From the NCBI GenBank assembly GCA_044892525.1, contig CM097885.1:26228001-26292000 (forward strand): a stretch of 64,000 nucleotides of DNA. The letters are read 5' to 3'. This document shows positions 1 through 64,000 of the stretch, in pieces. How positions within the stretch are numbered: position 1 is the stretch's first letter; each line of letters starts with the position of its first letter. The notes below the pieces were generated by a model. The model saw nothing but the letters and a program-made list of their open reading frames with translations, was not told where the DNA came from and searched no databases. This stretch comes from Schmidtea polychroa (Eukaryota). A program made the translations under genes and the position numbers.

Positions 1-1689
1 ATATCAGTACACACAGATAAGGACGGCTTCAAATATTTCGAAAGCACTATAACTGGAAAAATTTCTACAATTTACAATTCAATTCGAATAAATAAGTAAA
101 TAATCATACACTAGAAAATGATTGGCTTTAGATATTCCTAATTCCCTGTTTTATGCGAAAACTAGCCAGCGTTATATACCATCGGGGAATGCACATTATT
201 GATAACATGTTTCGATAAAACAAAATAACATAACATTTTTCTCGTTCATCATGTTCTGATAAAGACAATTTTCGTGATTTATATAATTGACGAACACAAT
301 TTGCGACGCTTTAAAGCGAAATGTTTTAGATCCTCAACCGTCGGATCATTGATTTATCTCCATGAGCTTGCATCAGCTCGGCTACTGGTAAAATCCTTTT
401 TATAGAAATATACCAATTTTCCTATGCATGACATTTAAAATGTTATAGATTTAAATTGTCCAAGAGTAACAATGTGGTAACTTGCCTCATTTCCGACCAA
501 ACCTCTCCCGTTCCCTCCGGATCCAGCCATCACCGAGTAAGGAAGGAAAAGGGTTTTCCTGGTTATTATTGTATGACCTTATGTAAACCTTAACTGCCGA
601 GACAAGTTTGGCCCTAACCATGTTTGAAGAGTAGAAGAAGGAGGCTAATTTTTTTTTCGAATGTAATAAATGGATATTTGTAATTTACCCATACCAGTTC
701 TGATATGCGATTAAACCGATGATGTGAGCGGGTAGATGTGGTGTATGAATTGAGTTGAATGCATGTAGGTTGCATGGGGGTGGTTTTGGATGTCTGTGAA
801 GGGCTAAAATCTTCTGAGGGTTAAAGTAGAGAGCGGTTGACAAAAATAGGTAAAACTATCTGATCTGTTAAGAATATATAAATGATTGCCACTGGTTATA
901 ATAGGGATTTTCCTTTCAAATTCTAGATGACAGCACCTACCAGTTCCAGCAAAGATCTTCGTCCTTGTTTTTCATGCTCAGACAAGAATGAAGATATTCG
1001 GATGCTGCACATCTACATCGGGCTTTAAAGAAACGCATCGACCTGTACGAAGGCACGTGGTTCTCCCCGCCACAGATGAAAGAGGAGCGTACCAAGTTAT
1101 TGCGTTTGGAGCACTGCCGTGACAGTCTCCTCGAAGAAAGTAGATGCCAGCGGCTAACCATCAAAGCCCAATCAGAGGCACTACATAAAGTGTACACCGA
1201 CGCTGAAGTCGCAAAGCGTGTTCGGGAGTACCCAATTCAGGATGGGACCAACGTCTTCCCTGTCCATCACCAGGCGTATGGGGCCGCAAAATTTTCAACT
1301 AGCTCTGTCAGGGGCACGGGCCTCAATTGCAGCCTCTTCTCGAGACAATTCTTTCGGGCTCTATGCCAACAAAGGGTGGTCCATCGGACCATATACCAGC
1401 TGCAACCCTTCTTCCTCAGACTGTTCAGCCCCTTACCGACTCTACATCATCGATTCGGAAGTGTAAACGGCCTACGCGATCCGAGAAAAACCAAAAGCGC
1501 CCATCAAGGAAATTAGGGCTACCCACTCCGTGCCAACCAAGGAGGTTTTTCGAGTGGTTCCAGCAGGCGGAACAAAGTTTATCGAAGATCGTCGACTACC
1601 CGTAGACATCGACGATATGTTGGCTGAGGGAGAAGTCTTCCCATAATTTCGGAATACAAAGTACGTCCACTAATAATCCATTTCAACAA

Positions 1690-2035
1690 AGCGTTTCAAG
1701 CTGCAATGGAAATGGAAAATGAAATGTCTATTGATGAACACATGATTAAGTTCACTGGGAAAAGTGCAATGAAACAGTACGTCAAAGGAAAACCCATACC
1801 CTGGGGATTCAAAATGTGGGTCTGAGCATCATCACACTCTGGATATGTTCATGAACTTGACATGTATCAAGGCAAAGTTTATAATGAAGGTCGCCAATTT
1901 GGTCTAGGTGGAAGTGTGGTAATGCATTTGGCAAAGAGTCTTCACAACACAAACTGTATCCTGGCAATGGATAATTTCTTCTCCTCGGTAGAGCTGTTTT
2001 TCTATTTACGTGAAAACGGTGTTCAAACTATTGGT
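1690..2035 (+). pseudogene. piggyBac (PGBD-like) transposase core fragment
   Basis: Translation EMSIDEHMIKFTGKSAMKQYVKGKPIPWGFKMWV*...YQGK...GLGGSVV...MDNFFSSVELF matches piggyBac DDD-core motifs; internal stop; truncated at both ends. Confidence 0.9.
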
Positions 2036-2070
2036 AGTTATTATTATAATTATCATTATTACTATTAATA

Positions 2071-2612
2071 TTGGAGATGAACTTTCAAGACCGGGAGGTA
2101 AAGAGTCGTTCAATATATCGGCACTCTGTAAAATGATATGAATTGGGTGATGTGAATCGGCACGCACTATTGCTGATTTCCAAACAATTTGGTGAAAGTA
2201 GCAGTTGTGAAGACGACGAAGAGGATGAAGAAGTACTGGAACCTGCACTGGAAGGAATGGAATGTTATGTTACCTTCTGATAATCGAGAAAAAGTGCTAG
2301 TATGCTGCCTTGTTGGCCAAATATACGCAATTGTTATGAATGATAAATATAATCGCTATTTCATGGCCAATGGCAGTGGCATGGAAGCTTATATTGAATC
2401 AATTCATGGGAGTCCATTAGCAATCGCATATTCATCAAGCTATTTAGTAACCCCACCGGGACCAAGGGATAATCTTATCCGAAATGCCCCCATTTGTATT
2501 GAAGAGGTACCAAAGGAGAAATCAAATATGGAAAATGCCCTCAGTTCTAATGAGGATGATAATGTCCTCTCTGAGGATGATTCTGATTCCGACATGGAAT
2601 CACAATGTAAGC

Positions 2613-2664
<52 letters not shown>

Positions 2665-2790
2665 TTTAAATTTAAAAATTTTCTTAATCACTTTTTTAAC
2701 ATTTGCATAAAACTTGTAAAAATTATTATGTTATTATGTTATTGAAATTATGAAAATGTTATGATGAAATTATGACGAAAATGAAGAAAA
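2071..2790 (+). repeat. Rearranged Maverick-derived remnant (copies of 22929-23226 and about 21900-22220)
   Basis: Near-identical blocks ttggagatgaactttcaagaccggga, catggccaatggcagtggc and gaggtaccaaaggagaaatcaaatatgg recur at 21.9-23.2 kb in a different order. Confidence 0.75.
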
Positions 2791-2909
2791 TTATGAAAAT
2801 GTACATAGTAGTCTGCAGTAAGCATGCAGCTACATATCTCTCTAATAATAATTATTATGATTACTCCAATAAATGTAGTTTGCAGTTAGCATGTAGCTAC
2901 ATATATCTC

Positions 2910-2949
<40 letters not shown>

Positions 2950-3769
2950 TGTAGTAGAAATTTACGTTTTTTAAATATATTTAAGAACCAAAACAGAACC
3001 TCAATTAGGTTTTATTTTTACTTCTGTTTTGGCGTTCTCGATTTCCTGAAACTAAAATTATTAAAAAAAATATATAGCGATAATTTACTATAGTAAAAAT
3101 TCAAAAATAAAAAAATCGAATCCGAAATTTAGATAATCAAGAAAACAGAAAGTTATATAGAAGATTAATCTTAAGATACTCAAGAATAAAGTTCCGAAAA
3201 AGATAAAAAAGAAAATTATAAAACCTAAACAATTCGAGATTAAAGTTCTGAAAAATATTAAAAGGAATATTATCAAACATTAACAATTCAAGAATAAAAT
3301 CCCGAAAAAGATAAAAAAAGACTAGTCCAATTTCTGTGAGCCGAGGTTTCAGGTCGAAATTAAATAAAAATTGTTATCGTTCATAACTATTATTGTTAAT
3401 TTTATTATACATTTTATTTGGGGTGTCATAAGCACGCAGATACACACGCATCCCGATCGTCCCGCCACAAGTTTTATATACTTTACAACTCATCTTATAA
3501 TAATGTTCAAAGTAGTTTACAACTAACTTTGAACATAAAGAATATTATAGATTATTATTAATTGTTATTAGTTAATCCTTTTTATAATTTTCTAATGATA
3601 AAAATAGACTAACTAATAATAATTGGTTATAATAATTACATTATAATATTTTACATAAACTTTTAAATACATATTTTTTACATTTTTTTAATAATTTATC
3701 GTTAACAGGTAAATTATATCGTAACTGCTGCCAATCCTCATTAGGCCATTCGAATTTATGCCAAAAGGT

Positions 3770-4585
3770 AATGAAAAGATATTATGGTCATAGATTCTAT
3801 GGCATCACCTACTATATTTGTCCCATATGCGAGACATTCTAAAATATAAAATATAAGTGTAATCTTAATCAATATACAATTAATAAAAAGAGACTTTTTA
3901 ATATAATAAAAAGTACAACACCTATAAATACGCTACTTGTAAATAATACACATATTAATAATACACGACCTGTAAAAAATACACATGTAAATATTAATAC
4001 GCGACCTGTAACTAAAAATACATCTACAAATACTTCTCCTGTGATAAAAATTTTGATGATTGATACATCTGTGATAAATAATAAACGGCCTGCTGTTAGT
4101 TTTGGGTCTGGTGTTCCCTCTAAAATTATTAAAATTAATACAACTGGTGATTCAATATATAATCAAATAGGTGGTTCAATCGGTATTGACAATGAACCAG
4201 AAATAGTAGATTTTAAGGGGGCACGAAAAAATTTACGATTTAATATGGAAAAAGATAACTTGGTGTAAATTTCCCTTACAAATAAGATTATAAATAAATT
4301 AATTGCAGAAATCAAAGGTATGGGCACAGTTAAAATTTAGTTCACCGTCCTCATCCAGTTCGCGAAAGATGGGGAAATTAGAGATAATTTTTTCTCTAAT
4401 AGCAACGAAGTTTTTACAGAAAATTTTTTTAATGAATGGAATCACCAGATTAAATAATAAAATTGAAAAATTGACATATTAAGGGAGCGGATGAGGAGTA
4501 GGTAAAATCAAAGAGATAGATTTTATCTTAACTAAATATACTCACATGAATAGGCTAGCTGGTCATAGTTATATCCCCACACCAT
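3770..4585 (+). pseudogene. Maverick pPolB N-terminal region remnant
   Basis: 4325-4585 matches 23305-23545 (GEIRDNFF...NEWNHQIK...RLAGHSYIPTP); upstream degenerate CPIC and NQIGG; multiple stops. Confidence 0.6.
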
Positions 4586-4939
4586 TTGAAATTTTATAAA
4601 AATAAAAAGTACAATTTGTCTTTAATGACTGACAAACAAATTGAAGAATTAATGAATTCAGTGGAATCCGACGATGAATCTGATTTTGATGATGATTTTA
4701 AAAATCTAGAATATCAACCTGAAACTAACACTGGTCAAATCGATGCTGTCGGTGAAATTGATGTATCTCAGCTCTTTATCGAGGATCAAGAACATCAGGA
4801 ACTACAAACAGAAATGTTACCTACTAAAATGACGAGCTATATAACATTCGATAGCAACTCTGGATTCCTGCCAACGCTTAAAACACTTCTTCAAAGAATT
4901 GAATCGTATAATGAATCGTATAATTGAATCAGAATCAAA

Positions 4940-5190
4940 AAATAATGATGAACAAAATGGTTAATAACATTCGTAGCAACTGGACAGAAATTAACCAGGA
5001 TTGCAAAAGATTAATATCGTTTTTCAATTTAGGCACAGCGTCAAATGCCGGAGAATTAACTCAAAGCTGGAACCGAATACGGACGCGGTTGATACAACGA
5101 TACTCCAACACGGCACTCTACGCTGAGCAAACCATTATTGGTAGGATGAGAAGGACGACTGAAATGGATTTTCTAACCCTCTGCAATTAT
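4940..5190 (+). other. Fragment of an unknown repeated ORF family (homologue at 19438-19700)
   Basis: NIRSNW...FFNLG...GE...SWNR.R...STALY.E...MD shared with ORF 19438..19878. Confidence 0.55.
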
Positions 5191-5329
5191 GAAAAGAACG
5201 ATGATACTGCCCCAGTATATTTCGAAAAAATAGAAAAGATGGTTGACCAAGTTCTGAAGCACAAATGGGACAAGAAAGAATTAATGTCATATTTTTTGGT
5301 CCATTGTATCAAAGACAAGGTCTCGATGG

Positions 5330-5925
5330 TCCTGGGATTTTCAATACAAAAAAAATTTTTTCAATACAAAAATCCGACTAACACTAAAAAGCCAAAGATT
5401 ATTTACACTATAGTGAAGGGGTCTCGATGATCCTGGGATTTTCAATACAAATTTTTTTTTCAATAGAAAAAGGTGGTCTACACTAAAATAACGTGGTAAA
5501 TTTTTTAAAATAAAGCAAATTGTGATTCTAAAAAATTGAATTACAGTAAATTATGGTCCAAATTTTCAATTAAAGTAAATTATGGTCCAAATTTTAAAAT
5601 TAAGTAATCAATGGTAAAAAATTTAAATTAAAGTTAAATAAGTAAATTAAAGTAATAATTTTTAAATAAGTACATTAAAATAATAATTTTTAAATAAGTA
5701 AATTAAAGTAAGATTTTAAAATTTATTAACAAAAAAATAGAAGGTGTTTGAGAATTGAAATTTTTTAATGGAAATTTTTATGAAATATTTTATAAATGAA
5801 AATAATAATAATAATAATAATAAAATAATAATAATAATAATAATATATCAACCAAATACATAAAAATGAACTAAACACATAAAAATTTACCAAACAAATA
5901 ACAAATGTAAAGATATAAACTTTTA
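5330..5925. repeat. AT-rich Maverick subterminal segment
   Basis: About 5530-5925 is highly similar to 56830-57380 and (inverted) 62800-63325, e.g. ttacagtaaattatgg and taccaaacaaataacaaatgtaaagatataaa; lies downstream of pPolB. Confidence 0.65.
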
Positions 5926-6149
5926 TTTAATAAAATTAGTCCTCATCAGACAAAATAACGTCATCGATATCGATATCATCTTCTCCAACATAATCTCCAA
6001 ATCTTCTTGATTAAATTCTTCCTCATCTTCTCCAACATTTTCATCAAATTCTTCTCCAACAATTTTTCCATCATTTCCATCAAATCCTTCTCCAACATTT
6101 TCATCAAATTCTTCTCCAACAATTTCTCCAATATTTAATTGACTTAATC

Positions 6150-7895
6150 TTACATGCCCATATGTAAGACTAGTATTTTTCCCCACCCAAACCCTTTTGT
6201 CATCTTTGTTAGTGCTATTTTAGTATTTTTAATTGTAAAAATTTGATGATTTTTGCTTGTTATTTTAGTCTGAGGAACCGAAAAAATTTGGTTAGTGTTA
6301 TAACAATCCAGGTATGACTGATGTTTTATGTCACTACCTTTAAATGTTACACCTTTAGCCTTTTTTGTTTCCTCATCACCCAACAAGCTATAACATTTAG
6401 GTCTAAGAAGAACCCATTCCTTATATTTAAGACCTTTATTCTCGTCTTTGAACCTTCCAATGACAGAATCAAGGTTCTTACTATATAAGCAATGACAACT
6501 ATTGTAATTGGAAGTATCTAATAAATTATCTCGAATCATTGCAGGTAAAAGAACCTCAAGTTTACAGTTAATGACTTCGAGGAAAAAAGAATCTGTATCA
6601 CCTGCAACGATATTAATTTTACAATTAAACTCATTGCGAAATGATTCTAAATCCTTATATTGTAATTCATACATTCTAAGTTTAGATAGATCAAGTACAG
6701 ATTGACCAATGTAACTTGGTCTATCTAAACATATAGAATCTGAATTCAATAATGCTTCAATTAAATTATCGTCTATTTTAATAGATTTTTTAAAAGTCGG
6801 CTTTGAAGAATATTTAACTAATTTACCGGCAGTAGTACAAAGACGAAGATTCATTCTTCTCTTTAAATTTTCAACTGTTTTGCCGTATAAACTGTTATTT
6901 AACAATTTATTTATGCTTTTTGACCTTAATTCTATATTGGTATCTATATATTTTTTAAAAATTGGAGATTACTTAAATCTTACACCCCTATTTACACGTG
7001 TTACTTTAACACCAAGTGCCAAATATAATTTTAATAATCTCCAATGAATCACATAATTAGATTTTGGAAGATGAGTTAATAATAATTTTTCAACCTTAGA
7101 CCCAGCAGGTTTCATTTTTTCAGCAGCTACAGGGAAATCATCCAACTTATCATGAAGCTCAGAAGGAATTACAAGATCAACTTCAAGAGTGTATCCATAA
7201 GACAAAGATTCAAGATTTAAATTCCTACATTCATCCATTATTAAATCAAATCCATCAAGAACCCAACTAAATTCACCACAAGGTAATGATTGACTTAAAG
7301 CCCAACCATAAAGATTATTAATATCTATATAAAGTAACTCGGTGTTCTCATCGGTTTTTACATAATGCTTATTCACAAAAGTAAGACCGCCTCTTATTCC
7401 ACCCTCATAAAAGCTAAACATTTCGTTTTCAGTTAGGAGCTCAATTGGTTCATCTAAAGACATTAATGCAGAAGACCAAGACATACCAGGAATTCCGAAA
7501 TAATTCAATGGTTCTAATCTATTGTGAGCAATAGATTTCAAACGAAACTGATGAAAGAAATCAGCCAAAAGAAAACAATCGAGTTTTAAGTAGATCATCA
7601 TATAATCTAATAAAGTTACGCAATTAGTTTCTACCCAAATCTCCTGAGCTTTTTCATACTCAAGTTCAATGACACCTTCCCAGATTGGTGGTAATTCATA
7701 AGTAGTTTGGAGAATATCTAAAGATGTAGCGAAATTATAAGGAAAGATTCCTTTTTCAGAAACTATAGTGCCAGAAAAAACAGAATTAGTTAAAGGCAAA
7801 GTATTCAAAGTTTTGACTGCTTTAGCTAAAGAATCATTAACAAAATGATAAGAATCAATGAATCTTAAGCTAATTTTTCCTAAATGCGCAATCAA
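6150..7895 (-). pseudogene. Protein-primed family B DNA polymerase (Maverick/Polinton pPolB), C-terminal part
   Basis: Motifs LRFIDS, KGIFPY, YLKLDCFLLAD, GGIRGG, YIDINNLYG, NNSLYGKT, GDTDS, LRPKCYS, KAKGV; broken at about 6905-6969; 5' truncated. Confidence 0.95.
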
Positions 7896-9647
7896 AGAAA
7901 TAAATTTTACATTGCAAAATATTGTCTAAAAATTTCATCTTATCATTATAAAAAAAAATTTGCGAGGGATTTCCTCATAAAAATAGACTAACTAATTGCA
8001 AGTAGATGAAGCTACTGATGTTATTAAGGATGCACACGTTTAAAAAAGATATTCGAAGATTTTAATATAAATTTCGATAATAATTTGGCTAAACTTAAAT
8101 ACAAAATTGATAACTTGTTTTACCAAACAAAAATAATTCCTTTTTTAAAAAACAATGATGAAAAAATAGGCCACAACGCAGATCATCGGCCTGGGGCCGA
8201 TTCGCCGGTCCCCACCCAAACAATGAGGACACTGACGCTACTCAAATCGACCTCACTAATGTTACTACTCTTATTGCTGACCCCCTACCAAACAAAGCAT
8301 CTTACAACAATAATAAAACTGATACTTCGATTAGAACAGACACCATAATATATAACTATAAATTCGATAGAGAAATTAAAAAATGTCTAAATTTTTTTGG
8401 AAAATGTTTCACAAGGACCCCACGGTTTTTAATATTATTAAAGATTACAATAACGAAATATCTATCAACACCAATGATGCCCAACCACAATCAGTACATC
8501 CAACCAATATGCTTAATGAACCACTACTCCATATTGCTACTACTGGTCTCGACCTACCTCCAACACCCTCCACAACCAACTGCGAAGTTCCAACAACTCT
8601 AACTAACAATAGACTCTACGGGCTTACCACCCCCGGCTGCCCATCCAACGGTAAACAACTTTGCCCTCACAAACCCCACTACAAACGTCACCGACAACCT
8701 ACCGATTTCACACAATAACAAGACCCAAAGCACAACATCTCAATGCTTAGTCCCAGACACCCAACCGGCAGGGACCCTGCCCTCCGCATCCAAAATGCAA
8801 CAAACTGACGCAATACAATCAAATTCCAAAGCATCCACCGATACTATCCCATCTATCCAGGACACCAAAAATTTAGCAGCACCACCTCCATCATTTACAG
8901 ACCACAGCACAAATATCACATACAACAAACGCGATAAACATCTCATCCAAGGAATCCACAGATTAATCAATGACAACATCTCTGAAGTATCCAGGAAATA
9001 TGAGATAACAACAAAAAACATGCAAAATTATATTTTACAACAAGAAAATTCTAACACCCACAAGACACTAACACTCCTTGTTTCGCAAATGACACACCTG
9101 GAACAACATCTGACTGACCCCTTGAAAAATAACACTCCTCTACTTACTCACGATATTGATGATGTACACCTGACCCCCACACCAGATGACTCCGATTTAC
9201 ACATACCTTCATCAAACCAACTCACACAACACAGACCAAAATCGTCATGCAACGACAGCATAACATATCAATCACAAACCTCTGTTAATGAGGACTCTAA
9301 CATTCCCCCACAATTCCACCAACCCGAAAGGACATCTGACGAATCCCAACATCTTTTTTCACAATCGGATGCATCTGAGTCCAACTCCGGCCAAATTATA
9401 CTTGAACGAAGTAAGGCAACACATAATACAAAGCTTCACATATATAAAAATAAACGTAACAATAGGCACAAATACAACAGTAAGCACATTCCAAACAAAA
9501 GAATGGACGAAATGGAGAAAACACTAAATAAGCTTATAAAACTTGTCCCAATTTCAAACATACCCCGTGATAACGATAATAAAAATATTACCTATAATGA
9601 TAATAATGGTGATAATAATAATAATAATATTTATAATAATAATAATG

Positions 9648-9730
<83 letters not shown>

Positions 9731-10512
9731 GATAATGGATATAATAATAATAATGGTTGCAATAATATTGATGATGAAGATAATAATATTAACACCGGTG
9801 GTAATGGTGGTATCAACAGTAATAATACCGATAATAGCCAGTATACTATTAAACCTTCTACTAAAATCAATAATTATCGTAAAAAAATGTCTAATAATGT
9901 TGATATTATATTCGCCAATCCCTCCCCTGTTCACTGTGTTATTCTCCCATCGCGATATCGAATTTCTCCGCTTGATGAAACCACCTCCCTCTTCCTGCCT
10001 CTCTGCGACCAAAAGCCTGCATCGTGTGATCTTGACTACTCCCCCGCCTCATCCTTGACAGGGTGGATATACCTTCCTCTACACGCCCTCTCCCCGAACC
10101 CAGAGCACAGCTCAGGCCTCAGATTTTGATGACATCTTACTCTCCGACAACTCTACCACCTCCTCCCATGAGTCGATAACGGCAACTGCTCCCCACACCT
10201 CAACCCAAGCCCCCACAGCCCCTATAACCAACACCACACTAACATCGAAAGGAAAGGACGCTGCCCATGTAGACGAAGCGCCTATCCCCTCTGTCCTGTC
10301 TCGCGAACAAACGTCAAAGATCATCCCCTGACTCATGAACAACTGACCACATCACCTCCCTCTCGGGTAGGCGAGATTATCTCTTCGCTCATCAACGAAC
10401 TTCATGACCTTATTGCGGCTGACACCCAAATGAAAGTAAAGGGGAAAACTGTTCAAGTCATCACAGACCAAATACCTGTTAACACGCCCCCTACCTTACC
10501 CCACCACCCACT

Positions 10513-10860
10513 GTGAAGGTGCGCCAATCATGTACCCCGAGGAACATGAAGTCACAGGACGCGACTGACCCTACTCTATTTCGCCTGAACTATCGGGGAA
10601 AACTTGAATGCAGGTCGACGTTTATCACAGCTTGGTGCGGCAGCATCTGCATATTTGACAGAGCCAAATTCCTTGCTCACGCCCGGGAAGTCCACGATAT
10701 CGTAATCAGTGAAGACTCACACGTCGACTGCTACCAATGCAGACCCAAAGGGGGAAAGGACAGATTTGCGATGAACCATGTCAAATTCAAGGATCTTTAC
10801 AATCATGTTGACCATTGTGGGCATGAGGTTCAGATAGACAAGAAACTGATCAACAAGGTT
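10513..10860 (+). pseudogene. N-terminal zinc-finger-like region of the non-LTR element
   Basis: C...C...FLAHAREVH and CYQC...LYNHVDHCGH. Confidence 0.55.
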
Positions 10861-11201
10861 ACTCTTAGAATTGCTCCAACAGCCTTCTAACACACTCGCC
10901 AATAGCCTACTTGAAACCATCCTAGACCTTCAGAAAATTGTCTTACCCATATCCATTGACTTAATAGAACCCGAATACCCTCGCTGCAGTGTACCTGCAG
11001 ACTCAGCTTTCTTCATCTGTCACTTCATTGAACACCTCATCACGCGAAGCCCCCTCACCACACCTCACATTCCTTCTATGACTCTTGAACTTAAAACAAT
11101 TATTAATAATTATATTAAAAATAAAATACCAAATAATGATATACGTAAATATAAACAGTTTATAAAGAATATTATTTTTAATCTCATCGAAAACAAAACT
11201 G

Positions 11202-11870
11202 ATGCCGACTCTGCTATTTCCGAAATGGGAAAAAATAAATGCAAACATCCACCCTTTAAAATATACTACCAAAAAACCCTCTGACATAATACATAAAAAA
11301 ACCCGTAATGAGAACGAATTACTCTTCATTAAAAGGAAAAAATATACCATTAACCCAAAGGAGGAAGTCGCAAAGATCCTGAGAAATACCCCAACCTTCC
11401 AGAGACCTACTATGGATAATATTCATAAACTCTTTGCTGGAACACTCGCAAGTTGCTCGCCTAATCCTTTGATTGAACTACCCTCACTTCCCGAAACTCT
11501 CTCTTGCGACCCTTTCGACATCGATGAAATTAAGGCAATCTTCAAGCAACTCAGCAATACGACCCCAGGTATAGATGGCATCTCTCTATCTGACTGGAGA
11601 ATTCTATCCCCTGACTTTGAATTCCTTCTATCCTTGTTTAACAACCTACTACGCACAACTACTTGCCCTATGTCCTGGAAAACCTTTCGCTCCAAACTAA
11701 TTCTAAAAGCTGGAAAGACCGAGACTAGCATGAAGCTAGCGCCTGGAGACCCATATCTATCATGAACACCTCATACCGTATATTCTCCTCACTTCTAAAC
11801 AATCGCCTCTTGAGCTGGATAAAACTCGGCAACCTACTATCTATCAACCAAAAGGCTATATGTGCACCCG
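11202..11870 (+). pseudogene. Reverse transcriptase N-terminal subdomains (frameshifted; catalytic core absent)
   Basis: PGIDGI...WKTFRSKLILKAGK...WRPISIMNTSYRIFSSLLNNRL...NQKA; no YADD motif found anywhere downstream. Confidence 0.9.
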
Positions 11871-14800
11871 ATGAGAAATACCCCAACCTTCCAGAGACCT
11901 ACTATGGATAATATTCTTAAACTCTTTGCTGGAACACTCGCAAGTTGCTCGCCTAATCCTTTGATTGAACTACCCTCACTTCCATACCGTATATTCTCCT
12001 CACTTCTAAACAATCGCCTCTTGAGCTGGATAAAACTCGGCAACCTACTATCTATCAACCAAAAGGCTATATGTGCACCCGATGAGAAATACCCCAACCT
12101 TCCAGAGACCTACTATGGATAATATTCTTAAACTCTTTGCTGGAACACTCGCAAGTTGCTCGCCTAATCCTTTGATTGAACTACCCTCACTTCCAGAAAC
12201 TCGGCAACCTACTATCTATCAACCAAAAGGCTATATGTGCACCCGATGAGAAATACCCCAACCTTCCAGAGACCTACTATGGATAATATTCTTAAACTCT
12301 TTGCTGGAACACTCGCAAGTTGCTCGCCCAATCCTTTGATTGAACTACCCTCACTTCCATACCGTATATTCTCCTCACTTCTAAACAATCGCCTCTTGAG
12401 CTGGATAAAACTCGGCAACCTACTATCTATCAACCAAAAGGCTATATGTGCACCCGATGAGAAATACCCCAACCTTCCAGAGACCTACTATGGATAATAT
12501 TCTTAAACTCTTTGCTGGAACACTCGCAAGTTGCTCGCCTAATCCTTTGATTGAACTACCCTCACTTCCAGAAACTCGGCAACCTACTATCTATCAACCA
12601 AAAGGCTATATGTGCACCCGATGAGAAATACCCCAACCTTCCAGAGACCTACTATGGATAATATTCTTAAACTCTTTGCTGGAACACTCGCAAGTTGCTC
12701 GCCTAATCCTTTGATTGAACTACCCTCACTTCCATACCGTATATTCTCCTCACTTCTAAACAATCGCCTCTTGAGCTGGATAAAACTCGGCAACCTACTA
12801 TCTATCAACCAAAAGGCTATATGTGCACCCGATGAGAAATACCCCAACCTTCCAGAGACCTACTATGGATAATATTCTTAAACTCTTTGCTGGAACACTC
12901 GCAAGTTGCTCGCCTAATCCTTTGATTGAACTACCCTCACTTCCAGAAACTCGGCAACCTACTATCTATCAACCAAAAGGCTATATGTGCACCCGATGAG
13001 AAATACCCCAACCTTCCAGAGACCTACTATGGATAATATTCTTAAACTCTTTGCTGGAACACTCGCAAGTTGCTCGCCCAATCCTTTGATTGAACTACCC
13101 TCACTTCCATACCGTATATTCTCCTCACTTCTAAACAATCGCCTCTTGAGCTGGATAAAACTCGGCAACCTACTATCTATCAACCAAAAGGCTATATGTG
13201 CACCCGATGAGAAATACCCCAACCTTCCAGAGACCTACTATGGATAATATTCTTAAACTCTTTGCTGGAACACTCGCAAGTTGCTCGCCTAATCCTTTGA
13301 TTGAACTACCCTCACTTCCAGAAACTCGGCAACCTACTATCTATCAACCAAAAGGCTATATGTGCACCCGATGAGAAATACCCCAACCTTCCAGAGACCT
13401 ACTATGGATAATATTCTTAAACTCTTTGCTGGAACACTCGCAAGTTGCTCGCCTAATCCTTTGATTGAACTACCCTCACTTCCATACCGTATATTCTCCT
13501 CACTTCTAAACAATCGCCTCTTGAGCTGGATAAAACTCGGCAACCTACTATCTATCAACCAAAAGGCTATATGTGCACCCGATGAGAAATACCCCAACCT
13601 TCCAGAGACCTACTATGGATAATATTCTTAAACTCTTTGCTGGAACACTCGCAAGTTGCTCGCCTAATCCTTTGATTGAACTACCCTCACTTCCATACCG
13701 TATATTCTCCTCACTTCTAAACAATCGCCTCTTGAGCTGGATAAAACTCGGCAACCTACTATCTATCAACCAAAAGGCTATATGTGCACCCGATGAGAAA
13801 TACCCCAACCTTCCAGAGACCTACTATGGATAATATTCTTAAACTCTTTGCCGGAACACTCGCAAGTTGCTCGCCTAATCCTTTGATTGAACTACCCTCA
13901 CTTCCCGAAACTCTCTCTTGCGACCCTTTCGACATCGATGAAATTAAGGCAATCTTCAAGCAACTCAGCAATACGGCCCCAGGTATAGATGGCATCTCTC
14001 TATCTGACTGGAGAATTCTATCACCTGACTTTGAATTCCTTCTATCCTTGTTCAACAACCTACTACGCACAACTACTTGCCCTATGTCCTGGAAAACCTT
14101 TCGCTCCAAACTAATTCTAAAAGCTGGAAAGACCGAGACTAGCCATGAAGCTAGCGCCTGGAGACCCATATCTATCATGAACACCTCATACCGTATATTC
14201 TCCTCACTTCTAAACAATCGCCTCTTGAGCTGGATAAAACTCGGCAACCTACTATCTATCAACCAAAAGGCTATATGTGCACCCGATGAGAAATACCCCA
14301 ACCTTCCAGAGACCTACTATGGATAATATTCTTAAACTCTTTGCTGGAACACTCGCAAGTTGCTCGCCTAATCCTTTGATTGAACTACCCTCACTTCCAG
14401 AAACTCGGCAACCTACTATCTATCAACCAAAAGGCTATATGTGCACCCGATGAGAAATACCCCAACCTTCCAGAGACCTACTATGGATAATATTCTTAAA
14501 CTCTTTGCTGGAACACTCGCAAGTTGCTCGCCTAATCCTTTGATTGAACTACCCTCACTTCCAGAAACTCGGCAACCTACTATCTATCAACCAAAAGGCT
14601 ATATGTGCACCCGATGAGAAATACCCCAACCTTCCAGAGACCTACTATGGATAATATTCTTAAACTCTTTGCTGGAACACTCGCAAGTTGCTCGCCTAAT
14701 CCTTTGATTGAACTACCCTCACTTCCATACCGTATATTCTCCTCACTTCTAAACAATCGCCTCTTGAGCTGGATAAAACTCGGCAACCTACTATCTATCA

Positions 14801-15696
14801 ACCAAAAGGCTATATGTGCACCCGATGAGAAATACCCCAACCTTCCAGAGACCTACTATGGATAATATTCTTAAACTCTTTGCTGGAACACTCGCAAGTT
14901 GCTCGCCTAATCCTTTGATTGAACTACCCTCACTTCCATACCGTATATTCTCCTCACTTCTAAACAATCGCCTCTTGAGCTGGATAAAACTCGGCAACCT
15001 ACTATCTATCAACCAAAAGGCTATATGTGCACCCGATGAGAAATACCCCAACCTTCCAGAGACCTACTATGGATAATATTCTTAAACTCTTTGCCGGAAC
15101 ACTCGCAAGTTGCTCGCCTAATCCTTTGATTGAACTACCCTCACTTCCCGAAACTCTCTCTTGCGACCCTTTCGACATCGATGAAATTAAGGCAATCTTC
15201 AAGCAACTCAGCAATACGGCCCCAGGTATAGATGGCATCTCTCTATCTGACTGGAGAATTCTATCACCTGACTTTGAATTCCTTCTATCCTTGTTTAACA
15301 ACCTACTACGCACAACTACTTGCCCTATGTCCTGGAAAACCTTTCGCTCCAAACTAATTCTAAAAGCTGGAAAGACCGAGACTAGCCATGAAGCTAGCGC
15401 CTGGAGACCCATATCTATCATGAACACCTCATACCGTATATTCTCCTCACTTCTAAACAATCGCCTCTTGAGCTGGATAAAACTCGGCAACCTACTATCT
15501 ATCAACCAAAAGGCTATATGTGCACCCGATGAGAAATACCCCAACCTTCCAGAGACCTACTATGGATAATATTCTTAAACTCTTTGCTGGAACACTCGCA
15601 AGTTGCTCGCCTAATCCTTTGATTGAACTACCCTCACTTCCAGAAACTCGGCAACCTACTATCTATCAACCAAAAGGCTATATGTGCACCCGATGA
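11380..15696 (+). repeat. Higher-order tandem array built from RT coding sequence (493, 211 and 164 bp units)
   Basis: 18 units each starting tgagaaatacccc; order L,(M,S)x4,M,M,L,S,S,M,M,L,S; the ORF track shows 375, 211 and 1243 bp periods. Confidence 0.97.
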
Positions 15697-15739
15697 GTTG
15701 ATTTCACGTATAAGGTAAGGCACAACATTGAGGAGACTT

Positions 15740-17173
15740 GAAAATGCCTTAACTGATACCAAAACAATTCTAGCCTCCTATCTAGAAAACTAACTTGAAA
15801 ATGCCTTAACTGATACCAAAACAATTCTAGCCTCCTATCTGCACCCTGCTCAAAAACTCAATGCCTACAAAATTTTCATACATTCTCGCCTTACCTATAT
15901 CTACCGCAACTGCGAAATTCACCACAATATTCTCGACTCCGAAAGAAACCTTAAAAATAATGCAGGTATACCCCATAGAGGCGCCACCCAAAGACTAAAA
16001 TCTATAATCAAAAATGCCATTGGTGATAAAATTTGCGAGCTCAATAACAATTTCCTATACGCATCCATCAAACTTGGGGGACTGGGGTTAACATCCCTCA
16101 TTGATGAATACCTTATCCAGGGAATTGTCCACCTCATACGTGCCCTCAACTAAACTGACACTGATTTTCGCAACCTCGCCCTATCCGAACTCAGTCAAGC
16201 CAGAGGAAATGGCAACATCAACTCTGCAATCTCCTGGTTAAATGGCAACTCCACTAAAAACTTTCCATCTAAATCTCTCTTCTCGAAATTCAGGAAATCA
16301 TCCATAAGACTACGACTCAAATATGGCATCTCCACTAAAATAGTCTTCCTCAAAAATTCCTACCAATTAGAAATTAAATACAAAGACCGAATTAATTACT
16401 TCACATCCTCTAACCTTAAAGACACCTCATCCGAAATACACTCTATTATTAGCCTCATTTATGCTGATAGATGGTCCGAAATGAAATGCCAAGGACATAT
16501 AGTCAAAAGCATTGGTAGCAGTAGCATTGCTAGTTTCTTCTTTAAAACGGACATCCTAACTGACCCGCAATTTATCTTCCTGATCCGAGCACGCAACAAC
16601 ATCCTAAAATTAAACTATACGCCCCGTCGAATTAAATCCAAGAAATCTACCCTATGTAGGCATTGCCACGCCCATCCTGAAACACAGGCACACATATTTA
16701 ACCACTGCCCTGCTAAATCCAATGCCCGCCGAAACAAACATAGAAATGTCCTCCAAGCTGTCTCCGACTTCCTCCTCGAGCATAAATACGATATAGACAT
16801 CGAACAAACCCCAATGGGGATCAACACCACCCTCATCCCCGACCTCCTTATCAAAACCCCGCGGAACAAATTGATTCATATCCTGGACATAAAGGTCCCT
16901 TACGAAAGTGAAAAAAACTTTGAACAAGCTAGGAATAATAATTTTGAGAAATACAAACACCTAGCAATCGACATAGGTCATGCACACAACTGCAAGACCT
17001 CTCTACTTACCCTCGTTATTGATACACTCGGTACCTGGGACAGGAAGAATGACAAAGACCTCAGAATAATTGATCTGAGTAGAGCAGAAATTAAGGCTCT
17101 AGCAAAAAGAGCCTGTACAGCAGCCGTAGTCAGCAGCTACCTCATATATAGGGAACACATATACAAAGACTAA
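15740..17173 (+). pseudogene. RT thumb, CCHC zinc knuckle and restriction-like endonuclease (RLE)
   Basis: LHPAQKLNAY, KLGGLG, CRHC...ETQAHIFNHC, RRNKH, PDLL...DIKVPYE, KYKHL, GTW; ORF 16481..17173 is open, upstream part has a stop. Confidence 0.92.
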
Positions 17174-17440
17174 CACACACCCCCATATTTCTCTATATAT
17201 TATCTAACTGTCAAAGCATTACCATATTTATATCAAAACTATTCCTATTATACAAAATTTTAATTATCCCTATGCAATGATGAGATTTAAAAATGGTATC
17301 CCCTTTGTATACTGAGTGTTGCGTATGAATGCAAAGCTCTTAATATTAGCAACACGATTTTTGATATTGGTATTCATAGTATCAATAATAACAATAGTGA
17401 TAATAATAATGGTAATAATAATAGTAAAATTAATAATGAT

Positions 17441-17549
<109 letters not shown>

Positions 17550-17699
17550 GGGATACAGATAATAATAATAACGATTACAATAATAAGAACAATATATCCA
17601 TTATTCTATACCATGCACCTCCTCGGGCAACCGACTTATTTAATAGAAAGGACCCACCGTGTTGAATACCCAATGATACAAGGACATACTGGACACCTG

Positions 17700-18196
17700 C
17701 CCATCAATGTGCTTTTAACTGTGACTGATCAATCCGGCAATCCTGACCAGTCAAGCCTCAGCCCAGCCAGTCTCCTCTGATATATGTGTTTTTAACTGTG
17801 AATGATCAATCCGGCAATCCTGACCAGTCCAGCATCAACCCAACCAACACAGCCAGCAATCCTGGCCAGTCAAGCGCCAACCCAACCAACCCAGCCATCA
17901 AGCGTCAACACATTCAACCCAGCCAGTCTCTTTTGTTATATATGTTTTTTAACTGTGAATGAGCAATCCGGCAATTCTGACCAGTCAAGCGTCAACCCAA
18001 CCAACCCAACCAGTCTCTTCTGTTATATATGTTTTTTAACTGTGAATGATCAACCCGGCAATCCTGGCCAGTCAAGCGTCAACACATTCAACCCAACCAG
18101 TCTCCTTTGTTATATGTATTTTTAACAGTGACTAATCAATCCGGCTATCCTGACCAGTCAAGTGTCAACCCAACCAACCCTGAACAGTCAAGCGTC
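17700..18196. repeat. Minisatellite with variable units of about 80-90 bp
   Basis: Repeated ttttaactgtgaatgatcaatccggcaatcctgaccagtcaagcgtcaacccaacc. Confidence 0.85.
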
Positions 18197-18714
18197 TCTT
18201 TTCTTGTGTTGCCTCATTCCTATATTTGCTTATTTATATTTAATATTTAAAAAAACAATAATTAAAACAACCTTTCACCTATCCTTCAACCTCTACTCTC
18301 CAACTTCTACCCGCCTATACCGTATCTTTAAATAGCCTTAAGAAACCTTCACCCTACAACATACTCTCAAACCTCTACCTTTCAATACTATGCCCTCCAA
18401 CCTCTACCGTCCAAACTCTACATTCCAACCTCTACATTCCAACCTCTAACTTCCATCAACCTCTTCAGCCAAAACCTTCACACCTAACATACTATTAAAC
18501 CCCTACCATATGTCTTCAACCTCTAGCCTTTTACCTCACACTGTAGTACCTGTACCTCCAAACTCGTCTACCCACTATTCTTCTGAACTACCAAAAACTC
18601 ACCAACTATATCCTATATATAATACTGTATGTCCATGCATAACCTTATTTATACCCAAAATATCTTTATTATATGAAAGTGGAGCTTGTCTCAAGAAGCT
18701 TCAACATCAACCAA

Positions 18715-19434
18715 TCAGACCTCTCGTTTAACGCTTGAGCACCTGCTCAGCGTTCGCCAGTTAACAGAAAAAAAAGCTTTAGATTTCAAAGGGTCGAGAA
18801 TATCTCCCCTTACGCCCGATGGGCCTGATGGTTTATTAAAATAAAATTTGATTTTTTTTTTTGACATGATGGTCACATCACGAAATAAAAGCCTATCTTC
18901 AAATATGCAATGCGCAAATCGTCCATATTTGTTGATCCCTTCATCGGCAATGCGCTTATCCAACACAATTACAAAACTTTCTTCGCCTCCTTTCCCTTCA
19001 GAGATTTCGCAAACTGGAATGAGATTATCATACCGATGTCCAATGGCAGGGACAGCTGGTACTTCTTCTTCCTGGATAAACGCCGCCAACTTGCAGTGCT
19101 AATTGACCCAATGCGGGAAGATAGCCTCTTTCTACATCAAGATATTGCCACCAACCTATTGGATACTATTCTGAGTCTCCAAAATCTGGTCAGCCAAGTC
19201 ACCCTATCTTTAACAACTCTGGAATACCCAAGATGCTCGACACCGCTCGAATCTGCTCCATATGTGTGCCACATACTGAAATGCCTTAACTTACACATCC
19301 CCATTACCGCACCTGACCTACCACACATGCTGAAGGAAATGAGCGAGATTATCTCCACCTTCACCCATAACAGACTGCCCATTAACAACTTGAGAAAGTA
19401 TCACATATTCCTTCAAAAACAAATTGCTTTTTAA
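18715..19434 (+). pseudogene. Ulp1/C48-like protease domain of a second NeSL-like element (homologous to 10890-11150)
   Basis: IIIPMSNGRDSWYFFFLD...LIDP...EYPRCSTPLESAPYVCH resembles the Ulp pattern P..HW..D..DS..Q..DCG..C and aligns with EYPRCSVPADSAFFICH at about 10975. Confidence 0.55.
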
Positions 19435-19437
19435 AAA

Positions 19438-19878
19438 ATGTCGGAAAAAATCACGCAACATAACATTCGTAGCAACTGGGTAGAATTACCCTTAAAAATT
19501 CATAAATTAATTGTTTTTTTCGATCTAGGAAAAAGCAAGCCAACAGGGGAGATGCTAGATAGCTGGTACCGAACTCGGATGCAGCTCAGAAAACCCAATT
19601 CAAGCACGGCCCTCTATATTGAGGAAACAATGAAGGGAAGCTCTCGAAGGAACAGAGGAATGGATTTGAAGGCGATGACAGTCTTCAACAAGATAAAGGA
19701 AAATATAGACAACAGAAATATATTTTCAAATAAATCGATTCAAAATAATAACATTTATTATTATAGAAATTATGAAACGTCTGCTGATTGCCGGAATGGG
19801 CCAAGGAACTCTGTGGACCAGCGCTTCGGGACGGGGCAGGAATCCAAGCTCACAAAACTCGAGGTAATTATAATATGA
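19438..19878 (+). other. Unknown ORF, homologous to 4940-5190
   Basis: Shared NIRSNW/STALY motifs; no family recognised. Confidence 0.5.
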
Positions 19879-20517
19879 TATATAATTGACAGCCATTGGA
19901 ACTCATAAATCACAATTCAGAACGGATTTATTGTCGACCAATTGCTCGCGGATTGGACCGACACTGACAGTTTCAGCTCAATGCAGCTCACAGAGAGGCA
20001 TATGCTATTGAAATTGTTCGCCGTAAGTTTTTTTATTTCTTTAATATCTTATAACATCGTTATTTGTCATATGTTAATAATCATTATATTATTATTATTA
20101 TTATTATTATTATGATAATTATTAATATTTTATAATAATTCTCATGGCCATTCGCTGATGTAACACAGAATTCATCAAGCAATTATGTAGACCTAATAAT
20201 AATGGTTATAGTTATTATTATTATTAATAATAATAATATTATTAATATTATTAATTGATTAAATATTAGTATTTTTATTTAAATTTATTATTATTTTGAA
20301 AAATATTATTATTATTTTTGTCATAAAGACAGTCAAATGAAAAATAACAAGGCATGTGTAGACGCAATGTGATTGGTCAAGAGAGTAAAATATTCAGTTT
20401 ATATGTGTGTGTCTAAATTCTGATTGGCTGGGACAGGAAATTTTCATTTTTTATAAACATTCACAAATTCCAAATTTATCACTTTTAAAAAATATTTATT
20501 TAGAAATTTGCAAAAAA

Positions 20518-22017
20518 ATGAATAACCAAAATAATATTTTAAGAGCAATGTTGGCTGGAGAAAACAGTAAATTATTTTTTCTTTTATTTATTATTATTTT
20601 ATTCACATTTAGCTAATTTATGGTACGAAGTTACCGAAGCAGAAAATAATATGTAAGATGCCCCAATTATTATTAGTGACGATGATGATGGTAAATTTAA
20701 TTATTTATTAAATTATTAAAATTTAGATGAAATTAATCTTATGGAAAATAATGAACTTATTATTATAACCGATGATGAAGAAATCATTATTAGTGATGAC
20801 AGTGGTAAGTTTTATATTATTTATCAAATATATTTAAAAAGGAACTTCAGATAATGAAACAAATGTAGTTACAAATGAAGGAGTAGTTAATGATATCGTC
20901 GATGATGCCCCCACATATATTGAAAATGTCGTCAATGAATCTGATGCCTCCACCGCTATTGGGGATGCCCCTATTGGATGAATTAGAAGATGATTCTGAT
21001 TCCGATATGGAATGGAAATGTTAGGGGGGGTAGGGGTATGTCTTTGTCCCAGAGGGCCCGCTATCCCTCTACTACAATATAATGGATCATATACTGCTCA
21101 ATTTTCAAAAACTTTGGTGAAACATCATTGACTTTGTCGAAAAATACTGATTTTAGAGACACATATATTCAAGATTTCGATGATGCACCCACATATATTG
21201 GAAATGTCGTCAATGAATCTGATGCCTCCACATTTATTGCAAATGCAGTCGATGATTCTGATGCCCCCATCGCTATTGGGGATGCCCCTATTGGATGAAT
21301 TAGAAGATGATTCTGATTCCGATATGGAATGGAAATGTTAGGGGGGGTAGGGGTATGTCTTTGTCCCAGAGGGCCCGCTATCCCTCTACTACAATATAAT
21401 GGATCATATACTGCTCAATTTTCAAAAACTTTGGTGAAACATCATTGACTTTGTCGAAAAATACTGATTTTAGAGACATATATTCAAGATTTCGATGATG
21501 CCCCCACATATATTGGAAATGTCGTCAATGAATCTGATGCCTCCACATTTATTGCAAATGCAGTCGATGATTCTGATGCCCCACCGCTATTGGGGATGCC
21601 CCTATGCGGGATGAATTAGAAGATGATTCTGATTATGGAATGGATCTGTGTTGATATAAATGTATATTGAAATATAGAAAGTTGTTATGGAGTAAGTTGT
21701 TTTTTATACTGTTTAATTTATTAAAGTAGTTCTGTTCAGGTCAATAAATGCGGTAAACAGATATTGGGAAATGGATTTATAGTTAGTGTAAGAAATTTAT
21801 TTTATTTTTGTATATTATTTTTAAAAAAACATTTAGAGTTTAATGTGGACTTAGATGACGAATCCAATAATGATCTTTTAAATACGGGAAATGCTCTCAC
21901 TTGTATTGAGGAGGTACCAAAGGAGAAATCAAATATGGAAAATGCCCTCAGTTCTAATGAGGATGATAATGTCCTCTCTGAGGATGATTCTGATTCCGAC
22001 ATGGAATCACAATGTAA
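20518..22017 (+). pseudogene. Multi-exon acidic poly-SIM-like gene, copy A (rearranged)
   Basis: MNNQNNILRAMLAGEN|NLWYEVTE...*DAPIIISDDDD|...LIIITDDEEIIISDDS|...DSDSDMESQ with GT-AG micro-introns; one stop and internal duplications. Confidence 0.65.
21021..21073. mobile_element. Maverick-type terminus remnant (duplicated at 21338-21390)
   Basis: G-run then tatgt...gggcccgctatccctctact; the reverse complement starts AGTAGAGGG and has a C-run, like the termini at 38292 and 48719. Confidence 0.55.
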
Positions 22018-23106
22018 GTATTTATTTATTTATTTATATATATATATTTTTTAAATTTAAAAATTTTCTTAATCACTTTTTTAACATTTGCATAAAACTT
22101 TTATGTTATTATGTTATTGAAATTATGAATATAATGAAGAAAATGATGATGAAATTATGATGAAAATGAAGAAAATTATGAAAATGTTATAATGAAGTTA
22201 TTATGACGAAAATGAAGAAAATTTTAATTAATGGAATCACCAGATTAAATAATAAAATTGACATATTTAGGAAGCGGATGGGGGGGGGTAGGTAAAATCA
22301 AAGAGATAGATTTTATCCTAACTAAATATACTCACATGAATAGGCTAGTATAAAATTTAATTTATTTTATTTATTATATTGAATTTATTTGTAAAGGCTG
22401 ACAGCTAGAGGTTTCAAAATTCCAATTAAATTTATTTATTTTTCTTAATTACTTGTATTCTTTATAAACCGTTTCTGGAGACTCATTTATTTTATATCAT
22501 CCTATATTCGTATTTGTCCCAGTAATTACCATCCGCCCATTCCTGTTTCACTCGAAATATGTCAATTTTTGACAACCTAAACATATCAAATATATCAATT
22601 ACAAATCTTGTTAGGTAATTTTTAAATGAGAGTTTTAATAAAATATTTATTCAGAATGTCGAATACCCAAATGGTTCAAAGGTTTCCATGCGATATTGAT
22701 GATAATATGGAGATAAATTTAATGAATCTCAAAGCCCAATATCAGGATCAAGTCAATTATCAGCAGCCAATCATATCATCAGCAACGCCAATGATTAGGG
22801 GGACACGGTCGCATCAGCCAATAAAATAAACTTGGTGTCCGTGAAGAGCATCCCAACAAATATTGATCTGGAATCCAATTGCAGGTGTCCAAAATCAATT
22901 TGACAAAGGAAACGATTACGGAGATTTCTTGGAGATGAACTTTCAAGACCGGGAGGTAAATAGTCGTTCAATATATCGGCACTCTGTAAAAAGATATGAA
23001 TTGGGTGATGTGAATCGGCACGCACTATTGCTGATTTCCAAACAATTTGGTGAAAATAGCAGCTGTGAAGACGACGAGGAGGATGAAGAGGTACTGTAAC
23101 CTGCAC

Positions 23107-23875
23107 ATGGCCAATGGCAGTGGCATGGAAGCTTATATTGAATCAATTCATGGGAGTCCAGTAGCAATCGCATCTTCATCAAGCTATTTAGTAAGCCCAC
23201 CGGGACCAAGGGATAATCTCATCCGAGTTGTCATGGTGACTGATGAAGGCAACAACCTAGTCTGGCGAATTGATATATTCAAGGCAACAGACCAACCAAC
23301 AAAATGGGTAAAAATTCAATTCACTGTCGTCATCCAGTTCGAGAAAGAAGGGGAAATTAGAGATAATTTTTTCTCTTATAGCAACGAAGTTTTTACAGAA
23401 AATTTGTTTAATGAATGGAATCACCAGATTAAATAATAAAATAGAAAAATTTACGTATTTAGGGAGCTGATGGCGGGTAGTTAAGATCAAAGAGATAGAT
23501 ACACATTTGAATAGGCTAGCTGGTCATAGTTATATCCCCACACCATCAGCATTAATCCCAAAAAGAGCTATAGTAAACGTCAAAAACAACGACGATATGT
23601 GCTTTACATATAGCATTTTAGCACTGTTAAAACGCGATGTTATACGTCGTCATAGAAATCGTGTTACGACATATGAAAATTATTTAGGTGAACTGAATTT
23701 TGACCCTATAAGTGATTGTCCCATGAAATTATGTGATATCCCCAAATTCGAGAGGAAAAATAAGGAATTAAATTTGGCAATTAATGTATTAACCTATAGG
23801 AAAAAACCAGCTAAGCCTATAGAAAACGATGACAGCTTCTATATTCACCATCATCCTCATTTAGATATTATGCAA
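23107..23875 (+). pseudogene. Maverick pPolB N-terminal region
   Basis: GS*W...AGHSYIPTP...KRAIVNVKNNDDMCFTYSILA...IPKFERKN...INV, typical of the Polinton PolB N-terminus; contains stops. Confidence 0.85.
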
Positions 23876-25661
23876 TCAAAGCCAGACACTGTTTTTCACA
23901 TGTTATCGTCATTGAATTTGAATAAAGAATACGCTATATTCATTCGGAATTAACATTGATTAGAGTTTGTTAATTATTAAATGGGAATAATATAAATATG
24001 TTTTTAATGCTATGTAGTAATTGAATAATTGGAATATTTTTAAAAAAAATATTTTAAGCACAAATTAATAAGTCGAAACAAACAAATATTATTGCGAACC
24101 CAATCAGAGCTTTAAAGTATTATTTTTACGGAGACACTGCAACATAGATAAGGATACGAAGATTATTTTATTGGATCTGTAAGCGAGAAACGAAAATCCT
24201 ATAAGAACAAAAAAAAGAACTTTCAGAGAATTACTAATGACAACACACTCAAAAATATTAGACATAATAATAATATATTCAACCTATGATTTTATTTATG
24301 CTCAAAAAGCAGTAGATGAATAAAAGACCCGATCCTATTAATATCAACGAAGTGAATAATGTCAGGTATTCCATTTGCACAATATATAATTTGAAAACTT
24401 TCTATGAAAACACGCTAACTTTGTCAATGAAATTTCATGGGACTCTTATCACATGTTTTATCGACAGACTTGATTCAAAGACCTCAATTACTCATGACAG
24501 AAACAACAATTTATTGCTGCGTCTGGTGATGAAATACTTCCAACCAAATATATGCAGATTACAACTCAATGGTGGAGCGCATGTACTAAGCCGAGTAGTG
24601 ACTAGTCAGAGACTTTCCCATGCGATATTGACAACGCGATACGAGAAATTAATAATGTTAGAAATAATAATAGTGATATCTTCAACCCTTGAATCCTAGG
24701 AAAACAATCAGTTATGTTAAATCTGAAAGTGCCACATCACTTGAGGTCCTTGTATCCATTTTTGGATTACCCAGCAAATATACGAGAAATTAATAATAAT
24801 AACTTCAAATAATATTCCCATAATAATAATTATAATATTATTCCCACTATAAATAATAAAAGAAAAACTAGTTTACAAATACCCAAACCCTTTTAATTTA
24901 TTAAAAAGATTTCATCTTTATTTCAGACTTCGATAATTAATTCTTACTACTACTAATAATAATACAATTGACTCAACTTTTAATGAATATATTAATTACC
25001 AACATGGTGGTTCACTTGTGTAGTGCCTCCGCTTTATTCTTCGCATTATATTATATTTAGTTTAATTTTTGTAAAATTAATTATTTTTTTCATCACTTTT
25101 ACTATATACCTAAAATTTTAAACATAAAATACTCAAACCTATAAAATGTCAAGAAATATTCAAGGAAACCAAAACGGAAACGGAGTCAAGAATGGTAACA
25201 TTTGTTAATTTATTTATCATACAGGGAGCCAAATCTGGAAACCTGGCCTTTAGACTGTTCAATTGTATCATTCCTATTACCAAATTACAGAACGACCTTC
25301 CGAATGCCAACTCCATCGCGGACTTTGAACTGATAACAATCGGGATAACGTTTTGAGTGTTGTAATTGTTATTCCACATCATATGTAATGCCAATCTTTC
25401 ACCCGATACAACTAGCACCCAACAACCAGCCTCCCCATATCGAACATCGACCGTCCCGAATCAGTCACTGGTATACAACTGTCAACATCCAGTGCTTAGA
25501 TGGCCTGATCATCGTAGATGCCACGACAAAAATCAACTCATTTGTTAAACCACGTTTGATTGCTATGTAAAATCTTTTTATTATGAAGGGTTAAGAAGTT
25601 CTCCCATTACGCCTTATTTGGCCTGTAATGTTATAAACCTTAAAAAAACATTTTCCAAACA

Positions 25662-26130
25662 ATGTCAACGTCACAGGATGGAGTTACAGTTCCAGAAGGA
25701 AAAAAATCATTCAAGTCTAAAAAAAGAACTCGATCACCATTACCAAGCATAGAAGATTCAGGACCCCATATAATAACATCAACTGGTGGATTCATTGGAG
25801 GTAATTTAGTGAATATTGACAAAGAATCGAAAGAGTTTAAAGAAATATTATGGCGTCAAAAATACATTCAGTTTCACGTCAATGAAGGAAATATAAATTT
25901 ACCCCTTGAAGTGAAGAAATTACAAACACCCTTGGATTTTTAAATTATTTTTTTACTGAAGATCTATTGGATTTTATAATTTCGGAAACCCAACGAGCTG
26001 CAATTGCAGAAAACGTAAACACCCAGTTTAAAATTGATAAATACGGAATTTTTCGATAGATCGGAATTCTGATTTTTATGTCAGTTTTGCGTTATCCAAA
26101 TATAAAAGATCACTGGAGTGGATTCGGGTG
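25662..26130 (+). pseudogene. piggyBac transposase N-terminal fragment
   Basis: TPLDF...FTEDLLDFIISETQ...IGILIFMSVLRYPNIKDHWS pattern; frameshift and stop. Confidence 0.7.
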
Positions 26131-27068
26131 AAGATATTGTAAGAATATGTTGAAAAAACGAAAATAAAGCGATTTACTTCGTTTGATGGAAGACTGCTCT
26201 ATACCGATGTAAAATGGCATACTTCCAAAAAAAGAGAGGACTTGGTGGCTGATGGTATTCAAATCACCATCAGGTTTATGTCAACATTTACTAGTAATTC
26301 ACCCGAATATCAATTAATGTTGACAGTCAAGTAATAATAATTTATTGGTAATGAATTAAATATTATATTAAACATATGTGAACGTTCAATCGGCCGTCTT
26401 TAGGGCCAAAAATATGATTGTGCAATATTTCGAAATATATTCGAATATTTTAAAAATTTAATAAAGTTATATTATAGAATTTTTCATCGTTGGTTTCTTT
26501 ATTAAAATATAGCATTTTCATTGGGAATGTACTTACTGATGGCAATACTACCAGATGAAAGAAATCAAATCTGGCAAAGATAATCATCCATCTCTTTCAA
26601 TTAATCTACTAGAAATTTCTCATCTAACTTCCAGAGCAAAATCCTATACATTCAAAGTCATAAATGTCTTGTCAAGTAAAATTATTAATTAATTTTATTT
26701 ATTGATTTTAATTTTATACTCTTTCGTTGAAATTCAATTTATAGATAAAATAATCAAAATTTATAATTTATAAATTAAAATAATTAAATTTAAAATTTCC
26801 AAATAATTAAAATTTCACAAACAGGTTAGATGTAAATGAGATTATGGGAAAATCATAGCGAGAGTGGATTCATAACAATTTTAGTTATAATGTAAAAATA
26901 TGAAGACAGCTTTACTTTGTGATGGCATAAAGAAAGGGAGATAAACAAATCATCAATAATTAAATGCAAAAATTGTGTGAAATAATTTGTTATCACCATT
27001 TCAACAACCAATCAAATTAAAGAAAAATTATATTATCTCAAAATCATCACAATTTAAAAAATTTTAAA

Positions 27069-27492
27069 ATGGACGCAGAATTAAACAATATTTTGAATGC
27101 CATGTTGAATGGCGAAAATGGTAAATTATTTATTTATTATTATTTATTATTTTAGAGAATTTATGGTTTCAAGTTACAGAAAACATTTATAATCGGGAAA
27201 GTATTATTATTAGTGATGATGATACGAGTAAATTTATTTTATAAATTTAAAAATTCAATTTAGGTGATTGCGAAATCATTGAAAATGATGACAAGAATGG
27301 AACCTGTAAAATAATAGATGATATTGAAAATGATGTCACCAAATCACGTAAATTTATTTTATTTATTAGAAAATTTAGAATATGTTGTTATTAGCGATGA
27401 TGATGCTCCAGCTCATGCTCCGGTTAATGCCCTATCATATACTGAGGAAGTCCTCCCTGATGAGGAATCTGATTCCGACTACGAATCACAAT
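27069..27492 (+). CDS. Multi-exon acidic poly-SIM-like gene, copy B
   Basis: MDAELNNILNAMLNGEN|ENLWFQVTE...SIIISDDDT|DCEIIE...|YVVISDDD...SDSDYESQ| with GT-AG micro-introns; may contain a frameshift. Confidence 0.65.
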
Positions 27493-27766
27493 GTAAGATT
27501 CTATTTATTTTTATATTTTGTTTTTTAAAATTTTTTTAATAACATTTTTTTTAAAGATTTATTATTAACATTTGTAATTAATTAAAAATTTCTTAATAAC
27601 TTTTTAATATTTGTAAAATATTATGAAAATGATGAAAATGAAGAAAATGATGAAATTATGAAAATGATATATGATGAAATTATTATTTTATTTATTTTAT
27701 AAATGTTAAAAAGTTTTTAGGAAATTATAGTTATAAAATAGTCCTTGTAGTTTGCAATGAGCATCT

Positions 27767-27799
<33 letters not shown>

Positions 27800-28036
27800 T
27801 ATCTTGTGGTCTGCAGTCAGCATTATTATTATTATTATAATTGACCCATTAAATGTAGTCTGCAGTCAGAATGCAGCTACATCACTCTAAAATATAATAA
27901 TAAATATACTTATAATAATGTTCAAAGTAGTTTACAACTATCTTTGAACATAAAGAATATTATAGAGTATTATTGTTAATGGTTATTAGTCAATCCTTTT
28001 TTTATAATTATCTAATCATAAAAATAGACTAACTAA

Positions 28037-29030
28037 TTGCAAGTAGATGAAGCTACTGATGTTATTAAGGATGCACACGTGATAATATATGTAAGATATG
28101 TTGTTGAAACCGATATTAAAGAAGACATGTTGTTCTGCAAACCTATTGAATTTAATACTACAGCAAAGGAAGTTTTTAAAATCATTGATATTTTTTTAAA
28201 GAAAATGGTATTCTACAGGAGAACTGTGTTGGGCTATGCACAGATGGAGATCCATCCATGGCTGGAAAAAACGCTGGTCTACAGGCTCTAGTTCGAAAGG
28301 TGGCTCCTCGTGCAGTTTGGACACATTGCATGATTCATAGACAAGCACTTGTATCAAAAAATATGAATGAAGATCTCCTCACAGTATTTGAAATTGTTAC
28401 AAGAGTTGTAAATTTTATTAAAAATAGCCCGTTAAGAGCAAGGATTTTTGCAAAATTGTATGATAACATGGGTTCAGAATATAGATCACTTCTATACTAT
28501 TGTGAGGTACGATGGCTTTCACGTGCTAAAGTACTTCAAAGGGTGTTTGAGCTAAAAGATGAAATCGCTACATTTCTAAGTGATAATAATAGAGATGAAG
28601 CACATTTGTTTTTTGATATGAAATTCGTTGTTAAACTTGCGTATTTAGTTGATATTTTTCAAAAACTTAGTATTTTAAACAAATCAATGCAAGGGGCTCA
28701 ATTATATACTTTTACGCAGAAAGACAAGATCACTGCATTTATCAAAAAAATAGAACTGTGGATATTATGTTTAAAAAATAATAACTTTGACATGTTTTTA
28801 ACTTTTAAACTTACCTGTCTCACTGAAGAAATAGAAGTAAAATTTTTATTAACAATCATTTGACAAGTTTACAGAAGCAATTTTCGTTGTACTTTAAGGA
28901 TTTAGACATGTCCAAATATGAATGGATTAGAAATCCATTTATGATTGAGGAATATAATGATTTTAAACTTACGACAGCAGAACAGGAAATGATTATTGAT
29001 TTATCTAGTAATAGCACATTAAAGCAGATT
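28037..29030 (+). pseudogene. hAT (Buster/Charlie, ZBED5/FAM200-like) transposase fragment
   Basis: QVDEATD, YVRY, EDMLFC, CTDG..SMAGK, THCMIHRQAL, CEVRWLSR, LAYLVDIF, WIRNPF; frameshifts; short copy at about 7980-8040. Confidence 0.92.
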
Positions 29031-29168
29031 CTTATTTTATGTCCAAATGAACATCCAAAATATATGAACTGGTTAGTACAAGAAATTTACCCATGGATTA
29101 AAGAAAACGGTGACTGGAAATATATAAAAAAAATTAGAGTTACATTTTTGGTTAAGAATTATGTGTAA
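29030..29168 (+). pseudogene. Bcl-2-like C-terminal (BH2) fragment
   Basis: YMNWLVQEIYPWIKENGDWKYI resembles BH2 and the 40813 exon (PWIEANGGW). Confidence 0.55.
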
Positions 29169-31409
29169 CGTTTTATTATATTTTTTGTCAGTTTAATAAA
29201 AATTTATAAACTTTGGTGGTTAATTTAACTTGCTTAAAATTCATATTTATTATTTACATATTAATAATAACATTCTAGATCAACCTTGAATGTTCTAAAA
29301 CATGCTAGTTGATTGGTAACAATAGTTATTTAGATGTTCTTATTTTGGATTGGCTCAAATTTTGATTGGATGAAAATTTATTTAATGCCAATTTTAAATA
29401 GTGAAATATTTTCATATAAAATATAAAGTTGTTCTTCATTCGTTATTCATATAATAAATTCTATGCTTTGTCGGTACATATTTGTAACAATTTAAAAATG
29501 AAATGCGACAAATATCGGGCTATGGCAGCAGGAAATAAAACGCCTTTAAAAGCAGCACGGAGCAATATAAAATACAGTTTTGAAAATAAAATTTACATCT
29601 TTACAAAAAAATTTCCTGTTTTTAAGAAACAATCCATTTTGTATGCTATTTTCGTGTTCCAATGAGTTTCTTTTTCTCGTGTTACAACTACCGTATCGCT
29701 GTGTATGAATCCTTTATGAAGGGTTCTACTGTCGGTTTCGCTCCCTGGCTTCGATATCACTCTTTGCAATAGGTTCGCCAGTGGTCAAAATTTAAAGACT
29801 ACTTTGCAGTCATAGTAGTCTAACCATAAAGGATGTTGAAAGAGAACTCACGCCATTTCTAATTTTATTCTGCTATATGCAGAGAAGTGTGTACTCGACT
29901 TGATGCATGCAAATATACACAATATTGTCACACAATCAAATTAATGTGACACAATTTTAAATTATAAAATAAATCAAATTTTTTAATTAAATGAAATCTA
30001 AGTAAGAATAATTAATTAATTTAAAATTATTTTATTTAAGTAATTTGGGACCTAATGTGTCTTCTATCGGTATTCCAAGAACCCGTCTGAATGTTATAAT
30101 TCAAATGCACTGAGATTCGCTCACTTGTCGTGAGTATTCCCTCATTCGACATAAAAAAATGTTGTTCACTTAATGGATGGTAAATCGTATTGTATCTTGA
30201 GTTGTTCTGCAAACTGCACTGACGGGTAATATATTGATTACCTTGAACCACCATAATTATTTGAAAATAAAATCAATTTATTTAGCAACAAAATCTCCGA
30301 GCTTTGTAGGCGAAATATAATTATGTCAAACAACAAATAATTAAATTTATCAAGGACTTTACGGCTCCTCAGGATCCCAGAAATCAATTGATCGTCGAGC
30401 GACAAGAAGAGCCCTATAAAGGAACTAAAAACTCAGACAAATCACCATAATAATCGAAGCCAAAAAGTAAGTGAAAAATTAAAGCAAAAGGTTAAGAAGC
30501 GATAGAAAACTTTATTAAAGTTCAATCAGATTCGTTTTACTGCTTGAAGCGGATTTTCATAATGTCAAGCAAATATCGATTGTATCGGTGAAAATTTGAA
30601 TAAATATGTAATGAAAAAGTGATTATTCTGATCGATGTTATTTAGATGTTGTTATCGGTAATTGCTTAGATAATTAACTATTGTTTTAATCAATATTTCA
30701 AATTAATCGTTAAATTTTTATCAAACAAGATTTTATTTCGCTGTTGTTGTTAAATATTTATTTTGTTTTCTTTAAGATAATTATCAAACCAAAAAAAATA
30801 TAAAAAAACCAAAGAAAAATGCCAAATATTAATCAAAAGGTAAAATTTTATTTATTTTATATATATAAATTTTTCTTCTAGAAAAATTATGGATGCTTAT
30901 TACCATTCTTTATTCTGTTTATTTACTCGATATTACTAAATAAGTAAACACTGTTCGGTCAAATATTTACGACACAAATTACTACCCGCTTATAAGTTGG
31001 TATATGGCCCACATAATGTATGTTAGGGATATTTAAATAATTAATTTATAAATAAAATATATATTATATTATAAGAAAAAGTATAATAAATATAAAAGCT
31101 GGCACGCATAATTAGCATTATTATTTAATAAATTAATTCGCCATTTAAATCGGGTGTTTTAATAATATCAGATTTAGGCAATAATTTGTATTTTGTATTA
31201 AAAATAAATATTTATAGATTATTAACTGGTTATTATTAACATGGCGACCCTCATAAATCGCGACAGGTTGTATATGTTTATGATCATCGAGAAAACAAGC
31301 CCCAGAGTATACATTAGTAACAACTGAAGGTGTTGAGTCCAAAATTTTCCGTACAGTCAGGCGTTTTGCTATCCTTAGCCATTTATTTTAGATAAAAATT
31401 CTTCGCATT

Positions 31410-31476
31410 GTGTGCGGCCCCCGAATAGTTTTTTTTGCATTGCGGCCCTCTGGTTTCCCGAGGTTGGACAGCCCTG
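31410..31476. mobile_element. hAT (Charlie-type) terminus
   Basis: gcggccc subterminal repeats followed by ggttggacagccctg; no partner end found. Confidence 0.6.
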
Positions 31477-34107
31477 ATATCGATAATTATCTTAATGCAA
31501 ATAAATGTTAGGTTTTATATAATTTTGAATAAATTGAAATTGAAAAAAAATGCGCCCAAATCTTTGAATTTCTTTGTTACTTAATTAATATTTTAATTTA
31601 TTTTTTAATAATATTTAAACATTATAAACATTAAAAGCTTTATGATTTCCAGTGCAGATCAAAAATAGTAGATTATTTTGTTCATGTAAGAGGCGCGAGG
31701 AATTCTTTCCGCACCAGGTAAGTATACAATATCACTGATCTACCTTTATTGCAAAAAAAATTTGCATTCAAACTGTAGCACGAAGAATTGACAATATTTC
31801 AAATGAAATTTGTTCTACGCTGGACATGGTTATGCCATTTTTTATTTTTCGCTGTGAAAAAATGTATTTGTAATGTTTTATAAACAAATTTTATTATTTG
31901 GACATAACTGATGTATATCATTGATTTATAGGTGATAGGTACAAATGTTATCCAGCCGCTCAATGATATATGAATGCCAACAACCACTACATCATATAAG
32001 CAATATAGAGAAAGCATTAGATGATGCAATCAAAAAACCATTCTTGCAACACGTAATTACGTCATGTTTTTGATACATCATCGATGACAAATCAAAAAAT
32101 ACTCTCTTGTTTACAAGCTTAAACAGTATGTAGGTAACCTATAATATTAGCAGTCTGTTAATCAGCAATAGAAAATAAATCGTACTATTATAAAATCTCT
32201 TATAAAACCAACAAATTAAATAGTTAAAATTGTTAATATCAACAATGAAATATAAGCTTACGTTGATATTATTTATTTTCGGCTTCATATCTTGCAATTA
32301 GCTTTATCTGACATCTTTTTTAAAATAAAAGCCGTTGATAAGATTCAATTATACGCGTGCAATTTTAAACGATCTATCTACACGTGTGATTTATAAATTA
32401 ATCGTCCTATTTAAACCATCTATGTCTTGGAAATGTAAAATCAATAATTTTAATAATAAAATCTATTGTCAAGATTATCATTGTAATGTATCCAAAAGCA
32501 TGAAAAATCCGGTTGATGAATACTTTTTGATTGCGTTATTTACAAGAAATTCTAAACGTCTAAAAATATATAAAATTTCAATTTAAAATTACTACTTTTT
32601 GATTTTCAATCGAGGAAAGCATTTTATATTGCATTATATAATTCAAAATATTCAAACAAGAATAATATTTGAAATTTTACTTTAAAGTAATTACTAAATA
32701 AAGTAATATTTAAGTTTCAAAAATAAATTTTGAATTAAGATATTTTTTATTTAAACAATATTAATTTTAAAAGTTTTGTATTTTTAAAATATATGTAAAA
32801 ATTGAAAAAAATACTAGTAAACTAATTTCTAATAGAGAATGTAAATGAAATTTAAATTGTGAATAAATCTCTATTTATTTTCCATTTATTGTCTTTTTCT
32901 CTGGTTTCTTAAAATTACCCGTTAAATTTGACTGACTAGTGTATTCATCGATTTTCAATTCTCTGGCTACTATGATAGAATATTTCTGTGTCAATCATCT
33001 GTCATAATTTAATTTTCAAATAGAACTTTAGGAAATATTAAATTAACTTACCTTTAGCAACCAATTATATTTTATTAAAAACTTTGTCTAAAAATTCACT
33101 ATCGATTTGAAATTATGGTATTCTTATTTGTTTCATTCATTTCCAACCCCTCACATCTTGTTTTCTGAAAAATACTTTGAATTTAAAAATAATTTAATTA
33201 AATTTAGTATTTGGGTAAAATTTTATATTTCAATTGCTTTCTTTGTGTTCCGATTGGAGGAAATTTTAAATCTGTGGTCGTTTACACATATCCATCAGTG
33301 TTATTTCTCACATATCTCTGTCTTTTTTTGTAATTCCGCATAACTATTAATAACCACTAAGTAATACTGCTATTGATGTCGGTGCTTAACCCTGTTTCAA
33401 GAACTATTGAAGGTCTGGCGTTCTTCTTAGTTCACTGACTAATCACAGCCCTTTTTTCTATCGGTCGGTTACATGTGGTAGAATCTTTCACTTCTAGCTG
33501 CTCATCTGGTGTACACTTTCGATGTCTATTTTTCTCACTAGCAACCACGCATAATTATTTAAATCGGCCACTAAACGTCAGTAGCAAATGACGTTTGTAC
33601 TTTGATTTAGCGGGTGTCTGTCATCAAATGAAGAGTTCTAAAATAAGTACTGATAATGATCCGACGAGCCTCTGGGTTCATGGGCTACCGTAAAATATAT
33701 TGAGCTTCATTTTCTCTTGCCCCTTCACCGTTTTATATTTTACTTAATCTCTTAGTAATTTTCATCGACCTCAGTAATTGAGTAAAAGTGAAATTGTTTA
33801 TGTTGTAAAATTATACTTTACGAATTAATCCTATTTGAGATCCGATTGAAAACTAATACTATATATTTTGTGTGTCTATTTCACCTACTTATTTATTAAT
33901 AAGACTATATTGAATATGTGTGTGTTAATTTTGATTTGATCTACATCGATTAAGCGGTGGCCTATTTTAAAGTCGATTTGACCTACATAAATTAATTATA
34001 AATTAATATAAATTAATATAAATATTATAAATATTATATATAAATATTATAAATATTATATAAATATTATTAATATAAAATTAATATAAATTAATTATAA
34101 ATTGTAC

Positions 34108-34352
34108 CGCTACTGACCACTAAAGATAATCCACTGAAGTATCCATTTCCAGATCTCTTATAAAGTTGTAAGCAATGTATAATGATCTCACAATCCCCAT
34201 TTCATTTGACCATCAAATATCACATCGAATACGCTTTTAAGAGCATTTTTTGTCCAGATTAGTTCTCTTGTTCAAGATCCATAAAAATAAATTAGTTTCT
34301 TTTCAAAGATGGTCTCAGAATCAGACGCAAGAGATTGTAGACTATTGATCTT
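34108..34352 (-). pseudogene. Bcl-2-like exon remnant (BH3/BH1-like)
   Basis: LQSLASDSETIF...LKSVFDVIFDGQMKWG/IVRSLY...DYL*WSVA|GT; exon ends at the same W-S-x-x position as the gene at 40611. Confidence 0.55.
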
Positions 34353-36061
34353 TTGGATCGATTATTAACTCATCCAATGATAAATTTTCTTAACTATTTA
34401 TTTCTGAAACAAATGAATTAAAATTATATTACGATATGCCTGATTTACAATGTCATTGCAGTTCATTTGCGTATTTAACAAAGATAATGCAGTTTATTTG
34501 CTAGATTAACAAAGATATTTTAACTCATTTTGTTGGTTTTCTAATGGTATTTACCTTATCAGACCCAGATGACCTTCTAGAAATTCGTTAACACAACTGC
34601 AACTTTATATGCGCGATAAAGGTGGCAGCTCATTCCGTCGTGTTTTGGTAAATTGACTGTTCTTTTGGTTTGGGGTCGATGACAGGATATGTAAAAGATG
34701 CTGTGGATTGCAGTTCGAGCTTGGGGCACTTGAAGACTCGTTACTTCCTGATGTGACTAAGTGATTGGCATATTTATAAATAAAACCCTAAATAACTACT
34801 TTATACAATTTCTCACTGGTAAATGGAACCCATGGGTCATTTCTTCAATTAATTCATCACTATGGAATTGCTCACTCGTCTCAAGCTTCCGTGATTTTGG
34901 TGGTATCTCAATGGCGAGTCGTCCCAGTAGGTGCCTTTAATTGATTCTGTGCATTTCGGTACGGTCGCTTTCTTTTGTTTTGACCTGTAGATGGATTGCA
35001 ATGGTGGATTTCTGCATGTTCCACCGCCACCAAGCAGATCCGTTCGGCCGCATCACGACCCAAGCCCCTCTGATGTAGATCCGTATAGAACTTGTAATTT
35101 GAGGGCACGGGTCGTGGTTTGATCCTGTGTGCCTTTTAGCTGCAGCTGTTGAATGAGCTGCATTCGTATTTGCATCTCACTGCGGCTAAACCAGGTGCCC
35201 TCTAGTTCCCGGCACCGGCTCCCGAATTTGATGACTCTGCATTGGAGAGCTTCCACTTGTTTTTCAGCCCTCTCATGATCCTTATGCATCTTTAAGAGAA
35301 GTTCGATCACTACAATTAAAAATTTTAATATTTGTGAAGGAACATCATGTATTTAATTTTAGATGTTAAATTTTATTGAGATGAAGTACGCCTTCTAGAT
35401 TTCCTGGTTACAAATCAAATATAGAGCTTCCCCAGACCACTGGTTCGGATAATATCCAAAATTTACTAGTGCTACTATTATTCTCTACTCCTTCTGTGAT
35501 AGACCCTGCCAGTCTGGCGTTAAGAGCTGCCAGTATTGTAGCGTCCAAGCGGATCTCCATCAAGATTCTCAAGGACGCCCGACCAAAGCTCTTGGTCGTT
35601 TGTAGGATGTGCGAGATCGCCAAATGACGGCCTTCTAATTGGCCGATTTGGCTGGACTTGCGACCACCTCCTTCTTGAGAGTAGTCAAAGCCTGTCTCCC
35701 GCTGGCGATATCCGTCTGCGCATGATGGAACCCGTCGTTCCACGAATGGATCTTATACCAGACCCACTCGGTGCGTAATCTCGTGATCAATTTGGTCGGT
35801 GGATCTTGGTCAGTAGCTGGCGACTCTCCCGTTTCGGATTGAATATCTTGATAGTGGTCTCCTGATCATGGGCTGGCTGGGCTTAATTATAATTAATAGT
35901 AATTAATAGTAATTTTTTGGCTTTTTATTATAATTATTTCTTAATTAGTAAATTAGTTCAATCTTTTTGATATTATTTCTTATAATAATTATAAAATTAG
36001 GTTTTGGGTATTTATTTGAATAAAGAGAAGTATGTATTTTAGATATTTTCCTTAAGCTTAT

Positions 36062-37602
36062 TGTTGAGGTAATGTCGCTGTAATTTATCTATGTACAGAG
36101 ATTAGATAGAAAATTTTTATATTTTTTAATGTTGTCATCAGGTAGTCTGTCATTTAAGAATTAAGTAACTATTTTTCTTAGTTGTGATTTTATTAGGTTT
36201 ATGGTGGGTAATGTAATTACTTCTCTGGCAAATATAAATGGCAAATATAGAAACTTGACTCTTGTATGCTGCAAGTTTGGTATTGTAATTCAGTTATTGT
36301 TATAGTGGTTGGAGAGATTATGTTTTCTAAGTTTAATATTTTATTTGTTGGATGATGAGGATAGGCCCATCACCACATTTACCCTCAATAAATACTATAA
36401 GACGGAGCACAGAAAATATAGGGTTAATATATGTGCCGAAGAAAGTCAATAAAGTGAATCACTGGGAAACAACACAATCCAGGCAATATTCGTCCAGAAA
36501 CAATCAATTATCCCTCATGTTATCAAGTCTAGCAACATTGACTATTTTATCTATATGACGGTTTCATATTTTAAGTGTATCATGACTATTTCTATTTTTA
36601 TTTCTATGACAACTGACTCCTTTATGATATAAATTTCTTTATTCTGTATATATTGTATTAGTTAACTTTTATTGTATATATTTAGCTAACAATTGATCAT
36701 CCTTTCTGATATATCTCATCTAGAAAATTTTATTCTTTAATATAATGTACATACAGGGTTGCCAGATTTTGAAAATATCATGTCGGGAGTAACGAAAAAA
36801 AATGAAGGATGAAGGATGGCTGACTAATAATGAACACTACATTTATTATATAGCATTTTACAAATCGGGAGTTTTCGGCATGTATATCGGGAGTCGGGAA
36901 ATATACTTTCATAACGGGAGACTCCCGACGAAATCGGGAGGTCTGGCAACCCTGTGTACATATATGGTTTTGTGATTTATATTGATTTATTATTATAAAA
37001 TTATATTTTATTACATACTTAACATTTAAATTAAAAGGGACTAAATGATAAAACATTGATATTAACTAAATATAGTATTATTATAAAATTTAAATAAACC
37101 ATTAGTATAAAAAATCATTACTATTAAAATTGAAAAAATATATAAACATAGATAAACGTTAATATTATATTAAAATATAACACGCAATAGGATATTAATT
37201 TTACGATATATTAAAACAAATATAATTAATATATTAATATTCCGTGCGTATAGGCCGGAAATAAAATATTTTATTTATTAAGTTTAAAAAACAGTATATA
37301 TATCTTAACAATATTTAGTACAATCGCCAAAAATTAGCATTCTTACGACTATTCAAAGGTTAATCCGGAGAATAATATAAAATCCGAAACAGTACATACA
37401 CATTCACTATATAACATAATAACAAAAACACATCTTATTTTGCAATTATCAATTATTTGAGTCAATCTGTGTGAATCAATCAAGAACTGAAAATGCTTAT
37501 TTTTGGTAAATATTATTTATAATAAATATTTATATTGAGACTTGTGTTTTATTTATACAAGAACCAACAAAGTTGAGTCTCTCAAATATTGAGACCTCAA
37601 CA
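36062..37602 (+). mobile_element. Putative LTR followed by a primer-binding site
   Basis: TGTTGAGGT...ACCTCAACA terminal inverted ends; AATAAA near the 3' end; TGGTGCCGCGAACCAGGA follows at 37605-37622. The left boundary is less certain. Confidence 0.65.
36754..36954. mobile_element. 201-bp hAT-type MITE
   Basis: TIR CAGGGTTGCCAGA...TCTGGCAACCCTG with perfect 8-bp TSD TGTACATA; internal TCGGGAG repeats. Confidence 0.95.
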
Positions 37603-37604
37603 TT

Positions 37605-37622
37605 TGGTGCCGCGAACCAGGA
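37605..37622 (+). promoter_or_regulatory. tRNA primer-binding site
   Basis: TGG-starting GC-rich 18-mer two nt after the LTR-ending CA; the priming tRNA was not identified. Confidence 0.65.
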
Positions 37623-37649
37623 CTTTAAAATCTAGAACAAAGGAACATA

Positions 37650-37988
37650 GTGCTGGCCAGGAAAAACAAGAAACTAGAGAACGAAAGAAGGATGTACGAT
37701 GAGAACATCAAAAACCTGGAAAAAGAAATCGAAAAATGGAAAAACGGCGAAAAAGCAGAAGAATTGGAAAAACAAATGGAAGTAAGAGACGATCTAACAA
37801 GGTATCTGACATACTTGTTAGACGAGGAATTAAATGTCTCAAGGGCATTAAGGGACGAAGTCCACGAGCTGAGGGCTCAACTTCCCAGATATTACCTACC
37901 ATACGACCCCTCGCTATACATCTGGAGTCACTGGTCGAAAGCGATGAAGGATACGGGGGTCAGGAGGAAACTTTTGTGTAAAAACTAA
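37650..37988 (+). CDS. Coiled-coil ORF downstream of the PBS (LTR element leader or gag-region ORF)
   Basis: 112-aa K/E-rich heptad-like ORF, GTG start. Confidence 0.45.
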   Translation: MLARKNKKLENERRMYDENIKNLEKEIEKWKNGEKAEELEKQMEVRDDLTRYLTYLLDEELNVSRALRDEVHELRAQLPRYYLPYDPSLYIWSHWSKAMKDTGVRRKLLCKN

Positions 37989-38291
37989 TAAAAAGACAAA
38001 AAATATAAAATCGGGAGCTATATCCCCCCAAAAAAAATTAGGAGTACTTTAAAAGTAGTAAAGGGACTGTAACTCTGCGTATATAGAATAACATATAAAT
38101 GTATAAGTATAAGTCGCATTGTAACGCAACTATTAATTGTAAATATTGTAGAAACGGAAAAATGAAAATCGAATAAATAACAACAACAACGGTGACCGAA
38201 ATAGAAGAAGGAGAAATTGAAGTGGAAGAAGTAGAAAGAAAGAGAACAATCAAGGAAGAGTTACAAGAGGAGAAACAGGAAAACGAACGAT

Positions 38292-38690
38292 AGTAGATGG
38301 ATTGGGCACCGCTGGCACAGGGCACCCCTAGCACAGTACCCCCCCCCCCCCCCCCGCCGTAAAATTAAAAAAAAATTTTCAAGGTCAAATTTTAAACAAA
38401 GACATATGACTCATCCGATGACTCATCAAATTTCTCAAGGTCATTTAAACAAAGACCATGACTCATCCTATGACTCATCAAGGCCATTTTCAAGGTCATA
38501 TGACTCATAACATGACTCATCAAGGACATTTTTAAGGTCATATATTTATTATTATTTTTAAAAAATATTATTTTTTTATTTTTAATTTGTTCAAAGTTCC
38601 CGCCAACGAAAATTATTCATCGATAGCTCATTTTAAAGCTCAATCCAAGACCTTTCGAATGAGCCATATATCCTGTTATTAAGATTATTA
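38292..38690 (+). repeat. Left TIR of the Maverick
   Basis: Blocks reverse-complementary to 48570-48719 and 47990-48070, e.g. caaattttaaacaaagacatatgactcatc and caatccaagacctttcgaatgag. Confidence 0.85.
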
Positions 38691-38700
38691 TTTCTAAAGA

Positions 38701-38851
<151 letters not shown>

Positions 38852-39159
38852 CTATATACTCCGAGTCTATCCGACAAATTATTTTGTCCCCCTATGGGTA
38901 ATGCACACAAGGGTACTGCTCACGCTCAACAACTCACAAGGGTATTATTAAACAAATCAACATTGTATTATTATTATTATTATTATTAATATTATTATTA
39001 TTATTAATCTATATACTCCGAGTCTTTCCGACAAAATATTTTGTCCCCCTATGGGTACTGCTCACGCTCAACAACTCGCAAATCAACAAATCAACAAAAC
39101 ATACATTTATTTAAACAATAAAATAATGTTAAATTAACAAAGGTAAACTAAATATTGAT

Positions 39160-39813
39160 TTACATGTATATAGTATGATATTCATTAATCAGTGTTGAAC
39201 AGGCTTGACACTTGCGAACATTCTTCTCGTGACACTTAGAACAAACAATTACGTGACCACATGGTAAATACAAAACCGAAACTCGATTTTCTTTACAAAT
39301 TGAACAAGTTAAATACCTTTTCTTAACATCGTTCAGTTTTTTCGTTAGCTTATTTTCAATCAAATCAGCTTTTGCTATCCATTCATAAATCAATCCACTA
39401 TATCCCGGTTTCAACCTTAAATACATACAACTCCAAAAGTATTCATTCAGTGAATCGTTGTTTACCGATATTTTTTCTAAGTACATTAAATAACTAGATA
39501 ACTTTAAAATGGATTTATCATAATTAAATAAATCAATCAAATATTCAATAGAGGAATGTTTGAAAATCTTTAAAATATTTATGATTTGCTTATCACTGTA
39601 AGTATCATGATTATTTATAAAATCTTCAACTGTGTTGTTAAAAAATTTCAATGAACGCTTATCTTCGGAATAGGTTGGACTTAATTTTTCCTTATTTCTA
39701 GTAGGACTTCCTTGCTATAAATGACACATATATAAAAAATATTGACAAAATAATAAAGTTACCAAATGTGTTTTATGATTTACACATTCAACAGTTTTAT
39801 TTGTAGAAATCAT
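39160..39813 (-). CDS. Spliced C3HC4 RING-finger protein (IAP/MDM2-type C-terminal RING), 201 aa
   Basis: Exon 39813-39763, 48-nt GT-AG intron, exon 39714-39160 in frame; CSIC...LYLPCGHVIVCSKC...CQAC; no BIR domain seen. Confidence 0.85.
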
Positions 39814-39986
39814 TAGTAATAAATTTCTTAATAACTAAATTACTTTTGTTTTTACATTTATAAAAATTGAGATAGCCAATCAAATTAGAGTTTTCAAAAT
39901 GTAGAAATTGTAACCATGGTTGAACCTTCAAATGTATAACAATAATAATAATAAGCATGACTAGTACCCTTGCAACCTGTTGAAAG

Positions 39987-40290
<304 letters not shown>

Positions 40291-40610
40291 GTCATTATTA
40301 TAGTCATTGATATAGCTGCATGCTCACTGCAGACTATATAAAAATCACCATTAAATACTTATAAAAATTATAATAAAACAACAAACCAAATACTTGAAAA
40401 AATTAAAAAAAAAATCTGGTTACAAATTTTTATTCAATATGTATATATATATAAATACAAGTTTTATTCAATATACAAGTTATAATACAAGTTATAAATA
40501 CAAGTTTTTTATACAAGTTTTTGTAAATCAAAATAAAAGTTTCTATACAATTTTCACAATTTTCAGTTGTCCTATTTAAATTTTAATCCTATTTAATTTT
40601 CATCTCCCAG

Positions 40611-40992
40611 TTTCGAAAGTTATACTTCAATAGAATATTTCACTGTCTTTTCGATGAAGACATGAAATGGACAAGGATAATTATAGGATTCACCTACATG
40701 AAGATAATCATTGCAAAAGGTCAACATGACTCAGAACATTATTATCAGTGGTCTTTAGAAGTAAGATTTCTTTTATAATCTACATATATATTTTAATAAT
40801 ATTCATTTCTAGATAATCAAGTCCAAGTTTACCCCATGGATAGAAGCCAATGGCGGATGGGGTGTATTAAATAAACTGGCCTGCGATGTTAAAGAAACTG
40901 ACGAAATCAAAAGAAAAATGAAAAACTATATAAAACGTACAACTGGAGTTGTTATAATGTATATTTTCTGTAGATATATGAATAAAAATTAA
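40611..40992 (+). CDS. Spliced Bcl-2-family-like protein (5' exon not located)
   Basis: Exon 40611-40760 with BH1-like LFDEDMKWTRIIIGFTY; 52-nt GT-AG intron; exon 40813-40992 with BH2-like PWIEANGGW and a hydrophobic tail; open after splicing. Confidence 0.75.
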
Positions 40993-41261
40993 TGTTATTG
41001 TTTTTAATAGTATATTTAAATGAAAATAATTCAATTTTAAAATTTATTACCACAATCGCAGTCGTCATCTCCACATTTCATTATATTTTCAACGACATGA
41101 TCTACACAACCTTTATCTGTAGTCATTATTACCACTTTAAAACTATATTATAAGTTTGTTTATAGGATTTTCTTTGTTAAATTTGCATGTCATTTGCATT
41201 AATGTTGCAATTAATAAAGAGAAAAAAACAAATATGACTAATACATTTATTAAATATAATA

Positions 41262-41681
41262 TTAAAATAGTTGTGAAAGTCTAGCAGACATAATTTTCCA
41301 AATTGGAGAATACACATCATTATTATCAACTTTATATCCTTGGATTGCTATTGTTATATACCAATTTTCGTTTTCTTTGAAGCTGATTTCATCAAAGGAA
41401 TTATAAAATCTTGCATATCGGTTGTTGAAAAATGCATGTTGATTACAAGATAGATTCGTATTCAACCGTTTGAAAACCTCATCAATAGATTTAACATCTA
41501 ACATTGAAAGCGTGCCGGATAAGAATTGAAATTTAGTCGGAATTAGCTTGATCGGTGACACCAATTTCATATTGATTTCTTCTTTTAAAAAATACATTTT
41601 ATAGTTGTGGAACATTTGAACAGGTTGTACAAGTTCTGGAACAACTTTTGACTTTTCAGTGCTTGAAATTTTCTTTGTCAT
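41262..41681 (-). CDS. Maverick accessory ORF, 139 aa (possible OB-fold/SSB-like)
   Basis: Intact ATG ORF with an upstream CCAAT box; beta-rich C-terminus ITIAIQGYKV...PIWKI; function speculative. Confidence 0.5.
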   Translation of the reverse strand: MTKKISSTEKSKVVPELVQPVQMFHNYKMYFLKEEINMKLVSPIKLIPTKFQFLSGTLSMLDVKSIDEVFKRLNTNLSCNQHAFFNNRYARFYNSFDEISFKENENWYITIAIQGYKVDNNDVYSPIWKIMSARLSQLF

Positions 41682-41877
41682 CGTGAATTATGATTAAAAT
41701 GAAATGGTACAGAGTTTTTATACCTATGACTATTGTTTATCATCCAATCAGATTGCTACATGTCTTTGTTTAAATTGCATGTCATTTGCATGTCATTTGC
41801 ATTAATGCTTTTATTATAAATATTGTTTTTTATTATTATTTCTAATATTACTATTTCTATTATTATTTCTATTTCTA

Positions 41878-42284
41878 TTATTTCGATTTACAAAAACAAA
41901 TCAACATAAAATTTATTTTGATACAATCTGACTCGAGTGATGATTTCTCAGTCTTCACCAAACACCATTCAACATATTGTTGATAACGGAAATTGCAACA
42001 GCTACATCCGAAAATGCAAGGAATCTCTGGTTTCATTTCTTTCATCCCCTTCCTATCTTGATATCCCATAGAAAGGTGTTTATTATATCGAATATCCAGA
42101 TTCGAGTTTGGTTGTATACCAAATCCGGAATGATAGCTAGATCTCTATCTTGTAGAATTTCATATAATTCTGGATAATAGAAACATAATCTTTGCAGGAT
42201 AATTGATTGATATTCATCTGTAAAAAATATATATTAATGTAATAATAAAAATTTGAAATTACCATAATTTGCATGCTCTTTCAT
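41878..42284 (-). pseudogene. Spliced CxFxCxCC protein (homologue of 62453-62800)
   Basis: MKEHANY|DEYQSIILQ...then frameshift...CIFGCSCCN; directly downstream of the TBP-like gene. Confidence 0.55.
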
Positions 42285-42438
42285 TGAGGTGATTGCGGAA
42301 CTTTGTATGTTTTACATTTTTGTTGAATAAATGACAACTAAACCGAAAACATCTTTTTATAAATAATCATCAGCCAATTAGATTTCGACCAATCAGAATC
42401 ATGCATTTCAATTGCATTGAATTTGCAATGATAAATAA

Positions 42439-42903
42439 TTAATTAAGTGATAATAAAAAATCTAAAAATTCATTTCCTTCAATTATTGATTTAATTTCAG
42501 ATATGATATTATCAACTATACATTTGTAATCAATATTTTTTATTCCAAGAATTACTATCTTACCGCTAGCGAATATATTTACACACATAGGGTTATATTT
42601 TATATATCTCAAAGCTGGAAATAATTCTGGTTCATAAAAGCATGGTATTAATTTAGCCAATTCATTTAAATTACAAGAAAAACCTATATCAGAAGTTACG
42701 GTTATCGATTGTATTTCTAAATCATAAACATTATATTCACTAGCTTTGATTATTTCCTTACACCCCATAACTCTACATTTACCAGTTTTGAAATATATTA
42801 TTGGATATTTTTTACTTCTATTGATGAGTTGTTGTGGTTTCCCCATTGGAAATACCATTTTTGATACATCAGCTTTTGCCCTGTAATTTATATTTGAAAG
42901 CAT
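42439..42903 (-). CDS. TATA-binding protein (TBP)-like protein, copy 1
   Basis: SNIN, YFKTGKCRVMGCK, EIQSITVTSD, YEPELFPAL and IFASGKIVILGIK match TBP core repeats; intact and intronless. Confidence 0.88.
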   Translation of the reverse strand: MLSNINYRAKADVSKMVFPMGKPQQLINRSKKYPIIYFKTGKCRVMGCKEIIKASEYNVYDLEIQSITVTSDIGFSCNLNELAKLIPCFYEPELFPALRYIKYNPMCVNIFASGKIVILGIKNIDYKCIVDNIISEIKSIIEGNEFLDFLLSLN

Positions 42904-42960
42904 TTTAATGAAATAATTATAAAAACTCTGCTATATATATATATCCTTTTTAAAATAACT

Positions 42961-43014
<54 letters not shown>

Positions 43015-43017
<3 letters not shown>

Positions 43018-46000
43018 GGTGGGTCGAATGTTAATAAATTTTGAGTTCAAGAAAGGAAACATGGTTAAAAAGTTGTATTTTGGTATAGAAAAATCGAATC
43101 AAACCATTTTACTTAGATTTATAGACATTTACTGCTCCCAACTTTTCTCCGAAAATGCAGTTCAACATAAGTGTGAAAACAATGTAATTTGGCTAGTGTC
43201 GGAATGTGTTTTGCGCCTTTGTTCATATTTAGATGTAGCTTTCTTAAGAGCTTATAAGTATATTATTTACTCTCTTGGGCTGAGATAGTATATTCTGTGT
43301 CCTCATCCCACATTGAAATATATCCTGACAACGTCAGTGATTAGGAAGGGCCAAATTTGAATTATCCTTTTCAAAGACAAAAATCAACTTTCGAAATTAT
43401 TTTTTATTAAAAACATCCAGCCAAAAGTTTAGAAATGTATTAGCGAGGGCATAAAAAGAAGTCACATGAAATCAGCTTTGCTTTGCACCTTGGGCAATTC
43501 CTTCCTTGATTTTTTACACAGTAGTACCATACCATGTCTGGACTTGTGACCAAACACTTTGCAACTGGCAGAAGAAACATCTTTGATGGCTCTTTCAACG
43601 GCTTGAGAATGACAGGGAAATTGTTCTAATGTAATTTTCTTATTCATCTTCAATTCATGATCCAATATATGAGATAAAAGAGGGGGAGGCGTCAAATTAC
43701 ATTTTGTCCAGTCAATCATGTCAACATATGATGTAGCAGACGACTGAAGAAAGACAGTATTCTTGTCCATAGTGCGAATCACTTCGGAAGGGAGAAAATT
43801 TTGTCTTGCAGTTATGATTTTTTCTGTTGTAAGCTTTCTGATTTCTTCATCATCATCACCAACAGCAGCTAGGAGTATATTTTCTGGATGTGAGAAGTAA
43901 TTGTTGTTCTGAATGACAGGAAAGATGATTTCTTGGTCTGATGGATCCAAATCCTGCAGAAGTTGGAGCATATAAAAAATATTTCTTGCACCATCTTGGC
44001 ATGACGAGTGAGTCTTTATATAAAACCATGACGGTCCATAGAAATTGACAATAAATTTCACTATTCGCATGAGAGGTTCAGATGGAGCAGTTTCGGACAT
44101 ATATAGTCGCAGAATTCTATTAGCTTTCGTTAGCCAGCGACTGTGATTCAAATTTCCTGGTTGTGCCATTTGTAGAAAAGGGACATCCTTGTTGTTGTGG
44201 TACCCTTTCTGGACTGCCAAGCATACTCTGAGGAAATACAATTGATCAGTGTTCAATTCTTTCTTGACATTTTCACTAATATCTACGACCTTTCCAGGAA
44301 GGGACATAAAGGCTACTACGGGCTTGTCTTTTGGATCAAAATCAAGAACGCTTCCTATTTCACCACATGACGTTTTTGGACCTTTTGTTTCTCCACCATC
44401 GACGACTGAAAAATACTTCCTGAATGGCAATTCATTTGCATGCAACAAGCATATCAGCCATTTTAGAGGTCGCCCTAGGCTTTTTTCGAGTCTTCTGATT
44501 ATTCCATTATTTTTTCCGGTGTTTGTATTGGTTCCATCGCACACAATTGCTTGAAGGGTCAGTGAGGACTGCGTGCTAACGATGATTGACATGATTTCTT
44601 TGCCAATATCCACAGCTTTACTACTTTGAGGTACAACATGATCGATATATGTATCCCCTGGAAAGGCGACAATCACATAATGCTCCTCTTTTAGGATCCT
44701 TCTATGAAGTAAGGTGGAATCTTGTTTCCCGTCGAAACCGAGGCAAATCAAGTTTTTCGCTTCTGCTGAATGCTGTTCAATTTCTCTCTCCCTCCAGTAC
44801 TTTCTCTGACGCCGTAATTTTGCGGGATCGATGATTGTTTGAGAGGATAACAGTTCCATATCTTTCAGAAAAGCGTTTACTAGCAAACACGTGTCTCTGT
44901 TGCTCACACCACATCTGTCAACAGCTTTACTTAATTCAGGATAATGTCTTCTATTTTGAAATTCATCACATTCTTCTACGCTTGACTCTGAGCTTTCTGT
45001 TGAATTGTCTAACTTATCTTTACTTTCATCACTAGCGGCTTCACTCTCCGTGTCACTTCTTGAGGTCGGATGTGTTCATTATTTCATTTTTCATTTGTTT
45101 TCCTTTTCCAGTAGGGCTGCTTTTCGTTTGATTTCTCTTCAATTTTGAGGTTTCCTGTCTGTCCGTATTTCCGATTTTCATGTTTCTGGTAGTTTGTTGG
45201 TCAATCCAGAACTCCCACTCTAAGGTAGGAATTTTCAAGGCCAATCGGCATGTACACTGACTTCTTCCACGAGCACCATCATTAAAATATTTGCAGCAAC
45301 ATATGTCAAACAATTTGGAAAACGAGCTTAACTTATCTTGAAATTTGGCAGATGACCTCTTGCATTCTGGATACTTCTCTAATTCACGCACTTTTGATAT
45401 TAGTCGCTTGACACGAACCACAATACTACTGAACTCAACAGTTGGGATACTTGCCTTCATATAAATTTCCTTCACCTTATTTGCGAGAAGAGTTGCTTGT
45501 TCGTTAAAGCCAGTATGAAATTGCGTACATTTCTCATTGTAACAGTAATCACGAAACACATCTTCACAAGTAGGTAATTGGTTTCTGGGTAGTTCACAAG
45601 TTTGACCAAACAGACAATGACGTGATTTACTTCTTGTTTTGCGAAATTGCTTATTTCTCTGTCCCTTCATAACTGCTCTTCTGTACTCAGCTCTGGCAAA
45701 ATAAAAGTGAATCATCAAGTTAACTTTTTTAATTAGGTCCAGCAAACACTTGACATCCAATCGAAACAAATTAAATTATCTGAGTTTAGACTGACTAGTT
45801 GTATCCATGTGGATTATGTGTTGACTTTAGTGTGTGTGTTAGTATTGTTCAGAAGAAATTGTCTTTGTGAGTGCTTGTGTGAAGGTGCTTCCGTGAATTA
45901 ACCTCTCTATACATGCACGAGTTAGCTCGGACTTGTGAATAGAGCATGTCAAAAATGGTCTTTCTGCAAGCGTGTGACTGCTTGCAGGATGAATTTACAA

Positions 46001-46169
46001 TGGCACGTGTGCGAGCATTTTTACTGGGATAGTACTAATACATACAAACAAAAGTTGGGACCTGTAGACCCTTTTAAACAGCAGTCTTTTGCAGGGATAT
46101 TTCATTTTCTAGCATAAGCACAACTTTTTAGGCATGTTTGGAGAAAAAAAAAATTTTCAACCCACCCTA
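43015..46169 (-). mobile_element. hATm-type DNA transposon, near full length
   Basis: TIR TAGGGTGGGTCGAA / TTCAACCCACCCTA (1 mismatch); inserted in a (TA)n tract giving an ATATATAT flank on both sides. Confidence 0.9.
43462..45769 (-). pseudogene. hATm transposase (apparently one frameshift near 45060-45110)
   Basis: LFDICCCK, DRCGVSNR, GFDGKQD, CDGTNTNTG, CLLHANELPFR, HSRWLT, HPEN, PCHSQAVER. Confidence 0.88.
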
Positions 46170-46250
46170 ATATATATATATAGTTATTTTAAAAAGGAGT
46201 TCATTTAAATTATCAATATAAACAATAATTATATAGTTTAAATTTAAAAA

Positions 46251-46560
46251 ATGGAATTACGAAATGATGCAGTATACCAAATCGTTGGTCCGAGTGGTAG
46301 CGGGAAAACATTATTTGTTTGTAAATTACTAAAATCTAATTTGTTCAAAACAAAATTCAACAATATTTATTGACATAGAGGCGCCGATGAAGAACATGGA
46401 TTGACGCAATCAAGTTTCTGTCAGTTGAAAAACATGAAAATAGTAAAGGGTTTTGATAAAAACCGGTCAAGTCGTTTGAAGAGAGATGATGTCATCATTA
46501 TCGATGATTTGTATCAAGAAGCCAATAAAGAAAAGGATTTTAATAATTTATTCACAAAAA
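46251..46560 (+). pseudogene. Maverick packaging ATPase (A32/FtsK-like), truncated, copy 1
   Basis: MELRNDAVYQIVGPSGSGKT (Walker A), IIIDD (Walker B), NLFTK; TGA at 46371. Confidence 0.88.
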
Positions 46561-47192
46561 TTTTACTGAATGATACCTTAAATGATTTTAATATACCTAT
46601 TTCTAAAGTAAATCGACAGCTCAGACCAACAACATGTATGGATGACCACAAATTGTTAATTTATTTCCAGTGTCACGTCTCTCAAAAATACCGTGAGTGT
46701 TTTAACAAAACAGAGCTCAAAGAAACTTTCCAGATAACAACTCCCCTGAATGTTTTGAACAAAAATGATTGAAATTGAGAAAAAATGATTAGATGGCGAT
46801 TAACTTCTGGCCACAACCCTAAATATATAACATGAAAATTAAGATTTTAAATATTGAATTCGTTGTTTTCAGCCTGGAAATATTAACAGAATATTTTTTA
46901 ATTCAAAGAATCTTCATTATAAATTTTTAAATTAAATGAAGGATATATTAAATTTACAATATTATATAAATTATACTATATTTATTAATAAATTTAGAAT
47001 ACATAAATTATAATATTATATAATATTATATAAAATTATACTATATTTTATTGTTTAAATAACTAAATTGTTTAAATATTTTTAAATAACTTTTCTTTCG
47101 TTTTAGTATCCATAAAGTAAGTAAATAAAGAAATTACTAAAATATTTTAATTGTTTTCCTTATTAATGAAGAAAATACAACAACAATCCAAA

Positions 47193-47736
47193 ATGTCAAG
47201 CAACAATATTTTACGAGGTCTTTTGACAACTGGTAAATTATTATTTTTATTATTCTATTTAATTATTTTTATTTAGATTCTTTTGACTGGTTCGAAGTAA
47301 CCGAGGATGAGACGATATTGTATGTGGATCGAATTTTTGGTAAATTTATTATTTTAATTTTTATGAAATTAATTTTGTTTTTAGAACCGATTACAATTAG
47401 TGACGATGATGATGTCGTGTTTATTGGGCAAACTGATGCCCCTAATGTAAGAGAAAATGATGCTGAAAGTAAATTTATTTTATTTTTGTATATTATTTTT
47501 AAAAAAAAATCATTTAGAGTTTAATGTGGACTTGGATAATGAATTATTTAATGGTGGAAATGCCATCAGTTCTAATGAGGAGGTAGCAGAAAATGTCATC
47601 AATTCTAATGAGGAGATAGCAGAAAATGCCCTCAGTTCTAATGAGGAGGTAGCAGAAAATGTCATCAGTTCTAATGAGGAGATAGCAGAAAATGAAAATG
47701 GCCTCTCTGAGAATGATTCCGACGAGGAATCACAAT
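47193..47736 (+). CDS. Multi-exon acidic poly-SIM-like gene, copy C (inside the Maverick)
   Basis: MSSNNILRGLLTT|DSFDWFEVTE...|EPITISDDDDVVFIG...|FNVDLD...(SNEE.AEN)x4...DSDEESQ| with phase-1 GT-AG introns. Confidence 0.7.
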
Positions 47737-47768
47737 GTAAGCCTTTATTTATTTTTATATTTCTTAAA

Positions 47769-47801
<33 letters not shown>

Positions 47802-47932
47802 TATAATAATAATAATAATATTAATAATAATAATAATAATACTATATCTTGTAGTCTGCAGTCAGCATGCAGCTACATATCTCTTTTATTATGATTTCCC
47901 CAATAAAGCTACATGACAATAATAATAATAAT

Positions 47933-47978
<46 letters not shown>

Positions 47979-47989
47979 TTAATAATAAT

Positions 47990-48719
47990 GATATATGTCT
48001 CATTCGAAAGGTCTTGGATTGGGCTTCAAATTAAGATATCGATGAATAATTGTCGTTGACGGGAACTCTATAAATTTAAATTTTTAAATATGACCTTGAA
48101 AAAATAAATGACCTTGAAAAAATAAATGACCTTGGAAAAATAAATGACCTTGAAAAAATAAATGACCTTGAAAAAATAAATGACCTTGAAAAAATAAATG
48201 ACCTTGAAAAAATAAATGACCTTGAAAAATAATATTTTGAAAAAATAAATGACCTTGAAAATGGTCTCGGGAAAACGTTAATAACTTTGCCAATGATAAT
48301 GATGATGATACCTTCAATAGCTCATTTGAAAGGTCTTGCACTAAGCTTTAAAAAAAGCTATCGATATTTGGTAAAATGTTAATAACTTTGTCAATATTAA
48401 TGATGATTATACTTTCAATAGCTCATTCGAAAGGTCTTGGATTGGGCTTCAAATTAAAATAAATTCGGATAATGGGAACGCTAACTTTTGGGCAAACGAA
48501 AACCAGGAGCCCGCTAGAACACTTAATAATATTTTTGAAAATAATAATAATATTTTAAAAAATAATAATATGACCTTGATGAGTCATATGTCTTTGTTTA
48601 AAATTTGACATTGAAAAAAAAAGACCTTGACCTTTTATTTAAAAAAAAATTTTTTTCCCGGGGGGGGGGTATATGTGTTCCAGCGGGCTCCTGTTCTAGC
48701 GGGCTCCCTTCCATCTACT
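47990..48719 (-). repeat. Right TIR of the Maverick, including an 18-bp tandem repeat (48090-48260)
   Basis: Inverted match to 38292-38690; about 9 copies of aaaaaataaatgaccttg. Confidence 0.85.
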
Positions 48720-49746
48720 TCAGCCAGTAAATTAATACGATGGTCGATTGCCCTCCAAGAATACGACTTTGAGATTAAATATCGGACAGGTAAAGCTAAC
48801 GCGAATGCAGATGCAATGTCAAGAATCTCAGAAAATAATAGTGAAGGGACACCTGAAAAATTGGAAGGCACTATATTCGCTGCAATCAAAGCTGTTAATG
48901 ATATGTCGGAACTTCAAAATGATCAGGAAAACGATAGTGAATTAAAACAATTTATGGAACAAGCGGTCAAAATAAGAAAAGAACAAGACTGGAAACGACT
49001 TACAGATGTAAACAGCAAATATGTAATTCATAATTGAATACTTAAATGTTGGAAAAATGGGGAAGCATTAATTATTATAGCAGCCAAGCACAGAGATGTA
49101 TTACTGATGCAGTATCATGATGGAGCGTTGGGAGGTCATTTGTCAACGCGCGAGACGCTATCAAGATTAAAATTGAAATACTTTTGGCCAACAATGGAAC
49201 AAGACGTGAAAAATTGGTGTAACAGTTGCAGTAAATCAAAGTACAGAAGAGACCCCTTTTTATTTGATGTATTTAAGGAAAAATAATATGCCGATTGATC
49301 TCAAATTCCAACCACCAATTTCACAATATATGGAGATACCCGATTATAAAGCATTGATGCAAGAAAGAATGCAGTCAGTATGGACTAAAGCCGGTTTGAC
49401 AATAAAGCACAACCAAGAGAAATATAAAGAAACATACGATAAAAAAACACATGCGCATGGCATAAAGATTGGAGATCTAGTATATCTGAACAGACCGGAA
49501 CCTCTCAAAGGTTTATCGCCTAAATTGCAAAGACCATTTAAAGGACCCTACAAAGTGTGCGACACCACCGAAACCAATTTGAAGTTATTACCATTCAGGA
49601 GTAAAAAGGCTAACCCGATGATTGTGCATGCAAATCGATGTAAACTAGTGCCAGAGGAAGATGAATCTAGATACCCCTTAAGATCCAAGCAGAATAAAGT
49701 AACGGGTCAACACCAGTCAGCTACATCAATAAGATATTATATGTAG
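48720..49746 (+). pseudogene. Ty3/Gypsy pol 3' fragment (RNase H end, integrase HHCC, GPY/F; integrase core deleted)
   Basis: RWSIALQEYDFEIKYRTGKANANADAMSR; YHD...GGH...YFWP...CNSC; TPFYL; KLQRPFKGPYKV. Confidence 0.93.
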
Positions 49747-49751
49747 CAATA

Positions 49752-50855
49752 ATGCTGATGTTAGTAACAGTCGCGAACGGCAAAAAGATTGACTTACCAT
49801 ATGCGGTAAGCGAAATCCGAGGAATGGAGAAAATACATATATATTCCAATCTAACAAATATAGTATGGAGCTGTAAATGCGAGATCGCAGACCAAATAGA
49901 AATTATTAATTTACTAGACAATACGGCACCAGTGGTAGAACTGAATTATGATAAAGATATATTTGCGGTACGAAACTTAAAGCCAAATTTCAAATACCAA
50001 TGGCTGTTGAGACAGAACATGTCAAAGTGGTACACGCAAATTCCGATAGAAGTGCACACAAAAGAGATGCGAAACTTGATCGAAATAGAACCAGAGATAA
50101 ATGGAATCAATATATATTGGAAGCCGGTGGACTTGGTGAAAGTGCGAATCACATTTCAAGGGTTAAATGTCGACACCCTTAACTCGTGAAAATCATTTAT
50201 CCGCTACGAGAAATTGAAAATGAATCAAAATTATTCAGTTAATGCAAACTACTACGAGAACATATGCCTCGAAAATGGAACGGTAGTGAGAAACCAATGG
50301 TCACGATTTAAGAGTGAGACCCAGTCTATCTATCTCAGAGACGAGTCAAATCGTATAACCCTGAGTGTTGGAAATGGACCGGTAACGATATATAGAAAAT
50401 CAGGAAATGATGAAAGAGTTGTTATTATCTACAAACAGAAAACCTTGACTATATTAGATGCCGGTAATCATTTTTTTACACTTTACACTTCTGATTTAGA
50501 GACGGCATGGGAATTAACAGTTAAATACCAGCGATGGATAACTGATCCAGGCAGATGGCAAACAGTTTTCGTGGAAGTCAAGACAATCAATGAATCGAAA
50601 CGAAAATCAGATACAACCACATCACCTTTCCAATTACCGACCCAAGAGACGACAAAACCTAACTCAAATAAACTAATGATGATAAATTCGGATTTGACAG
50701 TCAACTATTGTGAATATCTCATTTACATTTTAATAACAGGTTTTCTCATCTTATCAATAACATTCATAATCATCACCATCTTGATATGTGTAAAAGAGAG
50801 ACAACTAACTATCCTTCAACCACCATCATATTCATATTATGAGACAAGACTATAA
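49752..50855 (+). pseudogene. env-position type I membrane protein with FN3-like motifs (one in-frame TGA at 50187)
   Basis: The two ORFs share a reading frame; hydrophobic N-terminus; VRNLKPNFKY, INIYWKP, LKMNQNYSV; TM segment YLIYILITGFLILSITFIIITILICV. Confidence 0.7.
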
Positions 50856-51029
50856 ATTGTGATCTGCATGAATAGTGTATAAAAATATATTACATTTATA
50901 TTAACAATGTGCATGTTTTATAAGTACCATAGGATGAACTGTGTAATTTGTTTGAGATTCGAAGCGAGGTGTTGATGCTTTGCGAATAAAGAGTGATACA
51001 AAAAAATGACTATCATTTAATTTCAGAGA

Positions 51030-51275
51030 ATGCAAGAAGCCTCGGAGATGTCATGCAAAGAGTGTAAAACAAGTACGCAAGAACTAAAGCAAAGGTTTCG
51101 TAGCATGCAGGGCAGAATAACAGATTTGGAGGTAGAAAACTTCCGTCTGAAAAGGCGGTTGGACCGGATGGAAATCTTATTGTTTCAACACGAAGCCGAT
51201 TTCGCGATGTTTCGAATGAGAGTAGAAGAAATAGAGGAATCAGAAGATGATGGTGAAATAAATCAATTAGACTAA
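51030..51275 (+). CDS. Short coiled-coil ORF in the LTR element 3' region
   Basis: CKEC followed by heptads ITDLEVENFRLKRRLDRME. Confidence 0.45.
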   Translation: MQEASEMSCKECKTSTQELKQRFRSMQGRITDLEVENFRLKRRLDRMEILLFQHEADFAMFRMRVEEIEESEDDGEINQLD

Positions 51276-52659
51276 AAAAATAAATTATTTAAACGGACCC
51301 TGTTGGTGTTTTTTCGTCCTCGAGAAAAAAAAATATAATAGTTTAAAAAATAATAGTTTAAATAAATATAAGTAAATTAACAAATAATCAAATGAATAAA
51401 CAAATTGATATAAAGAAATAATTGGCAGTGATAAATAATAGTTTAAATAAAAAAATAAGTAAAGTAAATTACCAAGTAATTAATCAAATGAATAAACAAA
51501 TTGATATAAATGAACAAAGTTAAACGAGCAAATAGAATAACTCAAATAAATGTTGCAAATAATGAAATGACTACCTTAAATGAACATTAGAAATAAATAA
51601 CATTAAATGGCTGATTAGTAATTAATGAATTAGCATAACTATATAGCAATGGGTAACCCACTGGGGCGAGAGAACAAAATTATAAATAAGTAAGGAATAA
51701 TTTCACATTAGTAGTAACAAAGACTAATCACGAAGAGGGACACAATTACCCCACCCTTTCTAGCATAAATTAAAAACAAAGGTATGCTGAACATTTATTC
51801 AAAGTTTTATTCGTCATCAAAGTCCAACAGAACGGGACTTTGGATGCCACAGTCCCATTCCCTGCGTACATTGCAAGGCGGGCGTCTTTCAAACCTGCCT
51901 GTATCCACACAGGCAAAGGTACGTTTCAATCCCTTTCGACGCGGTGGCAAAGGGACCCTGAAAAAGAAATTAAAAAAACCTGTTAGTATGGCAGTCAAAT
52001 AACCATTGCATAACATCGAGATGCTCAAACTTAGGTTCTGGGACAGCCTAAAATAGTAAGGGTTGAAAAGAAAAATGAAATAAATACTATGTAAAACTCC
52101 GTACCATGGCGCCCTCGACAAATAATTAGTGCAGGGAAGTAATTGATTTTAAGAATTACGTAATAAATTAATAAGTATAAATACGGCTAAAATTGTCAGA
52201 AAAATACGAGTAGCTGTAATTAGAGGTTTGCTTTTAGTATAAATACAAAATCAAAAATCAAAAAAATATATGACCCAAAACATGAGTGTGGTATAGGTAG
52301 TTGCATAAACAAATTAATGAACAAAAATTAAAAAGTAAATAAGTTAATTTAATAAGCATAAATAAATTTAATAAGCAACACGAACACTTGCAATCACCGG
52401 GGTTTGGCTACCCTGGACAGCGATTGCAAATGTTCGGTTGCTATGAGGGAACGCATTACTAATAGTTGAGGACAGCATGGTAAAAAGAATCACAAAAAAA
52501 AATAAAAGACAAGTAATCACTTACGTCCATATTAATTGAGGGATGTCGTTACTAAAATTCAAAAAAATATGAAAAAGAAAAATAAAATATAAAATGCTTA
52601 CTTAAAAGATTGGCAAGACAAAACTAACGAAAAGTGGTAGAGCAGACACTTATATAGAA

Positions 52660-52800
52660 CGCTTATCAGTACAGGCTACGTTAACAAACCACAGGGTAAT
52701 TAATTAGAAAGCTTATCAGCACGGGCTACGTTAAGAAACCACAGGGTAATTAATTATAGAGCCTATCAGTATGGGCTACGTCAAAAACCGCAGGATAAGT
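52660..52800. repeat. Three tandem copies of a unit of about 50 bp
   Basis: gcttatcag...ggctacgtta...aaaccacagggtaattaatta. Confidence 0.8.
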
Positions 52801-53888
52801 AAATATTCATGTTCATCGCAGATACTTTATCAGGCGGAAGATAAAAGTGAGTAAACAAAGTGATATCATGAGTCGGTCGGTGCGGTGGGAGATTTTAACT
52901 TTTTACCATGCTGTGAGCGAAATAAACCAATAAGTTATTAATAACAAAAATTATTTTTAAATCATAATATTAATAATAATGGTAATAATGATGAAAGAAA
53001 AAATATAAATAAAAATAAATAAATTACCTTGCGACTGGGAATAAATTAGACAAATATTTTGCACATAAAAATCGATCAATAAAATAAAAATTTTTCAGTG
53101 GTGTATCAAAATAAAAGCCCCAGAAAATTCGAGTCACAATTGCTTCCAAAATTCAATATGCGCTCCCTAGAAATATTTAAAACCAACCAATTCTGTTATT
53201 GTGTTGAGCTAATTTTGTTCCCGGATCGATAATAAAAGTTGCGGTTGTGTCTGACAAGTAGAATGACTGACCAATCAGATTGAAATACATTCACCATTGG
53301 GATGAATTTTGAAGAAAATTGACACACACATACACGCAAGTGCACTCAATTATAGATACACACAAAGAACCCCGATTAATGTACAAATACCGTGAACTAC
53401 TTAACCGTAAAGACACACACACAGACAGACACACAAGCATATCCCATCAACTGCTCAACTCTGTTATTAACCACAATTTTATCCATATTCTTGGTAAACC
53501 GTATTCATCTTGAACAATAACAACAACCACAGCTAATATCATCACGCTACAAACAATGTAGTATAAAAAACTTTCAATAAATTTTACTGTTGATTTCCAC
53601 CAAAGTCCCCAGTCTAATCAATTAATGAATTCATAAACTCGCACACAAAAATTGTAAAAATGCAAATTGTAACAAAATATAATTTAATCAGATATTATTT
53701 AAAAATTTTTTTATTCTCACCACATAACCAAAATAGGAGCAATATACACTTTCAAAATGTAGGAATATCTTTTTAATATCCTGAAATAATAAACTAAATG
53801 TAGGAATATCTCTTTAATATCCTAAAATAATTAATTTCAATACTCAGAGAAAGGTTTAACTACAATGACCTTACCAAACTGTCGTTAG

Positions 53889-54070
53889 TCTACTTGATTT
53901 ATTAATTTTTAATAGACGTCCTGATAATTGTTCCCTACTTGATTTATTAATTTTTAATAGACGTCCCGATAATTGTTCCCTACTTGATTTATTAATTTTT
54001 AATAGACGTCCCGATAATTGGAATAGAGATAAAATTATTTCCCTCAATTAATAGACGTCCCGATAATTGG
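53889..54070. repeat. Tandem repeat with a unit of about 45 bp
   Basis: ctacttgatttattaatttttaatagacgtcccgataattg three times plus a partial copy. Confidence 0.85.
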
Positions 54071-54154
54071 AGTAGGATTGGGAATAATAACAATAAATAA
54101 TAATAACAACAATAATAATAATAATAATATTGATAATAATAATAATAATAATAA

Positions 54155-54197
<43 letters not shown>

Positions 54198-54200
54198 TTG

Positions 54201-54255
<55 letters not shown>

Positions 54256-54353
54256 TAAAATTTGATTTAAATACATCAAATGGCATAAATGACGATTGTA
54301 CAAATTATTTTTTAAACGGTATTAAATTAAATTTTTGCTAAAAAACATAATAC

Positions 54354-54540
54354 CTGGTACATGTTTTGTAATTTGCTTGGCTAAATCCAAATTACATTAA
54401 ACTAACCCAAACTTTACTCCATCTTGATAAGAAATTCCAAAATATTCAAGTCCGGTTAATTTTAAATGATCACATACAGCGTCAAACAAATGTTGTCCAA
54501 AAGACGCTCTCTAGATATCCAAGATGCTAGATTTTGCACT
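54354..54540 (-). pseudogene. FERM domain N-lobe exon remnant
   Basis: DI*RASFGQHLFDAVCDHLKLTGLEYFGISYQD...*CNLDLAKQITKHVP|GT; two stops. Confidence 0.75.
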
Positions 54541-55906
54541 ATATCCAAATCTTAATGTTCCCATCATTGTACCAAAACCCACATTTTAACCACCTCCAAT
54601 TCTGCTCATACTTCCACCTAAGTAATTATCGCTTTGTCGTAAGCTCTTGAAATAATCTTTTTCGGCAAAGTATCGGTGAATTCGATTGTTCCATGATATA
54701 ATTGAAAATTAGAAATTTAAAAGGAATATAAAATTTAATAATGTACTTACTTGATACATAATAATCCTTAAAAAAATATTTCAGAATATAAAAATTTCAT
54801 TATTTTATTGAACCTCCGATTTGAGCTGGAATTCTGAGATTTGATCGACAGATTAGATAAATATATATTTCAAACTTGTGGATAAATATATATTTCAAAC
54901 TTGTGCTATAATTCTCATAATTTAATGTTGTCAGTGCATATCGATTTCTCCCCAAATCATCGGTTTTGATAAAGAATCGATGATTAAGAATAATTCGAAT
55001 TTTTATACAATTAACACAAAAAAAAAAAAAAATTAATCTAACCATTGTGTGTTTCTTCTTCGACGTTTTGTAGCATACATGGTTTTTATAACCCAATCGT
55101 CAACCATAAATAAGTGTGGACGAAATTTAAGCCAAACTCTAATATAAAAAAATTAATATATTTTCGTTAAATTCGTTTAAATAATTAGTTTGCGAAAATA
55201 AAGTGACTGAATTTTCCTAGATTTCCTGATTTTAAAAAGCTATATTTTCTCTCTTTCAGCCGTTGACAAATGGCCAATCAAATTGAAGAGAGTATGTAGA
55301 GAAATTTCGAACCATGCACAATTAAAAAGAAACTAGTAAAAATAGTGATCCAATCAAATTCATTTTAAAAATATTGTTGATATTTCTTCCCAGACCTGTA
55401 CGATTAGAAATAGGTTGTGTGCGACAGCAAATGCTCGTAACATATATATTTAAAACTATATTAAATTAGTTTATAAAAAAATAGTTTTATTGATGTTTGT
55501 TGAATATATTCCTATCTAGGTTGTGGATTTGTCTCATTTTATTACACTTTAAATATTTATTAGTTTTAAAATTTACAGATTTTAGTTATATTTTTTGAAT
55601 AATGTACATAAAACTAACTTATTTATATAAAATATTCTAAATGGTAATATCCAAATTATCAACACAAATTGAATCAAATCGTTTAAATCAAGTCCGTTTA
55701 AACTAGTCGATTAATTTTCTTAATAAAGCGAAAATGGCATCAAATTAAATTAAAATATTTTAGTTTTACATCGTAAAAATTATTATAGATTTTAAAAAAA
55801 AAATTTAATAATTTAAAAGTATAAAGTACAATTTAAATGCATGTAAAATTACATCCAAGGACATAATCACAGCAAAACATAGATTTCGAGGACGAAAAAA
55901 TTTTTT

Positions 55907-55917
55907 GAGGGGGGAGA
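55907..55917 (+). promoter_or_regulatory. Polypurine tract
   Basis: GAGGGGGGAGA preceded by tcgaggacg and a T-run, two nt before TGTTG. Confidence 0.85.
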
Positions 55918-55919
55918 TA

Positions 55920-56825
55920 TGTTGAGGTCTGTAAATTAAAATTAAAAATTTAAATAAAATTTAGGATAATAATTCAAATGGAAAGTAAGCGAGGAAAAAA
56001 GGCAAATAAAAGCGGGATCGTGTACAGAATCAATAGTAAAGTGTGATGGAAACAGTATTAGAAAATGCAAAAAGCAATTACGAAATGCGAAAAACACTCA
56101 AACGTATGAAAACAGAAAACGTTAATTAATTGGCTAATGGAAAACCCGAGCTAATGGGAAACCCGAGCCAATGGAGAACCCGAGAGATAAAGGAAACCCG
56201 AGCTGGGTAAACAAGAAGAAAGGCAAACAAAAGGAAGATTTGGGCCCATTAGCTTGACACAATGATTAATGGGAAAAGAGTAAGGAGAAGATAGCGCGCG
56301 TAGGAAGACCGGTAGGGCCATTAATTATCTGGATTCGTTGGACCATTATGGATGACAGCCGAAGCAAACACGTAGGAGAAAATGTCAAACAAAAGATTGG
56401 CTCGGCAATAACCATTTGTCATCCTGATTTCGAGGAGTATATAAGCAAAGGGAAAATCAGAGAAAATCGGCATTCTGCCTCAGCTAGGGTTCGAAGAATT
56501 AGACTGTAGAGGAAGTGGTAAACGAATTAGGGAAGTAGGGAAAAAAAGAAATAGAATTAAGAATACGGAAAGGCGAAAAGGGATCAAACCAAACAGAAAC
56601 CGAGGAAAACGAGAGTCAAGAGAACTAAAGGATCAAAAGGTGAATATTGTTTGTTTGCAAAGCATCAACGCCGAGCGGAGAATCGTATAAAACTTTGATT
56701 GGTAATTGTAGCGTGATAATAAATTGTGAACCTGTTGTTTCAATATACGTTGGGTCGTTCATTGTTTTGATTTAAAGAACACAGGAGTCAGAGAGAACCG
56801 ACTTGAAATAATCCAAAACCCAACA
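55920..56825 (+). mobile_element. 3' LTR (906 bp) of a Ty3/Gypsy element
   Basis: TGTTG...CAACA; upstream PPT; TATATAA at about 56438; AATAAA at about 56718. Confidence 0.88.
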
Positions 56826-57253
56826 GTCCTAAAAAATTAAATTACAGTAAATTATGGTTCTAAAAAATTAAATTACAGTAAATTATGGCTCAAATTTTAA
56901 AATTAAGTAATCAATGGTAAAGAATTTTAAATAAGTAAATTAAAGTGATAATTTTTAAATAAAGTAATCAATGGTAAAAATTTTAAAATAAGTAAATTAA
57001 AGTAATAATTTTTATATAAAGTAATCAATGGTAAAAATTTTAAAATAAGTAAATTAAAGTAAGATTTTAAAATTTAATTACAAAATAATAGAAGGTGTTT
57101 GAGAACTGAAATTTTTTAATGAAAATTTTTATGAATAATTTTCAATGGTAATTGTTATGAAATAATTTTTTAAGTTAATTTTTAATGGAAATTTTTATGA
57201 AATATTTTTCAATGATAATTTTAGATGGAAATTTTTAAGATAATTTTTAATGA

Positions 57254-57302
<49 letters not shown>

Positions 57303-57551
57303 TATCGACCAAATACATAAAAATTGAACTAGACACATAAAAATTTACCAAACAAATAACAAATGTAAAGATATAAAATTTATTCATCCAATATTTGCTT
57401 GTAATAAGCTCTTCTTAATTCTGCTAGTAAAATATGAACAACTTCTTTCATCTTATATTCTTGGCAGCATCTACATCTAAACGGACATGATAATTTCATT
57501 GGATCCATACATACTTCACAATCGTCTATGCATTTAAATCTTGATTCTTGT
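56156..57551. repeat. Left arm of a long inverted duplication
   Basis: Reverse complement of 62629-64000; by eye differs only in (AAT)n length. Confidence 0.95.
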
Positions 57552-57664
57552 TTTTGAAAAAGAAATTCAAATTACTTCTACTCGTACTGTTTTGGTATAA
57601 TATAAACCAAATATAGAAAATCAATTAATCAAATATGAAGTAAGAATTAATTTAAATTATTAAT

Positions 57665-58249
57665 TTAAATTTTCGCACAAGTTAAACTAAGTGTAGGATT
57701 TGATCTTGTTAATTTAATTTGAACACTAACACCTGGTAGTAAATATTTAGGTTGATCAAAGAAATCAAATTGAAGTGGGGAACATAAAGAAAAGGATTTT
57801 GATTTTTCAATCCATGTTTTTCTCGTAAGATCATTGTTAGTATACCCCATTCCACCTAAAGAAGTTCGTTTAGTATTTCCGTCATAATTTATAAGTGTTT
57901 CAATTAATGCTTTGTGGGCAAATCGATCATTTGATCCTTCAACTTTGATTGAATTAAAAATTAATTCAACATCTTAAAAAAGGGTTTGGAAGAAAAAATA
58001 TTTTGGAATTACTTCTGATTCGCCTAAATTCTCACCTAAATTATTAACAACTTTCAATTGAATATATAACAAAGTATCATTCAAATCTAAATATTCAGTC
58101 TGCGATCCGTTTATGTAAAATTGAATCGAAGAAGAACCAGCATATGTAATAGAATTTCTTGGGTATATATCTTGAAATGCTCCATGTTCAATCACTGCTT
58201 GGGGAGAAGGTCTATCAAAAAGACATAATTCTGATTAAGCACTAATCAT
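57665..58249 (-). pseudogene. Maverick major capsid protein (PY/hexon), N-terminal fragment
   Basis: SELCLFDRP.PQ..IE...IQFYING...YLDLNDTLL...TLF...ALIETLINY...KYLLPGV; stops; truncated. Confidence 0.88.
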
Positions 58250-58644
58250 TTTTCAAAGATGGTACCATATCCTTTCATTCTTTTGTTTATATGTTTCTTC
58301 ATAATTTTTCGGCGTTTAAGTATTCCGCCTTTTTGTTCTTTATCATTTTTAAATACATCGGATACTTTATTAATTACTTCTGGTAAATGTTGCATCACAG
58401 CTGGTAATGATTCTTTAATTTCAGAAATTGCATTTGATTTTAAAGCAGGCAAGATATTTGCATTGTTATTTATTACGTCATTAACTGTTTTCATACCAAA
58501 ATTTCCTATTCGTCTAAGAATTGGGAGTGCAAATCTACCTATTGTCTTCAACCAATCGGTTCCATATTGTTTACCAACAAAATATGGTAAATCACCACCC
58601 GATTGGTTACTACTATAAAAATGTATTAAGTCAGGATTAGTCAT
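58246..58644 (-). CDS. Maverick PW-like virion core/membrane-active protein
   Basis: QSGG...FVGKQYG...IGRFALPIL, basic C-terminus; located between penton and hexon. Confidence 0.7.
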   Translation of the reverse strand: MTNPDLIHFYSSNQSGGDLPYFVGKQYGTDWLKTIGRFALPILRRIGNFGMKTVNDVINNNANILPALKSNAISEIKESLPAVMQHLPEVINKVSDVFKNDKEQKGGILKRRKIMKKHINKRMKGYGTIFEK

Positions 58645-59653
58645 TTATTTTACGAAAATGTAATGTCAAGTATGTTTTATCTTCTTTTCCAAAAATATAT
58701 TTTCCACTATCATCTCGTATATTGATTTCTATATTGTTTATATATGAAGACGATACAGGTAAGTACATTGGATTCTTTTCAATTATTTGTACTAAATCAT
58801 CTTTTTTATGTTTTTCCACCCAAATACATTTCAAAAGAGGGACCAATGTATCACCAACAATAATTGGTTCGATAATATTTGTATAGATCATCAATTGTTG
58901 ATTGCGTTGTAATACTTCAGGTTCTTTAAAACCAATAATAAATTTGTCAGTATACGTTTCTTCTAATAATCCTAAACTATTAGGTAAAAATTTACTAAAT
59001 TGAACTTTACTTACATCATCATCCATTAAAATTTTAACGATTTTTCCTTTTTGAATATCAACAGATTTAAATGGACGAGGATAAAAGGTTGATAGTTGAT
59101 CATTTATTTGTGAAAGATCTGTAATGATATTTTCTTCGAATGTATCAGTAAACTCAACATCGTAATAATATTGTATAGTTAATCGTATTGTATCAAACTT
59201 TATTTTTCGATTATTTGGAGGAATAGTGATTTTGTTCATTGTTTCTTTAAAATTTATTTCTTTTTCTGAAAATCCCAATTTTTGTGCTTCTTTAATACAA
59301 TCGAATTCTACTTTAAAAGGAAAATATTTACAATTAATGTTCAATGTATTTCCATCAATATATATTAAATAAAATGGAGAGTCGTGACTGATTGTATATT
59401 CATTTTTTTCTTGGTTAAAGTAAAAGTATTCATAACTTGTATGTAATACACTTTTACTATATTTGACATTTGAATTGTTGTAAAAAGGAAAATAATTATA
59501 CACAAAGGTAAAGTCCATGAGAGCTACTTCCCATTCACCACCCAAGTAAATTGGATTTTGAAATTCGACATTAAATTTACCTGCTTCATTATTTGGATGA
59601 GTCTGAGGACAACTATTAGAAGGTAAATTCACATAAAAATCTTTTTTAATCAT
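58637..59653 (-). CDS. Maverick minor capsid protein (PX/penton), copy 1
   Basis: FYVNLPSNS...PNN...GEWEVAL...IYTNIIEP..VGD..VPLL...YLPV...IEINIRD...LTLHFRK. Confidence 0.9.
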   Translation of the reverse strand: MIKKDFYVNLPSNSCPQTHPNNEAGKFNVEFQNPIYLGGEWEVALMDFTFVYNYFPFYNNSNVKYSKSVLHTSYEYFYFNQEKNEYTISHDSPFYLIYIDGNTLNINCKYFPFKVEFDCIKEAQKLGFSEKEINFKETMNKITIPPNNRKIKFDTIRLTIQYYYDVEFTDTFEENIITDLSQINDQLSTFYPRPFKSVDIQKGKIVKILMDDDVSKVQFSKFLPNSLGLLEETYTDKFIIGFKEPEVLQRNQQLMIYTNIIEPIIVGDTLVPLLKCIWVEKHKKDDLVQIIEKNPMYLPVSSSYINNIEINIRDDSGKYIFGKEDKTYLTLHFRKIND

Positions 59654-60668
59654 TTATTTTACGAAAATGTAATGTCAAGTGTGTTTTTGTATCTCTACTA
59701 ACTTTTATTAATTTTCCACTATCATCTCGTATATTGATTTCAATGTTGTTTATAGAAGAATTAGAAATTGGTAGATACATTGGATTCTTCATTTCTAATT
59801 GCACAATTTCTCCTTGTTCATATTTCTTTATCCAAATAGATTTCAATAACGGGACTCTTACATCTCCAACAGTCAATGGTTCGATAATATTTGAGTAAAT
59901 AAACATTTGTTGATGATGATTAAATAATTTTGGAATTTTTGTTCCAATAATTTCTTTCTCTGTAAATGTTTGTTTCTTTAATCCCAATGTTTTTGTTAAA
60001 TTTTTATCAAAGAATATTGATGAAATGTTATCAGCAAGACTTATTTTAACAAATTCATTATTTTGTATTTTTAAATCTTTAAAGGGAGATGAATTAATTG
60101 TCATTAACTGACCATGTATTTCAGATAAAGTATTGATGTATAATTCATCTTCGAAATAATGTTCAAATTTTGTTTTTTCAACAACGCTTATAATTATACC
60201 AAATTGATCAATTGTTTAATCTTCTGTAAATTTTGGTAATTTAATTCGAAAATGATCACTATCACTAATAACCGATACTGATTTTAATCCAAATTTGATA
60301 GCATGCTCAAAATCTGGAAACGTTATTTTAAATGGAACATGTGGACAAACAACAACCAAATTCTCATATCTTTCAATGAACAGTGCTTCAGGAGTATTTT
60401 TAGGATTTATTACTTCAAAGGTTCGATTTGAAATATTTATTCTAAAATATTTAATTTCTTCATCCATCTTTACTTTTTCATATTGTATCAATGAATTACT
60501 GTAATAGGGAAAAGTATTATACACAAAGGTAAAGTTCATGAGAGCTACTTCCTATTCACCATCCAAGTAAATAGGATTTTGAAATTCGACATTAAATTTA
60601 CTAGCTTCATTATCAGGGAAAATAAGAGGACAACTATTAGAAGGTAAAATAATATAAAAATCTTTCAT
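59646..60668 (-). pseudogene. Maverick minor capsid protein, copy 2
   Basis: Same N- and C-terminal motifs (MKDFYIILPSNS, GE*EVAL, LTLHFRKIND); stops. Confidence 0.88.
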
Positions 60669-60673
60669 AATAT

Positions 60674-61535
60674 TTATTTAATCAATTGATTTTCGGATAT
60701 CCAAGATGGAGTTTCATATCCATGCCATTTAACATAGTATTGTTTATATTTACCATCTTTTTTGGTTTTTAAAATCTTTTGAATTCTAAATATTGTAGGA
60801 GCAGGAATTACTTGGAGTTCTTGTTCATAGAATTTACCACTGATTGGTTTGTTTTCATGATCAACTATCACATACATGACAGGATTCTGTTTTGTATCGA
60901 TTTTAAAAATTTGATATACTTCATCACTCCAATTATTATCAAAGTTTTTGATGAATGGTGAAGAATTGATTTTACTAATTCTTACATGATCACCAACTTT
61001 GTATTTCGGTTTATTGATTTTTTCTAACTTTGTTTGATTTTTAGTAAAATCTGCAGGTGTTTGTCCTTTTAATCCTCTGTGTGGTGAATGATTGTAACTG
61101 AAAATAATTTTTGGCAAAACATTTATCCAAGTTTTATTACCTTGATATACAAAATATTTTTTCAAACGTTCTCTCAAAGTTCGATTAAATCGTTCTACAT
61201 GAGTAGCTTTTAACTGAGAAAATACTGAGTAGTGGTTTATTCCTTTGATAACCTCTTTAACTTTGCTGTTATAAAATTCTTTACCTAAATCATATATTTA
61301 AAAATTAATTAATTAAATTTAATTACCTAAATCCGTTTGTAAATTAATAGATTTACCATCTGCAAACATTTCTTTTATCGCATCAGCCATTTCATTTGCA
61401 GATTTAGTTTTTGTAGGAACAGCACGAGCATATCTATTAAAAACGTCTATACAAGTCAGAATATATTTGTACCCCTTGTTAATTTTTGAATAAGGTATCA
61501 TTTCCATCAAATCCATTTGCCATACATAAAATAAT
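60674..61535 (-). pseudogene. Maverick retroviral-like DDE integrase with C-terminal chromodomain; 42-nt intron; 5' deleted
   Basis: WQMDL, CIDVF, QTDL|GKEFYN, VERFNRTLRE, YNHSPH, YYVKWHGY..PSWI; intron 61285-61326. Confidence 0.92.
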
Positions 61536-61853
61536 CCGCAATGTCTACTGATTTTTGTAAATAAATTATTAAAATCTTTTTCTTTATTTGCTTCCTGGTA
61601 CAGATCATCGATAATAATAACATCACCTTAATCTAGATGACCAATTTTTATCAAATCCTTTAATTATTGTCATTTTTAATTTACAGAAACTGTTTTGAGT
61701 CAATCCATGTTCTTCATCTGCACCTCGATGCCAATATATTTTATTAAATTTAGATTTAAACATGTTTGATTGTAATAAATTACATACAAATAAAGTTTTC
61801 CCGCTTCCACTAGGTCCTACAATTTGATATACTGCGTCATTTCTTAATTCCAT
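61536..61853 (-). pseudogene. Maverick packaging ATPase, truncated, copy 2
   Basis: GPSGSGKT; frameshift before IIIDD; FTKISRH then joined directly to integrase sequence by deletion. Confidence 0.88.
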
Positions 61854-61903
61854 TTTTTAATTAAATTATTTTATTTAATTTGTTTATAATTACAATAATT
61901 AGA

Positions 61904-62389
61904 ATGATCAGCAACATTAATTATAGAGGAAGATGTGCAGTTAATGGAATGAAGTTCCAATCAGGAAAACCTCAACATGTTGTGGATAGAAGTGGAAAAT
62001 ATCCAATTTTATTCTTCAAGAGCGGGAAATGTAGGATAATGGGATGTAAGAAACCATTACAGGAAGGCGATCTCAAATATCAGATTCAAGATTTACAAAT
62101 CCAATCAATTACATTAACGTTAGATATGGTTACATGTATTGATTTAAATGCATTGTCAAGGAAAACCGATAGTTACTACGAGCCTGAAATATTTCCAGCT
62201 TTACGTATTCTCCAGTATAACCCCCTATGTGTAAATGTTTTTTCAAGCGGGAAAGTTGTTATATTAGGGATTAAAACATTTGATTATTTTAATCAAATTC
62301 AAGAAATTCAGAAATTCATTATCATGCAGAAATCATTAACTATAAATATCACAACAAATGAAGAAATATTGGAATATTTATTAAGTTAA
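61904..62389 (+). CDS. TBP-like protein, copy 2
   Basis: MISNINYR, FFKSGKCRIMGCK, QIQSIT, YEPEIFPAL, VFSSGKVVILGIK; intact. Confidence 0.88.
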   Translation: MISNINYRGRCAVNGMKFQSGKPQHVVDRSGKYPILFFKSGKCRIMGCKKPLQEGDLKYQIQDLQIQSITLTLDMVTCIDLNALSRKTDSYYEPEIFPALRILQYNPLCVNVFSSGKVVILGIKTFDYFNQIQEIQKFIIMQKSLTINITTNEEILEYLLS

Positions 62390-62452
62390 TTAAATTAATT
62401 TAATTAATTGTGTTTAAATTAACTGAATATCTACAATAACAAAAATTCAAAA

Positions 62453-62800
62453 ATGGATGACGATAAGCAGGCTTACATATTCCAGACTATATTAACAAAG
62501 ATGGAAGAATTGTTCCCGAATATAAAGAATAGACTTTCGTATTGTGCTCCGGAATTATTAGCTTATAGAATCAAGCAATTAACGGGGATCAATATAGAAG
62601 AACTTCTACGAAGACATTACGAGTCTGTACAAGAATCAAGATTTAAATGCATAGACGATTGTGAAGTATGTATGGATCCAATGAAATTATCATGTCCGTT
62701 TAGATGTAGATGCTGCCAAGAATATAAGATGAAAGAAGTTGTTCATATTTTACTAGCAGAATTAAGAAGAGCTTATTACAAGCAAATATTGGATGAATAA
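62453..62800 (+). CDS. Cys-rich protein (CxxC and CxFxCxCC), 115 aa
   Basis: Intact ORF with CIDDCEVC...CPFRCRCC directly after the TBP-like gene. Confidence 0.7.
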   Translation: MDDDKQAYIFQTILTKMEELFPNIKNRLSYCAPELLAYRIKQLTGINIEELLRRHYESVQESRFKCIDDCEVCMDPMKLSCPFRCRCCQEYKMKEVVHILLAELRRAYYKQILDE

Positions 62801-64000
62801 ATTTTATATCTTTACATTTGTTATTTGTTTGGTAAATTTTTATGTGTCTAGTTCAATTTTTATGTATTTGGTCGATATATTATTATTATTATTATTATTA
62901 TTTCATTAAAAATTATCTTAAAAATTTCCATCTAAAATTATCATTGAAAAATATTTCATAAAAATTTCCATTAAAAATTAACTTAAAAAATTATTTCATA
63001 ACAATTACCATTGAAAATTATTCATAAAAATTTTCATTAAAAAATTTCAGTTCTCAAACACCTTCTATTATTTTGTAATTAAATTTTAAAATCTTACTTT
63101 AATTTACTTATTTTAAAATTTTTACCATTGATTACTTTATATAAAAATTATTACTTTAATTTACTTATTTTAAAATTTTTACCATTGATTACTTTATTTA
63201 AAAATTATCACTTTAATTTACTTATTTAAAATTCTTTACCATTGATTACTTAATTTTAAAATTTGAGCCATAATTTACTGTAATTTAATTTTTTAGAACC
63301 ATAATTTACTGTAATTTAATTTTTTAGGACTGTTGGGTTTTGGATTATTTCAAGTCGGTTCTCTCTGACTCCTGTGTTCTTTAAATCAAAACAATGAACG
63401 ACCCAACGTATATTGAAACAACAGGTTCACAATTTATTATCACGCTACAATTACCAATCAAAGTTTTATACGATTCTCCGCTCGGCGTTGATGCTTTGCA
63501 AACAAACAATATTCACCTTTTGATCCTTTAGTTCTCTTGACTCTCGTTTTCCTCGGTTTCTGTTTGGTTTGATCCCTTTTCGCCTTTCCGTATTCTTAAT
63601 TCTATTTCTTTTTTTCCCTACTTCCCTAATTCGTTTACCACTTCCTCTACAGTCTAATTCTTCGAACCCTAGCTGAGGCAGAATGCCGATTTTCTCTGAT
63701 TTTCCCTTTGCTTATATACTCCTCGAAATCAGGATGACAAATGGTTATTGCCGAGCCAATCTTTTGTTTGACATTTTCTCCTACGTGTTTGCTTCGGCTG
63801 TCATCCATAATGGTCCAACGAATCCAGATAATTAATGGCCCTACCGGTCTTCCTACGCGCGCTATCTTCTCCTTACTCTTTTCCCATTAATCATTGTGTC
63901 AAGCTAATGGGCCCAAATCTTCCTTTTGTTTGCCTTTCTTCTTGTTTACCCAGCTCGGGTTTCCTTTATCTCTCGGGTTCTCCATTGGCTCGGGTTTCCC
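62629..64000. repeat. Right arm of the inverted duplication (includes an LTR copy at 63331-64000, minus strand)
   Basis: Reverse complement of 56156-57551; runs off the end of the window. Confidence 0.95.

What the first reader, a model, noticed from the sequence alone, without database searches (positions are those of the whole stretch)
40611..40992. Intron-containing Bcl-2-like gene inside the Maverick, invisible in the ORF track
Seen: removing a 52-nt GT-AG intron gives an open frame with BH1-like LFDEDMKWTRII, BH2-like PWIEANGGW and a C-terminal hydrophobic tail. Known: adenovirus E1B-19K and pox/herpes vBcl-2 proteins block apoptosis; BH1 is normally NWGR, so KWTR is divergent. Inference: an apoptosis modulator carried by an endogenous Polinton-like virus.
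Basis: partly seen in the sequence, partly recalled or inferred. Interest (0 to 1): 0.8.

Follow-up and report, generated by a model that had tools for sequence, protein, structure and literature searches.

The report
Spliced Bcl-2-like cargo of Maverick element
A virus-like jumping element with many copies in this animal genome carries a small two-exon gene resembling the Bcl-2 cell-death regulators, which likely helps keep the host cell alive; the copy here has lost its front end and is likely dead, and Bcl-2 cargo is already reported for such elements.

Summary
The 52-nt GT-AG intron (40761-40812) keeps two exons in frame. Exactly this joint appears in contigs of two RNA-like runs (one study) and in neither DNA-like run. 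Each exon alone has a Bcl-2 protein as its best, though weak, PDB hit. A sister copy's first exon matches Pfam Bcl-2 at E 8e-4. Across copies, 16 of 22 listed core variants are synonymous.

Corrections: there is no 5' exon to find. Other copies continue exon 1 about 50 codons upstream, so this copy is cut at about 40616 and has no start codon before BH1. The hydrophobic tail is only about 11 residues. The fold search was inconclusive.

The gene lies between degenerate inverted repeats, with a TBP-like gene and a packaging-ATPase fragment: a deleted Maverick/adintovirus. BH1 keeps Arg but has Thr for Gly, and the intron is not at the conserved BH2 site.

Bcl2 in adintoviruses is published (PMC8502044), and this scan noted such genes many times on other DNA of this genome. 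A survival function is inferred, not tested.

The parts
40617..40760 (+). Surviving 3' part of exon 1 of the Bcl-2-like gene (predicted helices 4-6, BH1-like motif with Thr in place of Gly)
   Evidence: 94% and 85% identical to P0001 and P0002; 40611-40760 has BAK as its only PDB hit, E 0.85; 12 of 17 listed variants synonymous
40761..40812 (+). 52-nt GT-AG intron, phase 0
   Evidence: Sequence; joint 40760/40813 in X7 and X21, absent from X2 and X12; all 4 listed indels lie in it
40813..40992 (+). Exon 2: BH2-like motif, basic linker, short hydrophobic tail, stop
   Evidence: Pfam Bcl-2 positions 86-100, E 0.34; PDB BCL-2 6v4m E 0.17, Bcl-xL E 2.7; hydropathy
40611..40617 (.). Junction at which this copy is cut; the 5' part of the gene is missing here
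   Evidence: Depth 0 at 40560-40610 in 4 of 4 runs; loose ends before 40617, 40623 and 40635 match the N-terminal halves of P0001/P0002; that half has no tblastn hit below E 0.7 in the window
40415..40616 (-). Likely 3' end of another, minus-strand transcript left on the far side of the junction
   Evidence: Poly-T loose end before 40415 in one X21 contig; minus-strand AATAAA at 40429-40434
39163..39813 (-). RING-finger gene with a predicted 48-nt 5' intron (39762-39715)
   Evidence: Pfam zf-C3HC4_3 E 1.6e-9; intron in phase with an upstream ATG; splicing not tested
41262..41681 (-). 139-aa ORF of unknown function, next to the Bcl-2-like gene
   Evidence: One relative, P0003, 88%; model pLDDT 33, uninformative
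41881..42284 (-). Broken Cys-rich gene with a predicted 45-nt 5' intron (42262-42218)
   Evidence: Phase check; weak likeness (E 0.02) to ORF 62453-62797, which has the same place beside the TBP-like gene of the sister element
42439..42903 (-). TBP-like gene
   Evidence: Pfam TBP E 7.2e-15; 48% identical to the TBP-like gene at 61904-62386
43014..46170 (-). Inserted DNA transposon with short terminal inverted repeats in a TA run
   Evidence: Matching ends printed; two long ORFs without a Pfam hit
46251..46561 (+). Broken packaging-ATPase gene, head to head with the TBP-like gene
   Evidence: Walker A; Pox_A32 best of 28 Pfam families, E 0.0017; 79% nucleotide identity to 61551-61896
38338..38858 (+). 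Left arm of a degenerate inverted repeat that brackets the cassette (a further piece at 40194-40336)
   Evidence: 65-97% identical to 47756-48617 in 6 pieces; 83% piece
47756..48672 (-). Right arm of the inverted repeat
   Evidence: no matching target-site duplication seen by eye

Best explanation
A multi-copy Maverick/adintovirus-type element carries a two-exon Bcl-2-family gene that is spliced at this intron in RNA-like runs and whose protein likely keeps the host cell alive while the element multiplies; the copy in this window is cut at its 5' end and is likely dead. Shown: the exons, the intron, the joint, the many copies, the excess of synonymous change and the cut. Inferred: the family's protein is about 160 residues (101 codons of exon 1 in a sister copy, 59 of exon 2), has the compact Bcl-2 helix order, is held on a mitochondrial or ER membrane by a short basic-hydrophobic tail, and binds host BH3-bearing death proteins through the kept BH1 Arg. 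The Thr in place of the BH1 Gly would narrow or shift which partners fit.
For: Splicing: joint skipping exactly 52 nt, GT..AG, in X7 (1 contig, shorter side 30 nt) and X21 (1 contig, 39 nt); 0 in X2 (316 contigs laid) and X12 (364 laid). Family: P0001 Pfam Bcl-2 E 8e-4, profile 7-67; P0002 E 4.4e-3; exon B profile 86-100, so the pieces are colinear; 26 of 30 PDB profile hits are Bcl-2 family, best E 0.033; Atlas top hit 0.93 with 211 of 256 features, and 10 of the 10 best named hits in one family or clan; six helices in Bcl-2 order in the model. Selection: 16 of 22 listed core variants synonymous against 16-20% expected, 0 stops in 40; the listed variants at the BH1 Thr and Arg codons are synonymous. 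Context: TBP-like and A32-like ATPase genes head to head, as in the sister element at 56156-64000 that holds rve integrase and chromodomain pieces; bracketing inverted repeats. Precedent: Bcl2 and IAP homologues in adintoviruses (PMC8502044). The Arg-Asp salt bridge is the hallmark of pro-survival binding (PMC9609553).
Against: No function was tested. All Bcl-2 scores are under the Pfam cut-off (20.4 bits against 31.4), and the window's exon A alone has no Pfam hit. The BH1 Gly is absent; Bcl-2 G145A no longer binds BH3 proteins (PMC6901440) and mutating this Gly abolishes survival activity in Bcl-2 and KSHV Bcl-2 (PMC2836074). The tail averages only 0.47 over 19 residues and 14 of its 18 listed variants are non-synonymous. 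The two RNA-like runs are one study, their RNA status is the tool's guess, the X7 side is one base under the tool's 31-base rule, and the contigs cannot be assigned to a copy. Some X2 contigs have gaps in the exons or delete the intron with exon 2 sequence, so part of the family is decayed. No polymerase, capsid or integrase gene lies within this bracket.
Confidence: 0.62

Rival explanations
1. Same gene and same element, but the Bcl-2 fold is used for something other than blocking apoptosis, such as damping innate signalling or autophagy, as some poxvirus Bcl-2-fold proteins do (recalled).
For: BH1 Gly replaced and kept so by synonymous-only change; for Trichoplax Bcl-2L4 the same loss is read as a sign of another function (PMC8998228); weak tail; Atlas hit 2 includes Poxv_Bcl-2-like on 11% of members.
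Against: BH1 Trp and Arg and the whole BH2 are kept; mouse Boo with Ser at this site has changed selectivity, not a lost family role; vaccinia F1L blocks death without a standard BH1 word.
Confidence: 0.2
2. The protein promotes death: a Bak-like effector or a decoy of host survival proteins that helps release particles or acts as selfish cargo.
For: Most exon-1 PDB hits are BAK; the Gly-less Trichoplax protein clusters with Bak.
Against: The predicted helix 2 of P0001 and P0002 has no Gly-Asp BH3 core (consensus recalled); the BAK hits are weak (E 0.03 or more) and BAK is over-represented in the PDB; A1/Bfl-1 scores alike.
Confidence: 0.07
3. The gene is not Maverick cargo but a host gene piece, or the BCL2-like domain of a Burro-type LTR retroelement, caught in a nest of repeats.
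For: The cassette sits inside LTR-retroelement pieces (pol-like 48615-49743); planarian Burro elements carry BIR, RING and BCL2-like domains (PMC6431247); no single contig spans the cassette.
Against: In Burro the domain is part of a 4,873-aa polyprotein; here it has its own start (P0001, P0002), intron and stop. The gene lies inside the inverted repeats with the TBP-like and ATPase genes; single contigs run from exon 2 to 41060. Hundreds of variant contigs fit a repeat, not a single-copy host gene.
Confidence: 0.06
4. This copy is itself an active gene with a separate 5' exon spliced onto the AG at 40609-40610.
For: An AG preceded by a pyrimidine-rich stretch lies just before 40611; the spliced X21 contig differs from this copy at 1 of 111 bases.
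Against: No contig covers 40560-40610 in 4 of 4 runs and no joint onto 40611 is listed; sister copies have coding DNA there; the upstream DNA looks like the 3' end of an opposite-strand transcript.
Confidence: 0.05

Closest known systems
Bcl2 homologues of adintoviruses (animal Polintons/Mavericks), Starrett et al. 2021, PMC8502044 (passages, section 7 and supplement hits read)
   Same: Bcl-2-like accessory gene in an animal Maverick-type element; the text also names IAP homologues, and Bcl2 labels occur three times in Supplementary Fig. S2.
   Different: The main text has no hit for 'splic' and its one 'intron' is about group II maturases, so spliced Bcl2 genes are not described there. I did not see the published Bcl2 sequences (supplement cut when stored), so I cannot say whether they share the Thr or the intron.
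Viral Bcl-2 proteins: adenovirus E1B-19K, EBV BHRF1, KSHV Bcl-2, ASFV A179L, vaccinia F1L (PMC9609553, PMC2836074; passages read)
   Same: Compact Bcl-2 homologue in a DNA virus-like element, BH1 Arg kept; an Atlas cluster with Adeno_E1B_19K on 20% of members scores 0.85 (a lead only).
   Different: BH1 normally keeps the Gly-Arg pair; here only Arg. No sequence relative at E 0.001 or better among 1.84 billion representatives except P0001 itself.
Cellular multi-motif Bcl-2 family (Pfam PF00452; PMC8998228 section 6 read)
   Same: BH1 and BH2 in order, predicted helix pattern, two coding exons, C-terminal hydrophobic end.
   Different: Cellular genes from sponge to mouse have the intron right after the BH2 Gly-Gly-Trp. 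Here it lies 15 codons earlier, and the spliced X21 contig runs through that Trp without a gap.
BCL2-like motif of planarian Burro LTR retroelements (PMC6431247, passages read)
   Same: Mobile element carrying Bcl-2-like and RING-type cargo.
   Different: Retroelement polyprotein domain there; a separate intron-bearing gene in a DNA element here.

Membership tests
Bcl-2 family (PF00452) | Profile score above the Pfam gathering cut-off (31.4 bits) | tested here: inconclusive
   Only single exons were scanned: 20.4 and 18 bits for P0001/P0002, 11.9 for exon B, none for the window's exon A. The whole protein was not scanned.
Bcl-2 family (PF00452) | BH1 and BH2 motifs in order | tested here: met
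   Profile 7-67 then 86-100; alignments to BAK, A1, BCL-2, Bcl-xL
Bcl-2 family (PF00452) | BH1 Gly-Arg pair | tested here: not met
   Arg kept, Gly replaced by Thr in the window, P0001 and P0002. Accepted members without the Gly exist (Trichoplax Bcl-2L4, mouse Boo), so this does not exclude membership.
Bcl-2 family (PF00452) | Helical Bcl-2 fold | tested here: inconclusive
   Exon-1-only model, pLDDT 52, six helices; no Foldseek match at E 0.001 or better; VIA best Z 5.7, deerpox DPV022 at rank 18, Z 4.6, rmsd 4.3, 83 aligned
Bcl-2 family (PF00452) | C-terminal membrane anchor (usual, not universal) | tested here: inconclusive
   11-residue hydrophobic run between basic residues; 19-residue mean 0.47
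Pro-survival viral Bcl-2 | Binds BH3 peptides or Bak/Bax and blocks death | not testable with these tools
   No host partner sequence and no assay available
Pro-apoptotic Bax/Bak type | BH3 motif with Gly-Asp core in helix 2 | tested here: not met
   By inspection of P0001/P0002; consensus recalled; this part is absent from the window's copy
Maverick/Polinton (adintovirus) | Terminal inverted repeats | tested here: met
   Degenerate arms 38376-38858 and 47756-48617
Maverick/Polinton (adintovirus) | A32/FtsK-like packaging ATPase | tested here: met
   Broken gene from 46251; Pox_A32 E 0.0017 on 40 residues, under the cut-off
Maverick/Polinton (adintovirus) | rve integrase with chromodomain | tested here: inconclusive
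   Not within this bracket; present at 60677-61627 in the sister element (rve E 7e-8, chromo E 4e-4) that shares the ATPase and TBP-like genes
Maverick/Polinton (adintovirus) | Protein-primed PolB | tested here: inconclusive
   Not within this bracket; a DNA_pol_B_2 gene lies at 6153-7925, link to this element not shown
Maverick/Polinton (adintovirus) | Major capsid protein and maturation protease | tested here: inconclusive
   None recognised among the 43 ORFs scanned with Pfam or 13 with PHROGs; the copy is deleted and these libraries may miss them
Maverick/Polinton (adintovirus) | Target-site duplication (6 bp, recalled) | tested here: not met
   Flanks of the two ends do not match by eye; this fits a rearranged remnant

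The most novel reading that the evidence does not exclude
The element captured Bcl-2 as a processed, intron-less copy, then gained a new spliceosomal intron of its own (like the short introns predicted in two neighbouring genes) and fixed a Gly-to-Thr change in BH1 under purifying selection. That would give a viral Bcl-2 with a re-cut groove aimed at a different set of host death proteins, and a natural series for studying intron gain in a nuclear DNA virus.
Probability: 0.22. Interest if true: 0.65.

Novelty: new member of a known kind. Interest (0 to 1): 0.4.

Why it matters
It shows that accessory genes of animal Mavericks can be spliced, transcribed and under selection, and so are missed by ORF-based annotation. 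If the protein blocks death, a high-copy resident element supplies an extra apoptosis regulator to its host. The Thr-for-Gly BH1 offers a natural test of how strictly the BH3 groove needs that Gly. The kind of cargo is already published, and this copy is a broken remnant, so the gain is moderate.

Tried and rejected
No host assembly is held, so copy number, full-length elements and host Bcl-2 genes could not be examined.

Searches that found nothing: P0001 in IMG/VR and JGI metagenomes; TBP-like gene in IMG/VR; the 139-aa ORF in JGI metagenomes; exon B against longer proteins, 1 candidate and none at E 10 or better; exon B in the Atlas, no usable hit; the representative search returned only P0001; scan look-ups by sequence returned nothing.

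Fold searches on the low-confidence exon-1 model gave no clear match. The 139-aa ORF model (pLDDT 33) was not searched further. No complex prediction was run, since no host partner sequence was on hand.

Summed contig depth was not used as a copy number.

Rejected: a 5' exon spliced to 40611; the Burro polyprotein reading; a chance motif pair. Literature searches without a paper on a spliced Maverick Bcl-2 gene (listings only); two searches gave the papers used; one search gave two planarian papers that I did not open.

Full report
Observation. The BH1-like and BH2-like words are there. A BH1-like plus BH2-like pair occurs once in the window and in 0 of 200 shuffles (patterns chosen after seeing the sequence). 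The tail is weaker than claimed: an 11-residue hydrophobic run between basic residues, 19-residue mean 0.47.

Splicing. Twenty of 24 listed runs hold part of 40320-42900; none is on record as RNA. I laid five of them. On 40560-41060, a joint from 40760 to 40813 appears in one contig of X7 (shorter side 30 nt) and one of X21 (39 nt), both guessed to be RNA, and in none of 316 contigs of X2 or 364 of X12. X21 also has a poly-T end 14 nt from an AATAAA on the other strand, which supports its being poly(A) RNA. X7 and X21 are two samples of one study, and X7 also holds intron-containing contigs. The joint table for X1 was cut, so X1 says nothing on this.

Family. Each exon alone has a Bcl-2 protein as best PDB hit: BAK, E 0.85, the only hit for exon A; BCL-2 6v4m, E 0.17, first of 3 hits for exon B. 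Two unnamed ENA proteins, P0001 and P0002 (94% and 85% identical to exon A; 2 of 3 candidates), are first exons of other copies read into the intron. They match Pfam Bcl-2 at E 8e-4 and 4.4e-3; exon B matches the end of the same profile at E 0.34. A profile of the three first-exon sequences gives 26 Bcl-2-family rows among 30 PDB hits, best E 0.033. The Atlas puts P0001 next to Bcl-2 clusters (0.93) but gives nothing for exon B. All scores are under the Pfam cut-off. The AlphaFold model of exon 1 has six helices in the expected order but pLDDT 52, and three fold searches were inconclusive. The whole protein was not scanned or folded. I judge membership at about 90%.

Selection. Of 50 variant sites, one search lists the 40 best supported. 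In exon A and exon B up to the BH2 Trp, 16 of 22 are synonymous against 16-20% expected from equal change (binomial p 3e-7 at 0.21; not corrected for transition bias or shared ancestry); none of the 40 makes a stop; in the linker and tail only 4 of 18 are synonymous. All 4 listed indels lie in the intron, but some X2 contigs have exon gaps and two delete across the intron into exon 2. The family has thus been under purifying selection in its core, with decayed copies among it.

This copy is cut. No contig of the four runs covers 40560-40610. Loose ends before 40617-40635 in X1, X2, X7 and X12 match the N-terminal halves of P0001 and P0002, which have about 50 more codons and their own Met in the same exon. 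That half has no match below E 0.7 in the window, and the first in-frame Met here is at 40662, inside BH1. Upstream of the junction lies what looks like the 3' end of an opposite-strand transcript. I infer a deletion that removed the promoter and helices 1-3. The gene has two exons, not three.

Setting. Degenerate inverted repeats (38376-38858 and 47756-48617) bracket a RING gene, the Bcl-2-like gene, a 139-aa orphan, a Cys-rich gene, a TBP-like gene, an inserted DNA transposon and a broken A32-like ATPase. The TBP-like and ATPase genes are head to head, as in a second element at 56156-64000 whose copies are 48% (protein) and 79% (DNA) identical and which holds rve and chromodomain pieces. Polymerase, capsid and integrase are not in this bracket and no target-site duplication is seen, so it is a deleted, rearranged Maverick/adintovirus remnant, nested in LTR-retroelement pieces. 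No contig spans the whole cassette. I did not determine the host; earlier scan notes call it planarian-like, untested here.

Mechanism. Inferred: intact family members make a protein of about 160 residues with the compact Bcl-2 helix bundle and a short tail anchor, which binds host BH3-bearing death proteins and delays cell death during replication. For: the BH1 Arg that makes the hallmark salt bridge (PMC9609553, passages) and BH2 are kept, there is no Gly-Asp BH3 (consensus recalled), and death blockers are known adintovirus cargo. Against: the BH1 Gly is a Thr in all three sequences with only synonymous variants listed at that codon; changing this Gly removes BH3 binding or survival activity in Bcl-2 and KSHV Bcl-2 (PMC6901440, PMC2836074, passages). 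Natural exceptions exist: mouse Boo has Ser there and changed selectivity, Trichoplax Bcl-2L4 has Arg and perhaps another function (PMC8998228, section 6). I give 0.62 to survival factor with altered selectivity, 0.2 to a non-apoptotic use, 0.07 to pro-death, 0.06 to non-Maverick origin and 0.05 to this copy being active through a 5' exon.

Intron position. Cellular Bcl-2 genes from sponge to mouse have an intron right after the BH2 Trp. Here the intron is 15 codons earlier and the spliced X21 contig runs through that Trp. This suggests capture of a processed copy and later intron gain, and two neighbouring genes have predicted short introns. The host's own genes could not be checked, so a host-lineage intron is not excluded.

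Comparison and novelty. Starrett et al. 2021 (PMC8502044; passages, section 7, supplement hits) report Bcl2 and IAP homologues in adintoviruses, with three Bcl2 labels in Fig. S2; the supplement was cut when stored and I did not see those sequences. Buck et al. 2024 (PMC11071296, passages) mention anti-apoptotic homologues and have no hit for 'bcl'. The Burro retroelement domain (PMC6431247, passages) is a different arrangement. Listings name no spliced Maverick Bcl-2 gene; only titles and abstract starts were seen, and subscription papers are not covered. The scan's own notes record spliced Bcl-2-like Maverick genes many times in this genome (95 of 334 notes fit the words); these are unchecked, look-ups by sequence found no match to this copy, and their claim of descent from a host gene was not tested: my searches found no relative beyond P0001 and P0002.

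Verdict. Real, spliced and selected at family level; broken in this window; a new member of a known kind. Interest 0.4.

Noticed in passing
window 29028-29168 (+): A second, different BH2-like fragment fused in frame to the end of a transposase remnant; its best PDB hits are Bcl-xL chains (E 0.32), no Pfam hit. Possibly the 3' end of another Bcl-2-like cargo gene.
   Followed up: partly
window 38850-39985: The RING gene with its upstream region sits between two halves of the TAT microsatellite of the left inverted repeat, as if inserted into it.
   Followed up: partly
window 39762-39715 and 42262-42218 (-): Two more short GT-AG introns (48 and 45 nt) near the 5' ends of neighbouring genes, each in phase with an upstream ATG; not tested against RNA.
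   Followed up: partly
window 56156-64000: A second Maverick remnant with a 98% identical inverted repeat of about 1.4 kb, integrase-chromodomain pieces, an ATPase fused to the integrase by a deletion, a TBP-like gene and a tandem pair of 46%-identical ORFs that look penton-like by eye.
   Followed up: partly
window 40415-40616 (-): Likely polyadenylated end of an unidentified minus-strand transcript.
   Followed up: no
window 40718-40728 and 40881: Recurring loose ends in several runs suggest subfamilies of the Bcl-2-like gene that differ in the loop after helix 5 and in the linker before the tail.
   Followed up: no
window 37604-38330 and 48673-50852: The Maverick remnant is nested in pieces of an LTR retroelement (primer-binding-site-like word, pol-like and env-like ORFs; labels by eye).
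   Followed up: no
window 11380-15779: Near-perfect tandem repeats (164, 211 and 375 nt spacings) inside a non-LTR retroelement ORF; may be an assembly artefact.
   Followed up: no
window 6153-7925 (-): Broken protein-primed family B polymerase gene (DNA_pol_B_2), next to a piece (5484-5923) 74-80% like the inverted repeat of the 56-64 kb element.
   Followed up: no

Follow-up and report, generated by a model that had tools for sequence, protein, structure and literature searches.

ORF24 of KSHV, a viral protein resembling the TATA-binding protein (TBP) that acts at the late box TATTWAA with host Pol II (PMC12529657), is the closest functional precedent for the protein described in the present study, with the difference that its function has been demonstrated, whereas that of our protein is one that we infer. 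In the part of that work available to us, ORF24 is described as a multidomain member of a six-factor complex that lacks the glutamates contacting TFIIB and binds Pol II directly, and its DNA face as more polar than that of cellular TBP (PMC12529657). The element protein is by comparison a bare TBP core of 154-161 aa in which the glutamates are retained, and EBV BcRF1 gave only a weak fold match with it (E 7.8e-3). The TBP fold is also encoded by Nucleocytoviricota, which our model matched in Foldseek with E-values from 7.5e-8, and with which it shares an N-lobe regulator surface that is not conserved; the accessible sections of the source indicate that the first TFIIB glutamate of giant-virus TBPs is about 40% conserved and that a viral TFIIB is usually present (PMC7221094). 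Poxvirus VITF-3 is described, in the portion of the report that was accessible, as a TBP/TFIIB ring operating with a viral TFIIB and the virus's own polymerase (PMC12917281).

Polintons/Mavericks (adintoviruses, MELD viruses) share with the present elements a protein-primed PolB, an integrase, an A32 ATPase, a mu-like gene, and long inverted ends, with a protease match in relatives. The transcription factor otherwise reported for Polintons, in the accessible portions of the literature, is VLTF3, and TBP was not found in the accessible portions of Krupovic et al. 2024 (PMC11161782), two 2026 preprints, and a coral Polinton preprint. The initial annotation of this DNA did not know TBP as a standard Maverick gene, and this claim of novelty stands only in part: the figure legend of Starrett et al. 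(2021) names TBP among MELD virus genes, but the text of that paper available to us offers the label alone, with no TBP clade, structure, or promoter analysis, and its figure and supplement may show the same family (PMC8502044). Viral TBPs paired with a dedicated late box are already a known kind of system, of which the Polinton version is apparently new, and a clade-wide Polinton TBP with its box is apparently undescribed in the literature searched (subscription journals and Repbase lay outside it).

The window analyzed in the present study, a stretch of 64,000 nucleotides from Schmidtea polychroa, harbors two TBP genes, copy 1 (42439..42903, minus strand, 154 aa, subfamily 1) and copy 2 (61904..62389, plus strand, 161 aa, subfamily 2). 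The proposal that two intact ORFs with TBP motifs occur here was borne out, both being open from ATG to stop and above the cut-off of the Pfam TBP family PF00352 (E 7.4e-15 and 4.1e-15; 55 and 55.8 bits against 22.9), and the visual estimate of "roughly half identical" copies corresponds to a measured identity of 51%. The alignment-based model of the window protein reached a pLDDT of 96 and a pTM of 0.84, and the structures closest to it were all TBPs (Foldseek E 2.5e-9). Its residues 1-145 were aligned with residues 66-240 of yeast TBP at a Z of 12.6 and an rmsd of 2.4-2.6 Å, while the top 24 structure entries gave Z 12-12.6 over 139-144 residues (rmsd 2.4-2.9 Å) and the next unrelated fold Z 6.2. 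The ORFs are genuine and not artefacts, and the element protein is predicted to adopt the two-lobed saddle fold of TBP, in agreement with the identity suspected at the outset. With a probability of roughly 0.7, we regard it as the late-gene TBP of a Polinton/Maverick (adintovirus-like) clade that would employ host TFIIB and Pol II.

Regarding element 1, which contains copy 1, an A32-type ATPase remnant lies at 46251..46561 on the plus strand, truncated and with an in-frame stop, and with 97% identity in tblastn to a family ATPase that matches Pox_A32; a box of the form YATAAACR is found upstream of its start at 46251 (46217..46224, plus strand). A DNA transposon with short inverted ends (43015..46169), inserted in a TA run, separates TBP copy 1 from this ATPase, and element-1 homology accordingly ends at 42955 and restarts at 46175. 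The two ORFs of the transposon (220 and 465 aa) matched no Pfam family, and we assume that it is hAT-like; situated in the TBP upstream region, it likely silences copy 1. Also near copy 1 is the conserved orf139 (41262..41681, minus strand, 139 aa), a frequent neighbor of TBP with 20 relatives in metagenome loci, which had no match in Pfam and Atlas searches and a single-sequence model with a pLDDT of only 43. A RING-finger ORF is located near this element at 39160-39486.

Element 2 is bounded by a left inverted-repeat arm (56156..57551), 1396 bp in length and 98% identical to 62629-64000, and by a right arm (62629..64000) that extends past the window edge. Its ATPase remnant (61520..61853, minus strand) carries an internal deletion and changes frame near 61626, and the box of this ATPase (61881..61888, minus strand) lies within the 50 bp that separate it from TBP. 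Using tblastn, we assigned on the same strand an integrase-chromodomain remnant (60692..61558) with a box in its 3' end (60741-60748), two tandem putative minor-capsid genes (58637..60728), the first broken and the second open (338 aa), with boxes at 59747-59754 and 58735-58742, a putative core-protein gene of 132 aa (58246..58644), the 3' end of which holds a box (58284-58291) upstream of the putative capsid gene, and the truncated 5' part of a putative major capsid gene (57665..58249; 61% identity to a 407-aa family protein). Based on Maverick motifs and gene order, we tentatively take the tandem minor-capsid genes to be pentons and the 407-aa protein to be the major capsid protein (MCP), and we presume that the 132-aa core gene is PW-like. 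Downstream of TBP copy 2 is a Cys-rich ORF of 115 aa (orf115; 62453..62800, plus strand) that was found in nine of the ten fetched subfamily-2 loci, and a 360-aa RING-finger ORF (L160:219-1298) lies inside subfamily-2 elements at seven of the ten. Both window copies are deleted derivatives without pPolB. Elsewhere in the window, 4155-7907 and 21075-23875 are other Polinton insertions with polymerase and putative capsid fragments, and a GC-richer stretch contains near-identical 200-400-bp units in tandem (11380-15697) as well as a zf-RVT match (16481-17173).

The initial annotation placed each TBP copy head-to-head with the packaging ATPase, which is accurate for copy 2, with its gap of 50 bp, and fails for copy 1, where 3.15 kb of transposon lies between the two genes. 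Its further remark that TBP stays open beside a broken ATPase describes both window copies and cannot be generalized to the genome. In the 781 Mb searched (four large contigs), near-identical copies (96-100% identity) number at least 150 for either TBP ORF, 150 having been scored from about 4,100 candidates per ORF. All 150 scored copies of subfamily 1 were open (97-100% identical), as were 149 of the 150 scored for subfamily 2 in terms of being without a stop (96-100%). The ATPase was open in 26/29 and 25/29 TBP-picked loci of the two subfamilies, and among loci picked by the ATPase, TBP was intact in 13/20 and the ATPase open in 16/20; TBP is not preserved in preference to the ATPase.

The supposed affiliation of TBP with a Maverick was confirmed from these genomic copies. 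The gene stood head-to-head with the A32 ATPase in all 20 fetched 10-kb stretches, in 58/58 TBP-picked loci outside the window (1.5-kb flanks), and in 20/20 loci picked by a divergent ATPase, blind to TBP. Beyond the ATPase, the usual order was mu-like, integrase, putative penton, small core gene, and putative major capsid gene, and ORFs of the pPolB cluster were present in 9/20 fetched 10-kb loci. The family ATPase matched Pox_A32 above the cut-off (E 2e-7), the family integrase matched rve (E 1e-6) and Chromo, both under the cut-off, and a linked metagenome relative matched DNA_pol_B_2, a protein-primed family-B polymerase, with E 4e-24. Peptidase_C5 was matched in a metagenome relative (E 6.4e-6; a seven-member cluster), while no adenovirus-like protease was seen in the 10-kb stretches fetched from this genome, and the 407-aa and about 340-aa ORFs at the places expected of capsid and penton had no Pfam capsid match. 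TBP genes of subfamily 2 are frequently arranged in inverted pairs separated by 10-13 kb (e.g., C3:88986925/88998725, C2:2385467/2397740, and C2:165603297/165614363), which suggests fold-back derivatives with the TBP gene inside the inverted arms.

Relatives of this TBP were numerous elsewhere, at least 360 being found by profile search at E 1e-20 or better, and all 120 that were listed are of the short type. From 135 metagenome loci the best 80 were taken, and 41 of these carried a Polinton core gene, as did 22/24 of those of at least 4 kb. The position and orientation of TBP varied among metagenome loci, in which it may precede the ATPase on the same strand or follow the capsid gene, so that the linkage is to the element and not to one layout; a universal head-to-head arrangement is ruled out by these gene orders. 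The TBP profile detected one viral contig only, with a TBP of the giant-virus type, and nothing among prokaryote genomes. TBP is a fixed gene of one Polinton clade.

With respect to protein anatomy, residues were counted in 149 de-duplicated members; the DNA-face positions, N69, and R196 are given in a yeast TBP numbering that we assume to hold from the structural offset (model 1-145 = yeast 66-240). The element protein shares with cellular TBP the saddle, the C-lobe stirrup YEPE(L/I)FP, three intercalating Phe residues, and an N69-equivalent (retained in 131/149), and differs from it in length (about 150 versus 180 residues), the replacement of the first Phe, and the re-coding of about ten DNA-face positions. 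The YEPE.FP stirrup reported for the window TBP was found, and its TFIIB-contact glutamates are near-invariant across members (E91 in 141/149 and E93 in 147/149). Three of four intercalating Phe residues had been thought to be kept, and these proved to be F38 (145/149), F95, and F111 (both 149/149); the first (F99) is Pro in 135/149, with a register uncertain by one residue and no Phe among the common residues; in the window protein, a Pro is found at or beside this position.

On the DNA face, the following replacements were counted among the 149: V71 to N (124), T73 to K/R (111), V122 to R (145), T124 to M (148), N159 to S/T (148), V161 to T/S (147), I194 to R (129), V203 to C (125), and L205 to N (149); R196 is also lost. 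Of 41 cellular TBPs, 37 could be scored at position 205, and 34 of these have L. We believe positions 194, 203, and 205 to be those of the classic altered-specificity yeast mutant. With its near-invariant non-canonical residues, this face has been re-coded and has not decayed. The loss of one Phe and of R196 could mean weaker DNA binding. The N-terminal repeat is short in both model and alignment, as had been noticed: the two N-lobe helical segments comprise 30 and 34 residues in canonical TBP, whereas each has 19 residues in the window protein and a median of 29 in 31 longer members and of 22 in 106 shorter ones, a gradation that points to stepwise erosion of the N-lobe. In the model, helix H1 is absent and H2 is reduced to one turn of four residues (54-57), whereas canonical eukaryotic TBP has an N-lobe H2 with a basic patch. 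Contacts of TFIIA, TAF1, Mot1, and Brf map to this H2, according to the available part of Ravarani et al. 2020 (PMC7221094).

A candidate target for the re-coded face is YATAAACR, which was counted in the 80 nt preceding the first ATG of each gene, duplicate windows having been removed. The box preceded the ATPase in 23 of 27 windows (0.5 expected from shuffles), mu-like in 16/19, the putative MCP and the PLA2 gene each in 10/12, the c25 family in 14/21, and the putative penton in 8/21; it was rare before the polymerase (1/8) and orf139 (2/17) and absent before TBP (0/60). The c25 family, which is not known to be structural, is an unannotated family of 150-170 aa that lies beside TBP in many metagenome loci, sometimes in tandem (e.g., L129:2161-2634). 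Upstream of TBP, the host-type TATAWAWR was instead enriched, without reaching a majority (21/60 versus 6.3 expected). Metagenome loci alone gave the same picture (ATPase 21/25 and TBP 0/58), deep and shallow subclades alike, and 18/20 ATPase-picked loci of this genome had ATAAAC before the ATPase. ATAAAC was found in 8/17 windows of the integrase and was rare before the PW core gene (2/8) and the zinc-finger gene (1/10), and reverse-strand counts were 0-1 for packaging and particle genes. The distance from box to ATG was 32-55 nt for 58 of the 77 boxes, as for a TATA-like element.

Where genes abut, the box is located inside the upstream gene and in two reading frames. Its codons are Tyr/His-Lys at ATPase ends (21/22) and Ile-Asn at PW ends (8/9), compared with Ile-Asn in 10/108 elsewhere, and since codon choice is thereby fixed by the box in two frames, the constraint appears to act at the DNA level. 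TATAAAC is one base off the canonical TATA box. In our reading of the geometry, the C at box position 7 is presumably covered by the N-lobe, which is where the Phe is missing and Arg has replaced V122. A host TBP has been crystallized on such a TATA variant, as judged from the title of PDB entry 1qn3.

As a control we used another Polinton class, likewise abundant in this genome, which encodes a polymerase, an integrase-PLA2, a double jelly-roll capsid, and an A32 ATPase. In its stretches, the best TBP profile match had an E of 0.12, barring one match in an adjacent TBP-class element, and YATAAACR was present in 0/51 upstream windows (one lineage, near-identical copies included), with ATAAAC lacking the leading pyrimidine in 6/51. 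Box density per 10 kb on the two strands was 3/3, 1/0, and 2/1, with no strand bias, as opposed to ten TBP-class loci, in which one strand had 7-14 and the other 0-1. A TBP-less member of the same class as our elements was also sought: viral contigs contained no relative of the ATPase and putative capsid queries, an ATPase motif scan returned 18 stretches of which none was a Polinton ATPase, a capsid motif scan returned 0, and the phage collection had no match; as no such member was found, the box and TBP may have been inherited together without acting as a pair. The control class (L229, L230, and L232) has its integrase fused to a PLA2-like domain, and its genes often start right after an A-rich "TAAAATG"-like context, a possible other promoter or start signal.

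Considering these results, Pol II redirection to viral promoters, one of the two functions first proposed, received indirect support from the box, the control class, and the re-coded DNA face, while the other, a decoy of host TBP, was weakened. We consider it unlikely that the box is read by host TBP, a paralogue, or another element protein, and that element TBP is a decoy tying up TFIIB or blocking host TATA promoters. The near-invariance of the TFIIB glutamates in a protein that has lost one Phe, R196, and N-lobe helices would fit such a role, as would a box so close to canonical TATA in a host with at least seven TBP-like loci, several of them divergent paralogues; however, a TFIIB sponge would need no near-invariant new residues on its DNA face, and the box skips the TBP gene itself and is missing from a Polinton class that lacks TBP but has the same host factors at its disposal.

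Returning to the late-gene TBP, from the observed fold, linkage, conservation, and box we infer the following course. Host machinery would transcribe the TBP gene early, from an ordinary TATA promoter; element TBP would then bind YATAAACR in the minor groove, and its acidic stirrup would recruit host TFIIB and hence Pol II. Recruitment of host TFIIB is proposed because the element encodes no recognizable TFIIB or polymerase with which to replace these, TFIIB families having 0 matches among 29 neighbor cluster representatives and large singletons. Without most of the N-lobe helix surface, the protein may escape TFIIA, TAF1, Mot1/BTAF1, and Brf, and the outcome would be an early-to-late switch from one 150-residue protein, by which packaging and particle genes are turned on. 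The broader proposal, that staged transcription is clade-wide and performed by the smallest known orthogonal TBP (145-165 residues), with a saddle that reads YATAAACR, uses host TFIIB, and has progressively shed its regulator surface, is one that we favor by a narrow measure. Contigs of three possibly-RNA runs covered parts of element 2 and are silent on starts and level.

The possibility that element TBP reads the box only with an element-encoded partner (e.g., the 139-aa, c25, or zinc-finger protein), and not with host TFIIB alone, in the manner of the six-factor complex of herpesviruses or the TBP/TFIIB pair of poxviruses, is in our view improbable. In many of 81 loci TBP is flanked by conserved ORFs without assigned function, among them 20 members of orf139 and 25 of c25, and characterized viral TBPs require viral partners, as indicated by the accessible parts of the respective reports (PMC12529657; PMC12917281; PMC7221094). 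Nevertheless, there is no universal neighbor, orf139, c25, and orf115 occurring in different subsets, none of the 29 neighbor proteins matches a TFIIB family, and the host-type glutamates are retained here, in contrast to their conservation of about 40% in the TBPs of giant viruses equipped with a TFIIB of their own (PMC7221094, available part).

Concerning its origin, 271 sequences were thinned at 70% identity, which left 205. After removal of a row with a frameshift, a partial exon of the host, and half of the element rows taken from databases, a quick IQ-TREE run of 150 rows placed 101 element TBPs apart from 49 TBPs of archaeal, eukaryotic, host, and giant-virus origin with an SH-aLRT of 99. 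The single giant-virus TBP sits on the cellular side, and five truncated element proteins that had been labeled cellular by rule sit on the element side. With its long branches and no bootstrap, the tree rules out a recent host retrocopy and names no donor. Among six subfamilies in this genome, three close pairs had dN of 0.05-0.06 and dS of 0.16-0.26, and the window pair dN of 0.35 and dS of 2.7, the latter near saturation; the resulting dN/dS of about 0.13-0.4 argues for purifying selection on element TBP. That TBP is a captured host retrocopy riding passively, or a domesticated copy kept by the host, is highly improbable, and a processed pseudogene and host domestication were both ruled out by the tree, selection, and linkage: the gene is intronless, as are some host TBP paralogues, and both window ORFs are open beside broken ATPases, but it does not group with host TBPs, its dN/dS is far below 1, hundreds of diverse relatives lie in Polinton contexts, and it is kept no better than the ATPase across copies.

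Whether animal Polintons are true viruses with a regulated cycle is a long-open question, which a factor and its box make directly testable. If the late-gene TBP operates as proposed, "transposons" would possess a genuine early/late viral cycle with no helper virus required, and the protein would be a natural altered-specificity TBP, minimal and altered at nearly all base-reading positions, and as such useful to transcription biochemistry. It would also represent a third viral solution to late transcription, in which host TFIIB is kept and DNA specificity alone is changed, in contrast to the large herpesvirus TBP mimic that bypasses TFIIB and to giant viruses that supply their own. Since candidate elements number in the thousands in the host, many boxes could be served in trans by a single intact copy that is expressed. 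Planarian Polintons are described as piRNA targets that are de-silenced during differentiation, in the accessible part of the source (PMC8532177).

The host genome has at least seven TBP-like loci (L182-L189), of which L184, L187, and L189 are intronless full two-lobe frames and L185 nearly so; the six that were placed in the tree were all on the cellular side. Besides an intron-containing TFIIB, the host also has clustered, divergent, intronless TFIIB-like genes with open frames of 301-310 aa, represented by L234:1075-1977 and 12 similar matches at C3:38.2-39.1 Mb and C1:23.8-24.2 Mb.

Follow-up and report, generated by a model that had tools for sequence, protein, structure and literature searches.

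A probable spliced acidic leader, with predicted SUMO-interacting motifs, of a Maverick polymerase gene (pPolB)

Four small exons at positions 47193-47736 of the 64-kb window (the whole stretch of DNA analysed, which is AT-rich, eukaryotic and crowded with mobile-element remains) probably represent the 5′ leader of a gene for pPolB, the protein-primed DNA polymerase of the virus-like Maverick (Polinton) transposons; the leader carries predicted SUMO-interacting motifs (SIMs), and the polymerase body has been deleted from this copy. The gene structure taken by itself, exons forming the 5′ leader of a Maverick pPolB, is very probable in our judgment; that SUMO binding is the main activity of the leader is a prediction towards which we lean. 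What is new are RNA-type joints for two short introns, a chain leading from the leader to the terminal protein, and a probable deletion that would explain this copy, referred to below as copy C.

Copy C consists of four forward-strand exons separated by GT-AG introns of 44, 45 and 49 nt, all in phase 1, and its spliced frame of 135 codons is stop-free, with 27% Asp+Glu. Exon 1 (47193-47232) begins with an ATG and encodes an NNIL..LL motif predicted to be amphipathic. Exon 2 (47277-47339) encodes W-F-E-V-T, of which W..VT is common to copies A, B and C. Beyond intron 2 (47340-47384, 45 nt, GT-AG), exon 3 (47385-47468) holds overlapping matches to two SIM patterns, SIM-a (PITISDD) and SIM-r (DDDVVFI). 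Exon 4 (47518-47736) is acidic, includes an internal repeat of 66 bp and closes with a phase-1 donor. The open frames are to be read with the knowledge that acceptors were picked to preserve the frame: 3 of 16 acceptor chains leave copy C open, and 14 of 45 leave copy B open.

The ten short introns are uniform: they measure 31-49 nt, contain 6-17% G+C, have GTAA[AG] donors without exception and TTTAG acceptors in nine cases, and are in phase 1 wherever the phase is readable (9/9). Five sequencing runs out of twelve (X1, X2, X3, X7 and X8) were compared; none is recorded as RNA, and the RNA label of X1 is a guess. One contig of X1, the probable RNA run, skips intron 2 exactly, from GT to AG, at a depth of 5.9 and with a short side of 29 letters. 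In a second, 30 letters, of which 27 agree with the end of exon 1 (identity counted by eye), are joined straight to exon 2. Both spliced contigs come from this one run and derive from relatives, not from copy C itself. Introns 1 and 2 are removed, in what is probably RNA, in close relatives of copy C, which supports the short introns directly, though thinly. The junction check proposed in the preliminary description thus turned out positive for introns 1 and 2 in X1, but neither joint is listed for X2 or for the DNA-like run X3; X7 gave no cover, and unspliced contigs also occur in X1 and X2. For X3, 3192 matching contigs were compared, and their summed depth is not a copy number; contigs in the thousands point to a large family. 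One further X1 contig (depth 5.4) returns from 47446 to 47336 across six intervening letters, which hints at a relative in which the exon-3 unit is repeated.

The window contains several relatives of copy C. ATG starts lie at 20518, 27069 and 47193, and 2481-2606 holds a piece of a last exon, as the preliminary description had reported in speaking of three diverged copies with an additional last exon. Over the first 60 residues, copies A, B and C give pair scores of 123, 83 and 60 against maxima of 62, 68 and 55 in 2000 shuffles, and since all three pairs beat every shuffle, the N-termini are homologous. The motifs said to be shared, NNIL..L and W[FY][EQ]VTE, do recur in all three copies, in the form NNIL..[ML]L and W[FY][EQ]VT. 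Copy A (exons 1-3, 20518-20804, forward strand) carries three relaxed SIM-like motifs and is disrupted by an in-frame stop in exon 2 and by a 317-bp tandem duplication further on. Copy B (27069-27492, forward) has four exons, 107 open codons and introns of 35, 36 and 31 nt. The last leader exon of copy A′ (21837-22013, forward) is orthologous to exon 4 of copy C, 21793-21963 matching 47471-47647; the third intron of copy C is likewise clearly orthologous to its A′ counterpart. Of the last acidic leader exon, copy D retains the 3′ portion (2481-2606, forward), in which 39 of 41 residues are the same as in the A′ exon. D and A′ are partly duplicates of one another and therefore not independent, so that there are fewer than three independent cases of a leader continuing into pPolB. 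A host gene family was dropped as an explanation, since all four copies lie on Maverick-derived sequence, and so was membership of the PIAS proteins, no such domain being present in the 107-135 residues.

It is the 3′ end of the leader that ties it to the polymerase. The last exons of all four copies end in GAATCACAAT|GTAAG, one common donor (CAAT|GTAAG). Position 47736, previously taken for the end of the gene, is therefore where exon 4 stops at a phase-1 donor common to all copies. Reading through this donor yields divergent AT-rich tails of differing lengths, unrelated beyond intron-like AT runs, and meets a stop 16-54 codons after ESQ. In copy D, the donor is followed by a putative long intron (2607-3708, forward, 1102 nt, GT-AG; donor GTAAGC, acceptor ...TTAACAG) and by a broken main pPolB exon (3709-4585, forward). 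The phase of the donor sets the frame for about 245 codons, through a Cys-rich piece, a Thr/Asn-rich linker, a QIGG site at 4164 and a terminal-protein-like region; the exon reaches the start of vOTU, with three in-frame stops (read as X) and a frameshift before that point. Donor and acceptor, both phase 1, place leader and main exon in one frame. Residues 94-146 of a full-length pPolB, P0122, match 4426-4584 (tblastn, E 1e-6).

The second case is A′, where most of the long intron is deleted and terminal-protein and vOTU pieces follow at 22216-23953 on the forward strand (22216-22348 and 23308-23953). The deletion joint (2790 to 4427) also stands in DNA run X3. Residues 101-260 of P0122 match 23426-23872 with 43% identity (E 9e-26). 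The vOTU piece 23474-23950 finds three proteins among 135 candidates, P0122 (1223 aa) with E 2.8e-19, and P0122 also matches the pfam03175 polymerase body of the window (49% over 570 residues). Terminal-protein/vOTU sequence begins at two places in the window, both 3′ of a same-strand leader exon. In copy B, the long intron (27493-28037, forward) breaks off some 90 nt ahead of where D has its acceptor, and its segment 27909-28037 shows 91% identity over 129 nt to 3494-3617 of D, near the acceptor. No terminal-protein/vOTU homology lies 3′ of B or C, both of which are truncated. Taken together, the four copies all resemble fragments of pPolB genes from Mavericks, and the link to Mavericks is stronger than had been proposed. 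Only copy D keeps both ends of the long intron, and the tie of copy C itself to pPolB is indirect.

From these sequence features we infer the long splice from leader to main exon; its joint is not among the listed joints of X1, X2, X3 and X8, where repeats at 2605-2676 beside the donor were skipped. The first 200 residues of P0122-P0124 contain neither a SIM-like motif nor QxGG, but these are single-frame proteins that would miss upstream exons. Scans for related loci with the vOTU piece, P0122, the polymerase body or, in viral contigs, alignment A1 found no locus; two metagenome loci both start within the frame of the polymerase, so that its 5′ end is missing from them. Within the window, 7975-8039 and 28016-28080 are identical over 65 nt; the identity spans the junction of the copy B intron with a transposase-like remnant (a label given by eye) and adjoins the 5′ break of the polymerase body.

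The exons had been interpreted as encoding a stand-alone protein, a poly-SUMO sponge or adaptor. Such a protein, made from a separate gene or from a short isoform polyadenylated within a kept long intron, could account for the fact that B and C are open across all four exons though their pPolB bodies are gone, and it would find its stop in the 16-54 codons past ESQ, its polyadenylation signal in an AATAAA at about 47902 and its transcripts among the unspliced contigs of X1 and X2. However, none of the copies shows a conserved stop or C-terminus of its own; the read-through tails are unrelated, and D and A′ run on into pPolB. Copy C moreover has a single two-way site, and traps with two SIMs are described as binding poly-SUMO poorly compared with traps of eight (PMC3631770). 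We consider a stand-alone SIM protein very improbable and retain the reading of the exons as a likely pPolB leader, which in D and A′ continues into terminal-protein/vOTU sequence.

If so, why does copy C lack a polymerase? The element that contains it spans 38292 (AGTAGATGG) to 48719 (CATCTACT), and the earlier placement of copy C inside a Maverick, beside its terminal inverted repeat (TIR), proved correct. The left TIR (38292-38858) starts with AGTAGATGG and has an (ATT)n tract at its inner end; the right TIR (47936-48719) ends with ...CATCTACT and matches the left one in 205 of 244 aligned columns; the ends are of the form AGT...ACT. A 6-bp target-site duplication is absent at the repeats (flanks AACGAT versus TCAGCC); the two ends might stem from different elements, or one flank might have been lost by deletion. 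Between the repeats lie an ATPase piece with Walker motifs, a TBP-like gene and a RING gene. A polymerase body was not found there, nor an integrase among the frames scanned. Behind the donor of copy C, whose context is like that in B, A′ and D, the 5′ remnant of the long intron (47737-47977, forward) ends in an (AAT)n tract (47936-47977) that coincides with the inner edge of the right TIR. This remnant of about 240 nt has a 76% match to 2808-2949 of the D intron, partly via a repeat-like motif; the non-AAT part of the match is a motif also present, reversed, at 40310-40340. The simplest reading is that a deletion between two AAT tracts removed the polymerase body of copy C, and it is because of this deletion that copy C would now adjoin the right TIR. 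Copy C as it stands is a dead fragment.

Several other features of this element were noted. The short motif stands beside (AAT)n tracts at 2808, 27747-27870 and 47851, in the long introns, and reversed at 40310-40340, upstream of the RING gene, and may constitute a small repeat in its own right. The RING gene (39160-39714, reverse strand) is of the C3HC4 type and seems to have an upstream exon past an (ATT)n-rich intron. TBP-like genes occur in both Maverick families of the window (42439-42930, reverse, and 61865-62389, forward; Pfam PF00352, 133 relatives). A TATAAACA box lies at 46217, 33 nt before the ATPase start, and at 20452, 66 nt before the ATG of copy A; within 200 nt upstream of B or C it is absent.

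What, then, might the leader do? We scored it with SIM-a and SIM-r patterns taken from two published descriptions (PMC5825156 and PMC3631770). Copy C has a single two-way site, PITISDDDDVVFI, in which SIM-a and SIM-r overlap. Under the strict patterns C matches both, A has one match of each kind and B none. The two SIM-a matches compare with a null mean of 0.20 (P 0.016) and the two SIM-r matches with a null of about 0.2 (P 0.020). A relaxed motif matches six times (three in A, two in B and the one two-way site in C) against a null mean of 0.15, a count reached in 0 of 20000 shuffles; the P value is overstated, as the pattern was composed after viewing the sequences and the copies are homologous. 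In six frames of the 64 kb, six of its nine matches fall within leader exons. The bare four-residue hydrophobic core is not enriched (3 matches, null mean 5.4, P 0.91). The resemblance to the SIM consensus noticed earlier is real, and strict matches exceed shuffles, but DCEII, one of the quoted motifs, fits no tested pattern and B has no strict match. Similarly, the motifs quoted as a hydrophobic core plus acidic tract are present, but not every small exon carries one. The last exon of copy C (72 residues) has zero SIM matches, so that a protein "made of" tandem motifs is not an apt description of a copy with one two-way site.

The number of SIM-like motifs does differ among copies, as had been suggested; its proposed origin by exon duplication is possible, being allowed by the all-phase-1 layout. 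Nucleotide likeness among the SIM-bearing exons, however, is confined to about 17-28 nt around the motif, and two of the motifs in A share one exon.

An acidic leader may also be a fast-drifting spacer that has no ligand and whose motif repeats arose by slippage of GAT/ATT-rich DNA. The 27% Asp+Glu, the low complexity, the free changes in length and motif codons that are AT-rich triplet runs all accord with this, as does the lack of any homolog among 1.84 billion representatives. In these searches the frame running from exon 2 through intron 2 to exon 3 (63 aa) was found in 0 of 15 candidates and in none of the 1.84 billion representatives and had no usable Atlas match; the exon 4 frames belong to no Pfam family. 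The short motifs, on the other hand, remain constant although the intervening sequence diverges. Among 8 variant sites in contigs of the X runs, the SIM contains two, both synonymous; W..VT contains none, and exon 4 contains two, each of which alters the amino acid; synonymous-only changes in the SIM suggest constraint, to the extent that eight sites, a very small sample, can. A similar motif also occurs in the second Maverick family: at 5940-6204 (reverse strand), the acidic tail of that family's polymerase body, after a frame change, ends in a SIM-like DVILSDED-stop (about 5959). A spacer of this kind is, in our view, quite improbable.

The gene structure could be the same and the ligand a different one. 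The most invariant motif of the leader is W..V, found with equal spacing in 3/3 copies against a null mean of 0.15. Proteins of the Atg8 family are bound through [WFY]xx[LIV], and coactivators through the LxxLL box. The leader could then be an acidic docking or activation arm, in which W-x-x-V binds the PH domain of TFIIH p62 (or an Atg8-family protein) and the N-terminal L..LL helix binds a coactivator. There is a precedent in XPC, whose Trp133 and Val136, spaced like W..V and set in an acidic string, are reported to bind the p62 PH domain (PMC10345426), and the element family has its own TBP-like gene. Yet acidity just ahead of the Trp is modest in A and B, and the general [WFY]xx[ILV] pattern shows no enrichment (P 0.24). 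An arm for p62 would also leave I-x-I-S-D-D as a repeated unit unexplained. We regard this alternative as unlikely and take SUMO binding as the predicted activity in what follows.

Transcripts of an intact element would lose the short phase-1 introns and the single long intron by splicing and encode one polyprotein, which would begin with the acidic leader and continue with the Cys-rich module, the linker, the QxGG site and the terminal protein, followed by vOTU, exonuclease and polymerase. A cysteine protease would cleave it at QIGG. The leader may dock freshly synthesised polymerase, at the DNA of the element, on nuclear proteins carrying SUMO and, once cleaved off, may compete with SUMO-dependent repressors there. 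QxGG resembles the C-terminus of SUMO itself. The putative cleavage site, QIGG|S, departs from the adenain rule, (M/I/L)XGG-X or (M/I/L)XGX-G; adenain is described as structurally related to the SUMO protease Ulp1 (PMC7464072). QxGG has 11 six-frame matches in the window, two of them in a small Maverick frame (58246-58644, reverse), where it is a candidate recognition word for the protease of the element. The effect of the leader on silencing could go either way. A bolder scheme, which we rate as distinctly unlikely, would have a Maverick polymerase with a detachable N-terminal arm that combines tandem SIMs with a zinc module. Released at QxGG, this arm would act, alone or with the RING protein of the element, as a remover of SUMO-dependent silencing on the DNA of the element itself, in the manner of ICP0 or RNF4, and symmetric phase-1 micro-exons would let the number of SIMs be adjusted as element and host evolve against each other.

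Comparison with known systems helps to place the leader. The pPolB of Maverick/Polinton elements (Alpha adintovirus) is described as containing terminal-protein, vOTU, exonuclease and palm domains (PMC11071308, Krupovic et al. 2024; PMC8502044, Starrett et al. 2021). The terminal-protein-like and vOTU sequences found here after the leader follow this expected order, and the repeats are of the AGT...ACT type; the difference is a spliced, acidic, SIM-like leader ahead of the terminal protein. The words "intron", "zinc" and "SUMO" are absent from the main text of PMC11071308, and spliceosomal introns in pPolB likewise go unmentioned in the main text of a survey of nematodes (10.1101/2023.08.22.554363). 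The short introns of the leader depart from the intron-free gene as given for vertebrate Mavericks, intact ones being reported to have no introns (PMC8097293). Dinoflagellate Maverick-like proviruses, according to the published account (PMC11957031), contain introners and so share spliceosomal introns with the present element, but introners are inserted intron-making transposons, whereas the introns here are of host type, 31-49 nt and AT-rich, in a conserved multi-exon leader.

The likeness to the multi-SIM proteins RNF4 and RNF111 as described in PMC3631770 consists of a hydrophobic core plus an acidic tract, with up to three close motifs in copy A. In contrast to those proteins, no RING was found on the same chain, copy C has its one two-way site and the leader is part of a polymerase polyprotein. 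The Cys-rich piece of copy D (43 residues, from a degraded copy) belongs to no Pfam family, has no Atlas match and shows no RING likeness (E 0.87 against the RING of the element); since it did not score as a RING, the comparison with RNF4 is one of motif likeness only. Viral proteins offer a functional parallel: HSV-1 ICP0, which is STUbL-like, is described as removing SUMO-modified proteins, and the SIM of KSHV LANA as recruiting a repressor (PMC12434695). What is shared is a predicted contact between a protein of a nuclear DNA virus and chromatin factors that carry SUMO, but ICP0 and LANA are separate regulatory proteins, whereas here the motifs lie in a polymerase leader. As the LANA SIM recruits a repressor, a SIM need not mean anti-silencing.

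In the mainly open-access literature covered, we found no Polinton paper with a SUMO-interacting motif and, by title or start of abstract, no spliced or SIM-bearing pPolB leader. Maverick polymerases are annotated from single open frames, an approach that would overlook a spliced N-terminal arm. Should the arm bind SUMO, it would provide a testable tie between replication of the element and SUMO-dependent chromatin silencing, on which we found no paper.

Two further features of the window deserve mention. The element with copy C bears an insertion of about 3 kb (43040-46140) with a 537-codon frame that is transposase-like by eye and has no Pfam match. At 10500-16150, a near-perfect tandem array of 375-bp units (211 + 164) stands before a reverse-transcriptase zinc-binding frame.

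Follow-up and report, generated by a model that had tools for sequence, protein, structure and literature searches.

Alpha-type adintoviruses, as described in the available text of PMC8502044, carry TIRs, a protein-primed PolB, a chromodomain rve integrase, an FtsK/A32 ATPase, an adenain, a core protein of the pX kind and accessory genes of Bcl-2/IAP type, all of which they share with the elements examined here. In that text, TBP occurs only in a figure legend, for MELD viruses with an adintovirus-like PolB from non-animal datasets; the word 'promoter' is absent, and neither a TBP-plus-box system nor a Cys neighbour is described. Beyond the legend, the open-access literature searched contained no account of a TBP or a late box in animal Mavericks and did not address how their tightly abutting capsid genes are expressed. 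TBP-like proteins with the viral TBP fold are found in giant viruses (Nucleocytoviricota), e.g. the ASFV B263R family. Nucleocytoviricota with TBP-like factors carry their own RNA polymerase. In herpesviruses of the beta and gamma groups, a TATT late box is read by the vTBP (BcRF1/ORF24/UL87) of the vPIC, which according to the available text of PMC4893493 forms one domain in a large protein of a six-member complex and has about 10% identity to TBP.

The window, i.e. the whole 64,000-nucleotide stretch of Schmidtea polychroa DNA that was analysed, contains two elements with a TBP-like gene. Element A is a TIR-bounded, internally deleted Maverick; copy B is a Maverick fragment at about 38970–46560, on the opposite strand to A. 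Both read ATPase <- -> TBP -> Cys, so that the order and orientation which a preliminary description had reported for 41878–46560 and 61536–62800 are borne out by the ORFs of both copies. The same description spoke of two diverged Mavericks; the divergence holds, with TBPs 55% identical over 128 aa and both above the PF00352 cut-off, but each window element is only a deleted fragment. The features are as follows.

56156..57551, no strand: left TIR of element A, in which the 3′ half of the Cys gene recurs in inverted orientation (57383–57550)
57665..61527, minus strand: virion cassette of element A, comprising a 5′-truncated integrase, a pair of putative minor capsid genes, PZ and a 3′-truncated putative major capsid gene
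61853->61520, minus strand: 5′ part of the family A ATPase gene (A32-like, packaging), broken, fused to the integrase by a deletion
61904..62389, plus strand: TBP-like gene of family A, 161 aa, two TBP repeats with the first shortened; PF00352 E=4e-15
62453..62800, plus strand: Cys-family gene of family A, 115 aa, intronless, with a helical N-domain and a C-x3-C-x-C cluster
62629..64000, no strand: right TIR of element A, starting within the Cys gene and extending beyond the window end
41262..41681, minus strand: 140-aa ORF, working label 'SSB-like' (putative), the commonest TBP neighbour in relatives
41878 (about)..42284, minus strand: Cys-family gene of family B; exon 1 42284–42263, predicted GT-AG phase-1 intron 42262–42218, exon 2 with a broken frame
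42439..42903, minus strand: TBP-like gene of family B, 154 aa; PF00352 E=7e-15
43015..46169, minus strand: TIR-bounded DNA transposon in a TA run between the TBP and ATPase of B, with transposase-like ORFs
46251..46561, plus strand: 5′ part of the family B ATPase gene (packaging), truncated

The deletion end of the copy A ATPase lies near 61530; the full-length ATPase of a full A copy matched Pox_A32 in Pfam above the cut-off (E=8e-7). The TIR arms of element A (56156–57551 and 62629–64000) are 96–100% identical. For its capsid and PZ genes, the labels are ones that we take from Polinton gene order and size, and Pfam gave no match for the putative capsid or PZ proteins. The two putative minor capsid genes of family A stand in tandem (58637–60671, minus strand), are about 46% identical and have one box each (see below), as is also the case at L103. 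Copy B had been described as split by an hATm element. The split is real, being a 3.15-kb TIR-bounded insertion; the 'hATm' label goes by the style of the TIRs, and a Pfam search of the 43015–46169 insertion, a presumed hAT-type transposon, returned nothing. The 140-aa ORF of B had no significant Pfam match.

Further along element B there is a likely spliced Bcl-2-like gene (40587–40992, plus strand), with two exon-like ORFs resembling the BH1 and BH2 regions; their best PDB matches were to Bak, at E=0.97, and to a Bcl-2, at E=0.19. A C3HC4 RING protein with an IAP-like C-terminus (39160–39714, minus strand; PF13920 E=1.6e-9) follows; it also occurs next to PolB in family C and E copies. Elsewhere the window has more Maverick PolB fragments at 3700–7925, among them the 3′ part of an A-type PolB, whose TIR-like end lies at about 5500–5900, another PolB piece at 23417–23875, and a near-perfect tandem array at 11380–15780 (211/164-nt spacing, 375-nt period).

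Genome searches with different TBP queries yielded seven Maverick families, A–G. The elements are Mavericks of the Polinton/adintovirus type: the tests that could be run found TIRs, protein-primed PolB (PF03175 E=1.5e-14 on the A-type fragment 6972–7922), an rve integrase (PF00665 match), an A32/FtsK ATPase and an adenain-type protease (Peptidase_C5 E=7e-7, from a copy of family C). The fuller A and B copies carry a PolB of about 1350 aa, which is deleted from both window copies. The candidates for jelly-roll major and minor capsid proteins, conserved ORFs of 407 aa and about 340 aa, lie in the expected order and had no Pfam match. TIR length differs among copies. One family A copy (L081:3388-8095 / L082:1999-6732) has 4.7-kb inverted repeats, 99% identical, which duplicate the Cys, TBP, ATPase and integrase genes and part of the capsid genes; several inverted TBP pairs 9–13 kb apart suggest that such duplication is perhaps common.

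The model of the TBP-like protein (AF2, pLDDT 94) matched TBP structures in Foldseek with E 2e-9 and a TM of about 0.6 over about 170 columns, and as modelled the protein has a genuine two-repeat TBP saddle fold. A protein search found 122 clusters at E<=1e-8, most of them 140–170 aa long. In 82 aligned sequences, E95, F38, F113, P23, M46, C109 and N111 are invariant (82/82), F97 and R101 occur in 81/82, and position 93 is E or D in 82/82. The two-repeat saddle, the C-terminal acidic stirrup (E93, E95; conserved across the 82 TBPs) and three of four intercalating Phe residues are shared with cellular TBP/TRF and archaeal TBP (PF00352), whose genes, for host TBP and TRF, exist separately in the same genome. 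The acidic stirrup of TBP binds TFIIB. Unlike cellular TBP, the Maverick protein has a shortened first repeat, no N-terminal tail and invariant changes on the DNA-facing sheet. The Phe residues kept are F38, F97 and F113, assigned from what we take to be the canonical positions; in place of the first-stirrup Phe there is a short loop that contains an invariant Pro. In our own alignment R101, C109 and N111 map to yeast I194, V203 and L205, a numbering that is partly presumed. The available text of PMC1636458 describes the yeast altered-specificity mutant TBPm3, changed at those three positions, and has the N-terminal repeat of TBP contacting the TATA box in its 3′ half. The shortened N-terminal repeat is the one that would face the TATA 3′ half, where the ATAAAC box described below has a non-canonical C.

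A metagenome scan returned 77 TBP loci, of which 72 were counted; the five dropped are cellular-type TBP loci (L163–L167, 29–31% identity, no element genes), and the viral locus L090 had been dropped before counting. Polinton core genes were present in 34/72 of these loci with the same TBP type.

Upstream of the virion genes we found a short strand-specific motif, ATAAAC. It lies 20–110 nt before 96/101 core cassette starts, compared with 7% of random positions; the counts come from the seven families of this genome and 26 metagenomic loci, which are related, so that counts and p-values overstate independence. Within that range, all ATPase (21/21), pX (18/18), PZ (13/13) and major capsid (14/14) genes have a box, as do 20/21 minor capsid genes and 10/14 integrases. 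The box-less cassette genes are four of the 14 integrases, and the 102-aa gene had a box in 0/3 cases. Before TBP starts the box occurs in 4/29 cases, and within 20–60 nt it is seen at 76/101 cassette starts vs 3/36 starts of TBP and the 140-aa ORF; by a looser pattern, 20/36 of the latter have a TATA-type element. The distance from box to ATG is never 5–24 nt and has its mode at 25–37 nt. The reversed motif was found at 4/101 starts and GTAAAC at 1/101. The base before ATAAAC is T, C or G and never A (0/103), giving TATAAA at 70/101 starts and CATAAA at 22/101. Where the box falls within the ends of coding regions, box-spelling codons are used in 45/48 eligible tripeptides vs 26/53 elsewhere (p=6e-7). 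In the window, the boxes are these candidate late promoters:

61882..61888, minus strand: TATAAAC, about 29 nt before the family A ATPase ATG
60742..60748, minus strand: TATAAAC, within the 3′ end of the integrase, ahead of minor capsid gene 2
59748..59754, minus strand: TATAAAC, before minor capsid gene 1
58736..58742, minus strand: TATAAAC, before PZ
58285..58291, minus strand: TATAAAC, within PZ, 35 nt upstream of the ATG of the major capsid gene
46217..46223, plus strand: TATAAAC, before the family B ATPase

As a TBP-less control we used a group-2 Maverick of the same genome, which has at least 145 ATPase matches. In its TIR-to-TIR copy there was no TBP or Cys match and boxes stood before 0/9 starts, in this one control lineage. 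This element (L259–L261; G000:C3:95634197-95649263) has a PLA2-integrase fusion. CATTTT occurs 3–13 nt before the ATG at 5/9 of its starts and is possibly a promoter signal of its own. A forkhead factor reading ATAAAC was considered and is unlikely, given the single GTAAAC and the four reversed motifs among the 101 starts.

The gene neighbourhood of TBP was then compared between this genome and its relatives. Of 108 loci with the best TBP scores in the genome, a choice that favours intact copies, 106 have the Cys gene downstream of TBP and 106 have a divergent ATPase within 1.5 kb; the order proposed from the two window copies is therefore kept across this host's seven families. It is not kept in the elements of other hosts. 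Where the metagenomic loci have an ATPase (n=25), it is co-oriented with TBP in 22; one of the other three (L142) is adjacent and divergent, one is divergent but separated from TBP by another gene, and the last is a weak, distant match, so that an adjacent divergent ATPase is seen in 1/25. Two profile searches found a Cys homologue in 0/72 relatives, whose loci are mostly short, 47/72 having at least 600 nt past TBP. The usual TBP neighbours there are the 140-aa ORF (24 loci, three of them from this genome) or an exonuclease-like ORF (21 loci). One branch of TBP-bearing elements (L117, L119–L121, L127, L129, L132–L141) has close by a conserved exonuclease-like ORF of 160–175 aa, labelled from its sequence and with no Pfam match. 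The search of IMG/VR turned up no ATPase relatives, hence no further TBP-less controls, and a single TBP locus, which is unrelated. The layout with a divergent ATPase and TBP is mostly confined to this host's families, and the three-gene order is a lineage-level linkage and not a demonstrated module.

TBP had been regarded as an old, vertically inherited part of the lineage. Its age is upheld by the 72 relatives, by a dN/dS of 0.07–0.23 in eight pairs and by a comparison of TBP and ATPase trees for 28 loci (two loci without a usable gene were left out), in which the deep groups agree (Mantel rho 0.85); we take TBP to be old in this branch because the two trees agree on the main groups. Strict vertical descent is not upheld, as the same comparison within this genome gave no agreement (rho 0.04). 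The family E ATPase, for example, is 97% identical to those of B and C, whereas its TBP is 91% identical to that of D and only 54–58% to those of B and C. All three genes are under purifying selection.

The analysis of the third gene, Cys, is a new addition here. The Cys protein of A and that of an open-frame B copy gave a weak alignment (E=0.001); the Smith-Waterman z was 6.4, with 0/300 shuffles as good. The other families bridge this gap: identities are 48% for A–F, 31% for A–C, 30% for A–G and 66% for B–D, and A–D reached z=11.2 (300 shuffles). Because of this bridging by families C, D, F and G, together with the shared intron, we accept that the A and B proteins, and the Cys proteins across families, are homologous on the alignments. 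As the preliminary description had noted, only one window copy (B, not A) has an intron. Families B–G all have a short first exon and a predicted GT-AG phase-1 intron just before the first helix, so that intron loss in family A would be the simplest reading. Exon 2 is open in 27/29 of the B copies that have the N-part. Contigs of four runs on family B contained no joint at the predicted intron, which is uninformative about splicing.

The CxFxCxCC motif fared less well. Both window variants are present (CPFRCRCC in the A ORF, CIFGCSCC in the B gene), but the F is not conserved: CGDDSCTCF, CPNGCPCC and CDSPCRCC also occur, with three cysteines constant, and C-x(3-4)-C-x-C is a better notation. 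When 1.84 billion representatives were searched with a profile of the Cys family, eight proteins were found. Six are distant and match mainly the N-terminal 45 residues; as five of the six have no Cys cluster, the family appears from these matches to be defined by its helical N-domain and not by CxFxCxCC, which is absent from most of the distant homologues. No longer or fused homologue was seen among 6251 candidates, which is weak evidence. The predicted structure is all-helical (pLDDT 74; about 58 in the Cys region). Nothing significant was found for the Cys protein in Pfam, no match in the PDB, and none in BFVD under E=3; VIA-align gave a best Z of 5.2 to generic helices, with no convincing fold. 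The ESM Atlas gave no usable match for the Cys protein or P0126, and IMG/VR no locus for P0126. The N-domain resembles the Rad23 XPC-binding (STI1-like) domain over about 50 residues in a weak, non-significant profile match (E=0.09 and 0.03) which Pfam and structure search do not recover, and the matched Rad23 stretch, unlike the Cys protein, lacks the Cys cluster. Complex prediction of TBP (1–145) with the Cys protein scored 0.00 twice; as no alignments were used and the partner fold is uncertain, this is evidence neither way.

Elements E and E2 have TBPs and ATPases that are each 99% identical, with Cys proteins at 54% identity and saturated dS. Between D and E, dS is 0.28 for TBP and 2.5 for Cys. 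Across pairs, Cys and TBP distances are weakly correlated (rho 0.30, p=0.03). Two public runs, X1 and X2, contain a joint which skips the whole family B Cys gene and has the non-intron ends AC..TG; in X1 its depth is 143, compared with 28 for the Cys-bearing form. The Cys gene is real and old, yet it is exchanged between elements independently of TBP, as a small family of genes predicted to be spliced. Because of this pattern of exchange we favour a host-interaction accessory over a fixed subunit, and the gene is probably an accessory and not a partner of TBP.

These data bear on four other readings. The preliminary description proposed that the Cys protein, putatively zinc-binding, may be a partner of TBP in a small viral transcription module; in the host's lineage this would be a module of two subunits, comparable to the herpesvirus vTBP with its Cys-rich partners. 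The two genes are adjacent and co-oriented in 106/108 copies and all seven families, the Cys cluster is conserved within them, and selection is purifying; together with the rho of 0.30 these also count against the independence of the Cys gene. Some A copies duplicate ATPase, TBP and Cys jointly in their 4.7-kb TIRs, and herpesvirus late complexes include a Cys-rich protein, according to the available text of PMC4893493. A module is nevertheless improbable and the proposal is not supported: the Cys gene has been swapped beside 99%-identical TBPs, was found in 0/72 relatives with the same TBP type, is missing from the more abundant form in run X1 and from a form in X2, and lacks its cysteines in 5/6 distant homologues. 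Alternatively, TBP and Cys could be recently captured passengers without a role, their order reflecting common descent, which alone predicts a shared order among families as close as these (ATPases 83–99% identical). Such passengers are hard to reconcile with dN/dS well below 1, with intact frames at saturated dS, and with the retention of TBP in lineages that share no more than about 38–40% ATPase identity; the selection data largely refute this reading, and we give it very little credence.

The box, too, could be read in other ways. It is often found close to where the preceding gene ends, and it looks like AATAAA, as a poly(A) signal variant (NATAAA) of the upstream gene would. This is very improbable, and was rejected, since the box precedes the divergent ATPase in 7/7 families, where no same-strand gene ends; since it lies 35–100 nt inside coding regions, so that cleavage would precede the stop codon; and since A never comes before it (0/103) and a 25-nt floor separates it from the next ATG. 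A less remote, though still unlikely, reading is that host TBP/TFIID or another host factor reads the box while the viral TBP e.g. sequesters TFIIB or dampens host transcription. The box is one base off a canonical TATA, and PDB 1qn3, to judge by its title, is a crystal structure of a plant TBP on a C(-25) variant of TATA. The TFIIB-binding stirrup is the best-conserved part of the viral TBP, which has lost one intercalating Phe loop. TATAAA is moreover the canonical TATA core, so that host TBP might read many of the boxes, and with a single TBP-less control lineage the box and TBP may be merely co-inherited. On the other side, the DNA-facing positions hold invariant, lineage-specific residues rather than signs of decay, the poorer host TATA CATAAA stands at 22/101 starts, and the TBP-less lineage lacks the box.

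On balance we favour, with a probability of roughly 55%, the reading that the Maverick TBP is a late-gene promoter factor acting through the ATAAAC box, while its Cys neighbour is probably an early accessory gene which the host transcribes and which is tied to TBP by position, not as an obligate subunit. Under this late-promoter reading, host Pol II would transcribe an accessory arm containing TBP, the spliced Cys gene, the 140-aa ORF and the RING and Bcl-2-like genes, with TBP made early from a host-type promoter. The viral TBP would then bind YATAAAC boxes through its remodelled DNA-facing surface, and its conserved C-terminal acidic stirrup would recruit host TFIIB and Pol II. Transcription would start just before each ATG, giving a short-leader transcript for each packaging or capsid gene. 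That the Cys gene adjoins TBP would reflect their common place in the early arm, and ATPase <- -> TBP -> Cys would mark the boundary at which the oppositely transcribed late cassette and early accessory arm recombine, an order that this host's families would owe to a single ancestor and that recombination then reshuffled; as such it matters less than TBP and its box. In run X3, whose type is a guess, a poly(A) loose end just after the 140-aa ORF (L057:3197) hints that this early-arm ORF is transcribed.

If this is correct, the stand-alone viral TBP would represent a naturally occurring TBP of altered specificity and speak for a viral early/late programme in Mavericks; as one protein and one 7-bp site, it is open to direct small-scale test. 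We further suggest, tentatively and as a possibility that falls short of even odds, that Mavericks evolved a minimal early-to-late switch independently of the herpesviruses, with an altered-specificity mini-TBP, a private YATAAAC box placed ahead of every virion gene, even in coding sequence, and, for this lineage, an exchangeable Cys protein as a host-specific cofactor.

Among the known systems, the giant-virus TBP-like proteins share the fold (Foldseek E down to 4e-8) at 9–20% identity, and the Maverick copies examined showed no RNA polymerase gene. We do not class the Maverick system as a herpesvirus vPIC because no homology to the other vPIC subunits was found, the Cys protein having no match in Pfam, BFVD or the PDB. 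Unlike the herpesvirus vTBP, the Maverick TBP is a stand-alone protein of 145–170 aa, is 19–26% identical to TBP in structural alignments, and has YATAAAC as its candidate box. The likeness is one of arrangement: in both there is a viral TBP-fold protein and a variant TATA before structural and rarely before early genes, and host Pol II is presumably used. By analogy, it is herpesvirus vTBP/TATT late transcription that the Maverick TBP and its box resemble.
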